From contig OZ316899.1 of assembly GCA_973895155.1 (NCBI GenBank), positions 7,195,241-7,259,240 of the forward strand: a stretch of DNA of 64,000 nucleotides, read 5' to 3'. Shown piece after piece: positions 1 through 64,000 of the stretch. This stretch comes from Marsupella aquatica. Its lineage: Eukaryota > Plantae > Marchantiophyta. Numbering within the stretch: position 1 is the stretch's first letter; each line of letters starts with the position of its first letter. The notes below the pieces were generated by a model. The model did no database searches. It was given only the letters and a program-made list of their open reading frames with translations, and was not told where the DNA came from. The translations under genes were made by a program, and so were the position numbers.

Positions 1-222
1 AATTTAGCAGGGTACATCAATAGTACCACAGGTAGAGATAGAGGTTTGGAGGCTAATGTAGAGTGGATTCAAATGTTTGGTCCACCTAGACATCCATATT
101 TTGTGAAACATATGGACGATCATACCATGACAGTAGCTGTTAGGACCATTAGAGCTGGTGAGGAGTTATTATGTGAGTATGAGTGGGATGCACCAAAATT
201 GTCCTTGCATTGTCGTCCATGA
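1..222 (+). CDS. C-terminal part of a SET-domain protein (runs off the window start)
   Basis: Frame +1 is open from 1 to TGA 220-222: NLAGYINS...ANVEW...VAVRTIRAGEELLCEYEW. This matches SET motifs III/IV (N-x-A-x-x-IN-(H)S; a-r-x-I-x-x-GEEL-x-x-Y). It is absent from the ORF track because no start codon lies in the window. Confidence 0.75.
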   Translation, partial: NLAGYINSTTGRDRGLEANVEWIQMFGPPRHPYFVKHMDDHTMTVAVRTIRAGEELLCEYEWDAPKLSLHCRP

Positions 223-387
223 TAGTTTCTTGGACTTACATACATGTATATATATATGTCAGTTTATTTTACATGTTTACATGAGAATGATGTTGTTCAG
301 CAGTGCATGTGTTGATGAGATTAATTAATTGATGTTGTATGATAGAATCAATATGTAACGCCTGATATTGGGGTAATATCACGAGCT

Positions 388-3300
388 ATGCGACAACACC
401 TTGTTGAGGCCATGGTGGCCAACCGTGGGCATGAACCGCAAAGGCAAGAGGATGGGGTACGACATGATGGTGATGATCCTATCCAAGACCATCTTGATGA
501 GGAGAGGGCCATGGATGAGCTCATGGACCAATTCTATGATGATCACGATGATATTGGTTTGGAGGACATTGGTTCAACCCATGAAAGGACTAGTCATCCA
601 CATCCTTCTAGGGGGTCCCAAGACAAGCAATGGGAGGAGGTGCAACGTCATGCCCGTACTCGCATATTTGAGGGGAGTAGGTTATCTCGGCTCTCATCAA
701 TAATGTTGTTGCTCAACTTGCAGCAAAGACATAGGGCAAGCAATCTACTTTTGGATGATGTTTTTCGTACCTTGCATGGTCGTATTTTGCTAGTAGGCAA
801 CGCATTGCCAGCCTCTTGGAAAGAGGCTAAACAGGTGTTGAGGTCCATTGGCCTGAAGTATGAGGTGATACATGCATGTGTGGATGATTGCATTCTTTTT
901 AGGGGTGAGCATGAAAATGCCACTACATGTCCTAAATGTCAGAAGCCATGGTACCGTGATGACATGTTGACGGGGAAGGTACCGCAAAAGGTTATGAGGT
1001 ACTTTCCTCTTATCCCTTGATTGCGACATCAATTCTGATGTGCAGAGTTGGCTGAGATGATGGTATGGCACTCACAAAATCGTTCTGATATGGTTGTACC
1101 CTCTAGTGCCATGCGGATGATGGTTGACTCTCCTGCCAATCGATTTGTAGAGGATAGATGGGGAGAGTTCAAAATTGACCCACGACATGTTCGACTAGGC
1201 TTGGCAGCAGACGGTATCAGCCCTTTTGCATTGACAGGAAAAGCCAAACCATATTCGGTGTGGCCAGTAGTGTTGACAAACTATAACATCCCTCCTTGGA
1301 TGGCCATGAAGAAAGGTCACCTACTACTCTCCATGATTATTCCGGGTCCTAAGCAAGTTAAAAAGATTGATGTGTACTTGCAGCCATTGATTGATGAGTT
1401 GATACAACTGTGGAGAGGAGTGGATTGTTATGATGGACGTCACAACACAGGAGGTTTATCCCGCATATTTACTCTAAAGGCCATCCTTATGTGGACCATG
1501 CATGATTTACTAGGTATGGTAAACCCTTATTTCCTCTAGTACCTAAACCTTGTATTTAATTGCAATTATGCAGATTTTTGCCTTGATGAACCTTATTTTA
1601 TGAATGTGTTTAATTTTCTATGCACTGGGCAGGGTTTGGATATGTTTCTGGATTGCAAACATCAGGCTATCGAGCTTGCTCTACATGTGGACCCGATTTG
1701 GAGGGGGTGGCCAGGCCCAAGTCAAGTACTCTGCAAAAAATTGTTTACATTGGTCATACTAAATATCTTCCACCAAACCATCCTTGGAGGAGTGATCCAT
1801 TCCTTTATGATACTGATGAGGGCCAACCTGACATTTGTCCTCAACCTCAGCAAAAGGATCCAGCATATTGGAGAGAGGTATGGGGGAGAGTTCAGGATCC
1901 GGGTGATCCATTACCATTATTCAGATGTGGCATGACCCGTTTGTCTGCATTGTCACAATTGCCATATTGGTCAGATATGCCCATTAATCACTTGTTAGAC
2001 CCTATGCACATTGAGGGGAATGTGGGGAAATCATTGATTTGCCATCTATATGGGGAGAAAAATAACAATTGGAGAGAAAGTTGTGAGGAGATGGGGATGC
2101 ATGGTCTTTTGGGTTTTTGGCCATCTTTGGACCCCCCTGGTGCTCCCCCTAGCATCCATCCTCCTTGGGTTTTGACAAGGGCAAAGCGCATTGAGTTTCG
2201 CAGACGTATTGGGTTGATGATGTTTCCCACAGGTTATGGTACCAATCTTTGGAAGGCATTTGGGGGGGAGGATTCTCCAAAATGGCCATCTTTCTTGAAG
2301 ACACATGATTATCATTGGTTGCTTGAACATGTTCTTCCAGTTGCTATTATTGGATTGGGTAGTGAGGAACTTCGTGATGCCCTTTGGTCATTGGATAAGC
2401 TCTTAAGATGGGTATGTCAAAATGAGGATGACATTGCTGCTATGGAGATATTTGGAGTAGAGGTTGTCTGCAAGTTGGAGAAGGCACTCCCTCCCTCATT
2501 CTTTGATGGTCAGGTTCATTTCCTCATACATTTAGTGCGCGAGGTTGCAATTGCAGGCCCAATACATTGTCGATGGATGTATTGGGTAGAGCGTTATATG
2601 GGGGTGATGAAGTCACATGTCTTTAATCGTGCTAGGGTGGAAGGTAGCATTGCGAAGCGTCATCTTGGAGCAGAGAGTATGTTTTACTGTACAAACATAG
2701 TTGCCACACTAGATCCTAGTGCTCCTAGGGGATGGATAGATGAGGCGGCACGAGAGGCTGACTACGAGGATGATAGACTCACTAGGGCATCTGGAGAGTG
2801 TCTCATAGGCTCAGCAGAGCGTTTACAGCTCACAACATTTATGTTGTATAACTCACTCGAGGTTGTCGGGGAGTGGACAACATTTTTTATGAGGAGGAGA
2901 AGCAAAATAGTCGACGCCCACGGTTATTTCCCAAGTTTCACCCATACATGAAGGAGAAGTTGTTAGAAGTGGATGCCCTGGTGGGTACCGGGGAGAGTGT
3001 ATTACACTACCCAAACATGACAGATAAACTTCGTACCTTGGTTCATGGTCCACTACTTATAGTCACGACTCGGACTGCCATGTGGTCAAAGGGGAGACAT
3101 TTTTGTGTGGAACGACTTGATGAGAAGAGGGCAGCTACACGGGATTGTGGGGTGATGGGTTGGTTCACCCAAGATTCCCAGAGTAGCATGTCGAACATGA
3201 ATCCCATTCGCTCCACCGTGGCCCATTATGGGAAGATTGAGGAGATCCTAACAGTGAAGTACCATGCACATATTACTTTGGAGGAAGTGGTATTCAAGTG

Positions 3301-3586
3301 CAAATGGTTCAAGATGAATTTTGTAGGCCACAATCGTACTTGTGAAGATGATGCATGCGGTTTTACTCATTTGAAGACATTCGCAAATAGTGTCATCAGT
3401 TCCAACTGGAGGTCCTCAGATCCCTTTGCCTTCCCACATCACCTTGAGTAATGCTTTTACCTACCCTATCCCAATGACCCCGAGTGGTCCATTGTCATGC
3501 CGTATATTCCCAGATCACGGTCCATAGTCCAAGAGAGACCCAACGTAGTTGTAGTGGAAGATAGAGACATACCCCCCACGAGTTAG
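388..3586 (+). pseudogene. CACTA transposase (Transposase_21/DUF4218/DUF4216-type), disrupted
   Basis: Motifs IHACVDDCILF..CPKC, LAADGISPF..YSVWPV..YNIPP, DPMHIEGN, LKTHDYH, FFDGQVH..RWMYWVERYM, FKCKWF, DPFAFP. GT-AG intron 1514-1632 restores HDLLGFGYVSG. Internal stops at 1018-1020 and 3449-3451, frameshift near 2880. Confidence 0.9.
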
Positions 3587-3794
3587 TATAAATTGTAGAC
3601 CCCACCATCTTCATGTATATTTTTACCGGAACTATCTTTTTATTGGCATTCTATGATTTTTCTCATTGTCCACAATTTCATGCAGTATACATATCTATTG
3701 CTTAAAGTATGCCCCATATCTGAATCCATTAATTCCATGCAACCTAGACATTATAAAACACTAAAGTCCCATACCATATCCCATTCAAATAACA

Positions 3795-4338
3795 TCGGAA
3801 ACATATCGGACACACATCAGTACTGCCAAAGCCAAAAACCCCTTCCCATCCTCAAAGTATCCGATTTTCCGATACTATAACAATCGGAAGCCACTATTCG
3901 ATACTCCACAGATTGGACGCTTAAGCCCGTAGCCAATGAGGGGTCCGATAGCAATTTCAACGGACAGTAACCAATACCTCAGTCTTCGCAAATGATTTCC
4001 ACTGTAATTATTATCGCAAAAATATGTTCGATAAGACTTGTATCGGAAAATGCCCGAAACCAAACCTATCGGAATTAGCTTTCGATACTACTATTATCGG
4101 ACGTCTGAAAAACATGTCGGCTCTCAATTTGTGATACAGGATGTTTCGGACATTGTCCGATATGCGGGGTATTGGATAACGTTTTTGATACAAAACCTAT
4201 CGGATAATAATGTCCGATGTTGGTAGTATCGGAAGTTCCGTAGCTGGGAGTATCGGACGTTTTCCGTTGTGTTTAGTATCGGGTGCGTTGAGAAACGCGT
4301 GTTTTGAGTATCGGAAAAGTACCTAAAATGTACTAGTG
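3795..4338. repeat. CACTA subterminal repeat array (TATCGGA/TCCGATA) and 3' TIR
   Basis: Many direct and inverted ATCGGA/TCCGAT units ending at TAGTG. Confidence 0.8.
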
Positions 4339-4425
4339 AACCCTCAGTATTGACAGCAACTGAGACAGTTACTCACAGGTCAACGACGAAGGCGGCTACC
4401 CCGAGTAGGGACGGCAGATTGCAAC

Positions 4426-7400
4426 ATGATCTGCAAAGACCTGGGAGCGCCGAACATATCTATTGAGATAAACAATTGCACCATTAAGATGGTCCTGGTC
4501 GACGGCAGCGCGGGAGTCAACATCATGACTAAAGAAATGTCGATCAAACTGGGATATCTCACGTATCAACCCACGGCCCGGGCCATCCGATTGGCAAATG
4601 GGGCACGGGTCCTTCCCTTGGGCACGCTCACGCAGGGCTTACTCTTGTAGGGGGCGTTGAGTTCTACCTCAACTTCCTAGTCATGAGGCCGGTAAGACCA
4701 TCCTCTTATCCAGTTCTGCTGGGGAGGCCATGGCTATACGGGGGCAATGTAGTCACGGATTGGGGAAAGAAAGAGTTGCGATTTGGGACACCCACCGTGC
4801 GAGTGTCGTGGGCTTTGGATGACTATCAGGGACAGACACCACAGGGGCCAGAGGAATATGATTCAGAGACCTCGGAGGAAGAAGAGCTCAACATGATAGA
4901 GCTCATCTCATCTCTTTCCGAGGAAGATAATTTTGGGATAGAGGCAACACAAGACACCCACCTCATGAACTACCCAAAGGAAGACACGTGCAACCTCGAC
5001 CTGAGTTCCTCTAACCCCTCGACGGAGGTGCAGCCCGCTCAAAGTCTTAGCCCGAAGGACACGCAGAATGCAGCTCCAGCTAAGCAAGGAGCTGAAGCCA
5101 TTATGCCTACCATCAAACCCTCAAGAAGCAAGGCCACCATGACCTCAGCCAAGATTTCGGGGCGCAAGCATCGGAAGCAAGTATCCTGGGACCCTTCTAT
5201 CCCAATGGAAGAAGACGCGGTCACAGCACCAGACTCAAACCCGACCCCTCTGACGTACAGATGAGTCCGCTTAGCAAAGCTAGACGCTAGCCTGGACCCG
5301 GGCTTGCGTAATCAAGTAGAAGTCATCAGGAAGGAGCACTACCGGAAGTACACCACGGGGATGGATAAGACGTTCAACTTAGGTCACGCCTTGACGGGTG
5401 AGGCCGAGAAATCCATTCAGGCACTACTCAAGGAGTATGAGGATGTGTTTGCATGGAGCCGTCATGACTTGACGGGTGTCTCTCCTGAGTTAGGAGAACA
5501 CACAATCGACCTGAACCACACACGGTACGGCAGCGCCAACGACGTATGAACCCGAGATATTCAATCTTGGTAAAACAAGAAATCGATCGTTTACTGGCCG
5601 TGGATATCAAGTACCCGATAATGGCGAGTGATTGGGTATCTCCCATCGTCATCATGCCGGAAAAGGGAGGCACGGAAGGGAAACCCAAGATCTGCATCTG
5701 TCAGGACTACCGTAAGCTGAACAATGCTACCCAAAAGGACCACTACCCGTTACCCTTCATGGACATGGTTTTGGATATGGTAGCTCGGAATGAAATCTAC
5801 ACCTTCCTTGATGGCTATTCGGGCTACAATCAGATTTGGATCCGCCTTTTGGATCAGCTAAAAACCACGTTCACTACCGAGTGGGGGACATTTGCATTTC
5901 AGAGAATGTCGTTCGGGCTGTGTAACGCCCCAGCTATGTTCCAGCAACTCATGATGAATATTTTCCATGATTTCCTACGGGAGGTTTTGGAAATATTTAT
6001 AGATGACTTTGCCATCTTTGGAATTGTGGCCATGCACCCCGAACACCTACGACGTACTCTACAGCGATGCTGGGAGGTTAACCTTAACCCGTGCAAGTGT
6101 TTTTTTGGGGTAGAAGAGGGAGTGCTGCTCGGCCATCGGGTATCCAAACGGGGTATTGAAGTGGACCAGGAGAAGGTAGCAGCCTGGATGGCAGTAGTGT
6201 TTCCCGTGGATCAAAAGGTTGTAAGATCTTTTCTAGGTTGTGTTGGGTACTATTGCTGGTTCATTAAAGACTTTGCTAGAATTGCGTTGCCCTTAACTGA
6301 GATGATGAAGAAGGACGCGGTGATTGAGGAGACACCTCAGAGACGGATTGCTTTTGAAGAACTCCATAAACGACTCACCACCGCACCTATCATGGTCACC
6401 CCGGACTAGAATAAGGAATTCCATGTGTATGTCGACGTATCCGGGTTCTATATCGGGTCCGTGCTTAGTCAGCTTAATGAGAACGGACGTGACCACCCCA
6501 TCTACTTTGCTAGCCGTCAACTATTCGTAGCCGAGAAAAACTATTCTCCCATTGATTGAGAAGCTATGGGCATTATCTACTCATGTAAGAAGTTTTGACA
6601 CTATCTGCTCGGCTATAAGGTCATATTCCACACGGATCATGATAGCCTGAAATACATGGTCAACAAAGCAGATGTCACGGGACGGATAGCCCGGTGGGTG
6701 TTACTACTGCAAGAGTTTAATTACAAAGTACGGGTTCGACCCGGGAAGGCACACCTCAATGCTGATTTCTTTTCAAGACTGGACGGAGTACCGGTCGAGC
6801 AACCTATTAACGACACCTTCCCAGATGAGGAATTGTTACACATTGGGACGGGAGCGCCAATGTGGTATGGGCCAATCATTATGTTCCTTTTGACTGGGCG
6901 TATCCCCGACGACATCAACCAGGAAGCTGCCGCCGTATTTCTCCAAAAAGCGAGGCCATACATCATGATACGGGGCCACTTACACAAGGAAGGAGTTAAC
7001 GGGAAACTAAGACGCTGCCTGGAGTACAAAGAAACTCTCATTGTGATGCAGGCCTTGCATGAAGAGGAAGCAAGAGGCCATTTTGCGGCTATCACCACCG
7101 CCCAAAAGATTCTTGACTCAGGGTATTGGTGGCCCACGTTGCATAGGGATGTACAGTGCTTCATCAAGGGTTGTGACCTGTGTCAGCGGGCTGGGACCCC
7201 AAGACAAGCTCATCATCACCCCCTCACGTCAGTGCTTCCCTTAGCACCTTTCAAAAAGTGGGGTATTGATTATATCGGGCCGTTCACTCCCGTTACCCAA
7301 AGACGAAGATGCAGGTACATCCTGCTTGCTATAGATTACTCCACCAAGTGGGTCAAAGCACGGGCTACAATGAGGGATGATGCCGCCACAAGCGCACGGT

Positions 7401-7722
7401 TCTTATACGAGCAGATCTTCACCTGGTTCGGGCCTCCATTGGACCGTGGGACACACTTCCTCAATGACACCGTGGCACGGCTTACGGACCGTTACCTAGT
7501 CAAGCACTGCAAGACTACCCCGTATCATCCTAAAGCCAATGGGTTGACGGAGAAAGCCAATGGTATCATTGGGAAGATCCTTAACAAGACAGTAGCCGCG
7601 CACAAAATGGATTGGGATGATAAGTTGTACGCAGCGGTGTACTCGTATAATCTAGCTTACAAGACTACTACGAGTCACAACCCATACTTTCTCGTGTTCG
7701 GCCAACATTTGTTGGTGCTCGT
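4426..7722 (+). pseudogene. G1 pol: aspartic protease, RT, RNase H and integrase core (degenerate)
   Basis: LVDGSAGVN protease; WVSPIV..DYRKLN..FLDGYSGYNQI..IFIDDF RT; integrase WGIDYIGP..DRGTHF..NGLTEKAN; stops and frameshifts present. Confidence 0.9.
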
Positions 7723-10700
7723 TGTCGCAAGGACTTAAAGTTAGGGGCTCCTTGGGCAAATTGCGCATTTCTGGCTGCGATTGGGACAGGCAACAAGTAC
7801 TTTTTGCAGCAAACTCTCACTCCTTTATTTTTTTTACTTTTCTCACAAAGGTTACAATGGGTGCCCTCAAGTAAGCTTGCCCACAAGAGTCTGGTAGCTG
7901 GCCCTACGGCGGGCCGCTACCTCTAACTTGTCGAGCTGAACTCCTCGAGTGACTATCTACTCAAAATCTGATGGTAATGGTAATGGTAATGGTAATGTAT
8001 TATAAGCTCCGGGACCATGAAAGTCAAAGGAGCTGCCACAAAAAGTAAAGTACAATGCAATCAAAGAAAAGAGCAACCAAAAGAGATTGCTCAGAAGAGG
8101 ACAACTATGTCCTCAAAGAAACTATGGACCTAGAGAGCCCTATGGACCTAGAGAGCCCTGAAAGATTTTCCAAACCTATTCTCCTTTCCCTATCCACCGC
8201 AAAGATATATCTTCCAAGTCGCTGAGGGGGCAGACCAAACAATGCATACAAATCTTTCACCAAGATTTGAGATGCCATCCTAACCCCCTCATAAAACTTG
8301 CAAGCAATGAATACATGATATTCATTCTCTATACTAGAGCTATCACATAGTTGACAAACCCTCTTTTTCCTGTCAATATCCTTCCATCTCCCTTGTTCTA
8401 CTTCAAGGTGGTGTGAGCTTAGTCTATACTAAGCAATAAGTTGTCTAAGTTGTACTGAGATAGTGCTAGATAAGTATTCTTGTTCTCAATATTTCTTCAT
8501 GGGGTTCACATCTCTCATGTAGTATTGCTGCCGTGGGCTAGGTTCATGCCAAAGTTTGTGCAAAGCCTTTTGCTCAAGTTTTGCTCTTAGCTTGGTTGGG
8601 TGTGTTGGCCATTCATGTTCAGGAAAATCCCAAGCATGGGCCCACCTGCACACATCTGCATACCACCCTTTAGCTGAAGATGAGCGCAAGGCATGAAAAG
8701 GAAATCTGTTTTCCTCCAACTCTCTTACACGCATGATGTATTTGAGTGTGTGGAAGAGTGCCTCCACCTCCAAAGGAAACAAGCCTGCCTCTGCAAGTGT
8801 AAGTGCATATGGGGTTTGTGACTTGATCCCAAGCTCCATCTCAAGAAATAGCTTTTGCAGCCCCTCAATCTGTTGCCACCCAGATTTAGACACACCTGCT
8901 CCCCAAATTGGTGCTCCATAAAGAATGACTGGTTTCACCAAAGCTCCAAAGAGATGTTTCCTTAACCTCCAAGTGTGTAGACCAGCTCTTTTGCATTTGT
9001 TCATGAATGCATAAAAAGCTCTGTACCCATTGGCAGCCCTAGATTTTACACATGAGGCCCAACTCAAGTTTTGAGAGAACTCCACCCCAAGGTATTTGTA
9101 GGTCCTCACAAATTCCACCAGATTCCCTTGGAAGTAGAGCTCTGGATTTTGTCGTGTGCCAATGCCCAAACACTTGGTCTTCTTGAGGTTGACTACCATC
9201 CCTGTTGCTTGACAAAACTCCTCCAAGGCATTGAGATGTCTTTGCAAAGCTTCTTGAGCATGAGCAAGTAGGACCACATCATCTGCAAATATAAGAAGTT
9301 GGAGGACAAACCTACCCAATTGAGTGCCAACTCCACCATGCTCCTCCAAAATGTTGTGTAGCTGATCAATGAAGATGCCAAAGAGAGTTGGTGAGAGAGG
9401 ACAACCTTGGATCACCCCAAGAGTGCTCCAGATTTCTTCAGAGGTTTCCTTTGAAAGTTTGATGCGCACTTCTTGGTACAATTTAGAAACAGCCAACTTG
9501 AGCTCTTCAGGCACTTCCAACTCCACCATCCTATCCCAAAGCTTGGATCGGGAAACTTTGTCAAAGGCCTTGGAGAAGTCCACAAACAAGCAAAATAATG
9601 GTTTATGTGGAGATTTGGCCTTTTCACACAACACCCTCAAGCAGAGAATGTGATCCATAGTGCTGAGTTCTCTCCTAAAACCTGCTTGTGAAGGTGCCCT
9701 TTTCATCTCACTCTCCAACCAAGAGCTTAATCTGGCTTCAAGTAGTCCTCCCAAAACTTTAGCAAAAGTATTGCCTACCATGATGGTTCTGTAGTTGTGC
9801 ACATCGTCCTTGTTGCCTGCCTTGAAGATAGGCACCACTCTTCTGGTCATCCAAGCTTTAGGTAAACCTAAAGCCATTGCTTGATTCAGCTCATGCACCA
9901 AGTTTGTTAGTAAAGAGGGTCCTCCCCACAAAAGAAGCTCCAAGTTCAGGCCCAACAGATCTTTAGCTTTCCCATGTTGCATGTGGGAAAGATGCACCTT
10001 CACCTCCCTCTCTGTAAACTGAATGGTGTCCCCAAGGGGCAAAGGCATGCCACTAGCATCTGGAAAGAAATACAAGGATGTGACATAGGTTACCAGGTCC
10101 TGGTGATCCAAGGGGGGAGTAGTCTTGCCTGATTGCATTCTCTCCCAAAAACATTTTGGATGTTTGATGAACTCCTCACATAGTGATTGTTGATGACTCT
10201 TCAAGAAGCACCTCTTCTTGTGTTTGATGAAGTTCTTGTACATAGTGAATGCCAAAAGTCTCTTTTCCCCTGAATGTGATCTTGCTTGCATCCTTGCTCT
10301 AGCACAAACTTCTCCTCCTTAGTTCACAAAACCAAAATTTGACTAGCTACTCCACTAGTCTAAACCAGCTCTCACGGAACTCGGGCCTGGACCAACGAGG
10401 CTCCAAACTCAAGAAATCCCCGCCTGGATTGATGAGGCTCCAAACTTGAGAAATCCCCACCTGGATCGACGAGGCTCCAAACTTGAGAAATCCCCGCCTG
10501 GATCGAAAACTCCACACCTGGATCCAACACTCGCACAAAACTCCAAAACCGCCGCACAACATTTGAGTTCCGCAGAACAGAGCGGAACTCACAGAACAAA
10601 ACTCAATAGATCTCAATAGACAACCGCCGACCTCAATGAGCCGAGGCTCAAGTCTTAAGTAGCATCGGAAACCCAACCATCTAGCCTGAGCCAACTGCCA

Positions 10701-10900
10701 TCAGCGAGGCTCATCCAAACTCCAAGCCTGGTGACTTACCCAAACACCAAACCTGGTGACGACGAGTCACCCAATCACCAAACCTCAATCCATCCAACCA
10801 AGCAGCCCCTTTGAGTCAGCATGCACGCAACCCAACCGGGAGGCCTTGCCCATCATTCCCTATAAAAGCCATTCCTGAGCCAAAATCTTTCGGCACAACA
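7723..10900 (-). repeat. 3' LTR of element X (split by a LINE; contains ~37-bp tandem repeats at ~10397-10525)
   Basis: TG start at 7723, ACA end at 10900 adjacent to the reversed PPT; GAGGCTCCAAACTTGAGAAATCCCC(G/A)CCTGGAT units. Confidence 0.75.
7971..10307 (-). mobile_element. Non-LTR retrotransposon (RTE/RTEX-like LINE) copy 1, 5'-truncated
   Basis: RT ORF 8486-10291 (QAGFR, DFSKAFD, GVIQGCPLSP, FADD, YKYLG). Downstream of two stops the frame continues RLSSHHLEVEQGRW..CQLC..EYH..C. (TACCAT)n tail at 7971-7997; no TSD seen. Confidence 0.9.
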
Positions 10901-10945
10901 TCCTCCCCCAGTAAACCTGAGCAGCCTCCGATCTGCTCCAATCCA

Positions 10946-12958
10946 TCAGATTTCCCCTAAGTCTGAGTCCAAACTTGAGCCATGCGCCTGGACCACTTCC
11001 TCCTCAAGAAACTCAAACCCAAAGCCTTCAGACTTGGTCTTAGGCACTCCACTTTCCAGAAACTTGAAGTCCAACTCATCCGAATCAGAACCAGTCAAGC
11101 CACTTTCAAAACTCAAGTCCAACGGATGCGCCTGGACCAGTGCCTCGACTTCAAACTCACTCAAGTCGGAACTTGAGTCCATTTCATCGCTAGTTTGCGC
11201 CTTGCAAACCTTCACTCTCTCCCGTATGTCAACGACTTGATAGTCAATCCGATCAAGCTCTTGAATCTGCCTCTTCAAGTTGTGATGGATCCCTCGATTA
11301 ACAACATACTCCTGAACATCCCAATACAAATCTGGCCACCAATACTCCTTTCGGATCTGCTCACAGACCTTCGCCCTTATTCCTTTCAAACCACCTTTGA
11401 CCTGAGCATCATAGACTTCCTCCAAAATCCGCTTTTGCTCATCCTTAGAATCGACAACTCTCCTCAGTACTAGCATGGGGCTCTTAGGTTTCCGCCAAAG
11501 GTAGCCCTCTCTAAGAATGAACTTATCAGAATTCACTCGAATGTCTTTGAACTCTTCACCATCCTGTTTCAGCCGCTTCCCAAAGTCACTCAGATACTTC
11601 CCAATGTCCAGTAGCTCTCCTGAGTAACACTCTTCCTTGAACACTAGACTCCGCATCTTTCGGTCCGCAATTGGCTCCCCTTTGAACTTTGCACTTAGAT
11701 CCATTTGGGTATCTTGGTTCTCCCCCATAGCAATGCCAACTTCTGCCGCTGTTGGATCTCGCAGTTGCTTTTGGTTCCTCTCATTTCCAGGTAGAACCGC
11801 CGGAAACTGAACCACCTCCTTATCATCTTTGCCTTGAACTTTCACCATGAAGGTAGTATCATCCAGAATCTTTGTCTCCATCCTCCATTCAGTGATGAAC
11901 GGCATGCCCAGTATCATCGGGAATGACAAGTACTCATGAACAAAAATGTTACAATCCTGCTTGACATTCCCAAACTTCACCATCACATTCGGACATTCGC
12001 CCCAAAGATAGTCCTTCATCAAACTCACCAAGTTCACACTCCAAAGCAACTCATTATCCACCAGCCAATTCCCCTTTTAAAACACCTTTGGATCCATCAA
12101 GTTGATCTCCTAGCCAGTATCAATGAGCGCCCGCACCTTACCTTCCATTCCTTCCAATTGGCACTCGCTCTCCGGACTTGCTCAAGCCCAGTATCCATCT
12201 TGGTAAGCATAACCATTTCCTTTCATTGAGCCCATGACATGAATGGTCCTTGATTGCGCGGTAATGCCTTCTCGCTCTTTCCCTTCAGTCGGGTCCCTGT
12301 TTGCCACAAACTCAGCTTTGCTTCCGGTTCCCATGAGCTCCTCTTCCGCATCGAAGAACTCATCGTCCAAGTCCATGAGCTCCTCTTCCGTATCAAAGAA
12401 CTCATCGTCCATCAGCTCCCCTCCAAGGGACTTGATCCTCTTTGGCATCCCCAAGCCTGACTCTTGGGGGCCAGCAAACTTGCTTCCTGAACCCATGGAC
12501 ACCCCAACAGTGTAAGTTTGGAAACTCCCTATTTCTGTCTTGCCAGCCTCCCCCATCAACGTGTGAGGGCCCTCTTTGTAAATCCGTTTCCTCTTGGATC
12601 TCTCCAAGATCGCCTCTTGGATCTCCTGCCTCATGCTGCCAAAGAACTCGGCATTGGTAAACCCTTGAGCCTGTTGGCTCCAGAACTTCTCAGCTACAAC
12701 GTTCGGGTACATAGCCTGGTCAACATCCCTGCCAAGCACCCAGCCTGGATCCTTCCTGATCGGTTTCCCTTTCTCCGGTTCTTTCTCACTCATTTCCTCT
12801 TCTTTGAACCTAACCCTTCTTTCCTTGTCTTGAGTATCCCGCCTCTCTCGTTCCCCTAATTGAGACGGAGTGTCATCCTCGTCGGTTTTCTTCCTTTTTG
12901 ACTTGACCAAGGCATCCCAACTAGCCCCAACCTCAACCGTTATCGCATTGATCAGCAC
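10946..12958 (-). pseudogene. Element X internal ORFs: gag-like end, protease, integrase zinc-finger-region remnant; no RT, RNase H or integrase core
   Basis: ALIDTG*EINLMD near 12130-12095, MILGMPF, then GYLWRK..RRVVD..YWWPDLYWDVQEYV. Confidence 0.7.
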
Positions 12959-12978
12959 CGGGGCACTCCATCCGGATC

Positions 12979-13095
12979 AGTCATGGAACTCGACTACCTT
13001 AACACTTAGCTTCGGCGTCGCTGACTCCGACGCCGAGCTCCCTTATGGTCCAGGCCCGCATAGGCCATCCAGGGAGGACTTAGCATGGGGAGACT
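12979..13095 (+). repeat. LTR fragment of the chromovirus family found at 45.8-48.2 kb
   Basis: Reverse-complement match to ~45820-45954, ending exactly at the AGTC terminus. Confidence 0.75.
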
Positions 13096-13196
13096 TGTGG
13101 GCAATGAGACGTGGCACTGGCGAGGCAAGGGGCCAAGCTGGGGACACACACTAAGGACTTGGACTAGCCTATGGCTGGTCGGGTCAAGGGGAAATG

Positions 13197-13539
13197 AACA
13201 TTTGAGTTCCACAGAACAGAGCGGAACTCACAGAACAAAACTCAACAGATATCAATAGACAACCGCCAACCTCAATGAGCTGAGGCTCAAGTCTTAAGTA
13301 GCATCGGAAACCCAACCATCCAGCCTGAGCCAGCTGCCATCAGCGAGGCTCATCCAAACTCCAAGCCTGGTGACTCACCCAAACACCAAACCTGGTGACG
13401 GCGAGTCATCCAATCACCAAACCTCAATCCATCCAACCAAGCAGCCCCTCCGAGTCAGCATGCATGCAACCCAACCGGGAGGCCTCGCCCATCATTCCCT
13501 ATAAAAGCCATTCCTGAGCCAAAATCTTTTGGCACGACA
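13197..13539 (-). repeat. Partial 5' LTR of element X
   Basis: High similarity to 10558-10900; ends CACGACA. Confidence 0.85.
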
Positions 13540-13950
13540 CCGTTGAGTTTGAAGTACACACTCCACGGGTCAGCATTCGGGATCGCTTACCCGAACCTGA
13601 AAGTTCGTCAGACCGAGCTTATCAGATTGAAGCCTTAGAAGAGGCCCAGCTACTGGCAGCTTGACACGCCGTAAAACAGCAGGCTGCGTCCAAGAAGCAG
13701 CACAACAAAGGACTACGGAAGGTCGACGTCGTGACGGGCGATCTAGTCCTGCTGTAATATAGTAGGTACATGCAGTTTCCGGGGAAGCTTCACACCCATT
13801 GGTTAGGGCCTTTCCTAGTCAATCAGATCTACCCTAACGGATCTTTGGAACTCGCGACGTACGCCGGCAATTTACTCCCCACGCGAGTCAGTTACAATAG
13901 TGTGAAGAAGTACCACCATCAAGACGACAACACCGATAGTGATGTTCGCG
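13540..13950 (+). pseudogene. G1 integrase C-terminus (GPY/F module)
   Basis: VEFEVHTP...GDLVLL...FPGKLHTHWLGPFLV..NGSLEL..VKKYH, parallel to the G2 integrase end. Confidence 0.85.
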
Positions 13951-14896
13951 AGGACGCTTCACAATTAAGCAGGGAGCTATGTGACGCCGCTGGTATGGTG
14001 GGTAATGAGTGATTTGGTCTAATGACGCTTAGCATGCATGTTAGGGGTATCTTAGGCCGTAAGTATTAGCATAACAACAGTATTTAGGTAGCCATTATGA
14101 GTAGGAAATCATTAGTCAATAAGGGGCGTTTGTGTTTGGGCTGGCGGCGGGTCGCCATTCGCACGCCCGAGTTGCGAGCGTGTAATGGGCCCTCACCTTT
14201 CCCCCTCAGGTCCGTATAACAAACTTCGGGAGGCGGCCACTGACACGAATTGACCCGGACCGGCAGAGTGGCCGGTACATTGCAAGCGTGAAAGGCTCGG
14301 CCTATAAGCAACAAGGAGGCGTCGGGCGATTGATGAGCTCTTTGGGTATAAAAAGGGGGCCAATCCTTTGCAGTGCACCAGTTCTTTAGTCCACGTGCCA
14401 ACTTTGACCCTAGTTCTCTCGCTTATCCTTAGTCGCCTTCTATCTCCTCTGAATGTCACACACAATCCTTTCCAGTTCAGCCATATGATTTTGGACGCAG
14501 TTCCTGTCTATCGGAGGGCACTTGGCCAACTCATTGAAACACGCCAACCCGCGCCAATACAAAATTGAACGCAAATACAAGAGAGCCATCCGCCTAGCAG
14601 GCCGCCACCACTATCTCCTTAACTTTGATTACCCGTCCCAGAGTGAGCTTTACCAACCCAAAGAGATATCAGGGTACTTCTTCAACGGAGGTAAATATAT
14701 CGGCTTCTGGGAGACACTGTTTTGGCTTTTGGACGAGGTCTTCAATATCCCAGGCACGATCAACTTACAGCGGCACCACTTTGACCACATCCCCGCTCGG
14801 GTCCGGGACATCATCAACAGCGAGTCCAGCACTACCCAGTCTACAAGGGTGTCTACACGTGCTTCAGAAAACCTCTACCGGCACCTGCAGAATTTC

Positions 14897-17800
14897 ATGG
14901 CAACCGTACCATCGACCACCGGTGTCGGTGTCCTGAGGATAAGCAAAGAGGTGGGAAAAGAGGCTCAAGGGACACGCAGGGTGTATGGCTGCTTGAGATA
15001 GGAAATGGTTGCAAACAAGATAAAGTAGACCCTAAGCACTTCCTTTCATCCACATCATCACAAGCAAGCAAGCATGCATGCTTTCGAAACTCAAGCCATT
15101 TACATACTCATATCCAATCACAATCAAAATAACTAGTTCAAGCTTCCCAATGTAATCCTCACAAGTCTAAGGCCAACATTCAATTGGTCACCATTCCTTT
15201 TCCAACACTTGATTGCACACAATCCCTTGCAACCTTCTAAGGTACACAAGTTCAAGTGTACATTCAATGTGGTCAAGTTAAGGGTCACTCTTGGTTGTGG
15301 CTAAGACAAGTGGGACATCCAAAGGTATGCAAGGCATCTCTATGCACCATTCAAACATCCAACTTTTGAAACATGGGAAACTACTTTCGAAAAGTGACCT
15401 AGGGTTGGTCAACAAACTCCTTAACAAACATGGAATTGACCTTAGTCCCTTCCTCTAGTAGAACCACCAAGTATAATCCACAAACAACCCAATCCATCAA
15501 TCGAAAATGCCTTCACTCTTTACTCTTGCAACTTCCCTCATGCATAATAACTACTTTCGAAAGTACCTTCATTCAATCCATCTACTTTCAAAAACACCTT
15601 CAAGCTCACAACAACATTCAAAAATGGCATGAAGACATTCATTCTAACCATTCCATCACTCATAGCCAAAGCAAGGCATCAACACACATCTCAAAAACGA
15701 GGATACCTCTCCTCTAAATGCATAGCAAGAAGGCACATGTAGCATCATGGCCTCCAAGTAAAAACATGGGTCACAAGCAAGACCCTCCTAGCAAAAATGA
15801 ATCATCACCAAGTCTAATCATCAACCAAGCATTCAAAATCCCTCCATAGCCTATCCAAGCTTCAAAACCCTAGTCTCCTTCTCTCATACTTCCTTCTATC
15901 AACCAAATCTACTTTCAAAGCTTCAAGTCAAGGAGTTTACAAGAGAGTAGTCCTTCTTAGTGAGCCATCTCTAATGCAAGACTCCCAAGCTTCAACAAGA
16001 TTAGGTCTCATCTCCTCTAAGCTTTCAAAAATCTCCTACAAGTCCATTCTCCTCAAAAACTTGAAGCAACAAACCTACATTCGAGTATGCCTTCTTGTGG
16101 GCAATCTCTCATGAAATCTCCTTATACTTCCTACTCACATCCTACCTCCTTCCTAAGGCTTCGAGTCAGCCTCTCCTACATTCGAAACCTCTCTCCAAAT
16201 CCCTAGAAAAACCATCACAAAACTCAATCTCTTCACATTCAAAGCTTCTACTCCATCTATCTCTTCGCAAAATTGCCTCTACATCTCCTACCCTCAAAAT
16301 CCTAAGGCCATGGCCAAGGAGGAGGGCTCCCCCTTCACTCATGCCTCATGCTCGAGCTCCCCTCAAGAGGTTCGCTCCTACAACTAAAAATGGGACTTAA
16401 CACTCCAAAACGGCAAAACGGCAGCACTTTAGCAGCATCTAACCTCCGAACCCTTGGCCACTCGAACTTCCTCCTTTAGTATCCACGTGGGAAGGCCCAG
16501 GGCATCCACAAGCTCCTCCACTTATGGTTTTAATCCTCGTTGAATCACAGCCCTTGATCTCACACCAATTAGATCAAACGGCCAAAAATGAGCCAAAAAA
16601 CCCCTCCTTAGTAACTTGCAAACCAAAAGAGCTTTGACCTTTTTGAAAAATCCACGACCTCCACCAAGCCCTAACTCACATCTCCACCTTCAATCCAAAC
16701 CATCCATTAACCAAAACCAGGATCCACCGTTGAAGTAGATACATTGAATCTGGTCCATTTAACACAAAAATCTGAATCTGGTCCAAATCTCACAAAACTG
16801 ATGCACTTGGTCCAAACCCTCTTACATGCCTTGAACCTGGTCACCTCCTCCATGTATTCAATGAACCTGGTCACCATGTTGCCAAAACCTAAATACCTTG
16901 CTTGTCGAGCAAGCAACCTCCATTCCGCCGATCCGCCAAATGATAACTTAATCACTGGTCACAAATGAAAAACATACCCCTCAATAGTAACAAGGGTGGA
17001 TAGGCTCGACCTCATCCCTACCTTGACCCTCATAACTCTACTTCCTCCTTCACCTTGGTCAAGTTAGCTCAAGTCAAGTCAACTTGCCCAAGTTAGAAGC
17101 AAAATTGGTTTCAACTTCCTTCACAAAACATGAGGATTCCTCCTTTAGGATGGAAACCTCATGACATCGGCCCAGCCGTACCCGTGCCCGCACCAGCACC
17201 AGCTCAGGCTCAGCTTCAGCCTCAGCCTCAACCTAGCCAATCCCCACCGCCGGTCGCCCCGCCAGTACAAGTATGCTCCGTCATCAACGCTGTGGACCTC
17301 AGCGATGATGACAAGGCTACCCCACCATTGCTTAGGCGTCCTAGAGGAGCGAGCACTTAGGGAGCCGGCACTACATCGCCCCCTCCCCAGGCCTAGACCC
17401 AAGTAACAGCTCCAGCAGACAACACGGTGGTCGTAGCCACCCCGGCCCCAATACTAATGGCGGTGGCACTACCTATACCCGATCGAGAGGATGGGGAGGT
17501 GTCACCCTCCCTGAGCCAGTCTCCGGGAAAGAAGAGGAAGGAACCCGCAGCTGTATACGGGTTACCCATGGCCACGATAGCCGCGGCCAAGGTGACAATG
17601 CACCGCATGGGGGAGAACATGCATAAGAACATCCTCCACCCCAAACATGCGGTGTACTTGAAAACTCAGGGGTTCGAGCACCTCGCCTCTCTCCCCTGGA
17701 ACACCTGCAGGTACTACGGGGAGGACATGACAGAATTCGTCAAGAATTATGACGATGTCCGTCAGCATACTCGGCTGCGGGGGAGGAATATGTCCCTCAC

Positions 17801-19325
17801 AGAGGAGCAGCTCAGGATGATCTTTGGGCTACTCGAGGGAGATCACCGAGTCAAATCATGGGCTCCCGGGGGCAAAGTAGCCAAGTACCAATCCTTGAGT
17901 TTTCCCTCTGAGGGGTCAGTGGACAACGGGTTCGTGATAAGGACCTGCCTCATCCCCAAGATAGCCGAGCGGCTGGAGTTCCAGAGGTACGCCCTCCACG
18001 TGATGGAACCCCGGGGCGAGATCTCCGCTGCCCAGGTTATCCAAGTCAAGAACTATCGACCTAGGAAGTGGGCGTCGTACTTTGCTAAGAAGTTCCATGA
18101 AGAGATGGAGCAGCGAAGGAAGGCGCTATACATTGGCGGGAAGTCGTATTTTGCAAGCCACATCAAGATCATCCTTGAGTGGTACGCCCGGTTTGATTGA
18201 TGAACCCTTCCCCGGGTCAACGTAACTAAGTTGGTCCCAGCTAGGTGGGTCTTCCCGGCTTTGGAGAGATGGCCTCAACCCGAGGCCCGAAGTCCAGCGG
18301 CCACGCAGGCCTCACCCACCCCACCTCTACAAGTAGCTGTAGTCGTGGCCAAAGAGGTACTGAACAAGGCAGTGATTGCAACATTAGATGCGATCAACCA
18401 GGCCAGGCCAAGTACCGAAGTCGGGACGGTGGAGGCCTTACCCAAGCCCGAGGGGCCAGAAGACCCACCGGTGGCTACTTCGGAGGACAGGATGATGATG
18501 GAGGAGGATACTCCAGCCCCTTCCAACACTACATCCCTAGGGCTGGATGTCACTACCCAGGCCCCCGCGCGAGTTGACATCTGCCCGTGCCCAAATCCGG
18601 ACAGGCACAACCTGGACCACCCGGAACTCTTCATACCGGGTACATTTCTGAACGGGATTTTGGGAGATTTCTCTCAACAGATTGCCCCAGATACCGGGGA
18701 GTTCATGGCCCGGAATGTAGCCTACTTCTTCAATCAGGAGTTGGTTACCGTTGTAAAGGCAGGTTGGGCCCAGTGGGAGGCCCTTCAGAGGATAGAGCGG
18801 TACCGGGATGAGTCCGTGTACCTAAAGGACAAAGTTGCAGCTCAAGAGGCTGAGCTTCTGCAACTACGACCCAAGGTTGCAGCCGCCGATGAGTTGTTAG
18901 CAAATGCGCACGCCCTTATCGCCCTAGCCGAACAGGCCAAAGCTGGGAAGGAGGTCAAGATTGCACGGCTCCGGACCCAGATTGACAGTTTGAAGAATCA
19001 AACTGTAATCTGGCAGAAAGACCTGGAGGAGGCCAAAGAGCGGGCCCAGCATGACACTGCAGAGATAGCCGCCCTACAGGCCAAAGTAGCATGGCTTCAA
19101 ACCAAAGCCGAGAAGCAAAACCAGATGGTGGGCAAGCTGACAAGCAACGCCTAGAAGCTGGAAGAGGCATGCCAAGAGGCAGCGGAGGAGACGGACGCGG
19201 CAAAGCAAGAGAATGAATCTCTGTTGGACCAAGTCTAGCTCCTCAAGATGGACAACAACAGACTCCGTAGGCAGCAGGATGGCCGCTCCCACTCGGACGG
19301 CTCTGGCAAGCGCACCAGGCATTAA
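14897..19325 (+). pseudogene. LTR-encoded accessory protein of G1 (Pro-rich N-terminus, Transposase_32/Athila-ORF-like core, coiled coil), ~730 aa ancestral
   Basis: MATVPSTTGVG joins GPAVPVPAP once 14929-17170 is removed. ORF pieces at 17130, 17427 and 18231 share one frame, broken only by TAG/TGA stops; ends TAA 19323-19325. May start further upstream (open from 14522). Confidence 0.75.
14929..17166. mobile_element. Solo LTR (2.2 kb, non-coding)
   Basis: Termini TGTCCTGAGG / CCTCATGACA (10-bp IR, 1 mismatch); 4-bp TSD TCGG; interrupts the G1 LTR ORF. Confidence 0.9.
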
Positions 19326-20206
19326 CGGAGGGTTAGGCTTAGAATAGAACTAGGAGTAGCTAAAACAGGTTGTTAGGACAAGTGCCGGCCAAAAGATAGC
19401 GGTGTTGACACATTAGCCAGCCTGTGTAGAATAGGTTAGACTAATAGGACAAGCCGTAACTAGCTTAGCGAGGATATAAGTTAGCGTAGATTCGGGCACG
19501 AGGCCAGGCTGGTCCTCAGCCCTTAGTATTTAGCAGCCCCTTGGTAGAGGCAAGGGGGGGATTTTAGACTTAGAAGTTGGCCATTTGCGGTACGCATGGG
19601 GAGTCCCAAACTTGGTGAAGTACCGGAGTGCCAAGGGGAGGGTATACGACTAAGCTTGTTGGGCGAGTGCGGAGCCGGGCTCTGTTGTAGTGTATACTCC
19701 TTGGCCTTGGGCCCGTGCGTTCACGAGGTGTCGGGTCAACCAATCGTAAGTGTATGATCATAAATGAATGAAATCTTTTCTCCTCAATTCCTTTGTGTAA
19801 ATTGAGATTTATGTTTATGTGTAAATGCATGTATGAGTCTCGTGTGCAAGTATCAATGTCGGGCCGAACACGTTATGCCAAGCATGCACGGGGTGCAAGT
19901 TACGGATACGGGGTTGCAAGCCAGGGTTGAGCACTTGTACTAATAGGATCCGGATCAAAGGTGGTAACACGAAGGCTTAGAAGTCCGTAAGCCAGGGTCG
20001 ACCCCGTGTTGACTAAGGTACGTTCCGGCGGCGGAACACAAACTATACCTAGGAGGTGTCTGTACATAACAGTAAGCGCACTTAGCGCTAGTTTACGTGA
20101 GTTAGGAGCATTCCGTGCGTCCCTCCCTGCCCGAACCCTCATATTTACAAAGGATGTGCCTGTCTAAGCCAAAGTCCGGGTTAAGGCCTAGGCTGACGAC
20201 GTGACA

Positions 20207-23200
20207 TTTGGGATTTGAGAAATTCGAGCCCACTAATCGGTTCCTGAGAATGGCGGACCAAACTTGGGTTGCTCCAGTTGGAATTTTACAAAATGTGGAT
20301 ACAATAATTGGAGGAATTACATTTCCTTTGGTGTATGTAATTATTCGACCCTCTTCTCCTTCCAATTTTCCAATCCTGTTAGGGCGGCCTTGGCTGTATG
20401 GTGTCGGGGTGAAAGTTAATTGGACTATGAAGGAATTGACTTTCGGTACTCTCCGAGTGATAGTAAGCTGGGACGTAGATCCTCACCAAAGTGAGACAGA
20501 GATGGACGAAGGCTATACTTCCAATTCCACGGTCACATCGATAGACTCTGATTCAGTCAGAAACAAGACCAAGCGACAAAAAGAAGATGACGTGAGATTC
20601 CTCGACATTTTTGAATTTGATGCTCCAGAAATTCCGGAAATAACCGCTGTAATTGCAAATCTGGAAATATCAGCAAATCCGGATCAGGCACACTTCAGCC
20701 GAAAAGTTCTGGTTTTATACTCTAATCCGGAAAGGACTCTAAAGCCGGTTTACAACCTGCATGACGCCAGGACCCTTCCTACCTAAGTACTGAAGGGATA
20801 GTACTGGAGTCAAATCTAGGATCTTGGATGGGGAGGGCGTCGTAATTGACCAAGAAGGTGTCAGCGCCGAGTTCTTACCAGAAGAAGCAAAAGGATTGAC
20901 CATTGAACCTATGGGTTTTACTGAAGGGATAGTAGACCCACGAGCTTGTCAAAAGGTGGAGATTGAACCTGGAATTTTTTTGAATATTAGCAATCATATT
21001 CAGGGTGACCTGCAAACTAAGTATGTGGAATTGTTGAAGCAATATAGGGATGTCTTTGCCTGGAGCCATACTGATATCAAAGGCATACCCCCTTATCTGG
21101 GACAACTTCGGATAGACTTGGTTGAAGGAGCAGTTCCAATTAGGCAAAGGCAATATCACCTAAATCCAAAATACTCCATAATGGTGCAGGATGAGATTGA
21201 TAAGCTAACTCAAGTCGGATTCATTTTTCCAGTCCTAAGCAGTGAGTGGGTTTCTCCCATAGTTATTGTGCCTAAGAAACCAGGTCCGGATGGAAAAGTT
21301 AAAATCCGGGTTTGTCAAGATTTTTGGAAGTTGAATGCAGCCACCAGGAAGGACCATTACCCCTTACCTTTCATTGACATCATTCTAGATACGGTTGCAG
21401 GACATGATCTTTTCAGTTTCCTTGATGGTTACTCTAGATACAACCAAATTTCAGTCAGGGAGGACCGCGACAAGACCACGTTCACCACGGACTGGGGCAC
21501 ATATGCTTTTTCGGTAATGCCATTTGGACTCTGCAATGCCCCAGGAACTTTTCAGAGGACCGTGATGATTATTTTTCAAGAATACCTTCATCAATTTTTA
21601 GAAATTTTTATTGATGATTTCTGTGTTTTCAGTACGGAAGAAGAGCATCTGGAGAAGCTGAGATTAACTTTCCAGATGCCGAGAAGCTCGCCTTTGCTTA
21701 CATCCAGAAAAATGTTTCATGGGGATGCAAAAAGGAGTGTTGTTGGGACATGTGATCTCTCAAAAAGGGATCAAAGTGGATGCTGAAAAAGTGAAGATTA
21801 TTCAAAATCTTCAACCCCCTGCTAATTTAAGGGAGTTGAGAGCATTTTTAGGTCATGTGGGATACTACCAAAGATTTATTCGTAAATATGCTGAGATTGC
21901 GATGCCCTTGACCCAGTTATTGAAGAAGGATGTTGAATATACCAGGACGGAAGCTCGGCAAATAGCTTTCCAAAATCTGAAAGATAAGTTGGTGTCTGCC
22001 CCTGTGCTGATACCACCTGATTGGGATAAACCTTTCCATGTGTACATTGACGCTTCAGCATTTTGTGTTGGAGCAATCCTTAGTCAGAAGGATGAAGCTG
22101 GTAAGGACCATCCTATCTTCTATGCTAGTAGACAAATGAACCCTACTGAGAAGAACTATACTGTCACGGAAAGGGAAGCATTGGCTGTGGTGTTTGCGTG
22201 TAAGAAGTTCAGACATTACTTGTTGGGCTATCCTACGGTATTTCACACTGATCATTCTTCGCTGAAATATTTAGTCAATCAAACTGATCTTTCCGGAAGA
22301 ATTGCTAGATGGGTTCTTTTACTACAAGAATTTGACTTTACTGTGGAAGTTCGACCCGGAAAACATCATGAGAATGCTGATTTCCTCTCGAGATTAGACG
22401 GTGAGGCGAACGAATCTCCATTGAATGATCAATTTCCGGATGAAGACATTTTCTGTGTCCATGAGGAGGATTCCTGGTATGCAGATATCATCAAACTTCT
22501 GACTTTGGGTGTTTTACCAAAGAATCTGAACAAGGAGCAACAAGCAGTCTTCATCCATAAGGTTGGACCTTATACCTTACGAGAAGGTGTGTTGTACAAG
22601 CAGACTCTAGACCAAGAGTTAAAGCGATGTCTTGAGAAGAAGGAGACCAAGACTGTAATTCAGGCCATGCATACAGAAGAGGTCGGTGGACATTATGTGT
22701 TAATGAACACTGTGAAGAAAATCTGGAATGCTGGATATTGGTGGCCGACCATGTATAAGGATACTCAGTCCTACATCCAAGCTTGTGATCCATGTCAGAG
22801 AATGGGTAAACCTACTTCCACTTCTCATTGGCCTTTAACTCCTATCATGCCTTTAGCACCTTTTGAGAAGTGGGGCATAGATTTTGTGGGTCCCATTCAA
22901 CCTCCCTCGGCCAGAACCAGAAATTGATACATTATTCTTGCCACAGATTATGCAACAAAGTGGGTAGAAGCTCGAGCAACCAGGAAAAATGATGCTCAGA
23001 CAGCAACTAAATTCATTTTTGAAAGTATCTTGGTCAGATTTGGTTGCCCTTTAGAGTTGGTGAGAGATAGAGGTCTTCATTTTCTCAACAGTACTATCCA
23101 AAGTCTCACAGATACATATATGATCCGCCATAGAAAAACCACCCCTTACAATCCTAAAGCTAATGGACTCACTGAAAAAGCTAACGGGTTGATGGAACGC

Positions 23201-23731
23201 ATATTACTAAAGACAGTGGCTGGAAACAAGTCAGATTGGGATGTAAAATTACATTCCGCCTTATGGGCATATCGAACAGCTAAGAAAATTACAACTAAGC
23301 AAACTCCTTTTTACTTGGTTTATGGACTCCATAGTATAGTTCTAGTGGAATTTGAGGTGCCCACTTACCGGATTTCTGATACCACCCGGTTGGATGAGGA
23401 GTCAAGTCAGACTATCAGGTTACAGAATTTGGAGAAGTTAGAAGAAGATCGCCATTATGCTTTGATTGAGACCGAGAAACAACAATTGGGACGTGCAGGG
23501 CGGTATGATTCTAAGCTTAAAGAAGTGAAGATTGTACCAGGTGATTTGGTTCTGCTTTTTGATAATCGTTACATGTTGTTTCCGGGGAAGCTTCATACCA
23601 AATGGCTTGGACCTTACAAGGTAAGAGAGATATTTGCTAATGGTTCTTTACAATTGGAGGATTTACAAGGCAAAGTTTTATTAACTCGAGTTAATGGATC
23701 TCGCGTTAAGAAATATCACTCCACCTCTTGA
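20207..23731 (+). pseudogene. Gypsy G2 pol (protease C-terminal part, RT, RNase H, integrase)
   Basis: PILLGRPWL, SEWVSPIVIVPKK, FIDDF, YIDAS, WGIDFVGP, WLGPYKV; a few frameshifts and stops; paralogous to G1 pol. Confidence 0.92.
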
Positions 23732-24290
23732 CGGTTTGCGAGGGCGCTGCACCGGTTGGGGAGGGAGTTATGTGATACCATGGTTATGATTAAAGAAATG
23801 AAAAAGTGCAAAAATTTTAAAAATTTCAACTTTTAGTGGTTAACGGAGTATAATTTGACCAGAGAGGACCATAAAAAAAATTTGCAGTATGAAATCCAGA
23901 AATATCCGGATAGCACCCTTTTTCAGAACTCTTAAGTAACGGCACCGTCGAGCCATGAGAGAAGGCGTGGGAGAATGAATATTAAAACCATAAGTCTGAT
24001 GTCCGACCGGAGACCGGAAGTTGGCAACCGAGTTCTTAAGACCACGCCAGACCGAGCATTCCTCACACCACCAAACTGCTGCGGAAATTTTTTGCGAGGA
24101 ATCACAGGAGAGATTAGAGCCGGACGAGGCTACCATTTTGAGGCATTAATTGAAAGGAAGTTGGTTATGGGGGAAGTGGGTGGTCGTTTGATTGAGAGGG
24201 GAAGTTCGCTACTTGATTGAGATTTCCGGATTTGATAATTCCGGATTTTGAAGGGATTTTAATTTGGATTCTTTCCCTCCATCTCCTCAT

Positions 24291-25936
24291 CATGGTGAAG
24301 AGAAAGGACCCGGATTTTTCCCCAGACAAATCCGGAATCCGGACGCTACCGAAGCGGACGACCAAGGAGCGGACAGTCATTGTGAATGAAAAGCCACTAC
24401 GACCGGAGATTCCCATGGATTTGGCATGGAAGGACCACTTACAAAAGAACCTTGAGAAAATGGGTTGTGCAAAGTTGATGGAGTTGCCATGGGGATACCA
24501 GAGTGCAGTATTTGTGAAGGGGAATCGCACGACCCTTGCTTTGGAATTTCCGGATTCGATTAGAGCCAAACCGGAAAAGTGGACCGCGACAGTTATCTCG
24601 TCGCTTTTGGATGTGCCTTTGAAGGGAGAAGGCTTCCTGACCTCTAAGAATGACTTTGTGGATAACTATTTTGATGGAGAAGTCAATCCGAAAGATGGCT
24701 GGAAGGTGTCCTAGTTTGTAATGAGGAGTTTTTTGACGTTCTGTCCTTTTTGCTCCCACTTCTTTCCCGTGCCAAGCCTCAACAAGTTACAATCCGGATT
24801 GGGAATACGATTGCTGCTTCTTACATAGGAGAGAAGAAGATTTCTTGGGCCAAATTTTTGGAGGAAGTTATAGCCAACCAGGTCCGGAATCTTCATTTGA
24901 AAACCCCCACATCCCTTTTCTTGTTATCTAGCCAATCTTTACGCAATGGACCAAATTCTTACAGATGAAGAAGCGGAGGAGTATGAGAATCAAGCCATGT
25001 TGGCTCAACTCGGAGATCCGGATCGACAGCCATCTAAGGGGACTGAATCAGAAGAAGAACCGGTTGTGGAAGTGCGACCTCCTAGGATGCAGAAGAGATT
25101 AGTACAGAGTCCGGAACCGGATCCTATTGAAGATCCGGAACCTGTCCGGAGACCGGAAAGTAGAGGAAGTCTTTTGAGTGTGACCCCCAATTCGAAGTGG
25201 ACGGCATCAGCAAAGTTGGAGAGTGCGACCGGAAAGATGAAGCAACTTGAGGATCTGGTTGGGACGGTTGCTGAGATGCTCAACTGCAGTCCAGTTGTCA
25301 TCGTTTTGACTTTGGACATGGTGATTAAGAGTCAGGCTAAGAAGCGGATCTGGGACTTAGAGGATCAGGCCTTCAAGGACAGAGAGAAGATTGACTCTTT
25401 GGTGGACCAGTTGGATGTTGCACAGAAGAAGTTGGAGGAACACCTGAAGATCCGGAAATTACTGAATGCTGCAGTTACTAGTGTTCAGGAGGCTATTCAT
25501 GTACCAGCCCTAGGCTTGTTGGAAGCTAACCTGATTGATAAGTATTTAGCGACAGCCAACCCAGGCACCCTTGCCAAGGTTATTGAGTGCAATAACCGCT
25601 TTTCCAAGAAGATCACAGGAGCGTTTGATCAGATGGAGAAAGTGATTTCGGATGCGAAGTCCATGTTGACCCCTGCCAGAATCCGGAACTTCTTTGGTGC
25701 TGCAAGATGAAAATGAAGCAGGAGGCACCCCACCCGGATTTGAGAAGGTTGAGTTCCATTTTCCGTCAGTGTCACCTCCAACTATCAGTTCAGGACATTG
25801 TTCACATTTTGATTTGAAGGACTTGGAGGCTACTGCGAGTTTAGGGACACCTCCTTCTCTGAAACCTACTAGTCTAGTTGATACTACACTTGAGCCAGCT
25901 AGAGTAGAGCTAGGAGATGATAGCCCAGTAGCTTAG
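24291..25936 (+). pseudogene. LTR-encoded accessory protein of G2, ~550 aa, disrupted
   Basis: MVKRKD..KMGCAKLMELPWG..PKDGWKV..KPQQVTIRIGNT..ISWAKF, then coiled coil; split over four ORF-track pieces. Confidence 0.65.
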
Positions 25937-26646
25937 TAGTTTTTGGTTAGTTAGCATCCAGATCTAGTTAGGATCAAAATCCGGATTTTTGTTGTAGACC
26001 CGGAAATCCATTTCCAGAAATTTGCCTTGGATTCATTTTCGGATTTTCCTTTGTTGCCACTCCCGGATTTTGATTGACAGTTACTTTTTCTCCCATGAAA
26101 ACCGGAAGTGACACTTTGTGACTTTTGGGATCCTTCCTTTGTGCATCTAAGGAGGAACACAGATCCATTTCCCTCAGTTCTTAGTTTTTGTTGGAAGCAT
26201 AGAAGCTCCTCCTTAGGTGCTCCTGTTGAGCCTTGACCTGTTGTGAGTAGAACTGCAGACTCCTTCTCCTGTTGAGAAGTTAATATTTAGAAAATTTGCC
26301 ATCATACTTTGAAGTTGGATTTTGATTTGAATTACTCATATGGATTCTAGGTAGCATTGAACTCCTGCTGTTTCAGTAGTCGAAATGGAATGTTTCCTTT
26401 TCATGAGTAATTATCTAAATTTGATTGAGAAGTTATCAATTCGACAATCTAGAAATTCTTATGTGTGAGAAGATACCAATTCAAGCATTCTAGTACCGTC
26501 ACCACTTGTTGACCAGAAAGAATTCTTGTTTTAATAACTAGATCTCCATGTAAATTTCTAGTTGATGTTTGATGTTTATTCTAATTTGACCATGTTATGA
26601 GCTTTGTTGCATTCTGAATCTTAAAAATCCAGGATCCTGTTGATTC

Positions 26647-29600
26647 TGTTGTGTGACAATGGAGAGACTTGCAACTCGCTATTGTGTTCCATTATGGGTG
26701 TGACTTATATAGTCACCATAGGGTTACATGTTGGGGTTGGTGTTAACCCATGTTACCCCTTCAGGATAGGGTTAGGGGTTAACCATGGTCTAGAGTAAAT
26801 GGTTACAACACTTCCCCTTGGAGAGTTTAGGGGTATAAAATCACCACACTACTAACCCTATGTTTATTTTTGGTGCTACCCCATTAAAACCTTCTGCTTT
26901 CTTCATAAGGAAAAAGGGTTCTAGCCACCATTAGTAGGATTTTCTTAAATTTGCACTAAGGTGAGTCTACCTTATAATTTGTCCAAATGTAAAGTTTAAT
27001 TTGGGTCCCCTATTACTAAAACTACTTCCCCTTAGTTTAAATGGGGTGTTTACGATAATAATTATTCTATCTTGTATTGGTATGAAAAATCGTATTCTGT
27101 CTATGTATACAGGAATGAAAGTTTTAGGTTGCATCGTCGTCGAGTCGGCTGTCGTCTGTCGGCTCGAGCTGCTCATTCAAACTGTGGAGTTTCTCTCGTT
27201 TGTGTGTCGACGGGCAGGCGCAATGTCGACAATCTTGTCATGCCGATCGCTGCTACGTGCTTTCGATGGAGGCTGGCGGGTAATGGCTTCGTGAATAGAT
27301 CAGCACAGTTCTCCTGGGAGCTCTTCCAGTGCACATTGATGTGCTGCCCTATCTGTTCATGGGTAAAGAAAAATTTTGGGTCGATATGCTTCGTGCGGTC
27401 TGTCTTCATATATCCTGCATTGATTTGGTCCACGCAAGCTTTGTTATCTTCATGGATAATCGTCGGTTTGGTGAGTAGTGGCTTACCAGTATTCTTGCGG
27501 ATGTGGTTTATGATGTTTCGAAGCCATAGCGCTTCTCTTGTTGCTTCGTAAAGAGCTATTACTTCTGAATGATTGGACGATGTGGTAGTCAAGGTTTGTT
27601 TTGTACTGCGCCATGATATTGCTGTGTTGCCTTGCAAGAAGACATAACCAGTCTGAGATTTCGAGTCATGCGGATCGGATAGATATCCAGCGTCCGCGTA
27701 TCCTTGCAGTTCATCCGGGTTATCATTGGCGAAATACAGGCCCATATCCATGGAGCCTTGAAGATAACGAAATAGTCGTTTGATGCCGTTCCAGTGGCGA
27801 ATAGTAGGTTGGGCGCTATGTCGTGCCAAGAGACTCACTGCAAATGAAATGTCGGGACGGGTGTTGTTCGCCAGATAGAGGAGAGCTCCGATTGCAGATA
27901 AATAAGGCTTGTCTGCATCAAGAAGTGGTTCATTTTCTTGTCTCCTTCTAAACATATCTTTAGTGGTGTCCAGGGATCGCATCTCCATGGGAGTCGAGAC
28001 TGAGTAAGCATTCTGCATGTTAAACTGTCGAAGAATTTTCTTTGTGTAAGTTGATTGACTAATAAACATACCTTGTGGCAGGTGGTCGAACTGTAGACCG
28101 AGGCAATACGTCGGTTCTCCCAGTTCTTTCATTTCGAAGATGCCCTTCATTGTATTAATAGTCTGCTTTAATAGCTTGGGGGTGCCGAACAGATTGACGT
28201 CATCAACATATAGTGCTAATATCACGAACTCAGGTGCTAGGTGTTTTATAAAAATGCAAGGGGCGAGGTCGTCATTTATAAAGCCAAGAGTCTGCATCTT
28301 AGTTTTGAATGTCTGATACCAGATGCGTCCGCTCTGTTTCAGTCCGTTTATTGATTTAAGGACTTGCACAGCAAATGCCTGCTGTCCAGTCCCATATTTA
28401 CCTGGGTACTGGAGTGGTTCTTTGAGTGTGTTGCCACTGCTCAACACTAGGCCTTTAATGTCATCATCAGGGACAATCTGTCGAAGTCCCGACTTCATGT
28501 CCTGACTTAGGGTATGTATATTCTTCCCCTGGATGTGCTCTACCACTCTTTCGAGCAATTCCTTTGGATCTTTCATATATATTTCGGAGTCTAAGACTCC
28601 ATATAGGTACGCAGTTACCACGTCCATGAGTATGTTTTTGAGTTTATGCTTTCTTGAAAAAGATATTAAGTACCTAAAGGTAGTTACATCCATAACTGGC
28701 GAATAGGTTAAATCGTAATCCCTTCCAGGGATTTGGGTGTAGCCTTTCGCTACAAGCCTTGCTCGATATCTTATGACATCTCCTTGGGCATTGCGTTTTC
28801 TAACGAATATAAAACGACTATCTGTATAGTCATTCTTTGGTTGTACAACCTTAACTGGGCCGAATACTTGTCTTTTGATTAATGCGTCCATTTCTGTATT
28901 GATAGCCTCTCTCCACTGTGGCCAATCGGGCCTTTTCTGTGCTTCTTTGATTGTATAGGGATCAGGTGTATCATTTGAGATGGATTGGGCTATATGATAA
29001 GCAAACTGCTCGTCTATTATTGTGTTTGATCGAGCATAAATGTGTCCTGTGTGTGTGTATTGAATAGACATTTCTTCATTATCTGGTGCCCTCTTTTTCT
29101 CTGGTTCGATACTGACCAGATTAAATGTGGTTTCAGTATTTACCGTTTGTGTACGTCTCTGGCGAGGGCGAGAATCAGTGGATCCTAGTGGGCGTCCTCT
29201 CTTCGCCTTAGGTAAGGTTTCCTTTGCTTGAGTTGGCAGCAGCTGAATCCGAGCTGGGGTATTGACTGCTTCAACATGTGATCTGGTCACATTTGCTGCG
29301 TCATTGAAAGCGTCAGGAATCTTTTCCAACATTTCGTGGAGATGTAATAAGCGCCTTACCTCCTCGTCTGCACTTTGAGTTCTTGGATCTTGATTGAGTA
29401 GATTTCTGCTATTCCAATTGAGCTGTACTGGTGTTATGTCGTGTGATGTAGTTGGCGCCTTAAGTAATGAGGGGAAAATTTCCTCATAGAAATGGCAGTC
29501 AGCGTGTCTTGCTTTAAATACATCAGCTGTGCTAGGTTCCAGATAGCGGATAAGAGACGAGGAGTCATGGCCAATATAAATACCTTCTCTCCTCTGTGGG

Positions 29601-32433
29601 CCAAGTTTGGATCGATGTGGCCCAAGGATGGGTACCATCACTTTACATCCGAATACTCTAATGTGTGAAAGGTCAGGGGGTAAACCGAATGCAAGGTGAT
29701 GAGGGGTTTTAGTATTAAATGCTGACGGCCGATACTTAAGCAAAGTTGTTGCATGGAGGACAGCGTGTCCCCATGCTGAAGGTGGTAGTTTAGAGTTCAA
29801 TAGAAGTGGCCTTGTTATCATTTGAATCCTTTTTATGACTGACTTTGCTATGCCGTTCTGGAAATGGACGTAAGGAACTGAGTATTCAATGTCGATCCCC
29901 GCTGTCATACAGAAGTCGTCAAATGCTCTGGAGGTAAATTCCCCTGCCCCGTCCACTCGCAATTTCTTAATTGGACAATCTGGGAATTGTACTCGAAGTT
30001 TTAATAAGTTGGCTAAGATTCTGGCAAAGACCAGGTTACGAGTAGAAATTAATGAAACGTGGAGCCATTTAGTTGAAGAGTCTACAATGGCTAAAAAATA
30101 TCTGAAAGGCCCACTTGGAGGGTGTATTGGCCCGCAGACATCAGCATTTAGACGTTCCAGGAATTTAGGGATAGTATAGATGGTCTTTTGTGTAGCTGGG
30201 CGTGTACTCAGCTTCCCCTGAGAACATGCAAGACATTGCTTATGATTTATAGATGGACGCACTCCTTTAGGGATTCCTCGTGAGTCCTTGATGATGCGAC
30301 GGTACATATTTATTCCCGGGTGCCCCAGTCGACAGTGCCAGAGGTATGTAAGATTATTTGATTCTGCTGTGGCATAGTTCGCTGTTATTGGGGCTGCATA
30401 TAAACCCGGGGGTATTAGAGGTAGTATCTCTTTGATTTGAATTCCATCTGTGGTCATGGCTACTATTTGCAAAGTAGGTTTCTGCTGGATCATTGCTGTG
30501 CGGAGTTGATAATTATTAGCAACAACGTCTTTGAAGCTAATCAAATTTCGAGTAGCTTTTGGTGCAAAGATAGCTGCTTCGATGTTAATGACTGTTCCTT
30601 GGGGAAATTTGACAGTAGCCTTTCCTGTTCCTTCCTCAATCTTATTCGTACCTGATATGGTTGTCATTATCCTGGCAGATGGAGTGATATCTTGGAAATA
30701 ACTCCTATCTTTTAGGATAGTGTGGGATGTCCCACTATCAATGATACCTAAATTGGGATCGTTGGAGGAGGGATATGGTGGCTCTTCTGTCACCAGATGA
30801 GCTTCAGCGTTGGATTGGTCTATCGTATCATTTTCTTCTCGATAAGATGGTAGCTCCTCTTCCAATTCCATATAGTTGCCATCTGGATTTTGCTTTAACT
30901 TAGCTCTTGCTTCTGAGTGCCTCTTAGCCGCTTGGTCAGAAGCCCAGCAGTCTTTCTTTAGGTGGCCAATTTTTCCACATCTATAACACATTCGGTCTTC
31001 TCGTGTGTTGTCAGATGATTGGGCGTGACCTCTGCCGCGTCCTCTTCCTCTACCCCGGCCACGGCTTCTGCTGCCTTGACCTCTGGTATTTTCATACTGA
31101 TTTCCCCTTCCACTATAATTTGAGTTGCGACCTCGTCCTCTATATCCACCTCTTTGTGTACCCCGGCCTCTTATATTTCGTTGTTGGTCTTCTGGGGCAT
31201 TGTAATTAATTTCTGGTTTCTGTGGTATAGGTGCAGTGCCTGGTGGTCGTTTCCTTGCATTCTGTATAGAGACAATTTGTTGTTTCTCCTCTACTAGGAG
31301 ATGTGCAATTAAGTTAGAATAAGTTGTGAATTGCATATTCCTGTATTGAGTTCCCAAGGCGATGTTGGCCTCTGGGAAAGTACTCAACGTTTTATCGATT
31401 TTGTCTAAGTCTGCAACTGGGTGGCCACACATCTCCAATTGAGATGTAATACGAAATAGAGAACTATTATAATTTGCTATAGAAGTATGATCCATGACAC
31501 GTAGATTAAACCAATCCCTGCGGGCTTCTGGGAGCCAGACCTCTCGCATATGGTCAAATCGAGCTTTTAATTTGTCCCATAATAGACGGGGATTAAGATC
31601 ACTCATATATTGTGTCTTCAGTGATGGTGTCAAATGCTGTCTAAGTAGAAATACAACTTTGGCCTTCTGTTGCAATGTTAAATTGTCATCAGTAATTAAT
31701 GTATCCTCTAGTTGTATTGATGCGAAGTAGGTCTCTACATCTATTGACCAGGTTAAGTAATTATTGCCATCTGCCAATAGGGCTGGAAAGTGTAATTTCT
31801 CCAGGGTGGCCATAGTATCTCAAATCTGTAACAAATCACTGTCCGCGTTCTGATTAATATCAAATCTATGTCGTTCTCAATTACTTCAATCACTCGTGCC
31901 TTTTTATCCACGGGATTTTCCTTGGCGATAAAAGAAACTCAGGATTTCCGTGGCGGAACAATAAGATATAAAAAAAATTGAGTCGAATTTGAACGGGAAA
32001 ACACTATTTCAAAGTGATTCATGCCTCTCCGATAGTGTCACTAATCAATTATATACGGATTGTGTGTTTTCCGTAAGGATTCGTGGACTATTCAGAGGAT
32101 CCGAAGTTTAAATTATGGTGTGATTTGAATCGGTGGCAGTTACTGATGTGGGGTGGGGCTAAAAACGCAACATTGGAAGTCAATTTCTTTGTCTGAAAGC
32201 CGTACTCCAATTATCCTACCTTAACTCCAAACTGTAAAAAAAAATTTAGATGCTATCGCGCTGATAACGTGTTGTGTGACAATGGAGAGACTTGCAACTC
32301 GCTATTGTGTTCCATTATGGGTGTGACTTATATAGTCACCATAGGGTTACATGTTGGGGTTGGTGTTAACCCATGTTACCCCTTCAGGATAGGGTTAGGG
32401 GTTAACCATGGTCTAGAGTAAATGGTTACAACA
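26647..32433 (-). mobile_element. Ty1/Copia LTR retrotransposon, Bianca-like, full length
   Basis: Apparently identical 164-bp LTRs at 26647-26810 and 32270-32433 (TG..CA); 5-bp TSD GATTC; PPT CAAGGGGAAG; PBS CGTTATCAGCGCG. Confidence 0.97.
27173..31813 (-). CDS. Copia gag-pol polyprotein, 1546 aa, uninterrupted
   Basis: CYRCGKIGHLKKDC knuckle, DSGTSH protease, WHCRLGHP, integrase, YVDD RT, GYADAG RNase H. The N-terminus and FLERLNADVCGPIHPPSGPFRYF are Bianca-like. Confidence 0.97.
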   Translation of the reverse strand: MATLEKLHFPALLADGNNYLTWSIDVETYFASIQLEDTLITDDNLTLQQKAKVVFLLRQHLTPSLKTQYMSDLNPRLLWDKLKARFDHMREVWLPEARRDWFNLRVMDHTSIANYNSSLFRITSQLEMCGHPVADLDKIDKTLSTFPEANIALGTQYRNMQFTTYSNLIAHLLVEEKQQIVSIQNARKRPPGTAPIPQKPEINYNAPEDQQRNIRGRGTQRGGYRGRGRNSNYSGRGNQYENTRGQGSRSRGRGRGRGRGRGHAQSSDNTREDRMCYRCGKIGHLKKDCWASDQAAKRHSEARAKLKQNPDGNYMELEEELPSYREENDTIDQSNAEAHLVTEEPPYPSSNDPNLGIIDSGTSHTILKDRSYFQDITPSARIMTTISGTNKIEEGTGKATVKFPQGTVINIEAAIFAPKATRNLISFKDVVANNYQLRTAMIQQKPTLQIVAMTTDGIQIKEILPLIPPGLYAAPITANYATAESNNLTYLWHCRLGHPGINMYRRIIKDSRGIPKGVRPSINHKQCLACSQGKLSTRPATQKTIYTIPKFLERLNADVCGPIHPPSGPFRYFLAIVDSSTKWLHVSLISTRNLVFARILANLLKLRVQFPDCPIKKLRVDGAGEFTSRAFDDFCMTAGIDIEYSVPYVHFQNGIAKSVIKRIQMITRPLLLNSKLPPSAWGHAVLHATTLLKYRPSAFNTKTPHHLAFGLPPDLSHIRVFGCKVMVPILGPHRSKLGPQRREGIYIGHDSSSLIRYLEPSTADVFKARHADCHFYEEIFPSLLKAPTTSHDITPVQLNWNSRNLLNQDPRTQSADEEVRRLLHLHEMLEKIPDAFNDAANVTRSHVEAVNTPARIQLLPTQAKETLPKAKRGRPLGSTDSRPRQRRTQTVNTETTFNLVSIEPEKKRAPDNEEMSIQYTHTGHIYARSNTIIDEQFAYHIAQSISNDTPDPYTIKEAQKRPDWPQWREAINTEMDALIKRQVFGPVKVVQPKNDYTDSRFIFVRKRNAQGDVIRYRARLVAKGYTQIPGRDYDLTYSPVMDVTTFRYLISFSRKHKLKNILMDVVTAYLYGVLDSEIYMKDPKELLERVVEHIQGKNIHTLSQDMKSGLRQIVPDDDIKGLVLSSGNTLKEPLQYPGKYGTGQQAFAVQVLKSINGLKQSGRIWYQTFKTKMQTLGFINDDLAPCIFIKHLAPEFVILALYVDDVNLFGTPKLLKQTINTMKGIFEMKELGEPTYCLGLQFDHLPQGMFISQSTYTKKILRQFNMQNAYSVSTPMEMRSLDTTKDMFRRRQENEPLLDADKPYLSAIGALLYLANNTRPDISFAVSLLARHSAQPTIRHWNGIKRLFRYLQGSMDMGLYFANDNPDELQGYADAGYLSDPHDSKSQTGYVFLQGNTAISWRSTKQTLTTTSSNHSEVIALYEATREALWLRNIINHIRKNTGKPLLTKPTIIHEDNKACVDQINAGYMKTDRTKHIDPKFFFTHEQIGQHINVHWKSSQENCADLFTKPLPASLHRKHVAAIGMTRLSTLRLPVDTQTRETPQFE

Positions 32434-33514
32434 GATTCTGCTGGGATTGTCATTTTCCATCATCTCTTCTCATGAGTCAATTGAAAAGACATTCTTACTA
32501 GTCCTTTTCCATGTCTTTCTTTAATTATTAGTTTTTGTGCATTGATTACTATCAATCCTCTAGAGAGAGAACTCCCTGGCGAGGTTATGCCGAATCAACA
32601 TCTTATTTGTTCTTTTCAGTACCAATTTGCTTTTCATTAACTCTTACAGGGAACGAATTCAGGTCTTTAGTTGTTAAACGGTTCTTTAACAATCTGACCA
32701 CTTTACCACAGCCGATTATGATTGTATTCGGTAGGAATTGAGAATTTGTTGAGTTTTTTTGTCGCTGGATATGAGTTATTCAAGACTCCATGATTTGAGA
32801 GAAGCCATTTAGCATCCCCTATAGATCTTGGTACCATCTGACATTGTGAGGGCTCGAAAGCCTCAAGTGACCGGGCCATCGCTGTATGCAGATTTTTGTT
32901 GTTGTATTCATGTACAATATTTTATTATTCTATCTAGGCTGTGCCAAGCCAACAAACTGTTGACAACCAACATGGAATAGCAACTATTGAGTGCAATGTC
33001 AGAGGACACTATCAAATACAGGAATGACATGATTCTGTTTTTAATTCCCTGCTTGGATGAGGCGTGGTGTTGCTTGTAATCATGTATTTCTTCACACTAG
33101 AAAAGTAGTCTGTCAGATGAGGTTGTCGGGATTGTCTGTGGGTCATTCATCTTACGGACACCTAGCAATGTCAAATGAAGGGCTCAAATGAGCCATGTTG
33201 TCATTTTGAAATTTGTCTTTCCTTTTGCCATGCTACCCAATTGTCAAACACTTGTCAAGGAGCTTAAGCGGCTTTTCTCCCCAAAAGACTACCTAATACC
33301 TGCTCCATATCATACCAGGGTCACAAAGGATTGACAAAACTTCTGAAATGTGCCTACAATGTCTAATCACTCCATACATAAGTAGTTTCAACTCTCCACT
33401 TCTAGATAGGTAGTCTCTTGACTACTTTTGTACTCACACCCTTCCCCTCTCCTCTACTCCAAGGATCAGCAAGGGGGATCTCCGCTCCAAGCTGTCACCT
33501 TAGAGTAGATTCTC

Positions 33515-34222
33515 ACACAAACACCCAAGAACCAAAAGTACTTTCCTCTTCAAGCTTAAGTCTCCTCAAGACCCTCAAAGTAGTGTTACCCCTCAACCTT
33601 GCCCCCTTGGCCTTGGTTTGGGTCCACACATCCCCTTTGAGCTCTAGAGAAGGCTCTTCTATCTAAGGACTCTTCCTCTTGTACTTACTTTTTGTTAACA
33701 CCACACACCAAGCAAAGTACTTTCCACCCTCAAGCTATAATCATCTCTAAGTCTCAAAGTAGTGCTCTACCTTAACCTTGCCTCCTTGGCCTGGTTTTGT
33801 ACTATAACATCTCCTTCAAGCGTAGACCAAGATTACATCATAGCATGGACTCTTCTCTTGCTCTCATATACTTCAAATGCACTCACACTTAATGGTCACA
33901 ATGAAGATTGGCAAGTCTCCTTTTATTGCATCCCCTTTACAACAAAAGTTCACTACACATTCTCCACACTAAGCATGGACCACCTCTCCCTTCTCAAGCT
34001 TAGCCCTACCTTGGCAAGGTAGAGATTCCACTTAAGAGATGAGACTCCCGGTCCCTAACAAATGAAAACTTCCTCCTTATATACTATTCTCCTTCCACAC
34101 CACACCAAGGTAGCCCACCAAGGACCAAGGACCAAAGTCCTACTAACTACCAAAGTCATACTACAACCAAAGTCCAACTAACTACCAAAGTCACACTACA
34201 ACCAAAGTCCAACTAACTACCA
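33515..34222. repeat. Degenerate ~185-bp duplication (33515-33865) and 17/18-bp CCAAAGTC..ACTA tandem array (~34130-34222)
   Basis: Visible direct repeats. Confidence 0.6.
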
Positions 34223-35909
34223 CTCCTACTCAAGCTCCTCCATCTTGTGATTGCCTGGTCTATTCAACCATCTCCCAGCCGCCCTTATTCTTGACTCATT
34301 CCTGCCTTGTGGTAGCCTCGTCGAAGCGTTTTTACACTTAGTCGGATTTTGTTATTTTGAAAAAAATATAATTCCCCTGGCCCATATTGTACCCACCGCC
34401 AAAAATCACCCATAGGGCTAAAAGGACTTTTGAGTAGATCCATAGATTCTCTGGACATAAGGCTATGTCCTGGTTTACTAAGATCTAAACAAAACCCTAT
34501 AACCAATTTTCTAAAATTAGGTAAAGAGGGTTAATTCTTATGTTTTCCAAAATTCTTCTCAACTTTGAGATGCTCCCAAAAAGTAACCAAAGGTAACCAA
34601 GTTTTCCCACAAGTTTCCAGGTATAGAGTGGACCATATTTAACCTACTTTGCAACTTGGAACCCCTACCTTTTCCCATCAGCTATTTTTCCCGAGACCCG
34701 CTATTTGGTAACTTTAAGTTTTTCCAAAATACTTACAACTCCTAGGTTAAGACTCCACTTGACTTTGTGACTTTTATGTGTGGTCTAGGGACTACCTAGC
34801 ACCTATAGGGTGAGTCTTAGCAAAACTTATCACTCAAAAGTATCGGTCATGTCTTCGGCCTGACTTGCCGACTACCGTAACTTCTTTCTGCCCTTACCAA
34901 ATAACTTACTCAACTCTTGATACTTCTTAGAGAAACATGTCCTCTCCCTCAAATTATTTCCCTACTCTACTTCCCTAGTTATTAAGTTACCCTAAACCTA
35001 ACAACTCTGCTATCACTAAAATTATGTAATTACTACTCCTTGAAAGCAAAAAACTGACGCATTTCCTACTCAAGCCTCTACTGAGCCATTCTACACCAAT
35101 CATTTTGTTAGTCCATGAGTCATGGTTTCCCGTTGCTAAGAGACGTTTAGCTCTATCTCTCAATCCCTCTCCCTCTCTCCCCTCTGACTGCCCAAGTTTT
35201 GCACCAATTCTTCAGTGTCTAGAAAAATGTCCAGGGTGTCTGTCCTATGTCTACATTTCCAAATTAGAATGAAACTACTCTTAAGAAGACTATACTTAGT
35301 GAATCTTCTTTTCCTGTGAAGACATTAGACAAGTGTGCGTCACCTGTAATGGTTTGCATGTTGAACTTACAGGTCCAAATTGTGATTTAATTTTGCTACT
35401 GCCTGAAATTTGTATCTCTTGCCTAAGTCCCAGTTTGCTGGAGTTTTGTTGCTCTCTGTGCTTTGTTGGGCACATTGTTGTGTTTGCCTTGTTTGCTCTG
35501 ATCAGTCTTAGCCTGCTGCGGACAAGGCAGGCAATGAAACTTGTCTATTCAATTTAAAACTTCAGAACCAATGCTTTGCTGAAACTCAATTGTTATTTGT
35601 TCTGTGTTGCCCTTATAGATTTTAAAAAGGCAGGGTGAGTGACCACTATTGGATAGCAAGCGAGGGGTCTGTGCTGCATTTTCATCCTGACAACCAAGTG
35701 TAGAGTTGACTCTTTCTGAATGTTGTAGACCATTCCAATTCATTGTAGTAGCAAATGTCTTTGTACCTTGAATGCTAAATTTTACTTTTTGTGCAGTCTA
35801 CTAAAATGTATAGTCTGTACAGTCTGCTAAAATGTATTGTCTATACAGTCTGCTAAAATGTATTGTTTGTACAGCCTGCTTAATTGTATTGTCTGTCTCA
35901 TGCGTAGGC

Positions 35910-36590
35910 ATGGCACGCCCTAAAATTCAAGCAAAAAAGCGTGTGACAGAGGTGAGCAACACAGGTGTACTTGGGCCACATGCTACTAACTTCTCTGCAA
36001 GTCAGATTTTCCAAAAGGCAGCTCATTGTTATGCCATTTGCAACAATGGTGGGAGCTTGGTCATCTGTGAGGGCCCTTGCATGAGGCATTTCCACCTCAA
36101 CCCAGAGTCTGACCTTGCTGCAAAAAACAACTGTCCAGGGGTGGGCCTCCCGTCAACACACCAGGGAGACTAGATGTGCACTGATTGTTTGGAGAAGCAT
36201 GCTAAGTGTGCACAGTGTGGGAAGTTGGGGTCCTATGAGGGCTCTGTTGATGCTGCACCAGATGTTAGGAAATGTCCAGACCGTTTTTGTGTGAGGTTTT
36301 TCTGTTTTGAGTGTTTGCCTGCTCATGCCACAACTTGCCCACTTCATAGGTGTAAGGCATGTGGTGAGCATGATGATGAGTACTGGGCTGACATAGTCCA
36401 CTGTGCTAGATGCCCCACTATGTGGCACTATCATTGCTTGAAAGATCGTCAAGCAGAGGGTTATGCTTGTGACAGAGAAATCTGTGATCACTGTGCACAT
36501 GGTGTTGATCGATGGATATTTTATTGTCATCGCCATGCCATAGATCCTACTTTGCACACCCCTATCAGAGATCACATTTCTTGGCTTTGA
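35910..36590 (+). pseudogene. EDM2-like composite PHD-finger module (one in-frame stop)
   Basis: AICNNGG..CEGPCMRHFH..C.DC..CAQCGKLGS..CPLHRCKAC..CARCPTMWHYHCL..RWIFYCHRHAIDPTLHTPIRDHI follows the EDM2 PHD region as I recall it (..IYC..HEID..L.TP.RDH). TAG 36171-36173 is in frame. Confidence 0.8.
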
Positions 36591-37273
36591 ACCTAAATAA
36601 TGTACATGCATAGTGCACCTGATGTGGATGTACTCCTTGGAGATTGCAGACATTCCAATTTTGAGAAGAAGGACCTCTGTAGGAGAGGATGCTTAGGCAA
36701 CAATTACCCTAAGTTCATTACTTGTTCCTGGGTACATGCCTTCAAAAACTCCCCTTAAGCCTTCTAGGAACTTTTTTAACTCTGCAATCATTTTGATAAT
36801 GACTTACATGACACTGCTTAAAGTAAATCAGGACTTCTCATTATGAACATATAAGTTAGAAGGCTATTTAATTTGCAAGAATTCCCTTAAAGTGTACCAA
36901 CATTTTGTATTCTGATTGAATGTCCGCCCATTTCCAACATTTGTATGTGGCATCACAAAACAATTGCACTTGTTTTCACCTTCACCATTGTGAAGTCATA
37001 GATTCAAACTATGAGGTGCATCCTTGCAGGTGTCTAGTACGTTTGTCCCATTATTTCTCCAGTTTGGAATCGGAGCAAATACTCACAACAGGACTGGACT
37101 AGACCAACTTAAAAAGGCAGCATTTTAGGGGCCCTCCAATTATCAGGTGAACACATTATCTTCCGGTCTGCAGTGATTAGGTGGGGTGTGTGTACATGGC
37201 CTCTAGGAAACGTACAAAGGTTGACCACCCGCCTCTATTGGCTGGAATCAAAGCCATTTTGATTCCTGGCCAC

Positions 37274-37954
37274 TATGGGTTCACCCAAGTGAGTTGGCCA
37301 ATCGTACAAAAATGATTCTTAGAGTTCCATGGGACTGAAGTCAAGGACATCACTCCACAAACTACACATGTTGTTGCAGGGACATGGCTGGATGTGATGA
37401 ACAAGTGGTCATGGTCCTTCATTGATTCTGCTATTACCAACCAAGGTCTAAAAGTAGTTGAAGTCTCTTGGCTTACCAATTTTGTTAGACATAGGTGTGT
37501 ACAGGGTACTGAGCAATATGAGTTGTGGGAGAGTGAGGAGGCCACTACAGAGGCTTTGGCTGAAAAGGAAGAGTATGAATCAGTGGCAAACAAACCCAAG
37601 CTTGCTTTTGTCCAAAATGGACCTGTTGTCAAAATAGGACACCATCCTATGGTTGTTGATGCTATATTGAATGAGCAGGGCAAGGAGAGAAATAGCATTA
37701 TGAAGGGGTTCAGTGTGGTATTTGCAGAAGAGGGAATTGGGGAGACTAAGTGCAGACTGTACAAGTCCATAGTTGTTGAGCTAGGTGGGACAGTGGAGAC
37801 GAGTCTAACAGAAACCTCCACTCATGTTGTAGGTCTGTCATACATGAAAATATGCAGAAAATGCTTTAAGACAATAGTGCATCATTTTGTCATGAACAAC
37901 AATCTTTGGGTGCTTTCCCTTGATTGGCTTCAACAAACACCCTCAAACATTTAG
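37274..37954 (+). pseudogene. Tandem BRCT-domain ORF
   Basis: Two repeats: FHGTEVKDITPQTTHVV..VVEVSWLTN and KGFSVVF..LGGTVETSLTETSTHVV..VLSLDWL; stops in the first repeat. Confidence 0.65.
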
Positions 37955-38140
37955 GACTTTTGTCTCATTCACTTAAGAATAGGTACATGACTCAGCCACC
38001 TATATTTTTTGATTTCTTGATTTTTTGGAACGTTATGCTGAGTCTTCTGGCAAGTACAGTCGGGGGTGAAATCCTTAACAAGGAGTGTATTTTTCACTTG
38101 CATAATAAAATGACAGGGCATTGAGTGCGTGTGTATAGTG

Positions 38141-41100
38141 ATGGCTCCAAGGTTGCCTCTTCACAACCCATTTAGGATTAGGCATCATGATTCTAAATTG
38201 TGGATGCGTGAACAAGCCCGGGCCGCCCAAGGTAGGAGTAGGAGGATGAGATGCCCATGCACACAGTGCCAAGGATTCAAGTTGTTGAGTTTGAACACTG
38301 TGCACCTTCACCTACTGCGGCATGAAAGGCACCCTCGGTGGAGGGTTTGGCATGTACCAGCAGAGGACAATGAACCGCAGCCACACATTGGACACGGCCC
38401 ACCTGAACCTGACTTGACATTGGGGAAGGTGCAGAAGAGAGGGAGTGGGTGTTTGGGGGCCCAAAACACATCAAAGAAGCTTGCATTCCTATCTACGAGG
38501 GGTCGAACTGCTCCAAGCTGGGTTTTGTCGTGTTGTTGTTGAACATTTGTGGCAATCACAATGTTCCCAATATATTTGTGATAGAGTTGTTGACCTTCCT
38601 GCGCCAAAATGTGTTACCAGATGGTAATTCAATTCCAAAAAATATGTACGAGGCTAGGAAATTGATGTCTAACCTTGGGCTGAACTATGTGTCTATCGTC
38701 ACATGCCCTGATTGGTGTGTTCTCTTTTGCAAAGAGCATGCAGATAAATTGACATGCCCTCATTATGGTAAGCACAGGTACAAGAATGTAGGGAAATGTA
38801 CACACCCTACCAAGGTTCTTCGTCATTTTCCTCTCATTCCTAGACTACAACTTCTGTTTAGATGCCCTGCCATTTCCAAGCTAATGACATGGACTCCTAA
38901 TAACAAGAGCAGTGATGGCCTGCAGCGTCACAATGGAGATTCCAACCATTGGAAATTTGTTGATGAGAGGTGGCCACAGTTTGCTGCAGAGAAGCGGAGC
39001 TTTTGATTTGGTCTATCACTGGATGGAGTAAACCCATTTGGAGACAAAAACAACCATTATCCATGTTGGTCGGTTACGCTGCTAAATTACAACCTTCCCC
39101 ATGGATGACTACAAAGAGGTTTTTTGTGATGATGGTGCTACTAATCCCTGGACCAGCTTTTGTGACCGAGCAATTCATAGATATCATGTTGGCTCCAGCA
39201 GTGGAGGAGTGGAAGACTTTGTGGATAGAAGGGGTGTTAACTCATGATATTCTGAAGGGGCTTCTTCGACCTAGCCCCTTTAGACTGCATGCAATTTGTT
39301 TGCTGGATATAGCAGATTACCCAGGCCATGGCATCATATCTGGACGAGTGACAAAGGGCTATGTGGGGTGCACACCATGTGGGAAAAATGTGACAAGTGA
39401 GTGGTTGCATGCCCTACACAGTATGAAATTTCAGGGGCATAGAAGGTATCTGCCTGTTGATCATCCTTACAGGCATAGACGGTCTCAAATTGCACACTTC
39501 AACAACAAAACAGAGCTTCATGGCCCACCACAGAGGGTCACCAGAGAACAAGTACTGAGGTGGGCAGCCCGAGGGGCAGCCAAGAAGGCTGATTGGGACA
39601 AAAGAGGTGCCACGGTAGAAGAACCTGAGGATCCAATGGTGAAACACGGTGTGAAAAGACAGACCTTGATGGACTTGGAGTTGGAGTACTGGAGGGTAAT
39701 GTACTTAGCCTCCAGCCCCTGCATGATTGCAATTTTAGATTGGAGCAATGGTGGATTGATGTTAGTTACAAACCTCCTATTTGGTTAATTAGTGTTTCTG
39801 TCGTTGAATTCTTTGCTTTGTGGAGTGCAAGAATTCAAGCCCAGCAAACACAATGTGGATGTCATGCACATTGAGAAAACTATTTGCGAGAGCTTGCTGA
39901 CGTTCTTGTCGAGTGAGAAAGATACAGAATTAAGCAGTTCAAGCTGATATGCAACAGGAGGGCATACGCCCTCACCTCTGGTTGAAGCCCCATGCAAGCA
40001 ATCCCAATGTACTTCTCAAGTTCCAAGCTCCCTACGTGTGCACACAGGAAGAATGGAAGACATTCTTGTATAGATTGAGTTGTCTGAAAGTGCCCTCTGG
40101 CTATGCTGGTGCCTTCAAAAAGCATATTACAAAGAATAAACTTGGTAGTATGAAAACACATGACTACCATGTGCTGATGCGGCACATTTTGCCCCTATGC
40201 CTCAGAGGTCTCATGCAAAAACCAGTCCGTAATGTCATTCTTCGACTCTGCAATGTATTCCGCCGTATATGTGTGTAAGTGTGGGATCCCCAAGGATTGG
40301 AGCAGTTGAAGCAGGATGTTGCTTATGTCCTTTGTGACTTGGAGATATACTTCCCCCTGCTTTCTTTGATGTTATGACTCATCTCCTAATCCATGGGTAG
40401 AAGAGCTAGGCCAGTATGGGCCAGTTAGTACCAGATGGATGTACCCTATGGAGCAATACATGAAGTTGTTGAAAGGTCATGTGAGAACATACTACAGGCC
40501 AAAGGCTTCCATGGCATTGGGTACATTAAGGATGAGACGCTAGGGTTCCTAATAGAGTACATGGTTGGGTCTGGTGAAAATGATGGCATGGAGTGAGTGG
40601 CAAGATTGTTGAAGGTGTGGGACATGCTGTGCAACTGTCTGTTGCGATTCAAGACAAGGCTCATTCATATGTGCTGGCGAACACAGAGCCTATGCAACCA
40701 TGGTGGCAGTGAGTGATTGAATTGACTTGCCTTTGTTGTGATGCTTCTTCTCTATTCCAAGCGTGATCTTAGGTTGTCATGTGTTGTTTAGACCTAACTA
40801 TGCCTGTACCTCATATTGCAGGGAATATGATATGCAAAAAGCTGCACACTCTGGACAACAGGATCCCTTCCCACAGTTCGAGCAGTGGATTTGGGTGGCA
40901 ATTCGAGAGCATAGTAGACATCACCCAAATATGGAGAAGGATTTGTATCTTCTATTTGTGCCACCGCAATTTCTATGCTGACCTACAAACGGATGAGAGC
41001 TTACGGAAATCATTATCGAGTGAGGGATGAGCAAGGTGACCATTGTGTATCATATGATTGTGGTTTGATAACTGTGTTTGAGCAGAGAACCTCTGAAGAA

Positions 41101-41581
41101 CAGAGGGGGTGGATGAAGATGGGTTACATGGGGGAGTTGACAGACATTTGGGTCTTGAATTATGGTAACACAAGTGTCCTTGTAATATTGATGAAGGGAG
41201 CATGGATGAAATCAGAATGGTAGAGGCCAAGGGCCACCATGAAGCGTGATCCTGATGGGTTCTTGTTGGCCAATATATTTTAGGTCCAGAGTACCAGAAT
41301 GGTCTGAGCCTTTTGTTTTCCCTAGCCAAGTTGAACAGGCTTTCTTTCTAGATGTGGAGGGGTCACATGACTGGAGGGTGGTATGCCATAGCCAAGCACG
41401 GAACAGGCGGATGGATGGAAGTAAAGTAGAGTTCAGTTTGGACAACCATGTTGCATTCGAGCATCCTAGTCAGGAGACTGTACTTCCAACTCGGGCAGGG
41501 ACCGACTACATCCCGTTAACATTGAGAGAGACATATGAACCTGGGGAGATGGAATATGATGAGGTTGATGATGTGCAATAG
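38141..41581 (+). pseudogene. CACTA #2 transposase (transposase-associated CPC..C domain, Transposase_21, DUF4218, DUF4216), degenerate
   Basis: RCPCTQC..VHLHL; CPDWCVLF; DGVNPFG; ADYPG; MHIEK; MKTHDYH; EPFVFPSQVEQAFF; many frameshifts. Confidence 0.9.
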
Positions 41582-41763
41582 GCAACAGCTGGTGATTGAC
41601 AAGTATGAGGTTGAGGATGACTACCTGCACAGAGTCACAGAACGGGAATTGCTTCCTAGAATGATGTTTTAGGATAGTTGGATATGCATGAAATTGATTC
41701 ATACTTTGAATTTAGTGTGTTGATTGATTGTCCCTGTTTGGTTGTGGATGTTGTGTAGAAGCT

Positions 41764-44700
41764 ATGGGGGAAGAGGATGATGACATGGAGACTGACATGG
41801 GGCTTGGAGAGTGGGGTGAAGAGGAAAGATTGGATATGGGTGGAGACCCAAATGCAGGGGGCTCACAGAAAAATGCACCTATGCAGGATGCACAGGGCCC
41901 ACGTCAAGTGCCAGGTAGGTGGGCAGCCAAAGAGAAATCACATAATCCATACCCTAGAAGGAGCCAGAGTTATTGGCAAGGGACGCCTGATGATAGGCAA
42001 TATGATGATGACTACAATGGAGCAGAAGACGGATAGGATGAATATGAACACCCAGAGCGTGGTAGAGATGGGTACAGAGGACAATGGCAAGATGATGAGG
42101 ATGATTGGACAAGTAAGTGCCTTGTGCTTGTGATTTTGTGATGTTAGTAGAGATTGTAGCTCAATATGGACTAATCTTATGTCTGGGGCAAAGAGTTTAT
42201 CTTACAGGTCCATGAGTGTGGCATGTGCAGACTCTGATTGGGACAATCATGAAAACAACAAAGGCCATCCATGTTCAGATAGGAGGCAATCATTCACAGG
42301 CGGGAGAAACCGCCCTAATTCATCAAGACAAGGCAATTGGACAGGTGGTCGAGAACCATCTATGCGCCCAGGGAGAGGTACTTGGTCATTGCAGCATTGT
42401 TGTTCAGTATGTTCAGTGTATAGCATGGCAGCAATATTGTTGCTTCATACTTAAAAAACGGATCCTGTAAATGTCCAGGGACTCCAGGGAGGTTTGGACA
42501 ATGCAATCCAGGCCGTGGGGGGAGAGCAGGCCGTGGGGGGACTCCAGGCCGTGGAGGGACACCAGGCCTGGAGGGACACCCAATAGCGCTTTGGGGAGTA
42601 CCAAGGGAGGAGACAATAACAAATTTGGTAAAGTAGAAGTGAATTCTGATGGTTGGATAACTCCCACATGTGATGGCAAGAACCGTTGGCATTCTGACTT
42701 GAGAGGAGAAGTATTGCGCTGGTTATATTTGAGCATTACAGAGTTTAGAAGTCAGAACAAAGCCGATTGGGCTGCTATTTTCAAGGACATTCTTGAACGG
42801 TGGGACTATGTTGGTAATGATAGTAAGGGCCCAGTTGAAGATTGCATATCAGATTATGCAATGAGGATTTTGAAACAAGAGAGACATAGGTTGAAAAAGA
42901 TGTGGATAGACAATGGTTCTAACAGGAGAATGCCAGCACCCCCATCACTGGAACTGGATCAATGGACACGGTTAATCAAAGGGTTCATGTCGGAGGTTGG
43001 GCAGAGCAAGAGTGAACTGCTATCAAATGCTTGAGGCAAAGTGAAACACCTTTCACAGACTGGGAGAGGAAGTTATGCTCCAGTGAAAGAACAACTGGTA
43101 AGGCAGTGACATGTTTGATAGTAAACCTCTAACTTATCATCTTGTACCATTATTACATTTTCATTGACAATCAACACTTGGTTTCATTGACATGTATGTT
43201 GATGTGGCATGCAGAAGAAATTGACAGGTGAAGAACCATCAGCACAAGAAGTGAGAGAGGAGTTCATGAAACAAAGGAGTGAGGTGACAAGTGTCAATTC
43301 CAAACAGGTGATTATGACAGTTATATGAGATATGTGCCTTGGTGTAATGTCAGGGAACTGTTACAACTCTGACAGAGATGTGTGAACGGTTGAAGTCATT
43401 AGAGTGTGGACTCCCTCGAGTGGAAAGTAAATTGGGTGATCGCTTGGATATTGTGGAGGCATCTATAGCAAACCTTCTTGCATCAGTGGAATCTAATTTC
43501 AAGCTTGTAATTGAAAAATTGGGTGGTTCCCAACCGCACAGTGAGGGCAACCTTGTACAAAGTGTGTCTTTGTTCACAAAAAAGGGAATTGGCAAATCTG
43601 ACACAGGTATCGAAATGACACCTATATTGTTCATTGTGCCATGAGATGGAAATGTTACAACTAGGTTTTCATGAATGGTTTGAATGCAAGAACAGCGGAA
43701 GCATTGAAGGCAGATGTTTTTTGTAAGCAGAAGGGCAAGAAGGTTCTTGAGACTGGTAATATGCTATGATTCAATAGTTTACATTTAAAAAGTGCATGAA
43801 GTTTGGTCAAGCTTAAGTTACAGTGAAAGGTAATCTTTACTGTGTCACCTTGGTTGGATGAACAAAATTTGAAGTGACATTATGATTGATGTATTAGGTG
43901 ATTCAAAGACAAATAATGAAAAAGATGTGCCCAGTGCCTCAGTGTCCATAGCCAACCTGGAGGTATTAGGTACGCTTATGCTTTAAATTCCTGTATATGA
44001 ATGTTGTGAGACAATTCATTGGTTAACAGATTCAACCTGAATATTGTGGTGTGTTTATTTTTATTCATTTAGGATCAGCAGAAGCAGACATGGAGGATGT
44101 GGCAATGGCAAAGAAGGGGAAGAATGTTGTTCATATTGGTAAGGTGATAGTGACAAGTTTGTGGTTGGTGACATTACATTTAGCACATATGATTAGTGAT
44201 TGACTTATGCACTGAACAATGCACTGAATTCTAGTTGATGCAGAGTTGACAGACTCTCAACCAAGTGGGAGCAGGGTGAAGCGATGCCAAAACTTGGGAG
44301 CAACATTGGATGCAAGTAACATTGTACATGCTTTAATTGAAGCAAGTACAATGTTTGCATATACTCAGATGATGTCGCAGGGAAATCCTGCTACACAATT
44401 GGAAGTGTCAAATATGGATGCAGATTCTTTGAAGAAGAGTGTCCCCGATTCTCGATCACCAGCACAAAACACTTGTGCCAAAGTATGACTCGCAATCAAG
44501 GTATGAACAATGTCATGTATAAGCCACCCAGAAAAGCCAAGAAAAACAGCCAGGGTAAAGTGGAGGTGATGGTCACAGCAGAGCCAGTCCATAATCTTCT
44601 ATCATGGGAGGATGACTCACAGGTATGTGTGGGTACAGGCATTTTACGACCGGATCATGCTAAATTCCATGGCAAAGTGGTCCCGGATGACCATGTAGTA

Positions 44701-44841
44701 GTGTTATTGACTACAGTGATTGTATCTGATTGTAATTTGCCATTTCCAAATAGAGCAGATGATCCACCTCAGGAAGTAATTGCAAATGCAATAGGATCTC
44801 TTGTGCTTTGGCCATCAGAGTGTGTTTGTCTCCCGTATTGA
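41764..44841 (+). pseudogene. CACTA TnpA-like accessory gene (multi-exon)
   Basis: Acidic low-complexity N-terminus, SRPWG(D/E) repeats, W..L.G..RW..PP..QW..L central region, C-terminal HGK..P.DHV.V....LPFP..IGSLVLWP typical of En/Spm TnpA/Tnp1-like proteins. Confidence 0.6.
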
Positions 44842-44879
44842 AAGAATCATGTGAATTGTGTTACATTTTCCTTAAATTC

Positions 44880-45360
44880 ATTTTATTTGTATAGATTTGG
44901 GCCACGAAAGCCCCGTAGCAAGGGGTACAAGCAAAATCAGCAGCATCGCCAAAGTGAAAACAAGCCAAAGTGAACACAAGTATTCCAAAGAGCACACAAA
45001 GCATGTAACTCAATTCCCAGAATCCTGTCGGGGCCAGCCCGTCTACATATTATAATGCTCTCATCCACCACAATACATCGTCATCAAACAAACTCAACTG
45101 CTAGCCTAAAGTGATCCATATATCCCTCCCAATTGATCCATAGTACCTTTCCCTATTTACCATTTCCTTGGCCCTGAGCAGCCTCGTATGTCTATTGCTA
45201 GCCGGTAAGGTGAGTATCACCGCAGCAACATGATCCACCACTTCAGAGAGCATGAAGCGTAGATCCATCTTCCTGGTTCCCTCAAACTTGAACATGTGCT
45301 CATTCCTGCCATTCCACAGCGTCCAGAGAATCTGGTATAGCATAAACAGTTTCACTACTT
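44880..45360 (-). mobile_element. L1-type LINE 3' fragment
   Basis: ILWTLWNGRNEHMF matches the plant L1 ORF2 C-terminal W.IW..RN..F motif. A second (TTTA)n tail at 45361-45385 suggests another retroposon 3' end. Confidence 0.55.
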
Positions 45361-45819
45361 CTTTTTATTTATTTATTTATTTATAAATTTCATCTTTATT
45401 CCGCGTGAACCCCACGGATGAGGGAACCAGCAGGCCCAAGGCAAAAGGGCCACAAGGCCAAAAAGGACAACAACAGATGTATCCCTGCATACCAGAGGGG
45501 AACAACACCACAAGACCAATCCCGAGCCAGTTGAGGAGCTAAGCAATGATCCTAATTCTCCATGCTACACTGTTCAGCCGAATCAGCACATGATTAAATC
45601 ATCAGATGAACCACAAAGCATCAAAGTATCTAAATGGGTCACTACATTTAGTGAAGATCATTCACCGTCATGATCCTATCAGATTCACTGGTCATTGGGA
45701 TGTTAGTTTCTGTACCCTACCCCTAAGTAGCCTATGTTGCTCTGCCTCCACCATAGTCCTAGTCTGGGAAAGCCGCCCAATCTTACGACCAGAACAAGAC
45801 TAAGCTGCCACAACCGACA

Positions 45820-48194
45820 GGTCCTCCCCATGCTAAGTCCTCCCCATGATAAGTCCTCCCCGGATAGCCTATCCAGGCCTGGGCCATAAGGGAGCTCGGC
45901 ATTGGAGTCAGCAACGCCGGAGCTAAGTGTTAAGGTAGTTGAGTTTTTGTGACTTGCACCCCCCCTTAAAAATGGTCACGTTCCAGACTTAGGAAATTCC
46001 AACCTATCCCACTTATCCAAGTAGGATGCTAGTCCAAGCGGGTAAGCTAACTCCAAAATCATCGGACCGTTTGTTCTCCCCTTGGGGTACTCCCCTTTAG
46101 TTTGAACCACCCCGCCCACAGATGTGAGGCGGGCAGCATCAACTTCCACTCGCAAAAAGCAAATCGGCCGCCCAACAACCTCTAGCACCCACACAATCCA
46201 ACTTTATTCTCAAGAGGCCGGGAGGAGTGAAACTAGGATACAACTCACAAAGGTAGCTACAGCTACCTATACCAGTTCACAATAGGGGAAGGCCGCTTCG
46301 CTTACGATAGCTTCCAAGGATCTTTGGGGCATTACCCAAAATTTCTCCTGGTTCCCAAGTACTTTTGGCCTGATCATAGCCAGCCCACTTCACCAAATAC
46401 TCTAAGATTTGCCTTCCTAGCTTGCGTTTGTAACAGTGGTCCAGAATTGCCTCCACCTCAAACTCCTCAGCGTCCTCCACTAGCATGGCGTCTGGGCGCA
46501 AGACTTGATCCCGGTTGGGATCATTGTCTTTGACAAATTTCTTGAGCTAGCTAACATGGTAGCTTTTGCCTATGCCCATTTCCTTGGGTGTCTCCAACAC
46601 CACCAAAACTAGATTATCCTTGTGGGCCCCTCATATGATGCAATAGGGCCCCGCATATCTAGGAGCCAGCTTCCTACTTATGTTCCCGATGTATTGCTCA
46701 GGACTCAACTCCAACCAGACGCTCTCCCCAATTTCAAAGCTTACCTAGCATTGATGTTTATCCCCTTGCTCCTTGTACCAACTTTGGGCAAGGGTCATAC
46801 CCTTGGTAGCCGCTTCCACATCTAGGCGCCACTCTCAAATAAAATTGTCCGCTGAAGGAACCTTGATTTTTGTTTGCCAAGCTTCCGGATTTATGAACCA
46901 GGAGGGCGCCCTTGGCGACCTCCCTATGGCCAACACAAATGGCGCAAACCCCGTTGCTGAATGCTTGGTCAAGTTATACCTAAACTCGGCCATTGTTAAG
47001 TGCTTTGCCCAATCCTTTTGATTGGCCGTCACAAAGTGACGCAAGTAGTCCTCCACGATACAATTCACCCATTCCGTTTTGGCTGTCCGTCTCATGATGA
47101 TACGCTGATCCCCTAGTAAGGTCTATTCCGGATAACCGGAACAACGCCTTCCAAAAATGGCCTATGAACTTGGTATCACGGTTGGACACGATATGCAACG
47201 GCAATCCCCATTGTTGGAAAACATTGTCAAACACTAGACCGGCAACCTCTCGGGCCAAAACCAATTTTGTAGTTGGCAAGAAATACGCCATCTTGGAAAA
47301 ACAATCCACAATTGTTAAGATGGAGTTACTGTCGTGGGACTCAGGTAACCCCACAATGAAGTGCATAGAGATGGACTCCCATGGAGCCGCGGCTACTAGT
47401 AAGGGTTGCGAAGGTCCTCCTTTTGCCCTATAGACTGTCCAGTTCTTTTGGCACGAGTAACAACTTTGCATGTGGCAAAGAACCAATTGCTTCATGTCTG
47501 GCCAATACACATCTTGTGATATATTGCGATACATAGCAGCTTGTCTGCCATGCCCTCCCCAGGGAGAGTTGTGGTACTTTTGCAAAACCTCTAGTCTTAG
47601 AGACTCTGGGATTTACACACACGTCTGCTTGTATTGCCATAACTAGACATTATGTGCGATATCCAACCCCAATGACATGTACCTCACCTTGCCTTGGCTA
47701 CCCCTGTTGCTTTGCCATTCCTTGGCTAACATGTCATCCCCATACGCCTCAGCCAGAACCTTTGGCCACTTGGATTCGAGCATCGTGATCCCATTGACAC
47801 GATGATGGTCCCTACGCGATAACGCGTCAGCTGTAGTGTTTGTCTTCCCCAGAACGTGACAGACTTCAAAATCAAAATCCACCAAGAACATCTGCCAATG
47901 CATTTCTTTTGGGGTTCAGCCTTGGCTTAGAACCAAAGTACCATGCCGGCAAACTATCTGTGTGAATTACCATTTTGGGACCGTTCTTAAGGTAAATCTC
48001 CCACTTCTTCAATGCATAGATCATAGTATACATTTCTCTTTCCGGTGTGATCCAATGATTTTCCAACTTACATGACTCAAAGGCCACAGGACGCCCACCT
48101 TGGTGAAGACAGGCGCCAATGGCATAATCACTTGGGTCTGTGCAAATCTCGAACGGCTTCCCCATCTTAGGTAACTTTAGAACCGGCCTTTGGC
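45820..48194 (-). mobile_element. Chromovirus (Gypsy) 3' part: RNase H, integrase, chromodomain, PPT, 3' LTR start
   Basis: CTDPSDYAIGA..RPVAFES; PWESISMHFIVGLP; chromodomain EFEVEAILDH..EYLVKWAGY..STWEP (46277-46501); PPT AAGGGGGGG; degenerate. Confidence 0.9.
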
Positions 48195-48868
48195 TGCGTA
48201 GTAGCCTCCTTAACTAGGTGGAGATGAATAGAAGAAACATTCATGTCCACCCTTGAAGTCTTTCCACCATTGCTTTGCCAATACACACGGAGACAACCAC
48301 TACACCTTACTTACTTTTAGAAATTCTTTCTTGTTAAACATCATAATAACACCAACTGTTTTACTCATCCAATTCCTTCATATACATAATTGGTTGTCTA
48401 GGTGGTTGGTTGTATAACCGTCATGGGTTAGGGGTTTAGTCCTAACCTTAGGTAGACTTGTTCTAGGGGTTGCAACACTCCCCCTTGGATACATCTTTGT
48501 TATAGAAAAGATGTAGACATTTAAAGTCTACCTTGACTATCTATTGGGAAATTGAGTGGTCTTCTAGTTTATTGTATGGTAGGGGTATAATATGGTAAAA
48601 AAGGTGGGGTGTAACCTCATTAAAACCTCCCCTCCTTTCTTGTGGGAGGAAAGAGCGTTACCACCCGTCCCTTAGTTGAGTCGGGTTTGTCTAAGTAAGT
48701 GTAAATGTATAAAATTGTCTTAACCTAAAGGTTATTGGAAATTGTTTGGTAGTGTAAGGTGAGTCGTAGTTTGTAGAGTTGTCGTTGCGGTCGATCAGGT
48801 TGATGCTATGTTGTAGTGGTTTTGGTTGTCACGGAGGTGCTGCATCGATCGTCTTCGTGCATGGTATT

Positions 48869-51800
48869 TGTGATGCCTAGCCAGGAATCACTGGGCTAGT
48901 TTAAGGGGAAAAGGGAAGTGTACCCTAGAAACGCCTTAGTATAGTTACATAAATAAGGAAAATATAAACAATTAATGGTGACTATGGAACCCGAGCCGAG
49001 GCTGGAAGTAAGGACGCCAGGGGAGAGAACACGATTAGGGTTAGGGCACGCTAAGTGCCGGCGGCTAGGGGTAACCAACGGGAGGGAGAACTAGAGGAGG
49101 AGAGGGGTAAGGACCGCTTGCGAGGAATAGTAGCTCATTTGCAAGCACGAACTGAGCAGGCGACTACGGGCGGCCAACTACTGTCAACTGCTTAGGCAAG
49201 CGCTCAGCGTGGGAACAGATACCGACTATCAACTCGAGAAGGGTATGAGCAACGTCAATCAAGCGGCACATTTTTGGGGATGCCTGTTCGAACGGGCAAT
49301 TGAGTACATTGGGACTTACGAGGATGCAGAATCGGAGAGAGCAACTCGAGAACGGTTGGAGCTCGCCCGATTGTGGGAGCTGCAAAAAGCTGCCTTCTTA
49401 GGAGGAGAACTCATCAAGGCTGAATTCCTGTGGACGCCTACTGGCAACGAGCTAGACGACCTGCTGTTTTGCGAAGACAGAGTCATCGGCATCCGAGAAG
49501 CCATCAAACGCTGCAACGACATACACTGGGAGTTGAAGGGTAGCACGGAGGGGTGGACAAAGGCAACCGTGCTAGGAGAGACATCCATGACAGCCGAGAT
49601 GAAGAGGAAGGGGAACAACAACGAAGAGGCCACCCCGGCAAAAAGAACGCGGTCGGCGGCACCAAAGAAGCCAGCAGAACAACAGAGCAGGAGGCAAAGA
49701 GAAGCCGAGGAGGAGGAGGTCGACCCCATCAATGCCATTCCAACAAATGATGACACCTGGAAAGGCTGGGCAGTGACCCTACCGGAGGAAGTGCAATTAC
49801 ACTTTGCACGGGAGGAGGATGCATGCTTTACAGCCATGCAGACCAAGAAGTACCAAGGCTTCATGGCCGGATCCGGCTTGGAAGCCTTCGTAAGATTACC
49901 ATGGCTGAAGCCGGAGGTGCTGGACTCAGACTTGTTAGAATTCGTGGGATCATGGGAACCCGAGACCAATTCCACGAGGGTGTATGGGAAGGATTTCTAT
50001 CTCACTCCCCGGGTGATTGTTGAAGTGTTTGGCTTGCCGATGGGTAATAAGACCAAGGTTGATACCAGGAAGACCTTACCTGACAAGGAGTTTTGGTCAT
50101 TCCCAGGACCATCAACAAAGAATGGCTTCTTCCGGAACACCTGCACCAACCCACACATCGGAGAGATGATCAATTTCTTGCGGGTGACCATGCACTGTAA
50201 CTTGCCGAGGGCAGAGATCGGCAAGGCTCAGGTCTACCTGGCAGAAAGGCCAGACCCAAGCCGGGATTACAATGGGTACCTCCTCAACCAACTGAAGAAG
50301 ATCTTGAAGGAGGAACAATAGGTGATCGGCGTGGGAAGCGTGTCCCGGCTTGGCTATCACATGCCGCTATTGTGCCGGTGCCAGAAGTCAAATCTTTGCC
50401 CCAGTACTTCCCCTATCGACAAGAGCACTAGAGGAGGTCCCGGAGCAGAGGCCGGCACCAGAGAAGCCCAACCAGCCCGATAGTCCGACGATCGAGCAGG
50501 TGTGTAGACCAAGGAAAGAAGACTTGCCGATGGAGCAACCAGGCATGCAGAATCTGCTGAAATTGCTGGAGAAGGAAAGGAGAACGGTTCCGGCAACGGC
50601 AACAGAACCGGCACCGATACAGGACGCTGCCCCAGAAGCCGACCTAAGCCGGCTTACAAGGGAAAACCCCTTTACTGGAGTCAAGGAGAGAGGGAGGCCG
50701 GAACACGAGCCGGGAGTCCGGATGTATGTAGGAGCCTCAAGTCCCGAAACCGAGGAAAAGCAGGTCGTAGCTCCCAGCCACAACAAGGAGAACAAGAGAT
50801 CAACACGGAAGCCGGAGGAGGAACCAAGACCGGTGAGAGGTGAAGCCGTGTTCACAACAAAACCGGGAGAACAGCGGGAGAAGCCGGTAGTCCAAGCCGA
50901 GGAGGAGGCGGTAGAGGACTACAGCAATGATGACTCCGGCTACGGGTCGGATCATCATGTTCCAGGAGTAAGGGTAGTTCGAGGAGACCCAAGCCAGCAG
51001 AGCAGAGCAGCCCCGAGTCTCCCCCACCAGATGTCGCTCCCCCGAGCTTTGACGGCATAAAACAGACGGTGCAGGAATTTGAGGAGCGAATCAGGGAGGA
51101 AGAGGAGGCAGCCCTGGCTAGGGAAAAGGATTTACCAGGAGGAGAATGGCCAGAGGACATCAGGCGGCTTGCAGAAAAACAAAGCAACCCTCTTGCCACC
51201 GTAGAAGAAATCCGCAAGACGGCTTGGGAGCAGAGGCCGCGGTGGTTGATGCCGATGACTTCTAGTTACTCCACCTATGCTAAGGATAGAGCCATGGAGT
51301 ACGGGGAAATGTGTGGAGAGCTGGCGCTCAGCATCTTTGGGGAGGAGTTGGAGCAAGGACCCTTTTTCCAGAGGGAGATGTTGGAGAAGCGCCAATTAGA
51401 AGAAGCGGTGGCTTTGGAAAGAAGCAAGAAGGACGAGGTCATCCGTCGGCTTAGGGCAAGAGAAGACGAAATCAAAGACCTGGGGGCGGCCAAGAAAGCC
51501 CAAGATGAGCTGCGGATTAAGCGTCATGAGCTAAATATCATGCAGGGCCAATTGGATACCGCACAGTCTGATAATCGGATTATCGAGAATAAACTGACTC
51601 GAACCCAAGGAGAGTTGGCCGATGCGATCAAGGAGCGGGAGAAGTGGAAGCAAGAGCTGAGGGATGCAGAGGAGGCCCACATAACGGCCAACAACCAGGC
51701 CATGGCGGAGACCCAGAGAAGGGAAAGGGCATTGAAGGGGGAGCTTGAGGTTATCCGTGGAGCCCTTGAGAAGAAGGAGGCCGAGTTAGGGAAATCCTAT

Positions 51801-53582
51801 CAAGGGATTATTGCGCTGCAGCAGGAGCTTGCATCCCTGACGGCCAGCTTCAAAGCCGACCTGCGTGAGAAGGACAATATGCTCGATCAGACTTACGCCA
51901 AGATGAACCAGATGGAGTCTGTCATCATTGCAGAGCTCGACAAGGAGTTAAGAGCGACCCAGTAGGAGAGAGCTGCGTTTAAAAAGGAATTGGAGGAAGC
52001 CCAGAAGGAGCTGGAGGAGGCGCGCAAGGACCTGGACGAAGTGCAGGAGGAGTTGGAGGAAAGCACGCGGAAGCTAGAGAACTTACAACGACGAGCTGAC
52101 AACCAAACGGAGTGGCTGAAGAAACAAGCCGCAATATTTAAGTGCTTGGCTTCATCAGGGCCAACTCAAATTGAGGCCACTAAGTTACCAGGAGTGGTAC
52201 TGGCCAAAGGACAAACCGCACCATTTGCACCAGTGCCGGAAGTAAGTGAGAAGGGGAAGGGGCCAGCTGCCGAACCAGAAAAGAAGAAGAAACGGAAACC
52301 TTCAGGGTCAAGGAGTAATACGGCTCCACAGGCCGTGGTGACCATGGAGGTAAACCCAACACCGACCTCAGGCAGGATTACGGCAGAGGATCCAACTACC
52401 CTAGAAGGGGATGACAAAGCCAAGGCCAGGATACTCGGTAAAGCCGAGGTACCCAATCTGCCACTTAAGTGTGCAGGGGAGGCCGTAGCCGAGGCTGAGG
52501 CCGTAGCCAAGGCTGATGTTGAAGCCGATGCCGTAGCCGATGCCGGCGGTGGACCCAGTCAGGCCGATGGAGAGTTGACTCAGTCAAGGATAGGTAATCT
52601 GTCAGAGAACGAACCTACGGCAGTGGCTGAGGAGGAAGCATTGGGGGCGTCCACTGAGGGACAGACACCGCTGCCATGACGGTGGTGGAGGGCCGCTCCT
52701 TTCAAGGAGGGCGGACGTGGAGGGAGGAGGCGTGAGTGGGCAGGGCGGGCTCAGATCTCTAAGTTTAGGATTAGGATCAGGACCAGGAGGCGGCCCTGAC
52801 ACTTAGCTTAGTGGGATTGCGGTTCCACTGGTAAGAGCAACACTTGTACTCCTGCCTCGTTGTACATAGGTAGATTCAGTTAGGTAGATTAGGCTTACGC
52901 TGCAAAGAATTAGGCGGATCCACTACCAGGATAAGTACCTGGGCAGCGGGGAGCTCAGGGCCTCTTCTTTAGCAAGTTTTTAGTTGCACTAGCCGGGCTG
53001 GGATCAAGTAGTAAGAGAAGCTCTCGGTTAGTCATACAATGACCCTTGTGTATATTCATGTTTCCTCATGCCTAAGAGCTTAATAGAGTTGGCCTCACGG
53101 CTTAGTTCGCAGAGCTTGTGTATGAGATGTACTGTTTGTATGGCAAGTGCCTGGTATGACTCAGTCAGAAGGAGTCATTTTGCTATTTGTGTGTCGCATT
53201 AACTTGTGTGAAGAGTGCCCACATCAACTAATAGATGAAGGAAAGTAAGCAAGGGAGTGAGAGTTGGATGTGTTGAGCTGAGAGAGGTCTTAGCGGCTTA
53301 ACCAAGCCTATTGGGGATCATTCCGGCGGCGGAATCCAAATATACCTAACAAGAAGGAGGGAAAGACAAACGAAGGCCTAGATTAGGTCGGCTACGTATC
53401 TCATGACCCGATGAAGGATCTGTCCAGTATATGTGTGTAAAATGTTAATAGTAGTAGTAGAGGGAGGTTAGCAGCGTCCCATGCCACTAAGCCGCAAAAA
53501 CGGCCTCGCCAAGCGCGAAACCTACGGGAATCGGCTTGTGAAGGGGGTTTCTGGGGTTTAGGGAGCCATGGGACGCACCACA
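48869..53582 (+). mobile_element. 4.7-kb solo LTR of the G1/G2-like family, containing a long ORF
   Basis: Termini TGTGATGC..GCACCACA; perfect 5-bp TSD GTATT (48864-48868 and 53583-53587); no gag/pol; no terminal direct repeats. Confidence 0.9.
49245..52679 (+). pseudogene. LTR-encoded protein (~1140 aa ancestral): Transposase_32/Athila-ORF-like core, Pro/Glu linker, long coiled coil, basic NLS-like KKKKRK
   Basis: GLEAFVRLPW..EFVGSW..TRVYGKDFYLT..VFGLP parallels GFEHLASLPW..EFVKNY..TRLRG..LT..IFGL of G1; two stops and two frameshifts. Confidence 0.8.
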
Positions 53583-54279
53583 GTATTGTTGTCTGCTTTT
53601 GTGAAGTTGATTTAATCACCATATCGGTGATTCTTGAAGTCTGTGTTGGTCTTTTGGTGGATTCATTGGTGGTGCGGTGAACTGGATTGTCGATTGGTGA
53701 TGCGGGTTGTTGTAGCTGTGCTGGTCGTCTTGAGTGTAGTGCCACAATTGGATCTTCGGGGAGCAGTGTCGTCTGTCTGGGAGCTGGAGGTAAGTGCGCG
53801 CGTCCCCCTGAGTCTTGGAAGGTCTTTATGTGATTCGCTTATCCTGTGACAGTTCAGAAAGGCTACGCATTCCAAGTAACCGGATTAGTGCCTTATGTAA
53901 TACTGGAGGTAGAGATTTTGTGAAGAGGTCTGTAGCGTTCTTCGAACTCGGGATCCACTGAACGTTAATTGTATCGCCATGTTGTTCCTGTGTAAAGAAT
54001 GTTTTTGGGGAAATATGTTTTGTCTTATCACCTTTGATGAATCCTATGGAAATTTGTTCTATGCATGGTCTGTTATCTTCGTAGATGACAATAGGGGAGT
54101 TGAGTTTAGGTTTACTTGTGGTTTCTTGAAGGTAATTGATTACATTGCGTAACCAGATGCACTCGTGGCTCGCCTCATAGAGTGCAATTATTTCCGAGTG
54201 ATTTGAAGAAGTGGTGGTAAGTGTTTGTTTTGTGCTCCGCCACGAGATAGCTGTAAGTCCAATTAGAAAGATGTATCCG

Positions 54280-54618
54280 GGGGTATAGCGACGGAGACAG
54301 GAAACAGGTAAACAGGAAATTTTTTTCCTGTTTTTAATATGCTGTTACCAGGAAAAAATCATTGTTACCAGGAAAAATGACAATTTAAAAATGTCTCCTA
54401 AAATATATTATTTTCAAAAAAAATTAACAATGCAACATTTTTGGCTAGCTTTGGGCGCTACTCTTAGCAGCGCCGGGCGCTAGCAAAAAAAACTGGTCGA
54501 CCAAAATAAATTCAAAAAAAAATTTCAAAAAAAAATTTCAAAAAAATTTCAAACAAAATTTCCACCCATTTTCCTGTTACCAGTTTCTGTTATTAAATCC
54601 TGTTTCCTATTTGCTATC
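54280..54618. mobile_element. Possible MITE / DNA-transposon remnant
   Basis: Imperfect terminal IRs (TAGC..AGGAAACAGG / CCTGTTTCCT..GCTA), internal GTTACCAGGAAAAA repeats, AT-rich; no TSD. Confidence 0.4.
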
Positions 54619-54624
54619 TTTTGT

Positions 54625-56179
54625 AAACACCTCCTCCTTCTGTAAGGCCACCCTCTCCTCCTAGGTTGCCTTTAGCTCTGCGTTGAGCTCATGGACAACA
54701 TCAAACTTGATCTTATTCATTTTGTCATAGGTTTGATCGAGCATGTCATCCTTCTTCCGCAGCTCAGCTTGGAAGTTGGCCGACAGGTCCTCCAGGTCTC
54801 CCTTCAACTTGTCGATGCCCCTGTAGGTCTCATCAAGTTTGGCTTGTTTCTGATGAAGGGCCTTGCGGCATTCTTCGATCTCATCCTTTAGTGCCCGCTC
54901 CTTCCCTTGGGCCTCGGTTATGGCTCTATTGCAGGCCGTTATGTGAGTTGCCTCTGCCTTCTTCAGCTCCTGCTTCCACTTCTCCTTCTCCTTGAGGGCT
55001 TCGGCCAAGTCTTCCTTAGTCTGGGCTAGTTGCGCTTGCATGATACTTATTTCATGCTTCCTAACTTGTAGCTTGTCCTGGGCCTGCTTGGCCACCTTTA
55101 ACTCTCCGGTCTCGGCTTCCTTCTCCCTTAGCCGTCGGATGACTTCCTCCTTCTTCATCCTCTCCAAGGCCAGTGCATCCTCCAATTGGCTTTTCTCCAA
55201 CGTCTCCTTATGGATGAAGGGTCCCGTCTCCAATTCTACCCCAAAGATGTCGAGGGCGAGTAGCCCGCACATCCTCCCATACTCCAGGGCTCTGGAACGT
55301 GCATAGGTGGAGTGGTTAGGAGATGTCGGCATCTCTCAACGTGGCCTTCTGTCCCAAGCCGCCCTCCGTATCTCCTCAAACGTGGGCAAGGGCCCGGCTT
55401 GAGTCCCTGCCAGTCGCCAAATGTCCTCTGGCCATCCACCGCCTGGCAAGTCCTTCTCCTTGGCCAGGGTTGCTTCCTCTAGGTCACTGAATTGCTGTTG
55501 CAACTCGTGATTGGCCTGTTGTCTTCCGTCAAAAATTGGTGGAGGTACGTCCGGTGGGGGAGACTCAGGGCTCCCCTGCTGTTGTGGATCCCCACGCACC
55601 ACTCTTGGTAGTCTGGGGATAAAATGGCCGCAAGTCCGCACCCGTGGTACCGAGCAATCTGACCCGTAACCCAAGTCCTCATGGTATTCCTCCACATATT
55701 TCCCGGCCTCCGGCCGTCCTGGTGCCTGCTTGTCCTCTCTAGGACTAGCCGTAAACCCGGCCTCCTGCCAAGGATTATACATGCGTGCGGCTTGCCCTTC
55801 CGGCTCCCGCACCTGACTTCCGCACTCCTTTTATGGACTGGGAACCTTGGGTCCCAGTTCCTCTGATTCTTCACTCTAGGCTCCTACGTACATCCGCACC
55901 CCTGGCTTGTGCTTCGGCCTGCTTCTCTTTACGGCCCCGGCCATGGGTTCTCCTTCAGCGGTTCTTCCGGTGCCCGCTACCGCTGCCTCTGGTGCTAAAG
56001 CCGCCTTCTCTTTCTTCAGTATGTGCAGGAGGCTCTGCATGGCCGGTTGTTGCATTGGCCCGACTTCCGGCGCCTGTCGGAAGACCTGAGCTATCATGGG
56101 GCTGTCGGGCGGGTCGGGCTGCTTTGTTGTCGGCCTCGGTTCTGATTCCTCTTCTGACACTCTAGCCTGCAGGGGAAGG
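54625..56179 (-). pseudogene. Diverged paralog fragment of the LTR-encoded ORF
   Basis: GVRMYVGA, DLGYGSD, EKDLPGGGWPEDI, RALEYGRMCG..DQTYDKMN align with 50.4-52.0 kb. Confidence 0.85.
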
Positions 56180-58866
56180 ATTGGTGCTCCATAAAGAATG
56201 ACTGGTTTCACCAAAGCTCCAAAGAGATGTTTCCTTAACCTCCAAGTGTGTAGACCAGCTCTTTTGCATTTGTTCATGAATGCATAAAAAGCTCTGTACC
56301 CATTGGCAGCCCTAGATTTTACACATGAGGCCCAACTCAAGTTTTGAGAGAACTCCACCCCAAGGTATTTGTAGGTCCTCACAAATTCCACCAGATTCCC
56401 TTGGAAGTAGAGCTCTGGATTTTGTCGTGTGCCAATGCCCAAACACTTGGTCTTCTTGAGGTTGACTACCATCCCTGTTGCTTGACAAAACTCCTCCAAG
56501 GCATTGAGATGTCTTTGCAAAGCTTCTTGAGCATGAGCAAGTAGGACCACATCATCTGCAAATATAAGAAGTTGGAGGACAAACCTACCCAATTGAGTGC
56601 CAACTCCACCATGCTCCTCCAAAATGTTGTGTAGCTGATCAATGAAGATGCCAAAGAGAGTTGGTGAGAGAGGACAACCTTGGATCACCCCAAGAGTGCT
56701 CCAGATTTCTTCAGAGGTTTCCTTTGAAAGTTTGATGCGCACTTCTTGGTACAATTTAGAAACAGCCAACCTGAGCTCTTCAGGCACTTCCAACTCCACC
56801 ATCCTATCCCAAAGCTTGGATCGAGAAACTTTGTCAAAGGCCTTGGAGAAGTCCACAAACAAGCAAAATAATGGTTTATGTGGAGATTTGGCCTTTTCAC
56901 ACAACACCCTCAAGCAGAGAATGTGATCCATAGTGCTGAATTCTCTCCTAAAACCTGCTTGTGAAGGTGCCCTTTTCATCTCACTCTCCAACCAAGAGCT
57001 TAATTTGGCTTCAAGTAGTCCTCCCAAAACTTTAGCAAAAGTATTGCCTACCATGATGGTTCTGTAGTTGTGCACATCGTCCTTGTTGCCTGCCTTGAAG
57101 ATAGGCACCACTCTTCTGGTCATCCAAGCTTTAGGTAAACCTAAAGCCATTGCTTGATTCAGCTCATGCACCAAGTTTGTTAGTAAAGAGGGTCCTCCCC
57201 ACAAAAGAAGCTCCAAGTTCAGGCCCAACAGATCTTTAGCTTTCCCATGTTGCATGTGGGAAAGATGCACCTTCACCTCCCTCTCTGTAAACTGAATGGT
57301 GTCCCCAAGGGGCAAAGGCATGCCACTAGCATCTGGAAAGAAATACAAGGATGTGACATAGGTTACCAGGTCCTGGTGATCCAAGGGGGGAGTAGTCTTG
57401 CCTGATTGCATTCTCTCCCAAAAACGTTTTGGATGTTTGATGAACTCCTCACATAGTGATTGTTGATGACTCTTCAAGAAGCACCTCTTCTTGTGTTTGA
57501 TGAAGTTCTTGTACATAGTGAATGCCAAAAGTCTCTTTTCCCCTGAATGTGATCTTGCTTGCATCCTTGCTCTAGCACAATCCTCGTCAAACCAAGCCTT
57601 CATGTTTTGCTTTCTAGGGGGTTTGGTGGAGAAAGTAGAGGCTGCTGCTTGTGCTATGACTTCTGAGAGCTCAATCTGATCATCCAGGGTATGGAGAAGA
57701 TGTTCAAAGTTGGCTTTGAAGATGACTTCTCTATCAGGGTCTAGAAACAGAGGTTTGGGTACTGGCTTTCTATGCACTTTGTTTGGGATTGTGGTCAGGT
57801 CAAGATGGAACAACAAAGGCAAGTGTGAAGACTCTGGTTGTTGATCAAGTATTTGAAAGTCAACCACTCTAGTGGCAGAGGTAGGTGAGGCAAGAAGGTA
57901 ATCAATGGTACTACATCCTTGTTTAGATCTAAAAGTGTAACCAGATGATTGGGGAAATCTCTCAAGCCCATTCAATATTCTTAGATTACAAGAAGCTCCC
58001 AAATGCAAAAAGTGACGTGTCATGTCATTTGTTCTGGTGTCAAGAGCCTCTCTCACCCAAGGTATCTCTTCACTACATGATGACCAAGGTAAAGTTCCTA
58101 AGTCCTCACTTTCAGTAAATTGTTCATTAGATACCCTGGCATTAAAGTCCTCCACTATCCATGTCTCCCCTAGTGGTGATATATCATGAATGACTTGGAT
58201 TAACCTATGAAATGGATAATGTGCATCAGCAATTCCCATCTTATAGACATTCATATTAAGGGGAGCAAAGTAGGTGACAATCAGAAATGATGGAGTACCT
58301 CTAGTATGAAGTCTCACCACCATGAACTGCTTGCTGGGATCTTCATGTTCAATAGAGGTGATGTGTTGAAGTTGATTCTTGGTGTAGACAGCAATGCCTC
58401 CAAACCCTCTTCCCCGTGTGGTCTTCTTCTCATTGAAGATGGATTGTATGCAAGTAAAGCCTTTAATGCTAGGTAGAGCATTTCCCTCATATTCCCAAGT
58501 CTCCGTGAAAAGCAAGATGTCAAAATTCTCAAACAAAGGTTCCCCTCCAATTGCTGTTTCTATGGAAAGTCCTGAAACATTCCATGCCATGACTCTCAAG
58601 GTCCCGATCCATCATTTAGAAACAACTCTCTTCTTATTGGTAACAACAGCTTGTCCATTGCGCAAGTAGGCTACCAATCCTTGGTCTTTGGCTACCCTCA
58701 CCTTCTCAAGCTCAATTTTCCTTGCTTGGACTTGTGTGGGAGTCAGATCATCATCCAACCAAATCCTTAGCCCTTTAAGCATGCTCCTGTTAGCCATCAC
58801 TCTAGCTTTCTCGAATTCAGCTGCAAACTTCACCAAGATTGGACGTGGAAGGTCCCCTTTGGTGAA
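56180..58866 (-). mobile_element. RTE/RTEX-like LINE copy 2: ORF1 C-terminus plus APE endonuclease-RT, 3' end deleted
   Basis: ORF1 RPILVKF..IWLDDDLT (58612-58860); EN WNVSGL/ETW/DFNAR/IDY/SHLP; RT near-identical to copy 1. Confidence 0.92.
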
Positions 58867-58869
58867 TAT

Positions 58870-61800
58870 TTCTCAACCTATTTTTCAGTGGCTCCGACAT
58901 CTCTGCTTTTAGTGACACCTTCACAAGGCTCTTGAAATATCCAGTGTCCACCATTGCACAACAATGATCCAATTCCTCATCAGTGAAATTATATTGCTGA
59001 ACTACATCACCCCAAGTTGATCCTTGCGAGAAAACCCCTTCGTACTTCTCCCGATAGAATCGAAGTATTGCCCCCTTAAGTTTCTCTGTATACTTTGCTT
59101 TTCTTGCCAATTCTGACATGGCGGGAAGATCAGTCAAAGCATGTTTTTTTTCATCAAAAGCGCCTCCCCCAAATTCACTTTGTGGAGGATTTCCAAGATG
59201 TCGGATTCTACGGCACCCTCAAAAACCCGGAATGTTGTCCCTGTCAACTGTTTTGCTTCTTTCGATTTTCCTGTCATTTGTCCGGATGAATCCAAAAGAT
59301 TACTCTTGAGCCAATTATTGCAAACCTCTCTCCATAAAGAGTAGAGCTTCTCGGGAGCAAACAAAATCCAATTGTACTCGCTGATGCTATTCACCTTTAA
59401 CGTAACTTTCGTAAGTGTTTCATACTCCTGGGAGGAAAGACCAAACAACTCAAAGTTAGCCAGCTCAAAGTTTCGAATCCCCAAATACTGGAAAGGCTCT
59501 ACACGACTCTCGCGTAGAAAGGATTTTGTTCACAACTCTCATGGAGAACCTCCCTGAAATTATGGAGATTTTCGACCCGATGGAAGTGGACGAGCTGGTC
59601 GCCCCATATCACTGTATTGCATTCTTGCATGTTTCACTTGATCAATAAATGGAGATGAAAACCAATGTGCCTCCGCCTGAAGGTTGTTCGCGTATGAAAT
59701 TTCCACAAGAACTTTCACCGGAGTTGACCCTTTGAGAATTTGCGCTCGACGATATTTGAGCAAATTGGCTGTTTGCATGAGAGATGGTTGGGTCTTTGAA
59801 CTCTGGATAATTTTCTTGGCGGCCATTGTGGAATGTTGACCACTGATGGCAAAGAACTTGAATTCCGCAAGCTTCTTGGTGTCAATGTCCTTTCCCGCAA
59901 GGTCAATTAAACTCGGTACTCCGTTGATCATCTTGTAAGGAACCAAATCTGCAGGTAAAGGTTCTTGCCCTGCATTTGTCATCATCAGTTGCGCAAGATG
60001 GTTGACATGCTCCTCATTGAGGAGTCTCTCATTCATCTTGGCAGGAGGGGGATGGATGTTTTCAACCGGGACAGAAAAAAATCTGGATATCCCAAAACAA
60101 TACCAAGACTTATTCAACTCCAATGTTTTTTCTGCAGTCTCCAGACGAGCACGGTCGACAACTAGCTTCGCGGAACTAGGGTTCTCGTCAATCTCAACAG
60201 CTTCCTGATTTTTCTTTGCTTTCTTGGGCTTGCGAACGACAGCTTGAGAGGTGATGACAGCCTGCTTCTCAACGTTTGGGGCCTTCTTCCCCACGGCTTT
60301 GACCATGGGAGTTTTCACAACAATTTTAGCCGACTCTGTGGTCGTTCCCCTTCACTTAGGAGGCTTTGCCCTTGATTCCACAACTACTGATTCAACATCA
60401 AGTTTTGCTTTTTTGTTTCCCTTTGGTGCAGGATCTTTTACGACTCCCTTTCGCTTCAGCGTCCTGATCTCCGGTTCAACCTTCTCAACTTTCTTCCTGA
60501 CCGACTCAGATTTCTGTCCAACCCGAGACTTTTGAGTCGGTTTCTCCTCCTCAGGTTTTTCTGGTGAAGCAACTTTCTTTGCTTTGCTTGATTTTCGTAT
60601 TCCTTGCGCTTCCTCGACAACTTGAATTCTCTTCCGAGAAGATGTTGCCTCTTCTTGTTTATCAATCAAAGATAAGTTTTTTCCACCTTTCACTTGAGGC
60701 ACGACTTCGCGCTGGTCAGAAACAAGAACTCTCTTTCGAGATGGTTTCTTGTCTTCTTTTTGTTCTTCCCGTTGAACCTTCTTGCGGCCTGTTTTTGCCG
60801 TAGGCGGCTCATCTGCTTGATCAACGACTCTCACTCTCTTCCGAGGTAGTTTAGCTTCTTCTTTTGTTTTCTCAAAATCAACCTTCTTCCGACCTAGTTT
60901 CCCTGATGGTGATTTTTTGTCCACTGCTTTTTTCTTCCAACTGGGTGTGGATGACTCTGACACGACACCAGCTTTCCCCTTCCTGGGCGAAACTCCCTTT
61001 GAAGTCTTTGCGTATCGCTTCTCTATTGGAGGCTTTGCTGGTGGGATGACCTCATTTTGTTGAATTTCCCCACTCTCACCATCATCGTTGGTTGGTTCAA
61101 CTGCACCTTCTAAACTTGTTGACTCTGACTCATTCTCTGACCCCGCCCGATTCTGAAAAGTCTTCTTGCTCTCTTCTTGGACACTTCCCTCCTCTCCGTC
61201 ATCCTCATTTTCTGTCTCATAGACTGATATCGTTTCATGGGACTTGCTCTCTCCAGAGGCGGACGAGTCATCCTCGGAGGAGTCATCCTCGGAGGAGTCA
61301 TCCTCGTCCTTTCCCTCCCCATCATCATCGTCAATCTCTTTTCCACCAGCTTCTTTCTTCTTTGGGCGTACCAAGTCTTGGATTACTGGATGCTCTCGAA
61401 TCCATTCCTCCACCTTTGTCTCACTGAAGTGTTTCATGAACACAACATTCGGAGAAATAGTCATCTTTCTCCTCCAGTCATCGTCTGGGATCTTCATCCG
61501 CATTATGTGATCCACCTCTCGTGTCCGAGAGATAAAATTTTCGGACTGCTTCATGACATAGGAGACCCATCCAAGCCCTAGAATTATTTCATCAGCCGTA
61601 AAGACCCGATCAGGTGACAGCCATCTATCCACTAAAGGATCAAAGAAACCGCAAGAGACAACATTTATGTCCTGGTTGTAAGGTTCAAGACAATGTGCTG
61701 AGCAAAACCCATGAAGTGGAGCAACCATCTTTGAAATTCCAAGAACTCTCACACTCCAATGTCAGCAGAAGAGATGGGTTGTCCTTTGGGGACGCAAACC

Positions 61801-61933
61801 TCGTACAGTCTGCGAGAGTGCCAAAACTCACAAAGTTTCTTCGTCCATTTTCTATTTTAACTCCCCTCACAATCAAACGGTAGTTGCCTTTGACTGGTTG
61901 CAATTCAAAAGACCATGAATTCACTGTCGCCAA
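58870..61933 (-). pseudogene. Unclassified TE-like gene: acidic and Lys-rich N-terminal half plus ParB/Srx-like domain
   Basis: 60352-61752 and 59560-60318 are in the same frame across a single TGA. Motif VPVENI.PPP..NERLLNEEHV..L...M..FFAISGQHSTMAAK. Probable intron ending TTTCCAG near 59488. Confidence 0.55.
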
Positions 61934-62125
61934 AATATTCTGAAGTTTTGCGATCGTTGGAGTTTCAATGCGAAGCCTGTCAAAACGGAAATAAACAGAG
62001 CGAACTCCTAGAAGACAAGGAGAAATATGTCAAACATCTGCACGACACTCGCGTAGAAAATAAAGTGAGCCGAAAAACTGTTGATTCATTACAAACAAAA
62101 TGATGTCAAAACATCCTTTACAAAA

Positions 62126-62227
62126 TGGCCTCTTTGGCGTGTAAACGGTCCCGCAAAAATGACTATCAGACCTCTGGCCTCTTTGGTGTGTAAATGATCC
62201 CGCAAAAAATGACTATCAGATCTCTGG
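62126..62227. repeat. ~50-bp tandem duplication
   Basis: TGGCCTCTTTGG(C/T)GTGTAAA..CCCGCAAAAATGACTATCAGA twice. Confidence 0.8.
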
Positions 62228-63267
62228 AGATAGTCGTATGAGCCATTTGAGCTCATCATCATTCGGAGTCAAAACATTGTCCAGATTTAAGAAAACAATC
62301 TGATCCGCTAGAAACATAAGAGAACCTTAACTCAAAGTATGCGAACACATGTGGCCATGAAGGCAACAATTGTTTTTTTCCAATTCAATTCATCGCACTT
62401 TGGTATCCAATTGTCTTTCCCTCTCTCGGCCATCGGCCAGCTCCTGGCGCAAGTCATGAACTTGACAATCTCGAAACTTCTCCATCTCAAGAGAAGCTTT
62501 CATGGACTTTGCCGCTACATCGCAAGTAGTCAAATGTTGGATCTGTGCCCATCGATACTTTGCAAACATCTGCTCCCGCTCGTATTCTATTGCTTCCTTT
62601 TCATCCTCCAACGCTTTTTGGAGAATGGAATTCTCCATCAAACTCATATCAAAAGCAGAAATACTTTTTTGCAACAATCCCTCAATCTTCTCAAAATCGT
62701 CCTTGCGATGAGCGCCTTCCTCTAGAAAAGTTGAAAGAACAAAGTCACATGAACAATGTTTTGATTCCAAATGGTACTACCTCCGAACGAGGATTTAACA
62801 CTCTACAGAACCTGAGTTTCTACACGACAGTCACGTAGAAATCCATTGTCTTCCAAGATTGGAGAAACGGTCTACGCGAGACTCGCGTAGAATTGAACAG
62901 GAAATTCTAAATTCTAACATAAAGGCTCTCAAATAGAGAGTATGGGTCGATGAAAGAGACCCACTCTACACGACTCTCGTGTAGAGCAGACTCAAGTTTA
63001 GCACAATCCATAGAAAATAGAGAAATGCAGGTCATAATTACCTTTGAGCTTCCTCAATGCAGCCAGAGCAAGTAAGCCGGCATCATTTTCTGCCAAAGAA
63101 GTTGTCATTGCCTTCGCACGTGCGAACTCCTCCACGACAATGTCAAGCACTGACCAGTTGAGCAAAAACAAATAGAAAACACAAATGATCCAAGGTCCGA
63201 GGCCCGAGGTCCTTTTATAGTCCGAGGCGAGCGTGAAAGAGCGTGAAACAATCTGAGGGCCGAGCGT

Positions 63268-63292
63268 GAGAGAGAGAGAGAGAGAGAGAGAG
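63268..63292. repeat. (GA)n microsatellite
   Basis: Seen directly in the sequence. Confidence 0.9.
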
Positions 63293-64000
63293 CAAGAGAG
63301 AGCGTGATTGACAGAGAAAGAGAATGAGAGCGACAGCGAGCTGGAAAGCAACATATACCCCTTGCGGTCGCAACAATGATTGCGGTCGCTACCCGGCCGC
63401 CAAACCTGACACTCGGGATCTGGTGGAGGACGTGTCACTAACATGGCAAACCACCACCCGCCGCCAAACCAATCTGCATTTATGGAAATGGCTGCTCACC
63501 ACACTCCACGCCGCCACAAAAAAGTACTACACGACAATCTGGTAGAGTTGAAAGTCTGAAATTCTCGCACCCCCACTCACTATATAACGTGACAGACCAC
63601 TTCGTGCAAGTCATTGTTTGAGATCTGACTCATTCGTGCCTTCAGTCCGAGGTGGGACTTTTGTTAAAGCGTGCTCTGTTGTTTCAGGTACTGCTCCTGT
63701 CATTTTCAATTTTGTTTTAGTGATTGTGTCAGTATGTGAATGTATTTGCTTGAGTCTTTCCCATTGGGATGTCGTTTAACTGTACAAGTTTTAAGAGCCT
63801 ATTAATGTTTATTCAGTAGTAATCTCTATTGAATTTTGGACTTTTGATTGTCTACACGAGCCTCGTGTTGTTCCCTTCGTCTATCCAAATACAACTTTCA
63901 ATAGAAAGTTCCTCTAAAAAGAATTCTCATTTCAGAATATCCATCTCTGTGTAGAAGTTTTAAGAGCCTACTAGTGTGTATTCAGTCGTAATCTCTATTG

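Follow-up and report, generated by a model that had tools for sequence, protein, structure and literature searches.

A long-resident SET-domain gene in a bryophyte CACTA transposon lineage, probably nested within the transposase gene

SET-domain genes are known as cargo from several groups of DNA transposons. Red-algal Plavaka elements, which belong to the EnSpm/CACTA superfamily, are reported to have kept for a long time an accessory gene with a SET domain (PF00856), PAG2 (bioRxiv 10.1101/2025.02.11.637652, hereafter the Bostrychia preprint). PAG2 is described there as a fusion of an N6-adenine DNA methylase with SET, encoded in a three-gene PAG1-3 cassette within Plavaka elements of 17-19 kb, and its chromatin role is put forward as a proposal. 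PMC12730594 credits Kojima and Jurka (2014, Repbase Reports) with SET-bearing families of HarbingerS and Phytophthora MuDR, and SET capture by Helitrons is cited in the Bostrychia preprint. Transposons also encode epigenetic accessory proteins of other kinds. VANC of VANDAL elements has been shown, and TET/JBP proteins of fungal EnSpm and other transposons have been proposed, to counter silencing, as summarized in PMC12730594. For plants, the Bostrychia preprint describes VANDAL/VANC alone as a transposon-encoded modifier of its own silencing state. Finally, Spm elements yield two products, tnpA and tnpD, through alternative splicing (PMC8195511).

Here we describe a SET-domain exon next to the transposase gene of a CACTA element in the liverwort Marsupella aquatica. 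The locus resembles PAG2 in that an EnSpm-superfamily element has long kept a SET gene, and is set apart from it, going by the published description of PAG2, by a SET domain with no methylase partner, in a tnp2-type plant CACTA, that is predicted to be nested within the transposase gene. It resembles the HarbingerS, MuDR and Helitron cases as a DNA transposon with an accessory protein like SET histone lysine methyltransferases; those cases differ in superfamily and host, and the likeness is one of description and not of SET sequence. VANC and TET/JBP are likewise encoded by the element itself, but they act on DNA methylation, whereas a SET protein would methylate lysines, and they have no sequence relation to it. 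The predicted layout also recalls maize En/Spm, where tnpA and tnpD come from one alternatively spliced CACTA transcript (PMC8195511), except that a SET protein, from an exon ahead of the transposase core, would here take the place of the second product. A literature search, with coverage outside Repbase Reports and most subscription journals, returned no report of SET cargo in a land-plant CACTA element.

The window, by which we mean the whole stretch analysed, is 64,000 nucleotides of contig OZ316899.1 (assembly GCA_973895155.1, forward-strand positions 7,195,241 to 7,259,240). Features of its two CACTA elements, here called CACTA #1 and CACTA #2, are collected in Table 1. The copy of CACTA #1 is seen from the tail of the SET exon to the 3' end, and its 5' part falls outside the window. 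Its open reading frames match Transposase_21 (E = 7.8e-40), DUF4218 (8.6e-27) and, weakly, DUF4216 (0.073), and these tnp2 domains together with subterminal repeats in two orientations mark it as a CACTA/EnSpm element. The putative 3' terminus is followed directly by AAC, the expected and putative target-site duplication, and one X4 contig tracks window positions 4136-4340 and then diverges for 25 letters. Related contigs diverge in sequence across 1516-1631, within the predicted tnp2 intron. Besides the two in-frame stops listed in the table, the tnp2 gene has a frameshift near 2883 and an additional stop at 3449-3451, so this copy is unable to make its own transposase. A TnpA-like open reading frame was not found between tnp2 and the 3' end.

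Table 1. Coordinates of CACTA #1 and CACTA #2 features in the window (a slash marks a predicted splice boundary).
Feature	Position	Strand	Remarks
SET-domain exon, 3' part, cut by window edge	1..222	+	73 codons and stop; motifs N-x-A-G-Y-I-N-S and G-E-E-L-x-x-x-Y-x-W
AT-rich spacer, predicted intron tail	223..345	+	phase-0 acceptor ATAG/AAT at 345/346; first AG opening the tnp2 frame
tnp2 (TnpD-type) coding exon with Transposase_21	346..1513	+	in-frame stops 1018-1020 and 1036-1038
Predicted GT-AG intron of tnp2	1514..1632	+	same place as in locus L003
Remaining tnp2: Transposase_21 end, DUF4218, weak DUF4216	1633..3590	+	3' coding end approximate
Subterminal repeats TATCGGA/TCCGATA, both orientations	3804..4315	.	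11 of 13 copies found across the window
Putative 3' terminus GTACTAGTG (reverse complement CACTAGTAC)	4330..4338	+	TAGTG at 4334-4338
NSD-type PHD cluster, upstream of CACTA #2 tnp2	35889..36590	+	in-frame stop 36171-36173
BRCT, upstream of CACTA #2	to 37951 (PHD/BRCT block 35889..37951)	+	Pfam
CACTA #2 tnp2, own Transpos_assoc motif at start	38114..41600	+	end approximate

Other mobile elements share the window. A decayed gypsy-type LTR element (reverse transcriptase, RNase H and integrase; 4339-7740) starts directly after the 3' end of CACTA #1. An apparently intact and very recent copia LTR retrotransposon occupies 26647-32433 on the minus strand, with identical 164-nt LTRs, a 5-bp GATTC duplication and a single gag-pol reading frame of 1548 aa. 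Two LINE reverse-transcriptase segments 47 kb apart (8907-10307 and 56180-57580) are 99.6% identical over 1401 nt, and the second contains an endonuclease domain.

Frame 1 of window positions 1-219 encodes 73 residues, NLAGYINS...IRAGEELLCEYEW, closed by a TGA stop at 220-222. The Pfam SET profile matches this fragment alone at E = 0.0079 and 17 bits, below the cut-off of 22.4 because the window edge truncates the domain. Among its Atlas matches, 28 of 30 are clusters that contain SET members. From 1.84 billion cluster representatives, a search retrieved 23 relatives at 39-82% identity (E <= 0.001). The closest, P0034 (82%), scores 25.3 bits against SET, above the cut-off, and the protein-family tree pairs it with the window fragment (support 98/82); having no host outgroup, the tree is uninformative on the origin of the SET domain. 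A Pfam scan of 22 relatives gave a SET match at E <= 0.1 for 21, 12 of them above the cut-off, and none for P0044; in a separate scan of nine relatives, six exceeded the cut-off. Sequence searches of solved structures with the fragment or with P0001 gave chance-level matches only, and the family profile gave weak SET matches (best E 0.024). The fold was modelled for P0004 from 30 sequences (pLDDT 85.8, pTM 0.76), replacing an earlier eight-sequence fold (pLDDT 54). In a Foldseek comparison with the PDB, all listed matches of this model are SET domains or SET-containing complexes, with E-values of 3e-7 to 2e-5 and probability 1.0. The initial annotation had read positions 1-222 as a SET C-terminus and named the lack of a profile match as grounds for discarding that reading; P0034 and other relatives score above the cut-off, and together with the predicted P0004 fold they confirm from sequence that the window begins with the C-terminal part of a SET domain.

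The family to which this fragment belongs stands outside the canonical plant SET classes. None of E(z), ASHH, ATX/TRX, SUVH/SUVR or ATXR5/6 appears among the 23 relatives, and the P0004 model matches MLL1, SETD8, NSD1, ATXR5, G9a and LegAS4 at 16-24% identity, with no preferred class and none of the matches pointing to a particular substrate. With roughly 20% identity to every solved class and no canonical SET protein among its relatives, the SET domain looks like an old resident gene. The family has the fold, the GxG motif, the Asn and the final Tyr in common with these solved SET domains and with those of giant viruses, and differs from them in having N-S for N-H, a conserved family-specific N-terminal extension and no Cys-rich pre- or post-SET region. 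No reader domain was found in the family SET proteins, and no methylase domain in any relative scanned with Pfam; the domains found in the scanned relatives are SET and, in one, Transposase_21. The only organism names attached to 28 clusters examined are Sphagnum troendelagicum, S. balticum and Riccia sorocarpa, and the S. balticum member, P0033, is itself not a SET protein. Pattern scans of IMG/VR and GTDB contigs yielded no viral or prokaryotic relative, and 50,697 phage records held none. Giant-virus SET clusters are nearest by Atlas features (0.95); with viral structures matching the P0004 model at 9-20% identity, this link is a lead only.

We next consider whether the SET exon is part of the element. 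A metagenome scan yielded 34 related loci, of which 33 apparently belong to one peat-moss family and one, L001, to a second subfamily; 15 of the 34 match the tnp2 N-terminus of the window itself. The 3' part of SET is present in 24 loci, 20 of which extend at least 250 nt beyond it. A tnp2 exon lies 140-150 nt past the SET stop in 19 of these 20 informative loci, although such locus counts do not represent independent events because copies share descent and some loci are one site (L007/L031 and L028/L030 are same-site pairs, and L007 and L018 share lesions). The exception, L022, is interrupted by another insertion. In L022, L028 and L030 the SET exon is interrupted and tnp2 is absent over 4.4-10 kb downstream. 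The first tnp2 homology begins 307 nt past the end of SET in the window, and some 318 nt past it in the peat-moss family. The linkage also reaches a second liverwort, as the Riccia sorocarpa gene model P0041 consists of SET followed by Transposase_21 and resembles CACTA #1 (SET 47%, tnp2 50%) more than CACTA #2 (tnp2 41%).

In the related copies the SET exon lies inside the element. Five loci extend more than 3.8 kb upstream of SET, and in four of them the 5' terminus, CACTACAACAAC, is found at a distance of 3.5-3.8 kb. At those four, which represent three insertion sites with different flanks, homology ends exactly at CACTA; the fifth, L029, has a 2.5-kb insertion. The 3' terminus is in none of the fetched loci, and no locus has both ends. 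L009 has a TCGCAAA cluster at its 5' end, and the stretch from its CACTA terminus to exon 1 contains charged, low-complexity reading-frame pieces on the minus strand (7150-9171). These pieces diverge from the SET/tnp2 unit and are possibly a second element gene; they have no meaningful Pfam match and no BLAST match to the second open reading frame of CACTA #2. In the window itself, contigs from three runs with depths of 1778, 319 and 527 span positions 136-323, 147-389 and 172-389. They cross the SET stop and so join the SET tail to the spacer in abundant sequence, and none of the three extends into tnp2 by 31 letters. Summed contig depth, which is not a copy number, is similar over SET and tnp2. 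The earlier proposal that SET travels with the CACTA element thus holds in the related copies, where SET lies inside the 5' terminus, and we are highly confident that the same residence and ancient linkage extend to the copy in the window.

The related loci also reveal how the gene may be built. The SET exon is preceded, at a distance of 113-118 nt, by a short exon 1 with the motif CxCxxC-G-x11-H-x5-RH; in the peat-moss family this exon 1, where present, is 78-95% identical to Sphagnum P0028. Exon 1 alone has no Pfam match. It aligns with the Pfam-positive Transpos_assoc domain of CACTA #2 at the invariant residues C38, C40, C43, G45, H57, R63 and H64, and its motif is present in Riccia P0082 as well. 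The N-terminal CxCxxC motif is absent from the CACTA #1 tnp2 exon in the window. Exon 1 ends in a phase-0 GT donor in all 18 of 18 loci, and a phase-0 AG precedes the SET exon in 22 of 27 rows (likewise in L001, two codons earlier). A second phase-0 acceptor, ATAG/AAT, precedes the tnp2 exon in 18 of 19 peat-moss-family rows. The same 7-mer stands at 1999-2005 of L001, at the contig end (chance 0.033 by shuffling), and at 345/346 of the window, where the shuffling chance of 0.016 is a post hoc value. It is thus common to three families, of which that of the window is the third and more distant. This arrangement suggests an alternative last exon, SET, within the first intron of the transposase gene. 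The simplest reading, in our view, is one transcript with two outcomes, in which exon 1 would be joined either to SET, ending at its stop, or to tnp2. The tnp2 coding exon then probably starts at the acceptor at 345/346. The initial annotation had placed the transposase 165 bp past the SET exon; this is the correct distance from the SET stop to ATG 388, the next ATG in the tnp2 frame (within the open reading frame 346-1020), and probably not the distance to the coding start.

We propose that CACTA elements of bryophytes have long housed a SET gene, expressed as an alternative last exon, whose product is likely an S-adenosylmethionine (SAM)-dependent lysine methyltransferase that would mark the chromatin of the element itself, and we give this explanation as a whole about an even chance of being correct. 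One promoter would drive a transcript whose exon 1 codes for the small Cys/His motif usually found at the start of CACTA transposases. Use of the near acceptor would give a motif-plus-SET protein of about 350 aa, and skipping the SET exon would give the full transposase. At copies of the element, the SET product would then add methyl groups to histones or to a host silencing factor, and these copies would stay expressible. The parts of this scheme differ in strength. A splice switch between SET and tnp2 is likely, judging from the DNA, and methyltransferase activity of the SET domain is reasonably probable, while a histone substrate with an anti-silencing role, suggested by analogy, is tentative. 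In the most far-reaching form of the scheme, the CACTA lineage would date back to the moss-liverwort split, its transposase gene would yield a histone methyltransferase through the alternative splice, and the zinc-motif exon common to both products would direct this writer to copies of the element; we consider this form speculative and rather unlikely.

The conserved residues of the SET domain bear directly on its activity. In the window the canonical FINHS reads YINS-T, and the absence of the His from the NHS motif, recorded in the initial annotation, is confirmed and extends to the family, with Ser in its place in all 30 of 30 proteins; the loss is a family-wide trait by alignment and not decay. 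In the consensus H/RxxNHxC, the family also has Gly for Arg in 29 of 30 proteins and lacks the Cys in most. This putative correspondence of motifs is taken from a reading of the alignment against the usual SET motifs. The SAM-binding Asn is kept in 30 of 30 aligned proteins, the final, catalytic C-terminal Tyr in 29 of 29, and the GxG in 24 of 27 and 26 of 27; 8 of 26 have Phe for the FPY tyrosine. Among catalytic residues the window fragment itself holds the Asn and Tyr only. In the ternary complex of SET7/9 the His is turned outward, and in MLL3 the Asn side chain binds SAM (PMC5094779), so loss of the His alone is no proof of inactivity. The FOG1 study (PMC4146578) calls H/RxxNHxC important, yet notes active PRDM proteins that suggest substitutes exist.

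The strongest competing explanation accepts a resident, selected SET domain and takes it to be catalytically dead or directed at something other than histones, either as a lysine-binding or scaffold module or as an enzyme that methylates the transposase or another protein and so tunes transposition. Inactive SET domains do exist, MLL5 being one (PMC5094779), and the invariant loss of the His and Arg of H/RxxNHxC, together with the want of a reader or Cys-rich post-SET domain, is in keeping with this; the exon in common with the transposase could also place SET in the transpososome. A dead domain fits poorly with the retention of GxG, Asn and the final Tyr, whose loss kills MLL5, across sequences 31-65% identical to P0004, and with a fold that is predicted to be complete. 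We judge this alternative unlikely, while giving it appreciable weight.

A second alternative changes the gene model and leaves the residency of SET intact. SET could be a separate gene with its own start upstream of the transposase, with tnp2 translated from ATG 388 and the splice signals incidental. The SET reading frames do have an in-frame ATG directly past the acceptor, database proteins of 236-324 aa begin with Met, and an ATG is present at 388. Under this model, tnp2 would be left without the N-terminal Cys/His motif, which precedes SET instead, and the conservation of the acceptor 7-mer in three families would go unexplained; we regard it as improbable. The nested arrangement, with SET as an alternative last exon of the transposase gene, remains our preferred gene model.

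Selection on the SET domain was gauged at two depths. Between subfamilies, L001 compared with five peat-moss-family copies gives dN/dS of 0.22-0.37 (161 codons; every 95% interval stays under 0.6), which implies selection on the SET protein in the transposing lineages. Within the peat-moss family, the median dN/dS of SET is 0.84, against 0.57-1.14 for tnp2 controls, and 8 of 20 SET cores contain a stop; by these measures the copies decay almost neutrally, as in post-insertion decay. Comparison of the window fragment with the metagenome loci (dN 0.58, dS 1.05, about 61 codons) is too saturated for use. CACTA elements often take up host fragments (PMC8195511), and a Pack-type passive capture, in which a recent host SET fragment was amplified with no function, would agree with the near-neutral evolution within the family. 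It is largely refuted by the complete domain and its constant neighbour across moss and liverwort, by the between-subfamily dN/dS and by the family matches, which include no canonical host SET, and we consider it very improbable. The capture of epigenetic machinery suggested by the initial annotation is, in the sense of a recent host gene, unsupported, given the same lack of canonical plant relatives and the low identity to solved classes. That SET belongs to an adjoining host gene or another element and merely abuts CACTA #1, whose 5' end is outside view, is scarcely credible given the matching SET-tnp2 spacing in the peat-moss family and the high-depth contigs that cross the SET stop.

The second CACTA element in the window provides a comparison. 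Its PHD fingers score at best E = 5.4e-6 and 26.9 bits, just under the cut-off of 27, and its BRCT domain E = 6e-9. The PHD protein has two database relatives at 73-81% identity, and other copies read through the PHD stop at 36171-36173. PHD, BRCT and tnp2 have similar summed contig depth, a sum that is not a copy number, and among the contigs listed none bridges BRCT to tnp2 by 31 letters. The reader-type PHD/BRCT cargo is, by sequence, real and repeated, and is placed upstream of tnp2. The earlier view that two CACTA families carry chromatin genes stands to this extent; the termini of CACTA #2 were looked for and not found, and a position of PHD/BRCT inside the terminal inverted repeats is unsupported. 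Nor do the two cargoes occupy the same position, as had been claimed, since in relatives SET lies downstream of exon 1, whereas PHD/BRCT lies upstream of the corresponding exon, Transpos_assoc, of CACTA #2. The PHD cluster is a stand-alone frame of about 230 aa with very high summed depth and may be common to more than one element family. Downstream of CACTA #2 tnp2, further spliced and broken reading frames (42471-44841) have no Pfam match and, on the layout that we take to be usual for CACTA elements, could be a TnpA-like gene.

Taken together, the old, selected and transposon-resident SET lineage of bryophytes is real, and it is probably nested in the transposase gene and probably an enzyme. 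As a SET lineage of its own, the family falls into no known class. It includes four gene models of Riccia sorocarpa that carry a SET domain-containing annotation (P0041, P0045, P0053 and P0082), and the Transposase_21 domain of P0041 and the exon-1 motif of P0082 indicate that the Riccia models are probably transposon parts. Models named 'SET domain-containing protein' in Riccia and Sphagnum should be read with this in mind, as they can be parts of transposons. A SET enzyme kept by CACTA elements, small, encoded by a single exon and predicted to be well folded, would be a histone-level counterpart of VANC in mosses and liverworts. PHD/BRCT readers may be carried by a sister CACTA family of this genome. 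The SET protein could be expressed by itself and assayed, and moss and liverwort models are usable for such work. If the most far-reaching form of the proposal is true, the element would be the first transposon of land plants to encode its own histone writer, of a SET class undescribed before, and one splice choice would decide between jumping and writing a chromatin mark.

Follow-up and report, generated by a model that had tools for sequence, protein, structure and literature searches.

A decayed Ty3/gypsy retrotransposon of the liverwort Marsupella aquatica, here called G2, carries a broken open reading frame (ORF) downstream of pol. The core of the encoded protein is probably, as predicted from models of homologues, a DNA-binding domain of the VANC/Transposase_32/ATHILA type, and is followed by a predicted coiled-coil oligomerisation region. 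Judging by the junction that precedes it, the ORF very probably lies within the long terminal repeat (LTR). The ORF evolves faster than pol, and regions that bear it are often enriched in a short CpG-containing word that differs by family. The window, i.e., the whole 64,000-nt stretch of DNA that was analysed, is a nest of plant transposons, and two further elements in it, G1 and G3, carry an ORF for which homology to that of G2 is supported at the level of sequence profiles. Coordinates of the main features are given in Table 1.

The G2 element and its broken ORF

G2 is a decayed, non-chromoviral Ty3/gypsy element. Reverse transcriptase (RT), RNase H and integrase follow one another in this order, succeeded by a polypurine tract (PPT) and a TG dinucleotide, the arrangement by which Ty3/gypsy elements are recognised. 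No chromodomain family was found by Pfam (E≤1) in the segment after the integrase (22928–23728), and chromodomains were likewise absent by Pfam from the pol of two relatives, L001 and L005. In a general Pfam search of all three elements, the only RNase H family seen was RT_RNaseH; an additional archaeal-type RNase H is the mark of Tat elements. The 5′ part of G2 was pushed out of the window by the insertion of G1 in the G2 protease region. At the other end, pol stops at 23731, 27 nt before the purine tract, and TGTGATACC stands at 23771, directly after the tract; both the tract and this junction sequence had been picked out in the sequence-only reading. A CACTA-like end that starts at 33095 closes the view of G2 1.37 kb past the ORF. 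Summed contig depth was 1.35–3.0x greater past the G2 junction than over pol in 4/4 runs, a ratio that is not a copy number.

In being a non-chromoviral element of a non-seed plant with a pol that reaches almost to the PPT, G2 resembles Phygy and Selgy (Neumann 2019, PMC6317226). Those elements, however, are described there as rather short and are contrasted with the eORF-bearing OTA elements. Phygy is further described as preferring NCGN sites (PMC6317226), whereas the target site duplication (TSD) of G3 is GTATT.

Table 1. Features of G2 and of the neighbouring elements, in positions of the window
Feature	Position	Strand	Description
G1 3′ LTR	13980..20206	+	TG...CA, terminal inverted match 8/10; ORF core in 17397–18200; 2.2-kb insert 14925–17170
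G2 pol	20207..23731	+	Protease tail, RT, RNase H, integrase; frameshift and stops; Pfam RVT_1, RT_RNaseH, Integrase_H2C2, rve, and ORF list
Conserved pre-PPT DNA motif	23734..23752	+	Common to G1 (13944), L004–L008 and the LTR-abutting junction of L001
G2 polypurine tract	23758..23770	+	
Inferred G2 3′ LTR, left part	23771..26646	+	Leader 23771–24291, ORF, tail; based on junction class and word counts
ORF piece a	24292..24711	+	Basic N-terminus (MVKRK...), first half of core; HMM without window rows, E 1.3e-22
Conserved core domain, ~200 aa	24382..24987	+	Spans pieces a, b and start of c; fold predicted on the unbroken homologue L006
ORF piece b	24711..24917	+	Other frame; second half of core; HMM E 5.3e-16; tblastn to 6 loci, E 1e-11 to 8e-5
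ORF piece c	24913..25710	+	End of core, then acidic/proline linker and heptad region; 21% identical to L006 (247 aa)
Possible ORF piece d	25700..25936	+	Low-complexity tail, open frame; membership uncertain
Ty1/copia insertion in G2 tail	26647..32433	−	Identical 164-bp LTRs, TSD GATTC; separate from G2
G2 tail, continued	32439..33094	+	Candidate LTR end 32710, non-significant
G3 solo LTR	48869..53582	+	4714 bp, TSD GTATT on both sides; broken homologous ORF 49134–52679

The G2 ORF runs in sense from an ATG at 24292 and is split into four frame pieces (a to d), with breaks at about 24712, 24915 and 25700. It comprises 472 codons if it ends at the stop at 25710, or 548 if it continues to 25936, in line with the decayed ORF of ~550 amino acids first described from the letters. 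The motif G..L..LPW proposed for its core is present, with a spacing one residue wider than proposed (G-x3-L-x2-LPW; GCAKLMELPW). The proposed coiled coil corresponds to a heptad-like stretch at ~25327–25452 in piece c, found by heptad score, and coiled-coil rows were also returned for the family profile. A search for homologues of piece d among the relatives' loci gave none. All three copies of the ORF in the window are broken, and thus the G2 copy would not produce a full protein.

Relatives were found by scanning metagenomes with the G2 integrase alone, which gave 80 loci. Seven of the eight loci closest to G2 by integrase (L001 to L008) carry an ORF that matches piece a, piece b or both (E 2e-13 to 8e-5); in the exception, L003, the sequence stops 284 nt past the PPT, too short a stretch to judge. 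The ORFs of five relatives were combined into a profile without rows from the window, and this profile matches piece a at E 4e-22 and piece b at E 4e-16. Long open ORFs of 606–774 amino acids are present in L001, L006 and L007, and database relatives number 28 proteins for the G2 family and 56 for the G1/G3 family. Four of the ten clusters that were checked carry an organism name, in each case that of a liverwort (Calypogeia fissa, Riccia sorocarpa). The HMM of the G1/G3 family also matches the L001 ORF (E 2e-9). Pieces a and b of G2 drew blanks in word-index searches, as did piece c and the integrase against viral contigs and piece a against metagenomes. There are three arrangements of the ORF among the relatives: in the LTR, internal to the element, and fused to the integrase. 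The last is that of L010, where the domain is joined in frame to the integrase upstream of a 542-bp LTR.

Position of the ORF relative to the LTR

The sequence-only reading took all three ORFs of the window to be LTR-internal. This holds for G3 and is strongly supported for G1 and for the relative L005; for G2, we infer it from the class of its junction. G3 begins with TG and ends with CA, its ends match as inverted repeats at 8/10 positions, and its flanks are collinear with the 3′ region of a copia element. An internal direct repeat was looked for in G3 and none was found, indicating a solo LTR, with a TSD, that encloses the homologous ORF. The only CA followed directly by GTATT within 48869–56000 is the one at its end. 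An alternative end at 53404 was dropped, as the TSD sets the end at 53582. In L005, the TG start after pol and the LTR end before the primer-binding site (PBS) are inverted complements at 9/10 positions. The junction that had been read before all three ORFs, AGGGAG(C/T)TA followed by TGTGA, occurs only twice in the window (13971 and 23762), at G1 and G2. The G3 ORF lacks a PPT because G3 is a solo LTR.

The closest integrase relative of G2, L001 (65% identity), supplies both classes of junction with which that of G2 can be compared. L001 is a circular 10.7-kb assembly with the order pol, PPT-like tract, 740-aa ORF, second junction, 991-bp LTR, tRNA-Asp-type PBS and gag. Its ORF is thus internal, and the second, LTR-abutting junction follows ~125 nt past the ORF stop. 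Junctions were scored against each class and compared with 500 shuffles. The G2 junction scores 50 against the LTR-abutting class (0/500 shuffles) and 21 against the internal class (113/500). The junctions of G2, G1 and L004 to L008 all match the LTR-abutting class (scores 29–60; 0/500 shuffles each), whereas the same loci compared with the internal PPT of L001 are equalled by 64–458 of 500 shuffles. By contrast, L002, L003 and L013 favour the internal class (44–51 vs 28–30). When the whole window is scored against the LTR-abutting junction of L001, the first two places go to the junctions of G1 and G2. No second junction was found downstream in G2, G1 or G3 (best scores 27, 20, 25 and 23, vs 50 for G2's own). 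On this evidence, the G2 junction is very probably the start of an LTR, in which case the gene would be present in all LTRs of the family, solo ones included.

The alternative is an internal G2 ORF like those of Athila and L001, with 23771 marking an internal copy of the PPT and the true PPT and LTR either lost or lying beyond the CACTA-like end. Three observations lean this way: the order of features in L001 itself; a tree that unites G2 with L001 to L003, whose ORF is outside the LTR; and the outcome of the search for the G2 LTR end, which gave no significant candidate. The position at 32710, noted by eye for a 6/10 inverted match, was rejected on shuffling (405/1000; rank 32 of 4674 CA ends), and the similarity between the G2 tail and the L001 LTR was non-significant (12/100 shuffles). 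As for the trees, they were built from 18/80 and 11/80 loci (the closest plus outgroups), with rows from the window and the metagenomes and without REXdb references; they differ in where they place G2 (84/84 in one; a weak 80/85 joining L001 to L003 in the other), and the AU test gives p 0.14. Against an internal ORF stand the class of the G2 junction and the 1.37 kb past the G2 ORF in which no second junction was found, a distance to be compared with ~125 nt in L001. We therefore regard an internal position as improbable. With an LTR start at 23771 as the preferred reading, the likeliest course of events is that the LTR boundary moved in this lineage when priming of plus-strand synthesis switched from one PPT junction to the other. 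The boundary may have moved in either direction, and the G1 ORF may have been swapped.

Two PPTs may already have been described for Athila. Features of the Athila PBS and PPT are given in PMC1142308 and PMC2844528, and a PBS of the tRNA-Asp type (as typed in Table 1 of PMC2844528) is present in L001, L005 and L009; the 5′ end of G2 lies outside the window. Extra ORFs of plant LTR retrotransposons are classed in the literature as 5′ or 3′ of the polyprotein within the internal region (PMC6317226; PMC7264820), their roles are said to "remain unclear" (PMC7264820), and ORF0 of Retrosat2 is placed upstream of gag-pol (PMC3485330). In the literature that we searched, mostly the main texts of non-subscription articles, we found no description of a whole ORF inside a plant LTR, nor of a VANC fold for ORFs of the Athila/Transposase_32 type.

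Among retroviruses, accessory genes in LTRs include sag of MMTV and nef, which overlaps U3. The likeness to the ORFs described here is one of location; the proteins and hosts are unrelated, and here a whole gene is contained in a solo LTR of 4.7 kb. Upstream of the ORF there are TATA-like words in G1 (14347) and G3 (48963), and less clear ones in G2, making LTR-driven expression of the ORF plausible. With a whole gene in the LTR, solo LTRs could act as trans sources of the factor, and gene-bearing LTRs would be a cause of mis-annotation by programs that find LTR pairs.

Divergence and predicted fold of the protein

The pol genes of G1 and G2 are well conserved, as had been noticed at the outset: identity is 58% over 179 amino acids of RT and 54% over 236 amino acids of RNase H and integrase. 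The LTR proteins had been called barely alignable, and for G2 this is accurate. BLASTP of piece a against the G1 and G3 ORFs finds nothing significant (E 0.77 and 2.4); the G1 and G3 ORFs do match each other (E 2e-18). A comparison of profiles for the three proteins, suggested as a check in the sequence-only reading, gave an HHalign probability of 84.7 at first and then of 97.5 (E 8.3e-12, 167 columns), which supports homology of the three ORFs at the profile level.

The claim that the LTR cargo evolves faster than pol stands. For the same five pairs of elements, integrases are 56–65% identical and ORF cores 27–46%, and between L005 and L006 dN is 0.56 for the ORF and 0.13 for pol, with dS saturated. 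Four comparisons of ORFs have a finite dS; dN/dS is 0.16–0.47 in these, and 0.16–0.37 in the three with >80 codons. Because core identity is lower than that of the integrase and dN/dS is 0.16–0.47, the ORF evolves fast and yet under constraint. The further suggestion of a conflict between host and transposon fared less evenly. The rates themselves do not show it, with dN below dS wherever dS can be measured; it is better supported by the fold, predicted to be VANC21-like, and by CpG words that are specific to families.

Since the G2 core is broken, that of the homologue L006 was modelled instead, from a seven-row alignment (pLDDT 92.5, pTM 0.89). A separate model of the G1 core, from a 37-row alignment, is of similar quality (pLDDT 92.4, pTM 0.89). 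When the L006 model was compared with 48,161 solved chains using VIA, the only chain with Z≥2 was 9lnk_A, the VANC21–DNA complex (Z 7.2, rmsd 4.0, 195/207 residues). The same chain was returned for the G1 model (Z 7.8, rmsd 4.0, 187 aligned residues), with the next chain at Z 2.3. A Z of 7–8 is middling and a common best score for unrelated models, and identity to VANC21 is 10–13%; we count the match despite the middling Z because it is alone in the searches, covers the whole domain and is repeated across both families. In Foldseek searches, VANC21 ranked 20 for the L006 model (E 2.5, TM 0.42) and 1 for the G1 model (E 0.16, probability 0.85, TM 0.48), with non-significant E-values; the PDB and viral libraries gave zero matches at E≤0.001. 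In the Atlas, where model is compared with model, a protein of the G2 family reached TM 0.74 over 216 residues with a Transposase_32 cluster and 0.67 over 190 with an ATHILA cluster, both below the Atlas bar for naming a family.

Sequence searches of the PDB found no similarity to VANC21, only coiled-coil or weak rows. Pfam matched none of the four G2 ORF pieces, and DUF1985, PMD, ATHILA and Transposase_32 matched 0/26 members of the G2 family. Transposase_32 was touched by 2/39 proteins of the G1/G3 family (E 0.006, 17 bits vs a cut-off of 45). We hold it probable that the core is a DNA-binding domain of the VANC/Transposase_32/ATHILA type and that a region for coiled-coil oligomerisation comes after it.

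Three known systems invite comparison. The first is VANC21 of the MULE VANDAL21, a DNA-binding protein that protects transposons against silencing (PDB 9LNJ/9LNK; Hosaka 2017, PMC5735166). The short motifs bound by VANC proteins are reported to vary from one transposon family to another (PMC5735166). The likeness consists of the predicted fold of the whole core; the succession of a globular domain and a coiled-coil region (for the coiled coil of VANC, see PMC13547354); fast divergence between families; and the enrichment of a different short word in each family. The two differ in that the gene described here follows the pol of a Ty3/gypsy element and its named relatives are from liverworts, whereas VANC belongs to eudicot MULEs (VANDAL); in the low sequence identity and the absence of a DUF1985 match; and in that the CpG words are dispersed and largely in the ORF, whereas VANC targets are described as tandem non-coding arrays (PMC5735166).

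The second is the 3′ 'env-like' ORF of Athila (PF03078 ATHILA, PF20167 Transposase_32), which likewise lies in sense downstream of pol. The tRNA-Asp-type PBS of relatives, the Atlas alignments and the internal ORF of L001 also recall Athila. In sunflower, Transposase_32 and a nuclear signal are described together in a 3′ ORF of Athila (PMC11728184), and coiled-coil oligomers have reportedly been predicted for VANC as well as for the Athila domain (PMC13547354). Unlike the Athila ORF, that described here follows an LTR-start junction in G1, G3, L004 to L008 and, very probably, G2, reaches no Pfam cut-off, and shows no clear transmembrane segment in a hydropathy scan.

The third is the plant mobile domain (PF10536; PMD-A of Gypsy elements, host MAIN/MAIL1), which also occurs as an accessory domain of retrotransposons and has a reported VANC-like structure (PMC13547354; 10.1101/2024.09.27.615353). 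Here, PF10536 does not match, and PMD is described as angiosperm-only (PMC8616336). Gypsy-encoded PMD-A is known in angiosperms (PMC5418596), and a counter-silencing role is suggested for the PMDs of transposons (PMC8616336). VANC itself is reported to be MAIN/PMD-like and dicot-specific (PMC13547354; 10.1101/2024.04.02.587720; 10.1101/2024.09.27.615353). The G2-family protein is VANC-like by prediction, yet neither a VANC nor a formal member of Athila.

CpG words and possible functions

We compared the most enriched 6-mer of each of 23 regions (11 ORF-bearing, nine controls, L014, L009 and G2 pol) with 60 Markov simulations. The top word exceeded all 60 simulations in 9/11 ORF-bearing regions and 2/9 controls, the latter being a CACTA end region and 58700–64000. 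In the same test, the ORF-bearing G1 and L008 had no enriched word; L014, whose ORF status is uncertain, also beat the simulations, and L009 and G2 pol did not. CpG is part of each of the nine words, which vary with the family: CCGG words in G2 and L004 to L007 (TCCGGA/CCGGAA), AGCGCT in L001, AAACCG in L002, AAGCCG in G3 and GTCGAC in L010. Past the G2 PPT, AATCCGGA occurs 10 times (0.9 expected) and TCCGGA 15 times (4.8 expected). The 29 CCGG sites of G2 are dispersed (six in the leader, 19 in the ORF and four in the tail), and within the ORF the copies of the word are spread over the three codon phases. CpG observed/expected is 0.87–1.06 in L004 to L008 and L010; in G2 it is 0.61 past the PPT and 0.52 in pol, and in L001 it is 0.07 in pol and 0.42–0.53 in the ORF/LTR region. 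The association of enriched words with the ORF is a correlation.

A mechanism can be proposed that would connect the predicted fold with the words. The accessory protein would oligomerise through its coiled coil, and its VANC-type domain would bind the CpG word of its own family. Once bound, it would shield copies of that family from silencing. Protein and word would then diverge together as an anti-silencing module, which would explain why the ORF diverges faster than pol, and the location in the LTR would give each LTR, solo LTRs included, a copy of the gene. We put the chance that protein and word do co-evolve as such a self-targeting, DNA-binding, anti-silencing accessory module at about even. 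Weighing against it are the absence of a word in G1 and L008, the dispersal of the words, with 19/29 G2 sites inside the ORF, and the modest CpG ratio of G2.

A wider reading is possible but tentative. Non-seed-plant Ty3/gypsy elements may run a VANC-type arms race of their own, in which an LTR-borne, Athila-type gene, retained even by solo LTRs, encodes a protein that binds the family's CpG word and blocks silencing; the env-like/Transposase_32 ORFs of Athila, PMD and VANC would then form one DNA-binding superfamily, which would extend to retrotransposons of plants other than angiosperms and be a candidate source of the eudicot VANC. This would challenge the view, put forward in PMC13547354, that VANC-type domains arose from host MAIN within dicots. 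The role of accessory ORFs would also become a direct question of binding with named target words, and, with a predicted fold and a predicted target word for each family, specificity could be cross-checked between families. A 2026 paper leaves for investigation whether proteins of the Athila lineage modulate the methylation of their own elements (PMC12844716).

Among the alternatives to an anti-silencing module, the one that survives best retains the fold and the binding to words but makes the protein a regulator of transcription or chromatin (through PMD/MAIL1-like protection from Polycomb, trans-activation of the LTR or tethering of integration) rather than an agent of demethylation. MAIN/MAIL PMD-C proteins, which act against Polycomb at short motifs, are reported to have this fold as well (10.1101/2024.09.27.615353; PMC13547354), the in-frame fusion to integrase in L010 suits tethering, and the words are dispersed, not tandem. 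On the other side, every one of the nine words holds CpG, the substrate of methylation, and the CpG ratios of L004 to L008 and L010, as well as the difference between pol and the ORF/LTR region in L001, fit local protection from methylation. We consider such a regulator rather unlikely.

Alternatively, the ORF could be weakly constrained cargo that diverges under relaxed selection, with the CpG words a by-product of mutation or of host factors. The 3/3 broken copies in the window, the wordless G1 and L008 and the two control regions with a word would agree with this. The long open ORFs of L001, L006 and L007, the 28 and 56 database relatives, dN/dS of 0.16–0.37 in the longer comparisons and a conserved fold that is confidently modelled all speak against it, and make it highly improbable. 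Least credible is the role that has been proposed for the 3′ ORFs of Athila, that of an envelope-like membrane protein: the sense ORF past pol and the tRNA-Asp-type PBS of relatives (PMC2844528) would accord with one, as would a single 19-residue window in piece c with a mean hydropathy of 1.68, but the peaks of pieces a, b and d are 0.86, 1.31 and 0.31 (in a hydropathy scan), predicted viral structures gave 0 matches at E≤0.001, and the modelled core is a soluble globular domain resembling a DNA-bound structure.

A conserved motif ahead of the polypurine tract

In eight elements (G1 and G2, two Ty3/gypsy copies in the window, and the metagenome loci L001 and L004-L008), a conserved DNA motif of 18-19 nt lies directly 5' of the LTR-abutting polypurine tract (PPT). 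The motif is kept both where it is coding and where it is non-coding, and may serve as a cis-acting signal in plus-strand priming.

Features of the window
Feature	Position	Strand	Remark
Pre-PPT motif	13944 (G1), 23734 (G2)		
Insert in G1 LTR	14925-17170		A/C-rich, 2.2 kb
Fourth ORF relic	54635-56190	-	G3-like, 67% DNA identity
Copia element	26647-32433	-	
Element within G1 integrase	10386-13540		
CACTA-like element	33095-44900		
Two long unassigned frames	59560-60351, 60352-61761	-	Within 58700-64000

The core domain and ORF in other contexts

In metagenome locus L010 (1-4713), the integrase C-terminus and the same core domain are in frame, forming a single 1570-aa frame; GTCGAC occurs 50 times in this element, against 17 expected. 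The predicted proteins P0071 (Riccia sorocarpa) and P0078 each contain a weak match to DDE_Tnp_4 (Harbinger-like) followed by the G1/G3-type domain. Because of this order, the domain may also be carried by DNA transposons, or the two proteins may be fused gene models.

In L001, where the ORF is outside the LTR, a PPT-like tract flanks the ORF on each side (two in all). CpG observed/expected is 0.07 in pol (817-3714) versus 0.42-0.53 in the ORF/LTR surroundings (3770-7564), where the AGCGCT words cluster.

LTRs, relics and later insertions

Contigs from four runs skip over the G1 LTR insert. The N-terminal portion of the G1 ORF may correspond to an open frame at 14489-15001. The sole clear DNA similarity between the LTRs of G1 and G3 (a solo LTR) is a 29-bp block (TTCCGGCGGCGGAA...TATACCTA; 90%) near their 3' ends (20023-20051 and 53321-53348, respectively). 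The G3-like relic has a dN/dS of 0.16-0.20 relative to G3, and is interrupted by a LINE with a second, 99.6% identical copy at 8907-10307.

Judging by its identical LTRs and single 1548-aa frame, the Copia element is a recent insertion into G2. The element inserted within the G1 integrase has 343-bp repeats at 10558 and 13197 (95%), a 37-bp tandem repeat and a remnant of the integrase zinc-finger. The CACTA-like element, whose 3' end was not found, carries a frame with a BRCT domain at 37316-37951 (Pfam E 6e-9). Inspection by eye also suggests a cysteine-rich, PHD-like stretch around 36020-36550 in this element. The CpG words CGTGTA and CGCAAG are enriched in the region containing the two long frames.

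Follow-up and report, generated by a model that had tools for sequence, protein, structure and literature searches.

The window (the whole stretch of 64,000 nucleotides that was analysed) contains a clean insertion with LTR-type ends, whose right end recurs at many sites and whose long open reading frame (ORF) evolved under selection and has a homolog in a corresponding place in a pol-bearing Gypsy element, G1. Both the insert and a second Gypsy element, G2, are heavily loaded with a short DNA word. The chances are about even that the insert is the solo form of a 4-5 kb LTR from a liverwort-type Gypsy family of high copy number, and that its gene encoded a sequence-specific DNA-binding protein with a predicted VANC fold, which would bind the family's word, AAGCCG, and counter silencing.

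The insert and its decayed gene

The features of the insert, its host element and a paralogous fragment are as follows.

48330..54280, minus strand: host Copia remnant (RNase H end, polypurine tract (PPT), 3′ LTR near 48330-48480), split by the insert
48864..48868, plus strand: left 5-bp target-site duplication (from the sequence and the empty site)
48869..53582, plus strand: insert, likely a solo LTR of a high-copy Gypsy family, with 23 AAGCCG sites on both strands
48869..49244, plus strand: 5′ non-coding part, 376 bp, with a TATA-like word at 48963 (likely the gene promoter)
49245..52679, plus strand: decayed ORF of about 1140 codons, with in-frame stops at 50319 and 51963 and frame changes near 50380 and 50990
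49257..49562, plus strand: small N-terminal domain, common to outside homologs and G1
49803..50390, plus strand: conserved globular domain with a predicted VANC21-like fold (DUF1985/PMD-like)
51366..52080, plus strand: proline-free charged heptad region, predicted to form a coiled coil
52680..53582, plus strand: 3′ non-coding part, 903 bp, with 4 AAGCCG sites (0.37 expected) and a purine run preceding TG at 52733
53583..53587, plus strand: right 5-bp target-site duplication (from the sequence)
54635..56186, minus strand: paralogous ORF fragment of 1.55 kb, with 67% DNA identity to 50398-51990, joined to a 3′-truncated LINE

As stated in the original prediction, the insert is 4714 bp long, has GTATT on either side and interrupts a Copia remnant. 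It starts with TGTGATG and ends with CACCACA, and the remnant, on the minus strand, is split between the end of RNase H and the PPT. The termini match as inverted repeats at 6 of 7 positions, and TG, CA and a 5-bp duplication would coincide by chance at about 4e-6 per junction pair. The stated lack of terminal direct repeats and of gag and pol was borne out: a comparison of the first and last 1500 bp of the insert gave a best E of 0.94, and the 12 insert and G1 reading frames scanned (4 + 8) contain zero gag or pol Pfam families. The antisense frames of the insert likewise contain no Pfam family above the cut-off, and Rfam and tRNA scans gave no matches.

Logan contigs of four DNA-type runs, which carry two organism labels and come from two studies, settle that the insert is a real mobile unit. 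The empty Copia site is present in two of the four runs, both of one organism label and one study, as a joint of 48863 to 53583 at which 4719 positions are skipped and 5 letters fit either side. The right end is reused at independent insertion sites in all four runs: depth drops there abruptly, over a few bases, and in each run 14 to 32 contigs continue into unrelated flanks, and 27 of the 32 pieces among the matches listed stop exactly at 53582. The left end was recovered at one further insertion site, in one contig of one run. Every bin of the insert exceeds the flank in summed depth by a factor of at least 21 to 242, depending on the run, although depth is not equivalent to copy number. The flanks behind 53582 are mixed (agreement 0.37-0.41) and contain no recognisable PBS. 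A 9-letter word is found at the same offset in the mixed flanks of two of the runs, X1 and X2, and hints that a single flank recurs there, which might be the interior of full-length copies; with 1 occurrence in the window against 0.59 expected, it was dropped as evidence. In metagenome contigs, 21 bases of the right end, searched for as an exact string, gave 0 matches, and subfamily-alignment scans of metagenome and viral contigs gave 0 confirmed loci.

The decayed ORF of about 3.4 kb was recovered as a 3435-bp path (1136 codons) assembled from three pieces, with 2 stops where about 53 would be expected. The ATG at 49245 is likely to be the start, because the outside homologs open with a similar small domain; an HMM of this domain, derived from three outside proteins, gives an iE of 0.004 in the insert and 8.5e-10 in G1. 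The N-terminal domain is followed by a linker, the 200-residue globular domain, a long low-complexity linker, the coiled coil, which spans about 240 residues, and finally a basic run, KKKKRK at 52281, which may be a nuclear signal. Judging from the predicted structure, the globular domain is probably homologous to the DUF1985/PMD fold. Its Atlas neighbours are ATHILA ORF-1 and Transposase_32 (0.90; 161 and 155 shared features, respectively); the ORF has no HMM match to PF03078 or PF20167, and neither the ORF nor its homologs match the DUF1985 and DUF287 Pfam families in sequence. A PDB sequence search returned coiled-coil noise only, and a viral fold library gave one unnamed match (E 0.0085, TM 0.34, rmsd 14.8). 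An env-like membrane protein was ruled out, the highest 19-residue hydropathy in the ORF being 0.74.

Between the insert and the paralog, third codon positions change most, and dN/dS over 310 codons is 0.19 (95% 0.11-0.29) and not about 1: the insert ORF evolved under selection. Against G1, dN/dS is saturated. The junction between LINE and paralog is recent, because its LINE side shares 99.6% identity with 8907-10307. The LINE ORF2 without its 3′ end reads in frame into the paralog, forming a 911-codon open frame at 58611-55876 (within 54635-58611, minus strand), and upstream of the LINE, at 58800-62800 (minus strand), lie long charged low-complexity frames of 469 and 263 codons with no Pfam match.

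A profile search detected 57 relatives, and 8 of the 20 that were looked up carry species names (7 Calypogeia fissa, 1 Riccia sorocarpa). Word-seeded protein searches, one of them confined to proteins of 1368-3905 residues, found nothing, and none of 59 homologs compared with Pfam matches a relevant family. In the homologs P0043 (Riccia sorocarpa) and P0050, a weak DDE_Tnp_4 match below the cut-off occurs at the start. As sequences, these two suggest that the domain also occurs beside Harbinger-type transposases, or that the gene models are fused.

Position of the gene relative to the polypurine tract

Two pol-bearing Gypsy elements of the window serve as comparisons.

4360..13979, plus strand: G1 pol (protease, RT, RNase H, integrase), then the PPT; nested elements at 7710-13539
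13980..20206, plus strand: G1 terminal segment, TGTGAC..GTGACA, which ends inside the G2 protease
20207..26646, plus strand: G2 pol and PPT, then the terminal segment, which starts at 23771 and has 20 ATCCGG sites; interrupted at 26647 by a young Copia

In both elements the PPT directly follows integrase, and an ORF lies behind the PPT, not between pol and the PPT. In G1, the N-terminal domain lies about 0.5 kb past TGTGAC at 13980, and a CpG-poor piece of 2.1 kb separates it from the main domain and coil; both pieces of this homologous ORF (14474-14800 and 17286-19325) are matched by the outside protein P0059. Behind the ORF, 880 bp of non-coding DNA lead to GTGACA at 20206, where the G2 protease resumes mid-gene. 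The LTR may hold a full transcription unit, because a TATA at 14347 precedes the G1 ORF and poly(A)-like words at 19760 follow it. The layout is common to both: 376 bp, the ORF and 903 bp in the insert, and about 0.4-0.5 kb of 5′ and about 0.9 kb of 3′ non-coding DNA around the ORF in G1. The piece that splits the G1 ORF (15000-17130) is CpG-poor and A/C-rich, contains TCGAAA 8 times against 0.4 expected, and has no clear target duplication.

The G2 ORF (24292-25710) begins 521 bp behind the PPT and is more distant from the insert ORF; the domain HMM did not detect it, and it is linked to the insert ORF only by common Atlas neighbours. The G2 pol is closest to named Calypogeia and Riccia proteins; together with the named relatives of the insert ORF, this makes a liverwort host probable. 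Elsewhere in the window, an intact young Copia at 26647-32433 (minus strand) has one 1548-codon frame, identical 164-bp LTRs and the 5-bp duplication GATTC, and at 35900-37954 a cysteine-rich PHD-finger-like frame and a BRCT domain (PF00533, E 6e-09) adjoin CACTA transposase pieces; by their sequences, these frames are possibly chromatin-reader cargo of a CACTA element.

In a retroelement, the LTR comprises all DNA between the PPT and the 3′ end and is duplicated at both ends, and a lone copy flanked by a target duplication is a solo LTR. The central claim of the original prediction, a solo LTR with a gene inside it, is supported, though not proven, by the empty site, the repeated use of its ends and the homolog that G1 carries behind its PPT and before its CA end. 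Because the PPT-to-3′-end DNA is copied to both ends, a full element would in all likelihood hold two copies of the gene, of which solo recombination would leave one. LTR-LTR recombination would thus leave a gene with its promoter, terminator and binding sites. The further claim that the solo copy spreads a trans-acting factor fails for this insert today, because its copy of the gene is broken. The proposed start signature, TGTGA[CT][AG]CC, is weak as a motif, because its 4 occurrences in the window compare with 1.8 expected, but its positions are informative: two follow integrase and a PPT and one is at the insert junction, whereas the fourth, at 36957 (minus strand), is unexplained.

It is quite improbable that the family instead has a short LTR of about 850 bp starting at 52733, with a single copy of the ORF ahead of the 3′ LTR and behind pol, and the insert an aberrant fragment. 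For sense extra ORFs, a place downstream of pol and upstream of the 3′ LTR is the known layout (PMC7264820), a purine run precedes the TG at 52733, and one X2 contig joins 53582 to 52746. In addition, the 3′ part of the insert is 1.1-3.0 times deeper than the ORF mean, and the 5′ end is the lowest-depth end in public contigs; however, the deepest ORF bins equal the 3′ bins. An aberrant fragment would not begin with TG exactly at a 5-bp duplication, the two termini of the insert have no direct repeat in common, the left one also occurs at a second site, and G1 and G2 place the PPT before the ORF. No purine-rich TG was found in the G1 3′ non-coding part, by a weak scan that missed both real PPTs. 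Also very unlikely is a free non-autonomous 4.7-kb TG..CA gene cassette, moved by a Gypsy or other integrase-type enzyme and never flanking gag-pol in the insert's family. Such a cassette would agree with the failure to read a junction with a PBS or PPT in this family, and the DDE_Tnp_4 matches in P0043 and P0050 leave room for a domain that may also travel with DNA transposons. Against it, the homologous gene is located in the post-PPT end of the pol-bearing G1 with a matching layout, the terminal inverted repeats are only 4-7 bp, and a 5-bp duplication fits a retroelement integrase.

Family-specific words and the putative function

Words were counted in regions of the window, with 2000 synonymous shuffles for ORFs, and were chosen after the fact. 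AAGCCG occurs 23 times in the insert against 2.6 expected, a density of 4.9 per kb compared with 0-1.0 in 13 other window regions and 3.2 in the paralog. Within the ORF it occurs 19 times, in all phases and on both strands, versus 6.3 in synonymous shuffles (0/2000), and it is the top hexamer there (z 4.9); top hexamers reach z 2.8-3.0 in the Copia, LINE and paralog frames and 3.5-3.6 in G1 and G2 pol. The non-coding parts of the insert contain no tandem motif arrays, the words being dispersed, and 1 of 11 aligned AAGCCG sites is intact in the paralog. In G2, ATCCGG occurs 20 times in the terminal segment (1.0 expected), 10 times in the ORF versus 3.2 (0/2000) and 4 times in pol versus 0.8 (14/2000), and the post-PPT ORF and ATCCGG form a second candidate protein-word pair. 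Both the terminal segment (23771-26646) and pol (20207-23770) of G2 are saturated with ATCCGG/TCCGGA, TCCGG reaching 15 per kb in the former. No clear enriched word was found in G1. A genome-wide mutation bias would not explain the words, because they are family-specific and the Copia, LINE and CACTA regions contain almost no AAGCCG or ATCCGG.

A trans-acting factor, possibly anti-silencing or a nuclear coiled-coil scaffold, had been guessed; the VANC21-like predicted fold and the family-specific motif load favour the anti-silencing option. The coiled coil makes up the C-terminal part only. A feasible model may be that the LTR promoter would transcribe the gene, and that the protein would enter the nucleus, oligomerise via its coil and bind the family word, which offers CG and CCG methylation contexts, along the LTRs and pol; the word-bound protein would then keep family copies from silencing. 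That the putative protein binds the motif, forms oligomers through its coil and relieves DNA-methylation or Polycomb silencing is a tentative proposal, with a chance somewhat short of even.

It is rather unlikely that the selected LTR-internal gene has another job, such as particle assembly, nuclear import or integration targeting, and that the motif load at the same time serves a host factor or reflects CpG survival in one context. A common fold shows no function, and PMD, DUF1985 and Athila-type domains are described in varied roles (bioRxiv 2024.09.27.615353; PMC13547354). G1 has the domain without a clear motif, and in the paralog CG is kept more often in the CCG/CGG context (24/53) than elsewhere (4/21). 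On the other hand, the words differ by family within one genome and hardly occur in the Copia, LINE or CACTA elements, which argues against such a different job.

It is also tempting to speculate, though doubtful, that a bryophyte Gypsy lineage has VANC-type anti-silencing built into its LTR, which would combine promoter, gene, terminator and binding words, that protein and word co-evolve, and that extra ORFs form a superfamily predating VANC. If so, solo-LTR recombination, the usual host deletion route, would leave behind a counter-defence gene that protects the family in trans, and the extra ORFs of plant Gypsy elements (Athila ORF-1 and Transposase_32 types) would represent an old anti-silencing superfamily. 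The findings suggest that coding sequence can fill most of a plant LTR, that a solo LTR is not necessarily inert, and that LTRs may be the source of many liverwort genes annotated as "hypothetical". What extra ORFs do in plant LTR retrotransposons is described as an open question (PMC7264820). Two families of one genome now each offer a candidate protein, with a predicted DNA-binding fold, and a candidate word as its target, so that binding assays in a tractable lineage could address this function directly.

Comparison with known systems

VANC proteins are described as anti-silencing factors of Arabidopsis VANDAL (Mutator-like) transposons, and VANC21 (PDB 9LNJ/9LNK) as binding a short word that is dense in its own family (PMC5735166). 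The insert ORF resembles them in the predicted fold of its main domain, as a transposon-encoded accessory gene with conserved and variable parts and a coiled coil (PMC13547354), and in the enrichment of a short family-specific word in the element, here in the insert and G2 but not in G1. By contrast, the insert is likely of retrotransposon origin and has no transposase, with its homolog in a Gypsy element, whereas VANC comes from a DNA transposon, and the ORF shows 10% identity. Its words are dispersed on both strands and inside the ORF, whereas those of VANC lie in tandem arrays; VANCs are described as dicot-specific (PMC13547354), whereas the named relatives of the insert protein are liverwort proteins. 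Thus, the insert protein is not a VANC, because it has no DUF1985 sequence match and no Mutator host. As reported, the PMD-C proteins MAIN, MAIL1 and MAIL2 share the DUF1985 fold and act through short DNA motifs against Polycomb silencing, but they are encoded by flowering-plant host genes (bioRxiv 2024.09.27.615353), and the insert ORF has no PF10536 match.

Extra ORFs described in plant non-chromovirus Gypsy elements include Athila ORF-1 (PF03078), the Ogre PMD (PF10536) and the Retand Transposase_28 with an Smc-like coil (PMC6317226, PMC11963269, PMC7264820). Like these, the insert carries an accessory ORF under selection, in which a globular plant-mobile-type domain precedes a long coiled coil. 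Their ORFs, as described, are internal, either ahead of gag or downstream of pol and short of the 3′ LTR (PMC7264820; PMC11963269), whereas the present ORF follows the PPT, probably within the terminal repeat, and is retained in a solo copy. The predicted giant LTR would not be new in size, as a survey whose main text names no liverwort has plant non-chromoviruses with LTRs of about 5 kb (PMC6317226). The literature searched yielded no plant retrotransposon with an ORF inside its LTR; Steinbauerova 2011, Repbase and the supplements of PMC6317226 could hold cases. A known counterpart in layout, MMTV sag/naf, is likewise a complete ORF inside the LTR (in U3) under the LTR promoter, but it belongs to a vertebrate retrovirus, is described as an immune superantigen and is unrelated in sequence (PMC9412291). 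In the insert, the ORF of about 1140 codons takes up 73% of the repeat.

Follow-up and report, generated by a model that had tools for sequence, protein, structure and literature searches.

The right end of the window (the whole stretch of DNA analysed, 64 kb) carries a spaced palindrome repeated around a ParB-like gene, which raises the question of whether protein and palindromes belong together as a binder and its sites. The initial annotation had listed five strong 9-3-9 palindromes, whose letters and coordinates proved exact, and two degenerate copies, which we recovered at 63526 and 63851. These five strong and two weaker sites follow the consensus TCTACRCGA-N3-TCGYGTAGA and span 59498-63871. 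They are given here without strand, together with a faint eighth site.

59498..59518, palindromic site 1: 0 mismatches; in the 126-nt intron of the ParB-like gene
59527..59547, faint eighth site, probably decayed: 5 mismatches, 9.8 bits; shares the intron with 59498
62037..62057, palindromic site 2: 1 mismatch; between a coiled-coil-like ORF and the first modelled ParB-like exon
62819..62839, palindromic site 3: 1 mismatch; in intron 62722-63041
62871..62891, palindromic site 4, perfect: 0 mismatches; in intron 62722-63041
62965..62985, palindromic site 5, perfect: 0 mismatches; in intron 62722-63041
63526..63546, weaker site 6: 3 mismatches; flanked by two divergent TATA-like boxes
63851..63871, weaker site 7: 2 mismatches; within the first 169-bp repeat unit

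Six of the seven sites cluster in the rightmost 2 kb of the window.

At two or fewer mismatches, 12 strand-matches (6 sites) were found, against a mean of 0.02 and a maximum of 1 in 100 dinucleotide shuffles. The earlier statement that the motif occurs nowhere else in the window was borne out: a PWM scan scored the seven sites at 18–30 bits and 59527 at 9.8, with 6.7 bits the best value elsewhere, and a search across the 64-kb window found no separate site with other spacer lengths (0–11) and none outside 59498-63871. The arms are near-identical while the site flanks are unrelated (mean identity 0.26, maximum 0.375, 21 pairs), indicating that conservation is confined to the motif. The spacer, described initially as free, does vary but is biased, reading (C/G)(A/T)(C/G) in all five strong sites. 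Each arm contains one or two CG. Sites 62871 and 62965 are perfect palindromes; a quasi-palindromic polarity on the plus strand, with ACACG in the left arm and TCGCG in the right arm, is shared by 59498 and, loosely, by 62037 and 62819. None of the strong sites is covered by a tandem array in TRF. An exact motif scan of other sequences returned one viral-contig locus and 30 metagenome-contig loci. All 31 are single sites with no second site at three or fewer mismatches, and none resembles the protein or the window; they are therefore treated as chance matches.

The features of the ParB-like gene in the window are as follows.

59554..61851, minus strand: large modelled exon of the ParB-like gene (predicted acceptor 61852/61851)
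59428..59553, minus strand: phase-0 intron of 126 nt, a gap in homologs, with a good pyrimidine tract and a CAG acceptor
58858..59427, minus strand: next exon, encoding a conserved helical domain (putative DNA-binding part), cut by a LINE
56180..58857, minus strand: LINE (endonuclease and RT) whose 5' end abuts the ParB-like gene, with loose contig ends at 58857/58858

The large exon encodes, in order, an N-terminal region of ~170 aa for which no homologs were found, a long charged low-complexity linker, and a ParB/Srx-fold domain (~59600-60150) that carries an SGQHS motif. Its reading frame is interrupted by stops at 60352-60354 and 59560-59562 and shifts near 61730, and the helical-domain exon has a frameshift near 59143. 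The methylase-like remainder of the gene, known from homologs, is missing from the window, with the LINE at 58857 in its stead; a LINE-free continuation after 58858 is not among the window's sequence. The window copy is thus a pseudogene, a point that the initial annotation did not make; nor did it describe the ParB–methylase-like fusion of the homologs. Pfam searches of eight window ORFs gave nothing under E 0.05. Word-index protein searches found no match for the window's ParB-like domain among longer proteins, nor for alignment A1 among proteins of 2,082–5,000 aa, the only range covered and an uninformative one.

All seven sites lie outside the modelled exons, a condition that 34% of start positions would satisfy (p = 5e-4; p = 4e-3 for the strong five), and four of the five strong sites fall in predicted introns. 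The exon model used for this test is our own prediction from the sequence. The avoidance of exons extends to all seven sites the earlier observation that the copies sit mostly outside long ORFs, including a probable intron. Homologs support that intron, since 37–42 residues are missing across it in 8 of 9 (exactly 42 in 4), and divergent contigs bypass 59430-59603. Its donor is GG, not GT, so it has decayed or the boundary is slightly off. A reading of site 59498 as part of a coding frame was ruled out by the homologs that show the intron.

Upstream of the ParB-like gene, the following features were read.

62327..63108, minus strand: two-exon ORF (exon 63108-63042, intron 63041-62722, exon 62721-62327)
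63213..63219, minus strand: TATA-like box, read by eye, of a putative leftward transcript
63581..63587, plus strand: TATA-like box, read by eye, of a possible rightward transcript exiting the window
63781..64000, plus strand: start of a likely tandem array of period 169 (unit 63781-63949)

The intron of the upstream ORF holds three of the sites. Its product (~150 aa, with one stop at 62390-62392) is charged and coiled-coil-like by eye; it matched no Pfam family under E 0.1 and had no homologs among 118 fetched proteins. The upstream ORF and the ParB-like gene may share exon 1, as both acceptors are in phase 1. The rightward transcript could possibly represent a candidate transposase gene beyond the window. 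The array is read from 51 nt that are 90% identical at a spacing of 169, and one X5 contig steps back 169. The window stops at 64000, within the second unit, whose site would start at 64020.

Is the neighbouring protein of a kind that could bind such sites? An AlphaFold2 model of the ParB-like domain built from a 75-sequence alignment reached a pLDDT of 90.9 (33 for a single-sequence prediction). The best PDB matches in Foldseek were Noc, PadC, Srx, and ParB (E 1.7e-3 and weaker), and phage ParB matched at E 1.3e-4. VIA hits with Z of at least 5 belonged without exception to the ParB/Srx superfamily (8/8; best Z 8.3, rmsd 3.2, 98 aligned). Despite the middling Z, the fold is supported because all top VIA rows agree. 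We are confident that the domain of the window gene, as modelled, has a ParB/sulfiredoxin fold, as the name given to the gene at the outset had suggested. PDB sequence profiles of alignments A1 and A3 yielded no ParB and no HTH hits, and the profile of the conserved helical domain that follows matched no HTH in the PDB. Among 30 Atlas neighbours of the ParB-like domain, the sole named family was DUF3723 (PF12520; rank 15, score 0.92, 151/256 features, 31% of members), which the available part of its source describes as a Starship accessory family in fungi. The window protein has no Pfam hit to PF12520, and the family is a lead only.

The GxxR arginine patch is the CTP-binding motif of ParB. 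At this position GQHS is found in 60 of 75 aligned rows and the arginine in none; an arginine upstream of GQHS (R64) is retained in 58 of 62. With serine in place of the GxxR arginine, a CTP clamp in this protein is doubtful, and so is that part of the ParB/parS-like loading first envisaged.

We collected 108 ParB-like homologs, those with species names being liverwort and fern proteins from Calypogeia fissa, Riccia sorocarpa (among them KAL3682925.1, KAL3687116.1, and KAL3695087.1), and Adiantum nelumboides. Full-length homologs (1,009–1,219 aa) consist of the ParB-like domain, then the helical domain, then a domain resembling beta-class N4/N6-methylases. This fusion to a DNA-modifying-enzyme-like part is present in homologs P0112 and P0114 and was lost in the window copy at the LINE junction. 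The methylase-like C-terminus matched M.RsrI in a profile comparison (E 4e-5), with a DFFSGG-like motif aligned to DFFAGSG; this SAM-binding motif I lies close to the C-terminus of the methylase-like domain. PF01555 gave below cut-off matches in 3 of 24 scanned homologs. The DFFSGG-like motif was found in 7 of 113 fetched proteins and also in P0114-P0116; an eighth regex match, in another domain, was not counted. Motif IV in the form (D/N/S)P(P/L)(Y/F/W) was seen in none of the 16 homologs checked, several of which are fragments. An aspartate at the motif-IV position, assigned by sequence context and not by alignment or model, is at least 90% conserved and is followed by F-x-R or similar. A related-locus search with P0114 found no viral locus.

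In contigs from organisms A and B, the sites and the ParB-like gene occur jointly, as parts of a single multi-copy repeat. Neither a transposase nor terminal repeats nor a target duplication is present in the window, the left part of the element being replaced by the LINE and its right part lying beyond 64000; "transposon" is therefore something we infer, and the repeat is probably a plant transposon of the giant DNA type. The mismatch at 62819 is private to the window copy, with position 62833 differing in all covering contigs (4/4 runs). Contigs of other copies carry additional sites with one or two mismatches, located in loose ends of 30 nt that precede 62809 and 63013; the second of these closes a stretch of 237–245 nt unlike the window intron (2/4 runs, from one study). 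In both organism-B runs, a variant of 62778-62812 rich in indels contains a further consensus site by hand reading. Among the contigs compared, the arms were no less variable than the surrounding intron (6/53 versus 23/248 positions, p = 0.61; non-CpG positions, 1/36 versus 21/240, p = 0.33). Five of the six arm changes are CpG transitions, the one at 62832 present in most of organism B's depth, which indicates that many copies were methylated at the sites. With a CpG o/e of 0.75 the element is not distinctive, given 0.21 for the LINE, 0.27 and 0.41 for CACTA stretches, 0.69 for copia, and 0.75 for one gypsy.

The best reading, which we regard as evenly balanced, is that these candidate sites are bound by the element's own ParB-fold protein, which would shield the element's promoters and introns from host silencing. 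A dimer would read the two 9-bp arms, probably via the helical domain behind the ParB domain, with intact copies providing the protein in trans. Because the methylase-like domain lacks a DPPY-type motif, it would more likely grip or shield CG-containing DNA than write 4mC or 6mA. The net outcome would be that cognate copies are kept from silencing in a VANC/VirB-like manner; CTP-gated sliding forms no part of the proposal. The interpretation in the initial annotation thus stands in part, favoured by the fold, the avoidance of exons, and the co-travel of sites and gene, with its CTP-clamp component in doubt. More tentatively, and on the unlikely side as a whole, we suggest a widespread liverwort/fern family of giant transposons in which a ParB/pseudo-methylase of bacterial or phage origin acts, without the CTP arginine, on element-specific intronic palindromes and shields the element from 5mC silencing independently of VANC.

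Four rival explanations were weighed. Six of the seven sites lie in the right 2 kb, toward the possible rightward gene and the 169-bp repeat, as would be expected if they were subterminal or internal motifs bound by a transposase or TnpA-like partner encoded past the right edge, with the ParB-like gene a passenger. Spaced palindromes are a better fit to ParB-family sites than to the direct motifs of CACTA ends, and one strong site is set 2.5 kb apart from the others, within an intron internal to the ParB-like gene; we consider this alternative unlikely. The available part of one report describes transposases and TnpA as able to activate their cognate copies, which would favour it, but AtMu1 transposase peaks at terminal repeats (10.64898/2026.08.24.746577). 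Also rather improbable is a version that keeps the protein–site pair as proposed and makes the protein a non-canonical but active DNA methylase, brought to the element by the sites and writing 4mC or 6mA on it. The SAM-binding DFFSGG-like motif, the conserved aspartate, and the predicted methylation by an Ectocarpus protein (PMC12477816, in the portion available) are in keeping with this, against which stands the missing motif IV in all 16 homologs checked, several of them fragments.

If the copies were neutral remnants of local duplication or host-factor sites unlinked to the element's proteins, one would expect the shared polarity, the site within a tandem unit, and arms without SNP depletion, yet flank identity is at background (0.26) while the arms are near-identical across 4.4 kb, and sites are kept next to diverged intron sequence. 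We judge this improbable. It is highly unlikely that the motif acts at the RNA level, folding within introns of the leftward transcript into a hairpin with a 9-bp stem and a 3-nt loop. By eye, four of the five strong sites pair fully on the minus strand when G-U is allowed (two of five on the plus strand), and four strong sites are intronic. The same bias would, however, follow from a single ancestral C-to-T change that was copied with its orientation kept; moreover, on the minus strand an A-C mismatch interrupts 62037, 63526 is located upstream of the TATA-like box assigned to the leftward transcript, and the arms retain sequence, not pairing alone.

Binding by the element's own protein is of interest because transposon ParB-like proteins that bind and mark their own element have been proposed in seaweeds, in the available part of that literature. 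The present case offers a sharp 21-bp candidate site, a large homolog family (Riccia, Calypogeia, Adiantum), and full-length homologs, which makes the idea testable in plants whose 5mC silencing is well studied. If true, it would be a second sequence-specific anti-silencing system in land plants, derived from prokaryotes, and might serve as a tool for changing the epigenome at chosen targets. With an altered CTP motif and no catalytic one, the biochemistry is a question in itself.

Red-algal ParB-like accessory genes with inverted repeats and a brown-algal ParB–methylase fusion are already in print, as far as the available portions of those papers extend; our literature search found no land-plant case. 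In Ectocarpus, the giant transposon Sola1-1_Ec32 encodes a ~1,100-aa ParB-like and N4/N6 methylase protein opposite its transposase (PMC12477816, available part, which names no palindromes). The two cases, likened by domain layout and not by direct homology, share domain order, a similar protein length, and, as we read our locus, a probable divergent promoter. Ours differs in being a land-plant family, in its methylase-like domain without a DPPY-type motif, and in a transposase gene that would lie outside the window. PAG3, from a red-algal (Bostrychia) Plavaka (EnSpm) element, is likewise a ParB-like accessory gene with adjoining inverted repeats, and its self-binding and self-modification are a proposal (10.1101/2025.02.11.637652, in the part available). 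There, the fusion partner of PAG3 is a 2OG-oxygenase and the methylase belongs to PAG2, whereas here the methylase-like domain is in the same homolog protein; the PAG3 repeats form tandem arrays, whereas most of ours are single sites scattered over introns and spacers.

With bacterial ParB/parS, Noc/NBS, KorB, and the anti-silencer VirB, as the available excerpts describe them, our system shares a predicted ParB/Srx N-terminal fold and dispersed palindromic sites. It differs in having GQHS for GxxR, no detected ParB-type HTH, a eukaryotic gene with introns, and no ParA ATPase gene among the window ORFs of an element that extends past the right edge. Bacterial parS is 16 bp, in contrast to the 21-bp site with a 3-nt spacer described here. 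VANC is, to our knowledge, not a ParB-fold protein. Its motifs in Arabidopsis VANDAL elements are non-palindromic words of 8–9 bp, and demethylation has been demonstrated for VANC whereas our sites are sequence-predicted (PMC5735166, available part). In the same portion of that report, VANC motifs are element-specific, lie in non-coding regions and introns in one orientation, and are gained and lost between copies, all of which the palindromes described here have in common with them.

Seven 21-bp palindromes of consensus TCTACRCGA-N3-TCGYGTAGA, five strong (59498, 62037, 62819, 62871, and 62965) and two weak (63526 and 63851), were all found where the initial annotation had placed them. Allowing up to two mismatches, the consensus gave 12 strand-matches in the window, compared to a mean of 0.02 in shuffles. 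The claimed absence elsewhere was also borne out, with zero copies beyond 59498–63871 in the 64-kb window, and other spacer lengths tried in the window yielded no separate palindromic sites. A PWM scan scored the seven sites at 18–30 bits and the rest of the window at no more than 6.7 bits; it also registered a faint eighth palindrome at 59527 (9.8 bits). Identity among the flanks of the seven sites was 0.26, equal to background, and a TRF run over the strong sites detected no tandem array. The palindrome set is a real feature.

The window is eukaryotic and transposon-rich: inspection of the translations by eye picked out a LINE and ORFs of CACTA-like, gypsy-like, and copia-like type. Public contigs from organisms A and B (four runs, two studies) contain 35–58% of the sampled words from 58900–64000, and those from organism C contain 7%. 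In each A or B run, 370–594 short contigs align to this interval with mixed identity, the commonest changes being C>T and G>A; this pattern indicates a multi-copy, methylated repeat family. At 58857/58858, contig loose ends reveal the LINE attached to other sequence and the element running on without it, and the LINE is therefore a later insertion, with the remainder of the element lying outside the window. At 63694, loose ends show other copies diverging into short TACAGTTT-like repeats.

The inserted LINE copy (56180–58857) lacks its 3' end and has a junction with gypsy-like sequence; LINE CpG o/e is just 0.21. LINE pieces at 8907–10307 and 56180–57580 share 99.6% identity over 1,401 nt, reflecting either very recent activity or local duplication. 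A seemingly intact copia-like element (26647–32433), likely very young, has a 1,548-aa ORF (27173–31819) flanked by identical 164-nt direct repeats. In a gypsy-like element, a coiled-coil ORF region occurs as two inverted copies (50994–51988 and 54635–55587) with 67–70% identity. An ORF at 37316–37954, resembling tandem BRCT repeats by eye, adjoins a CACTA-like transposase (38413–39788) and is a possible accessory gene. Three-copy short tandem repeats occur at 10386–10506 (37 nt), 34131–34235 (35 nt), and 42507–42575 (18 nt).

The window holds a dead copy of this repeat, which bears a ParB/methylase-like gene together with dispersed non-coding palindromes. On the minus strand, a single long frame runs from ~61850 to 58860, its decay evident in stops and frameshifts that sit where other contigs differ. 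Read through with X at the breaks, its translation has 108 homologs (best E 6e-36); the named-organism homologs among 20 checked came from Calypogeia fissa (two), Riccia sorocarpa (six), and Adiantum nelumboides (one), from which the host is probably a non-seed land plant. Among 113 proteins matching this stretch, 78 align to the ParB part alone, 26 to the helical part alone, and nine to both. Eight of these nine lack 37–42 residues at one position (exactly 42 in four), which supports the 'probable intron' proposed earlier and defines a 126-nt phase-0 intron (59428–59553) that contains site 59498; its acceptor is good and its donor reads GG.

The proposal that this gene is ParB-like agrees with its predicted fold. 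An AlphaFold2 model from 75 sequences reached a pLDDT of 90.9, and all eight VIA matches at Z ≥ 5 are ParB/Srx relatives (best Z 8.3). Foldseek ranked Noc, PadC, sulfiredoxin, and ParB at the top (E 1.7e-3 and weaker, none below 1e-3) and gave E 1e-4 against phage ParB proteins. Canonical CTP-binding ParB proteins carry an arginine in a GxxR motif. This arginine is absent from all 75 aligned rows; in the counterpart SGQHS signature, His fills 74/74 occupied rows and GQHS is present in 60/75. Judged by these motifs, the family is not a canonical CTP-clamp ParB.

In two full-length, uninterrupted homologs, P0112 (1,009 aa) and P0114 (1,219 aa), ParB is followed by a helical domain, then a methylase-like domain, and finally an acidic tail. 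The methylase-like domain matches M.RsrI (E 4e-5); PF01555 appeared below cut-off in 3 of 24 homologs scanned, and values of 0.85–0.88 against N6_N4_Mtase clusters are a lead only. Another homolog (Adiantum nelumboides MCO5591555.1) has a NIF-like phosphatase domain (residues 717–856, E 1e-8), either an additional fusion or a merged gene model.

Placement of the seven sites in our own predicted exon model
Three sites: 320-nt intron of the small upstream ORF
One site (59498): 126-nt intron of the minus-strand ParB-like gene
One site: between the small upstream ORF and the ParB-like gene
One site: between two TATA-like boxes
One site: 169-bp unit at the window edge

In this model all seven sites fall off exons, as against 34% of positions expected to do so (p 5e-4), consistent with the suggestion that they avoid coding DNA. 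Two 49-nt tandem units (62126–62227, 90%) have site 62037 on one side and the upstream ORF on the other; a single organism-B contig omits one of them. Contigs from other copies lack the mismatch at 62833 wherever they cover it (4/4 runs). Two loose ends from other copies reveal additional near-consensus sites, one adjoining 237–245 nt unlike the intron of this copy, and a third loose end has just a poor version of the site; hand reading of an organism-B variant (62778–62812) gave a further site.

Our leading reading, at even odds, is that the element's own ParB-fold protein reads these sites as a dimer and shields promoters and introns from silencing. Intact copies would supply the protein, its dimer would recognise the palindromes, and the bound protein would keep promoters and introns from being silenced. 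Protein-site pairing itself, regardless of outcome, is somewhat likelier. The sites, the fold, the domain order, and the decay of this copy are established; that the protein binds, does so as a dimer, counters silencing, and belongs to a transposon is inferred. Several observations count against the leading reading: in contigs of other copies, arm positions vary about as often as intron positions do (6/53 vs 23/248) and CpG transitions make up five of six arm changes, and LTR elements in the window match the element's CpG o/e (0.75). The arm-variability test is weak both ways because contigs lose rare variants and blend dead with live copies.

Among the alternatives, the palindromes could be transposase or TnpA-like sites, which is unlikely but the best placed of these. 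That the protein is an active non-canonical methylase seems a little less probable; homologs retain the SAM motif, a DPPY-type motif is absent from 16/16 checked, and by the motifs tested the protein is not a canonical methylase. Neutral or host sites are improbable, and RNA hairpins, which the palindromic arms might form, more so.

Related systems are described in several sources. Petroll et al. (10.1101/2025.02.11.637652) report a ParB-like PAG3 in red-algal Plavaka elements, with inverted-repeat arrays adjoining, and propose self-binding; the Ectocarpus Sola1-1 accessory protein (1,104 aa) joins ParB to an N4/N6 methylase (PMC12477816). ParB-HTH fusions to chlorophyte-type Dam methylases are mentioned by Iyer et al. 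(2015), and phage ParBs can do without their CTP residues when activating DNA-modifying enzymes (PMC13229309). VANC provides a tested plant precedent, with intronic motifs of the same orientation (PMC5735166). Searches of openly available full texts gave no land-plant case. The element in the window probably acts in the manner of the algal ParB accessory systems and of VANC.
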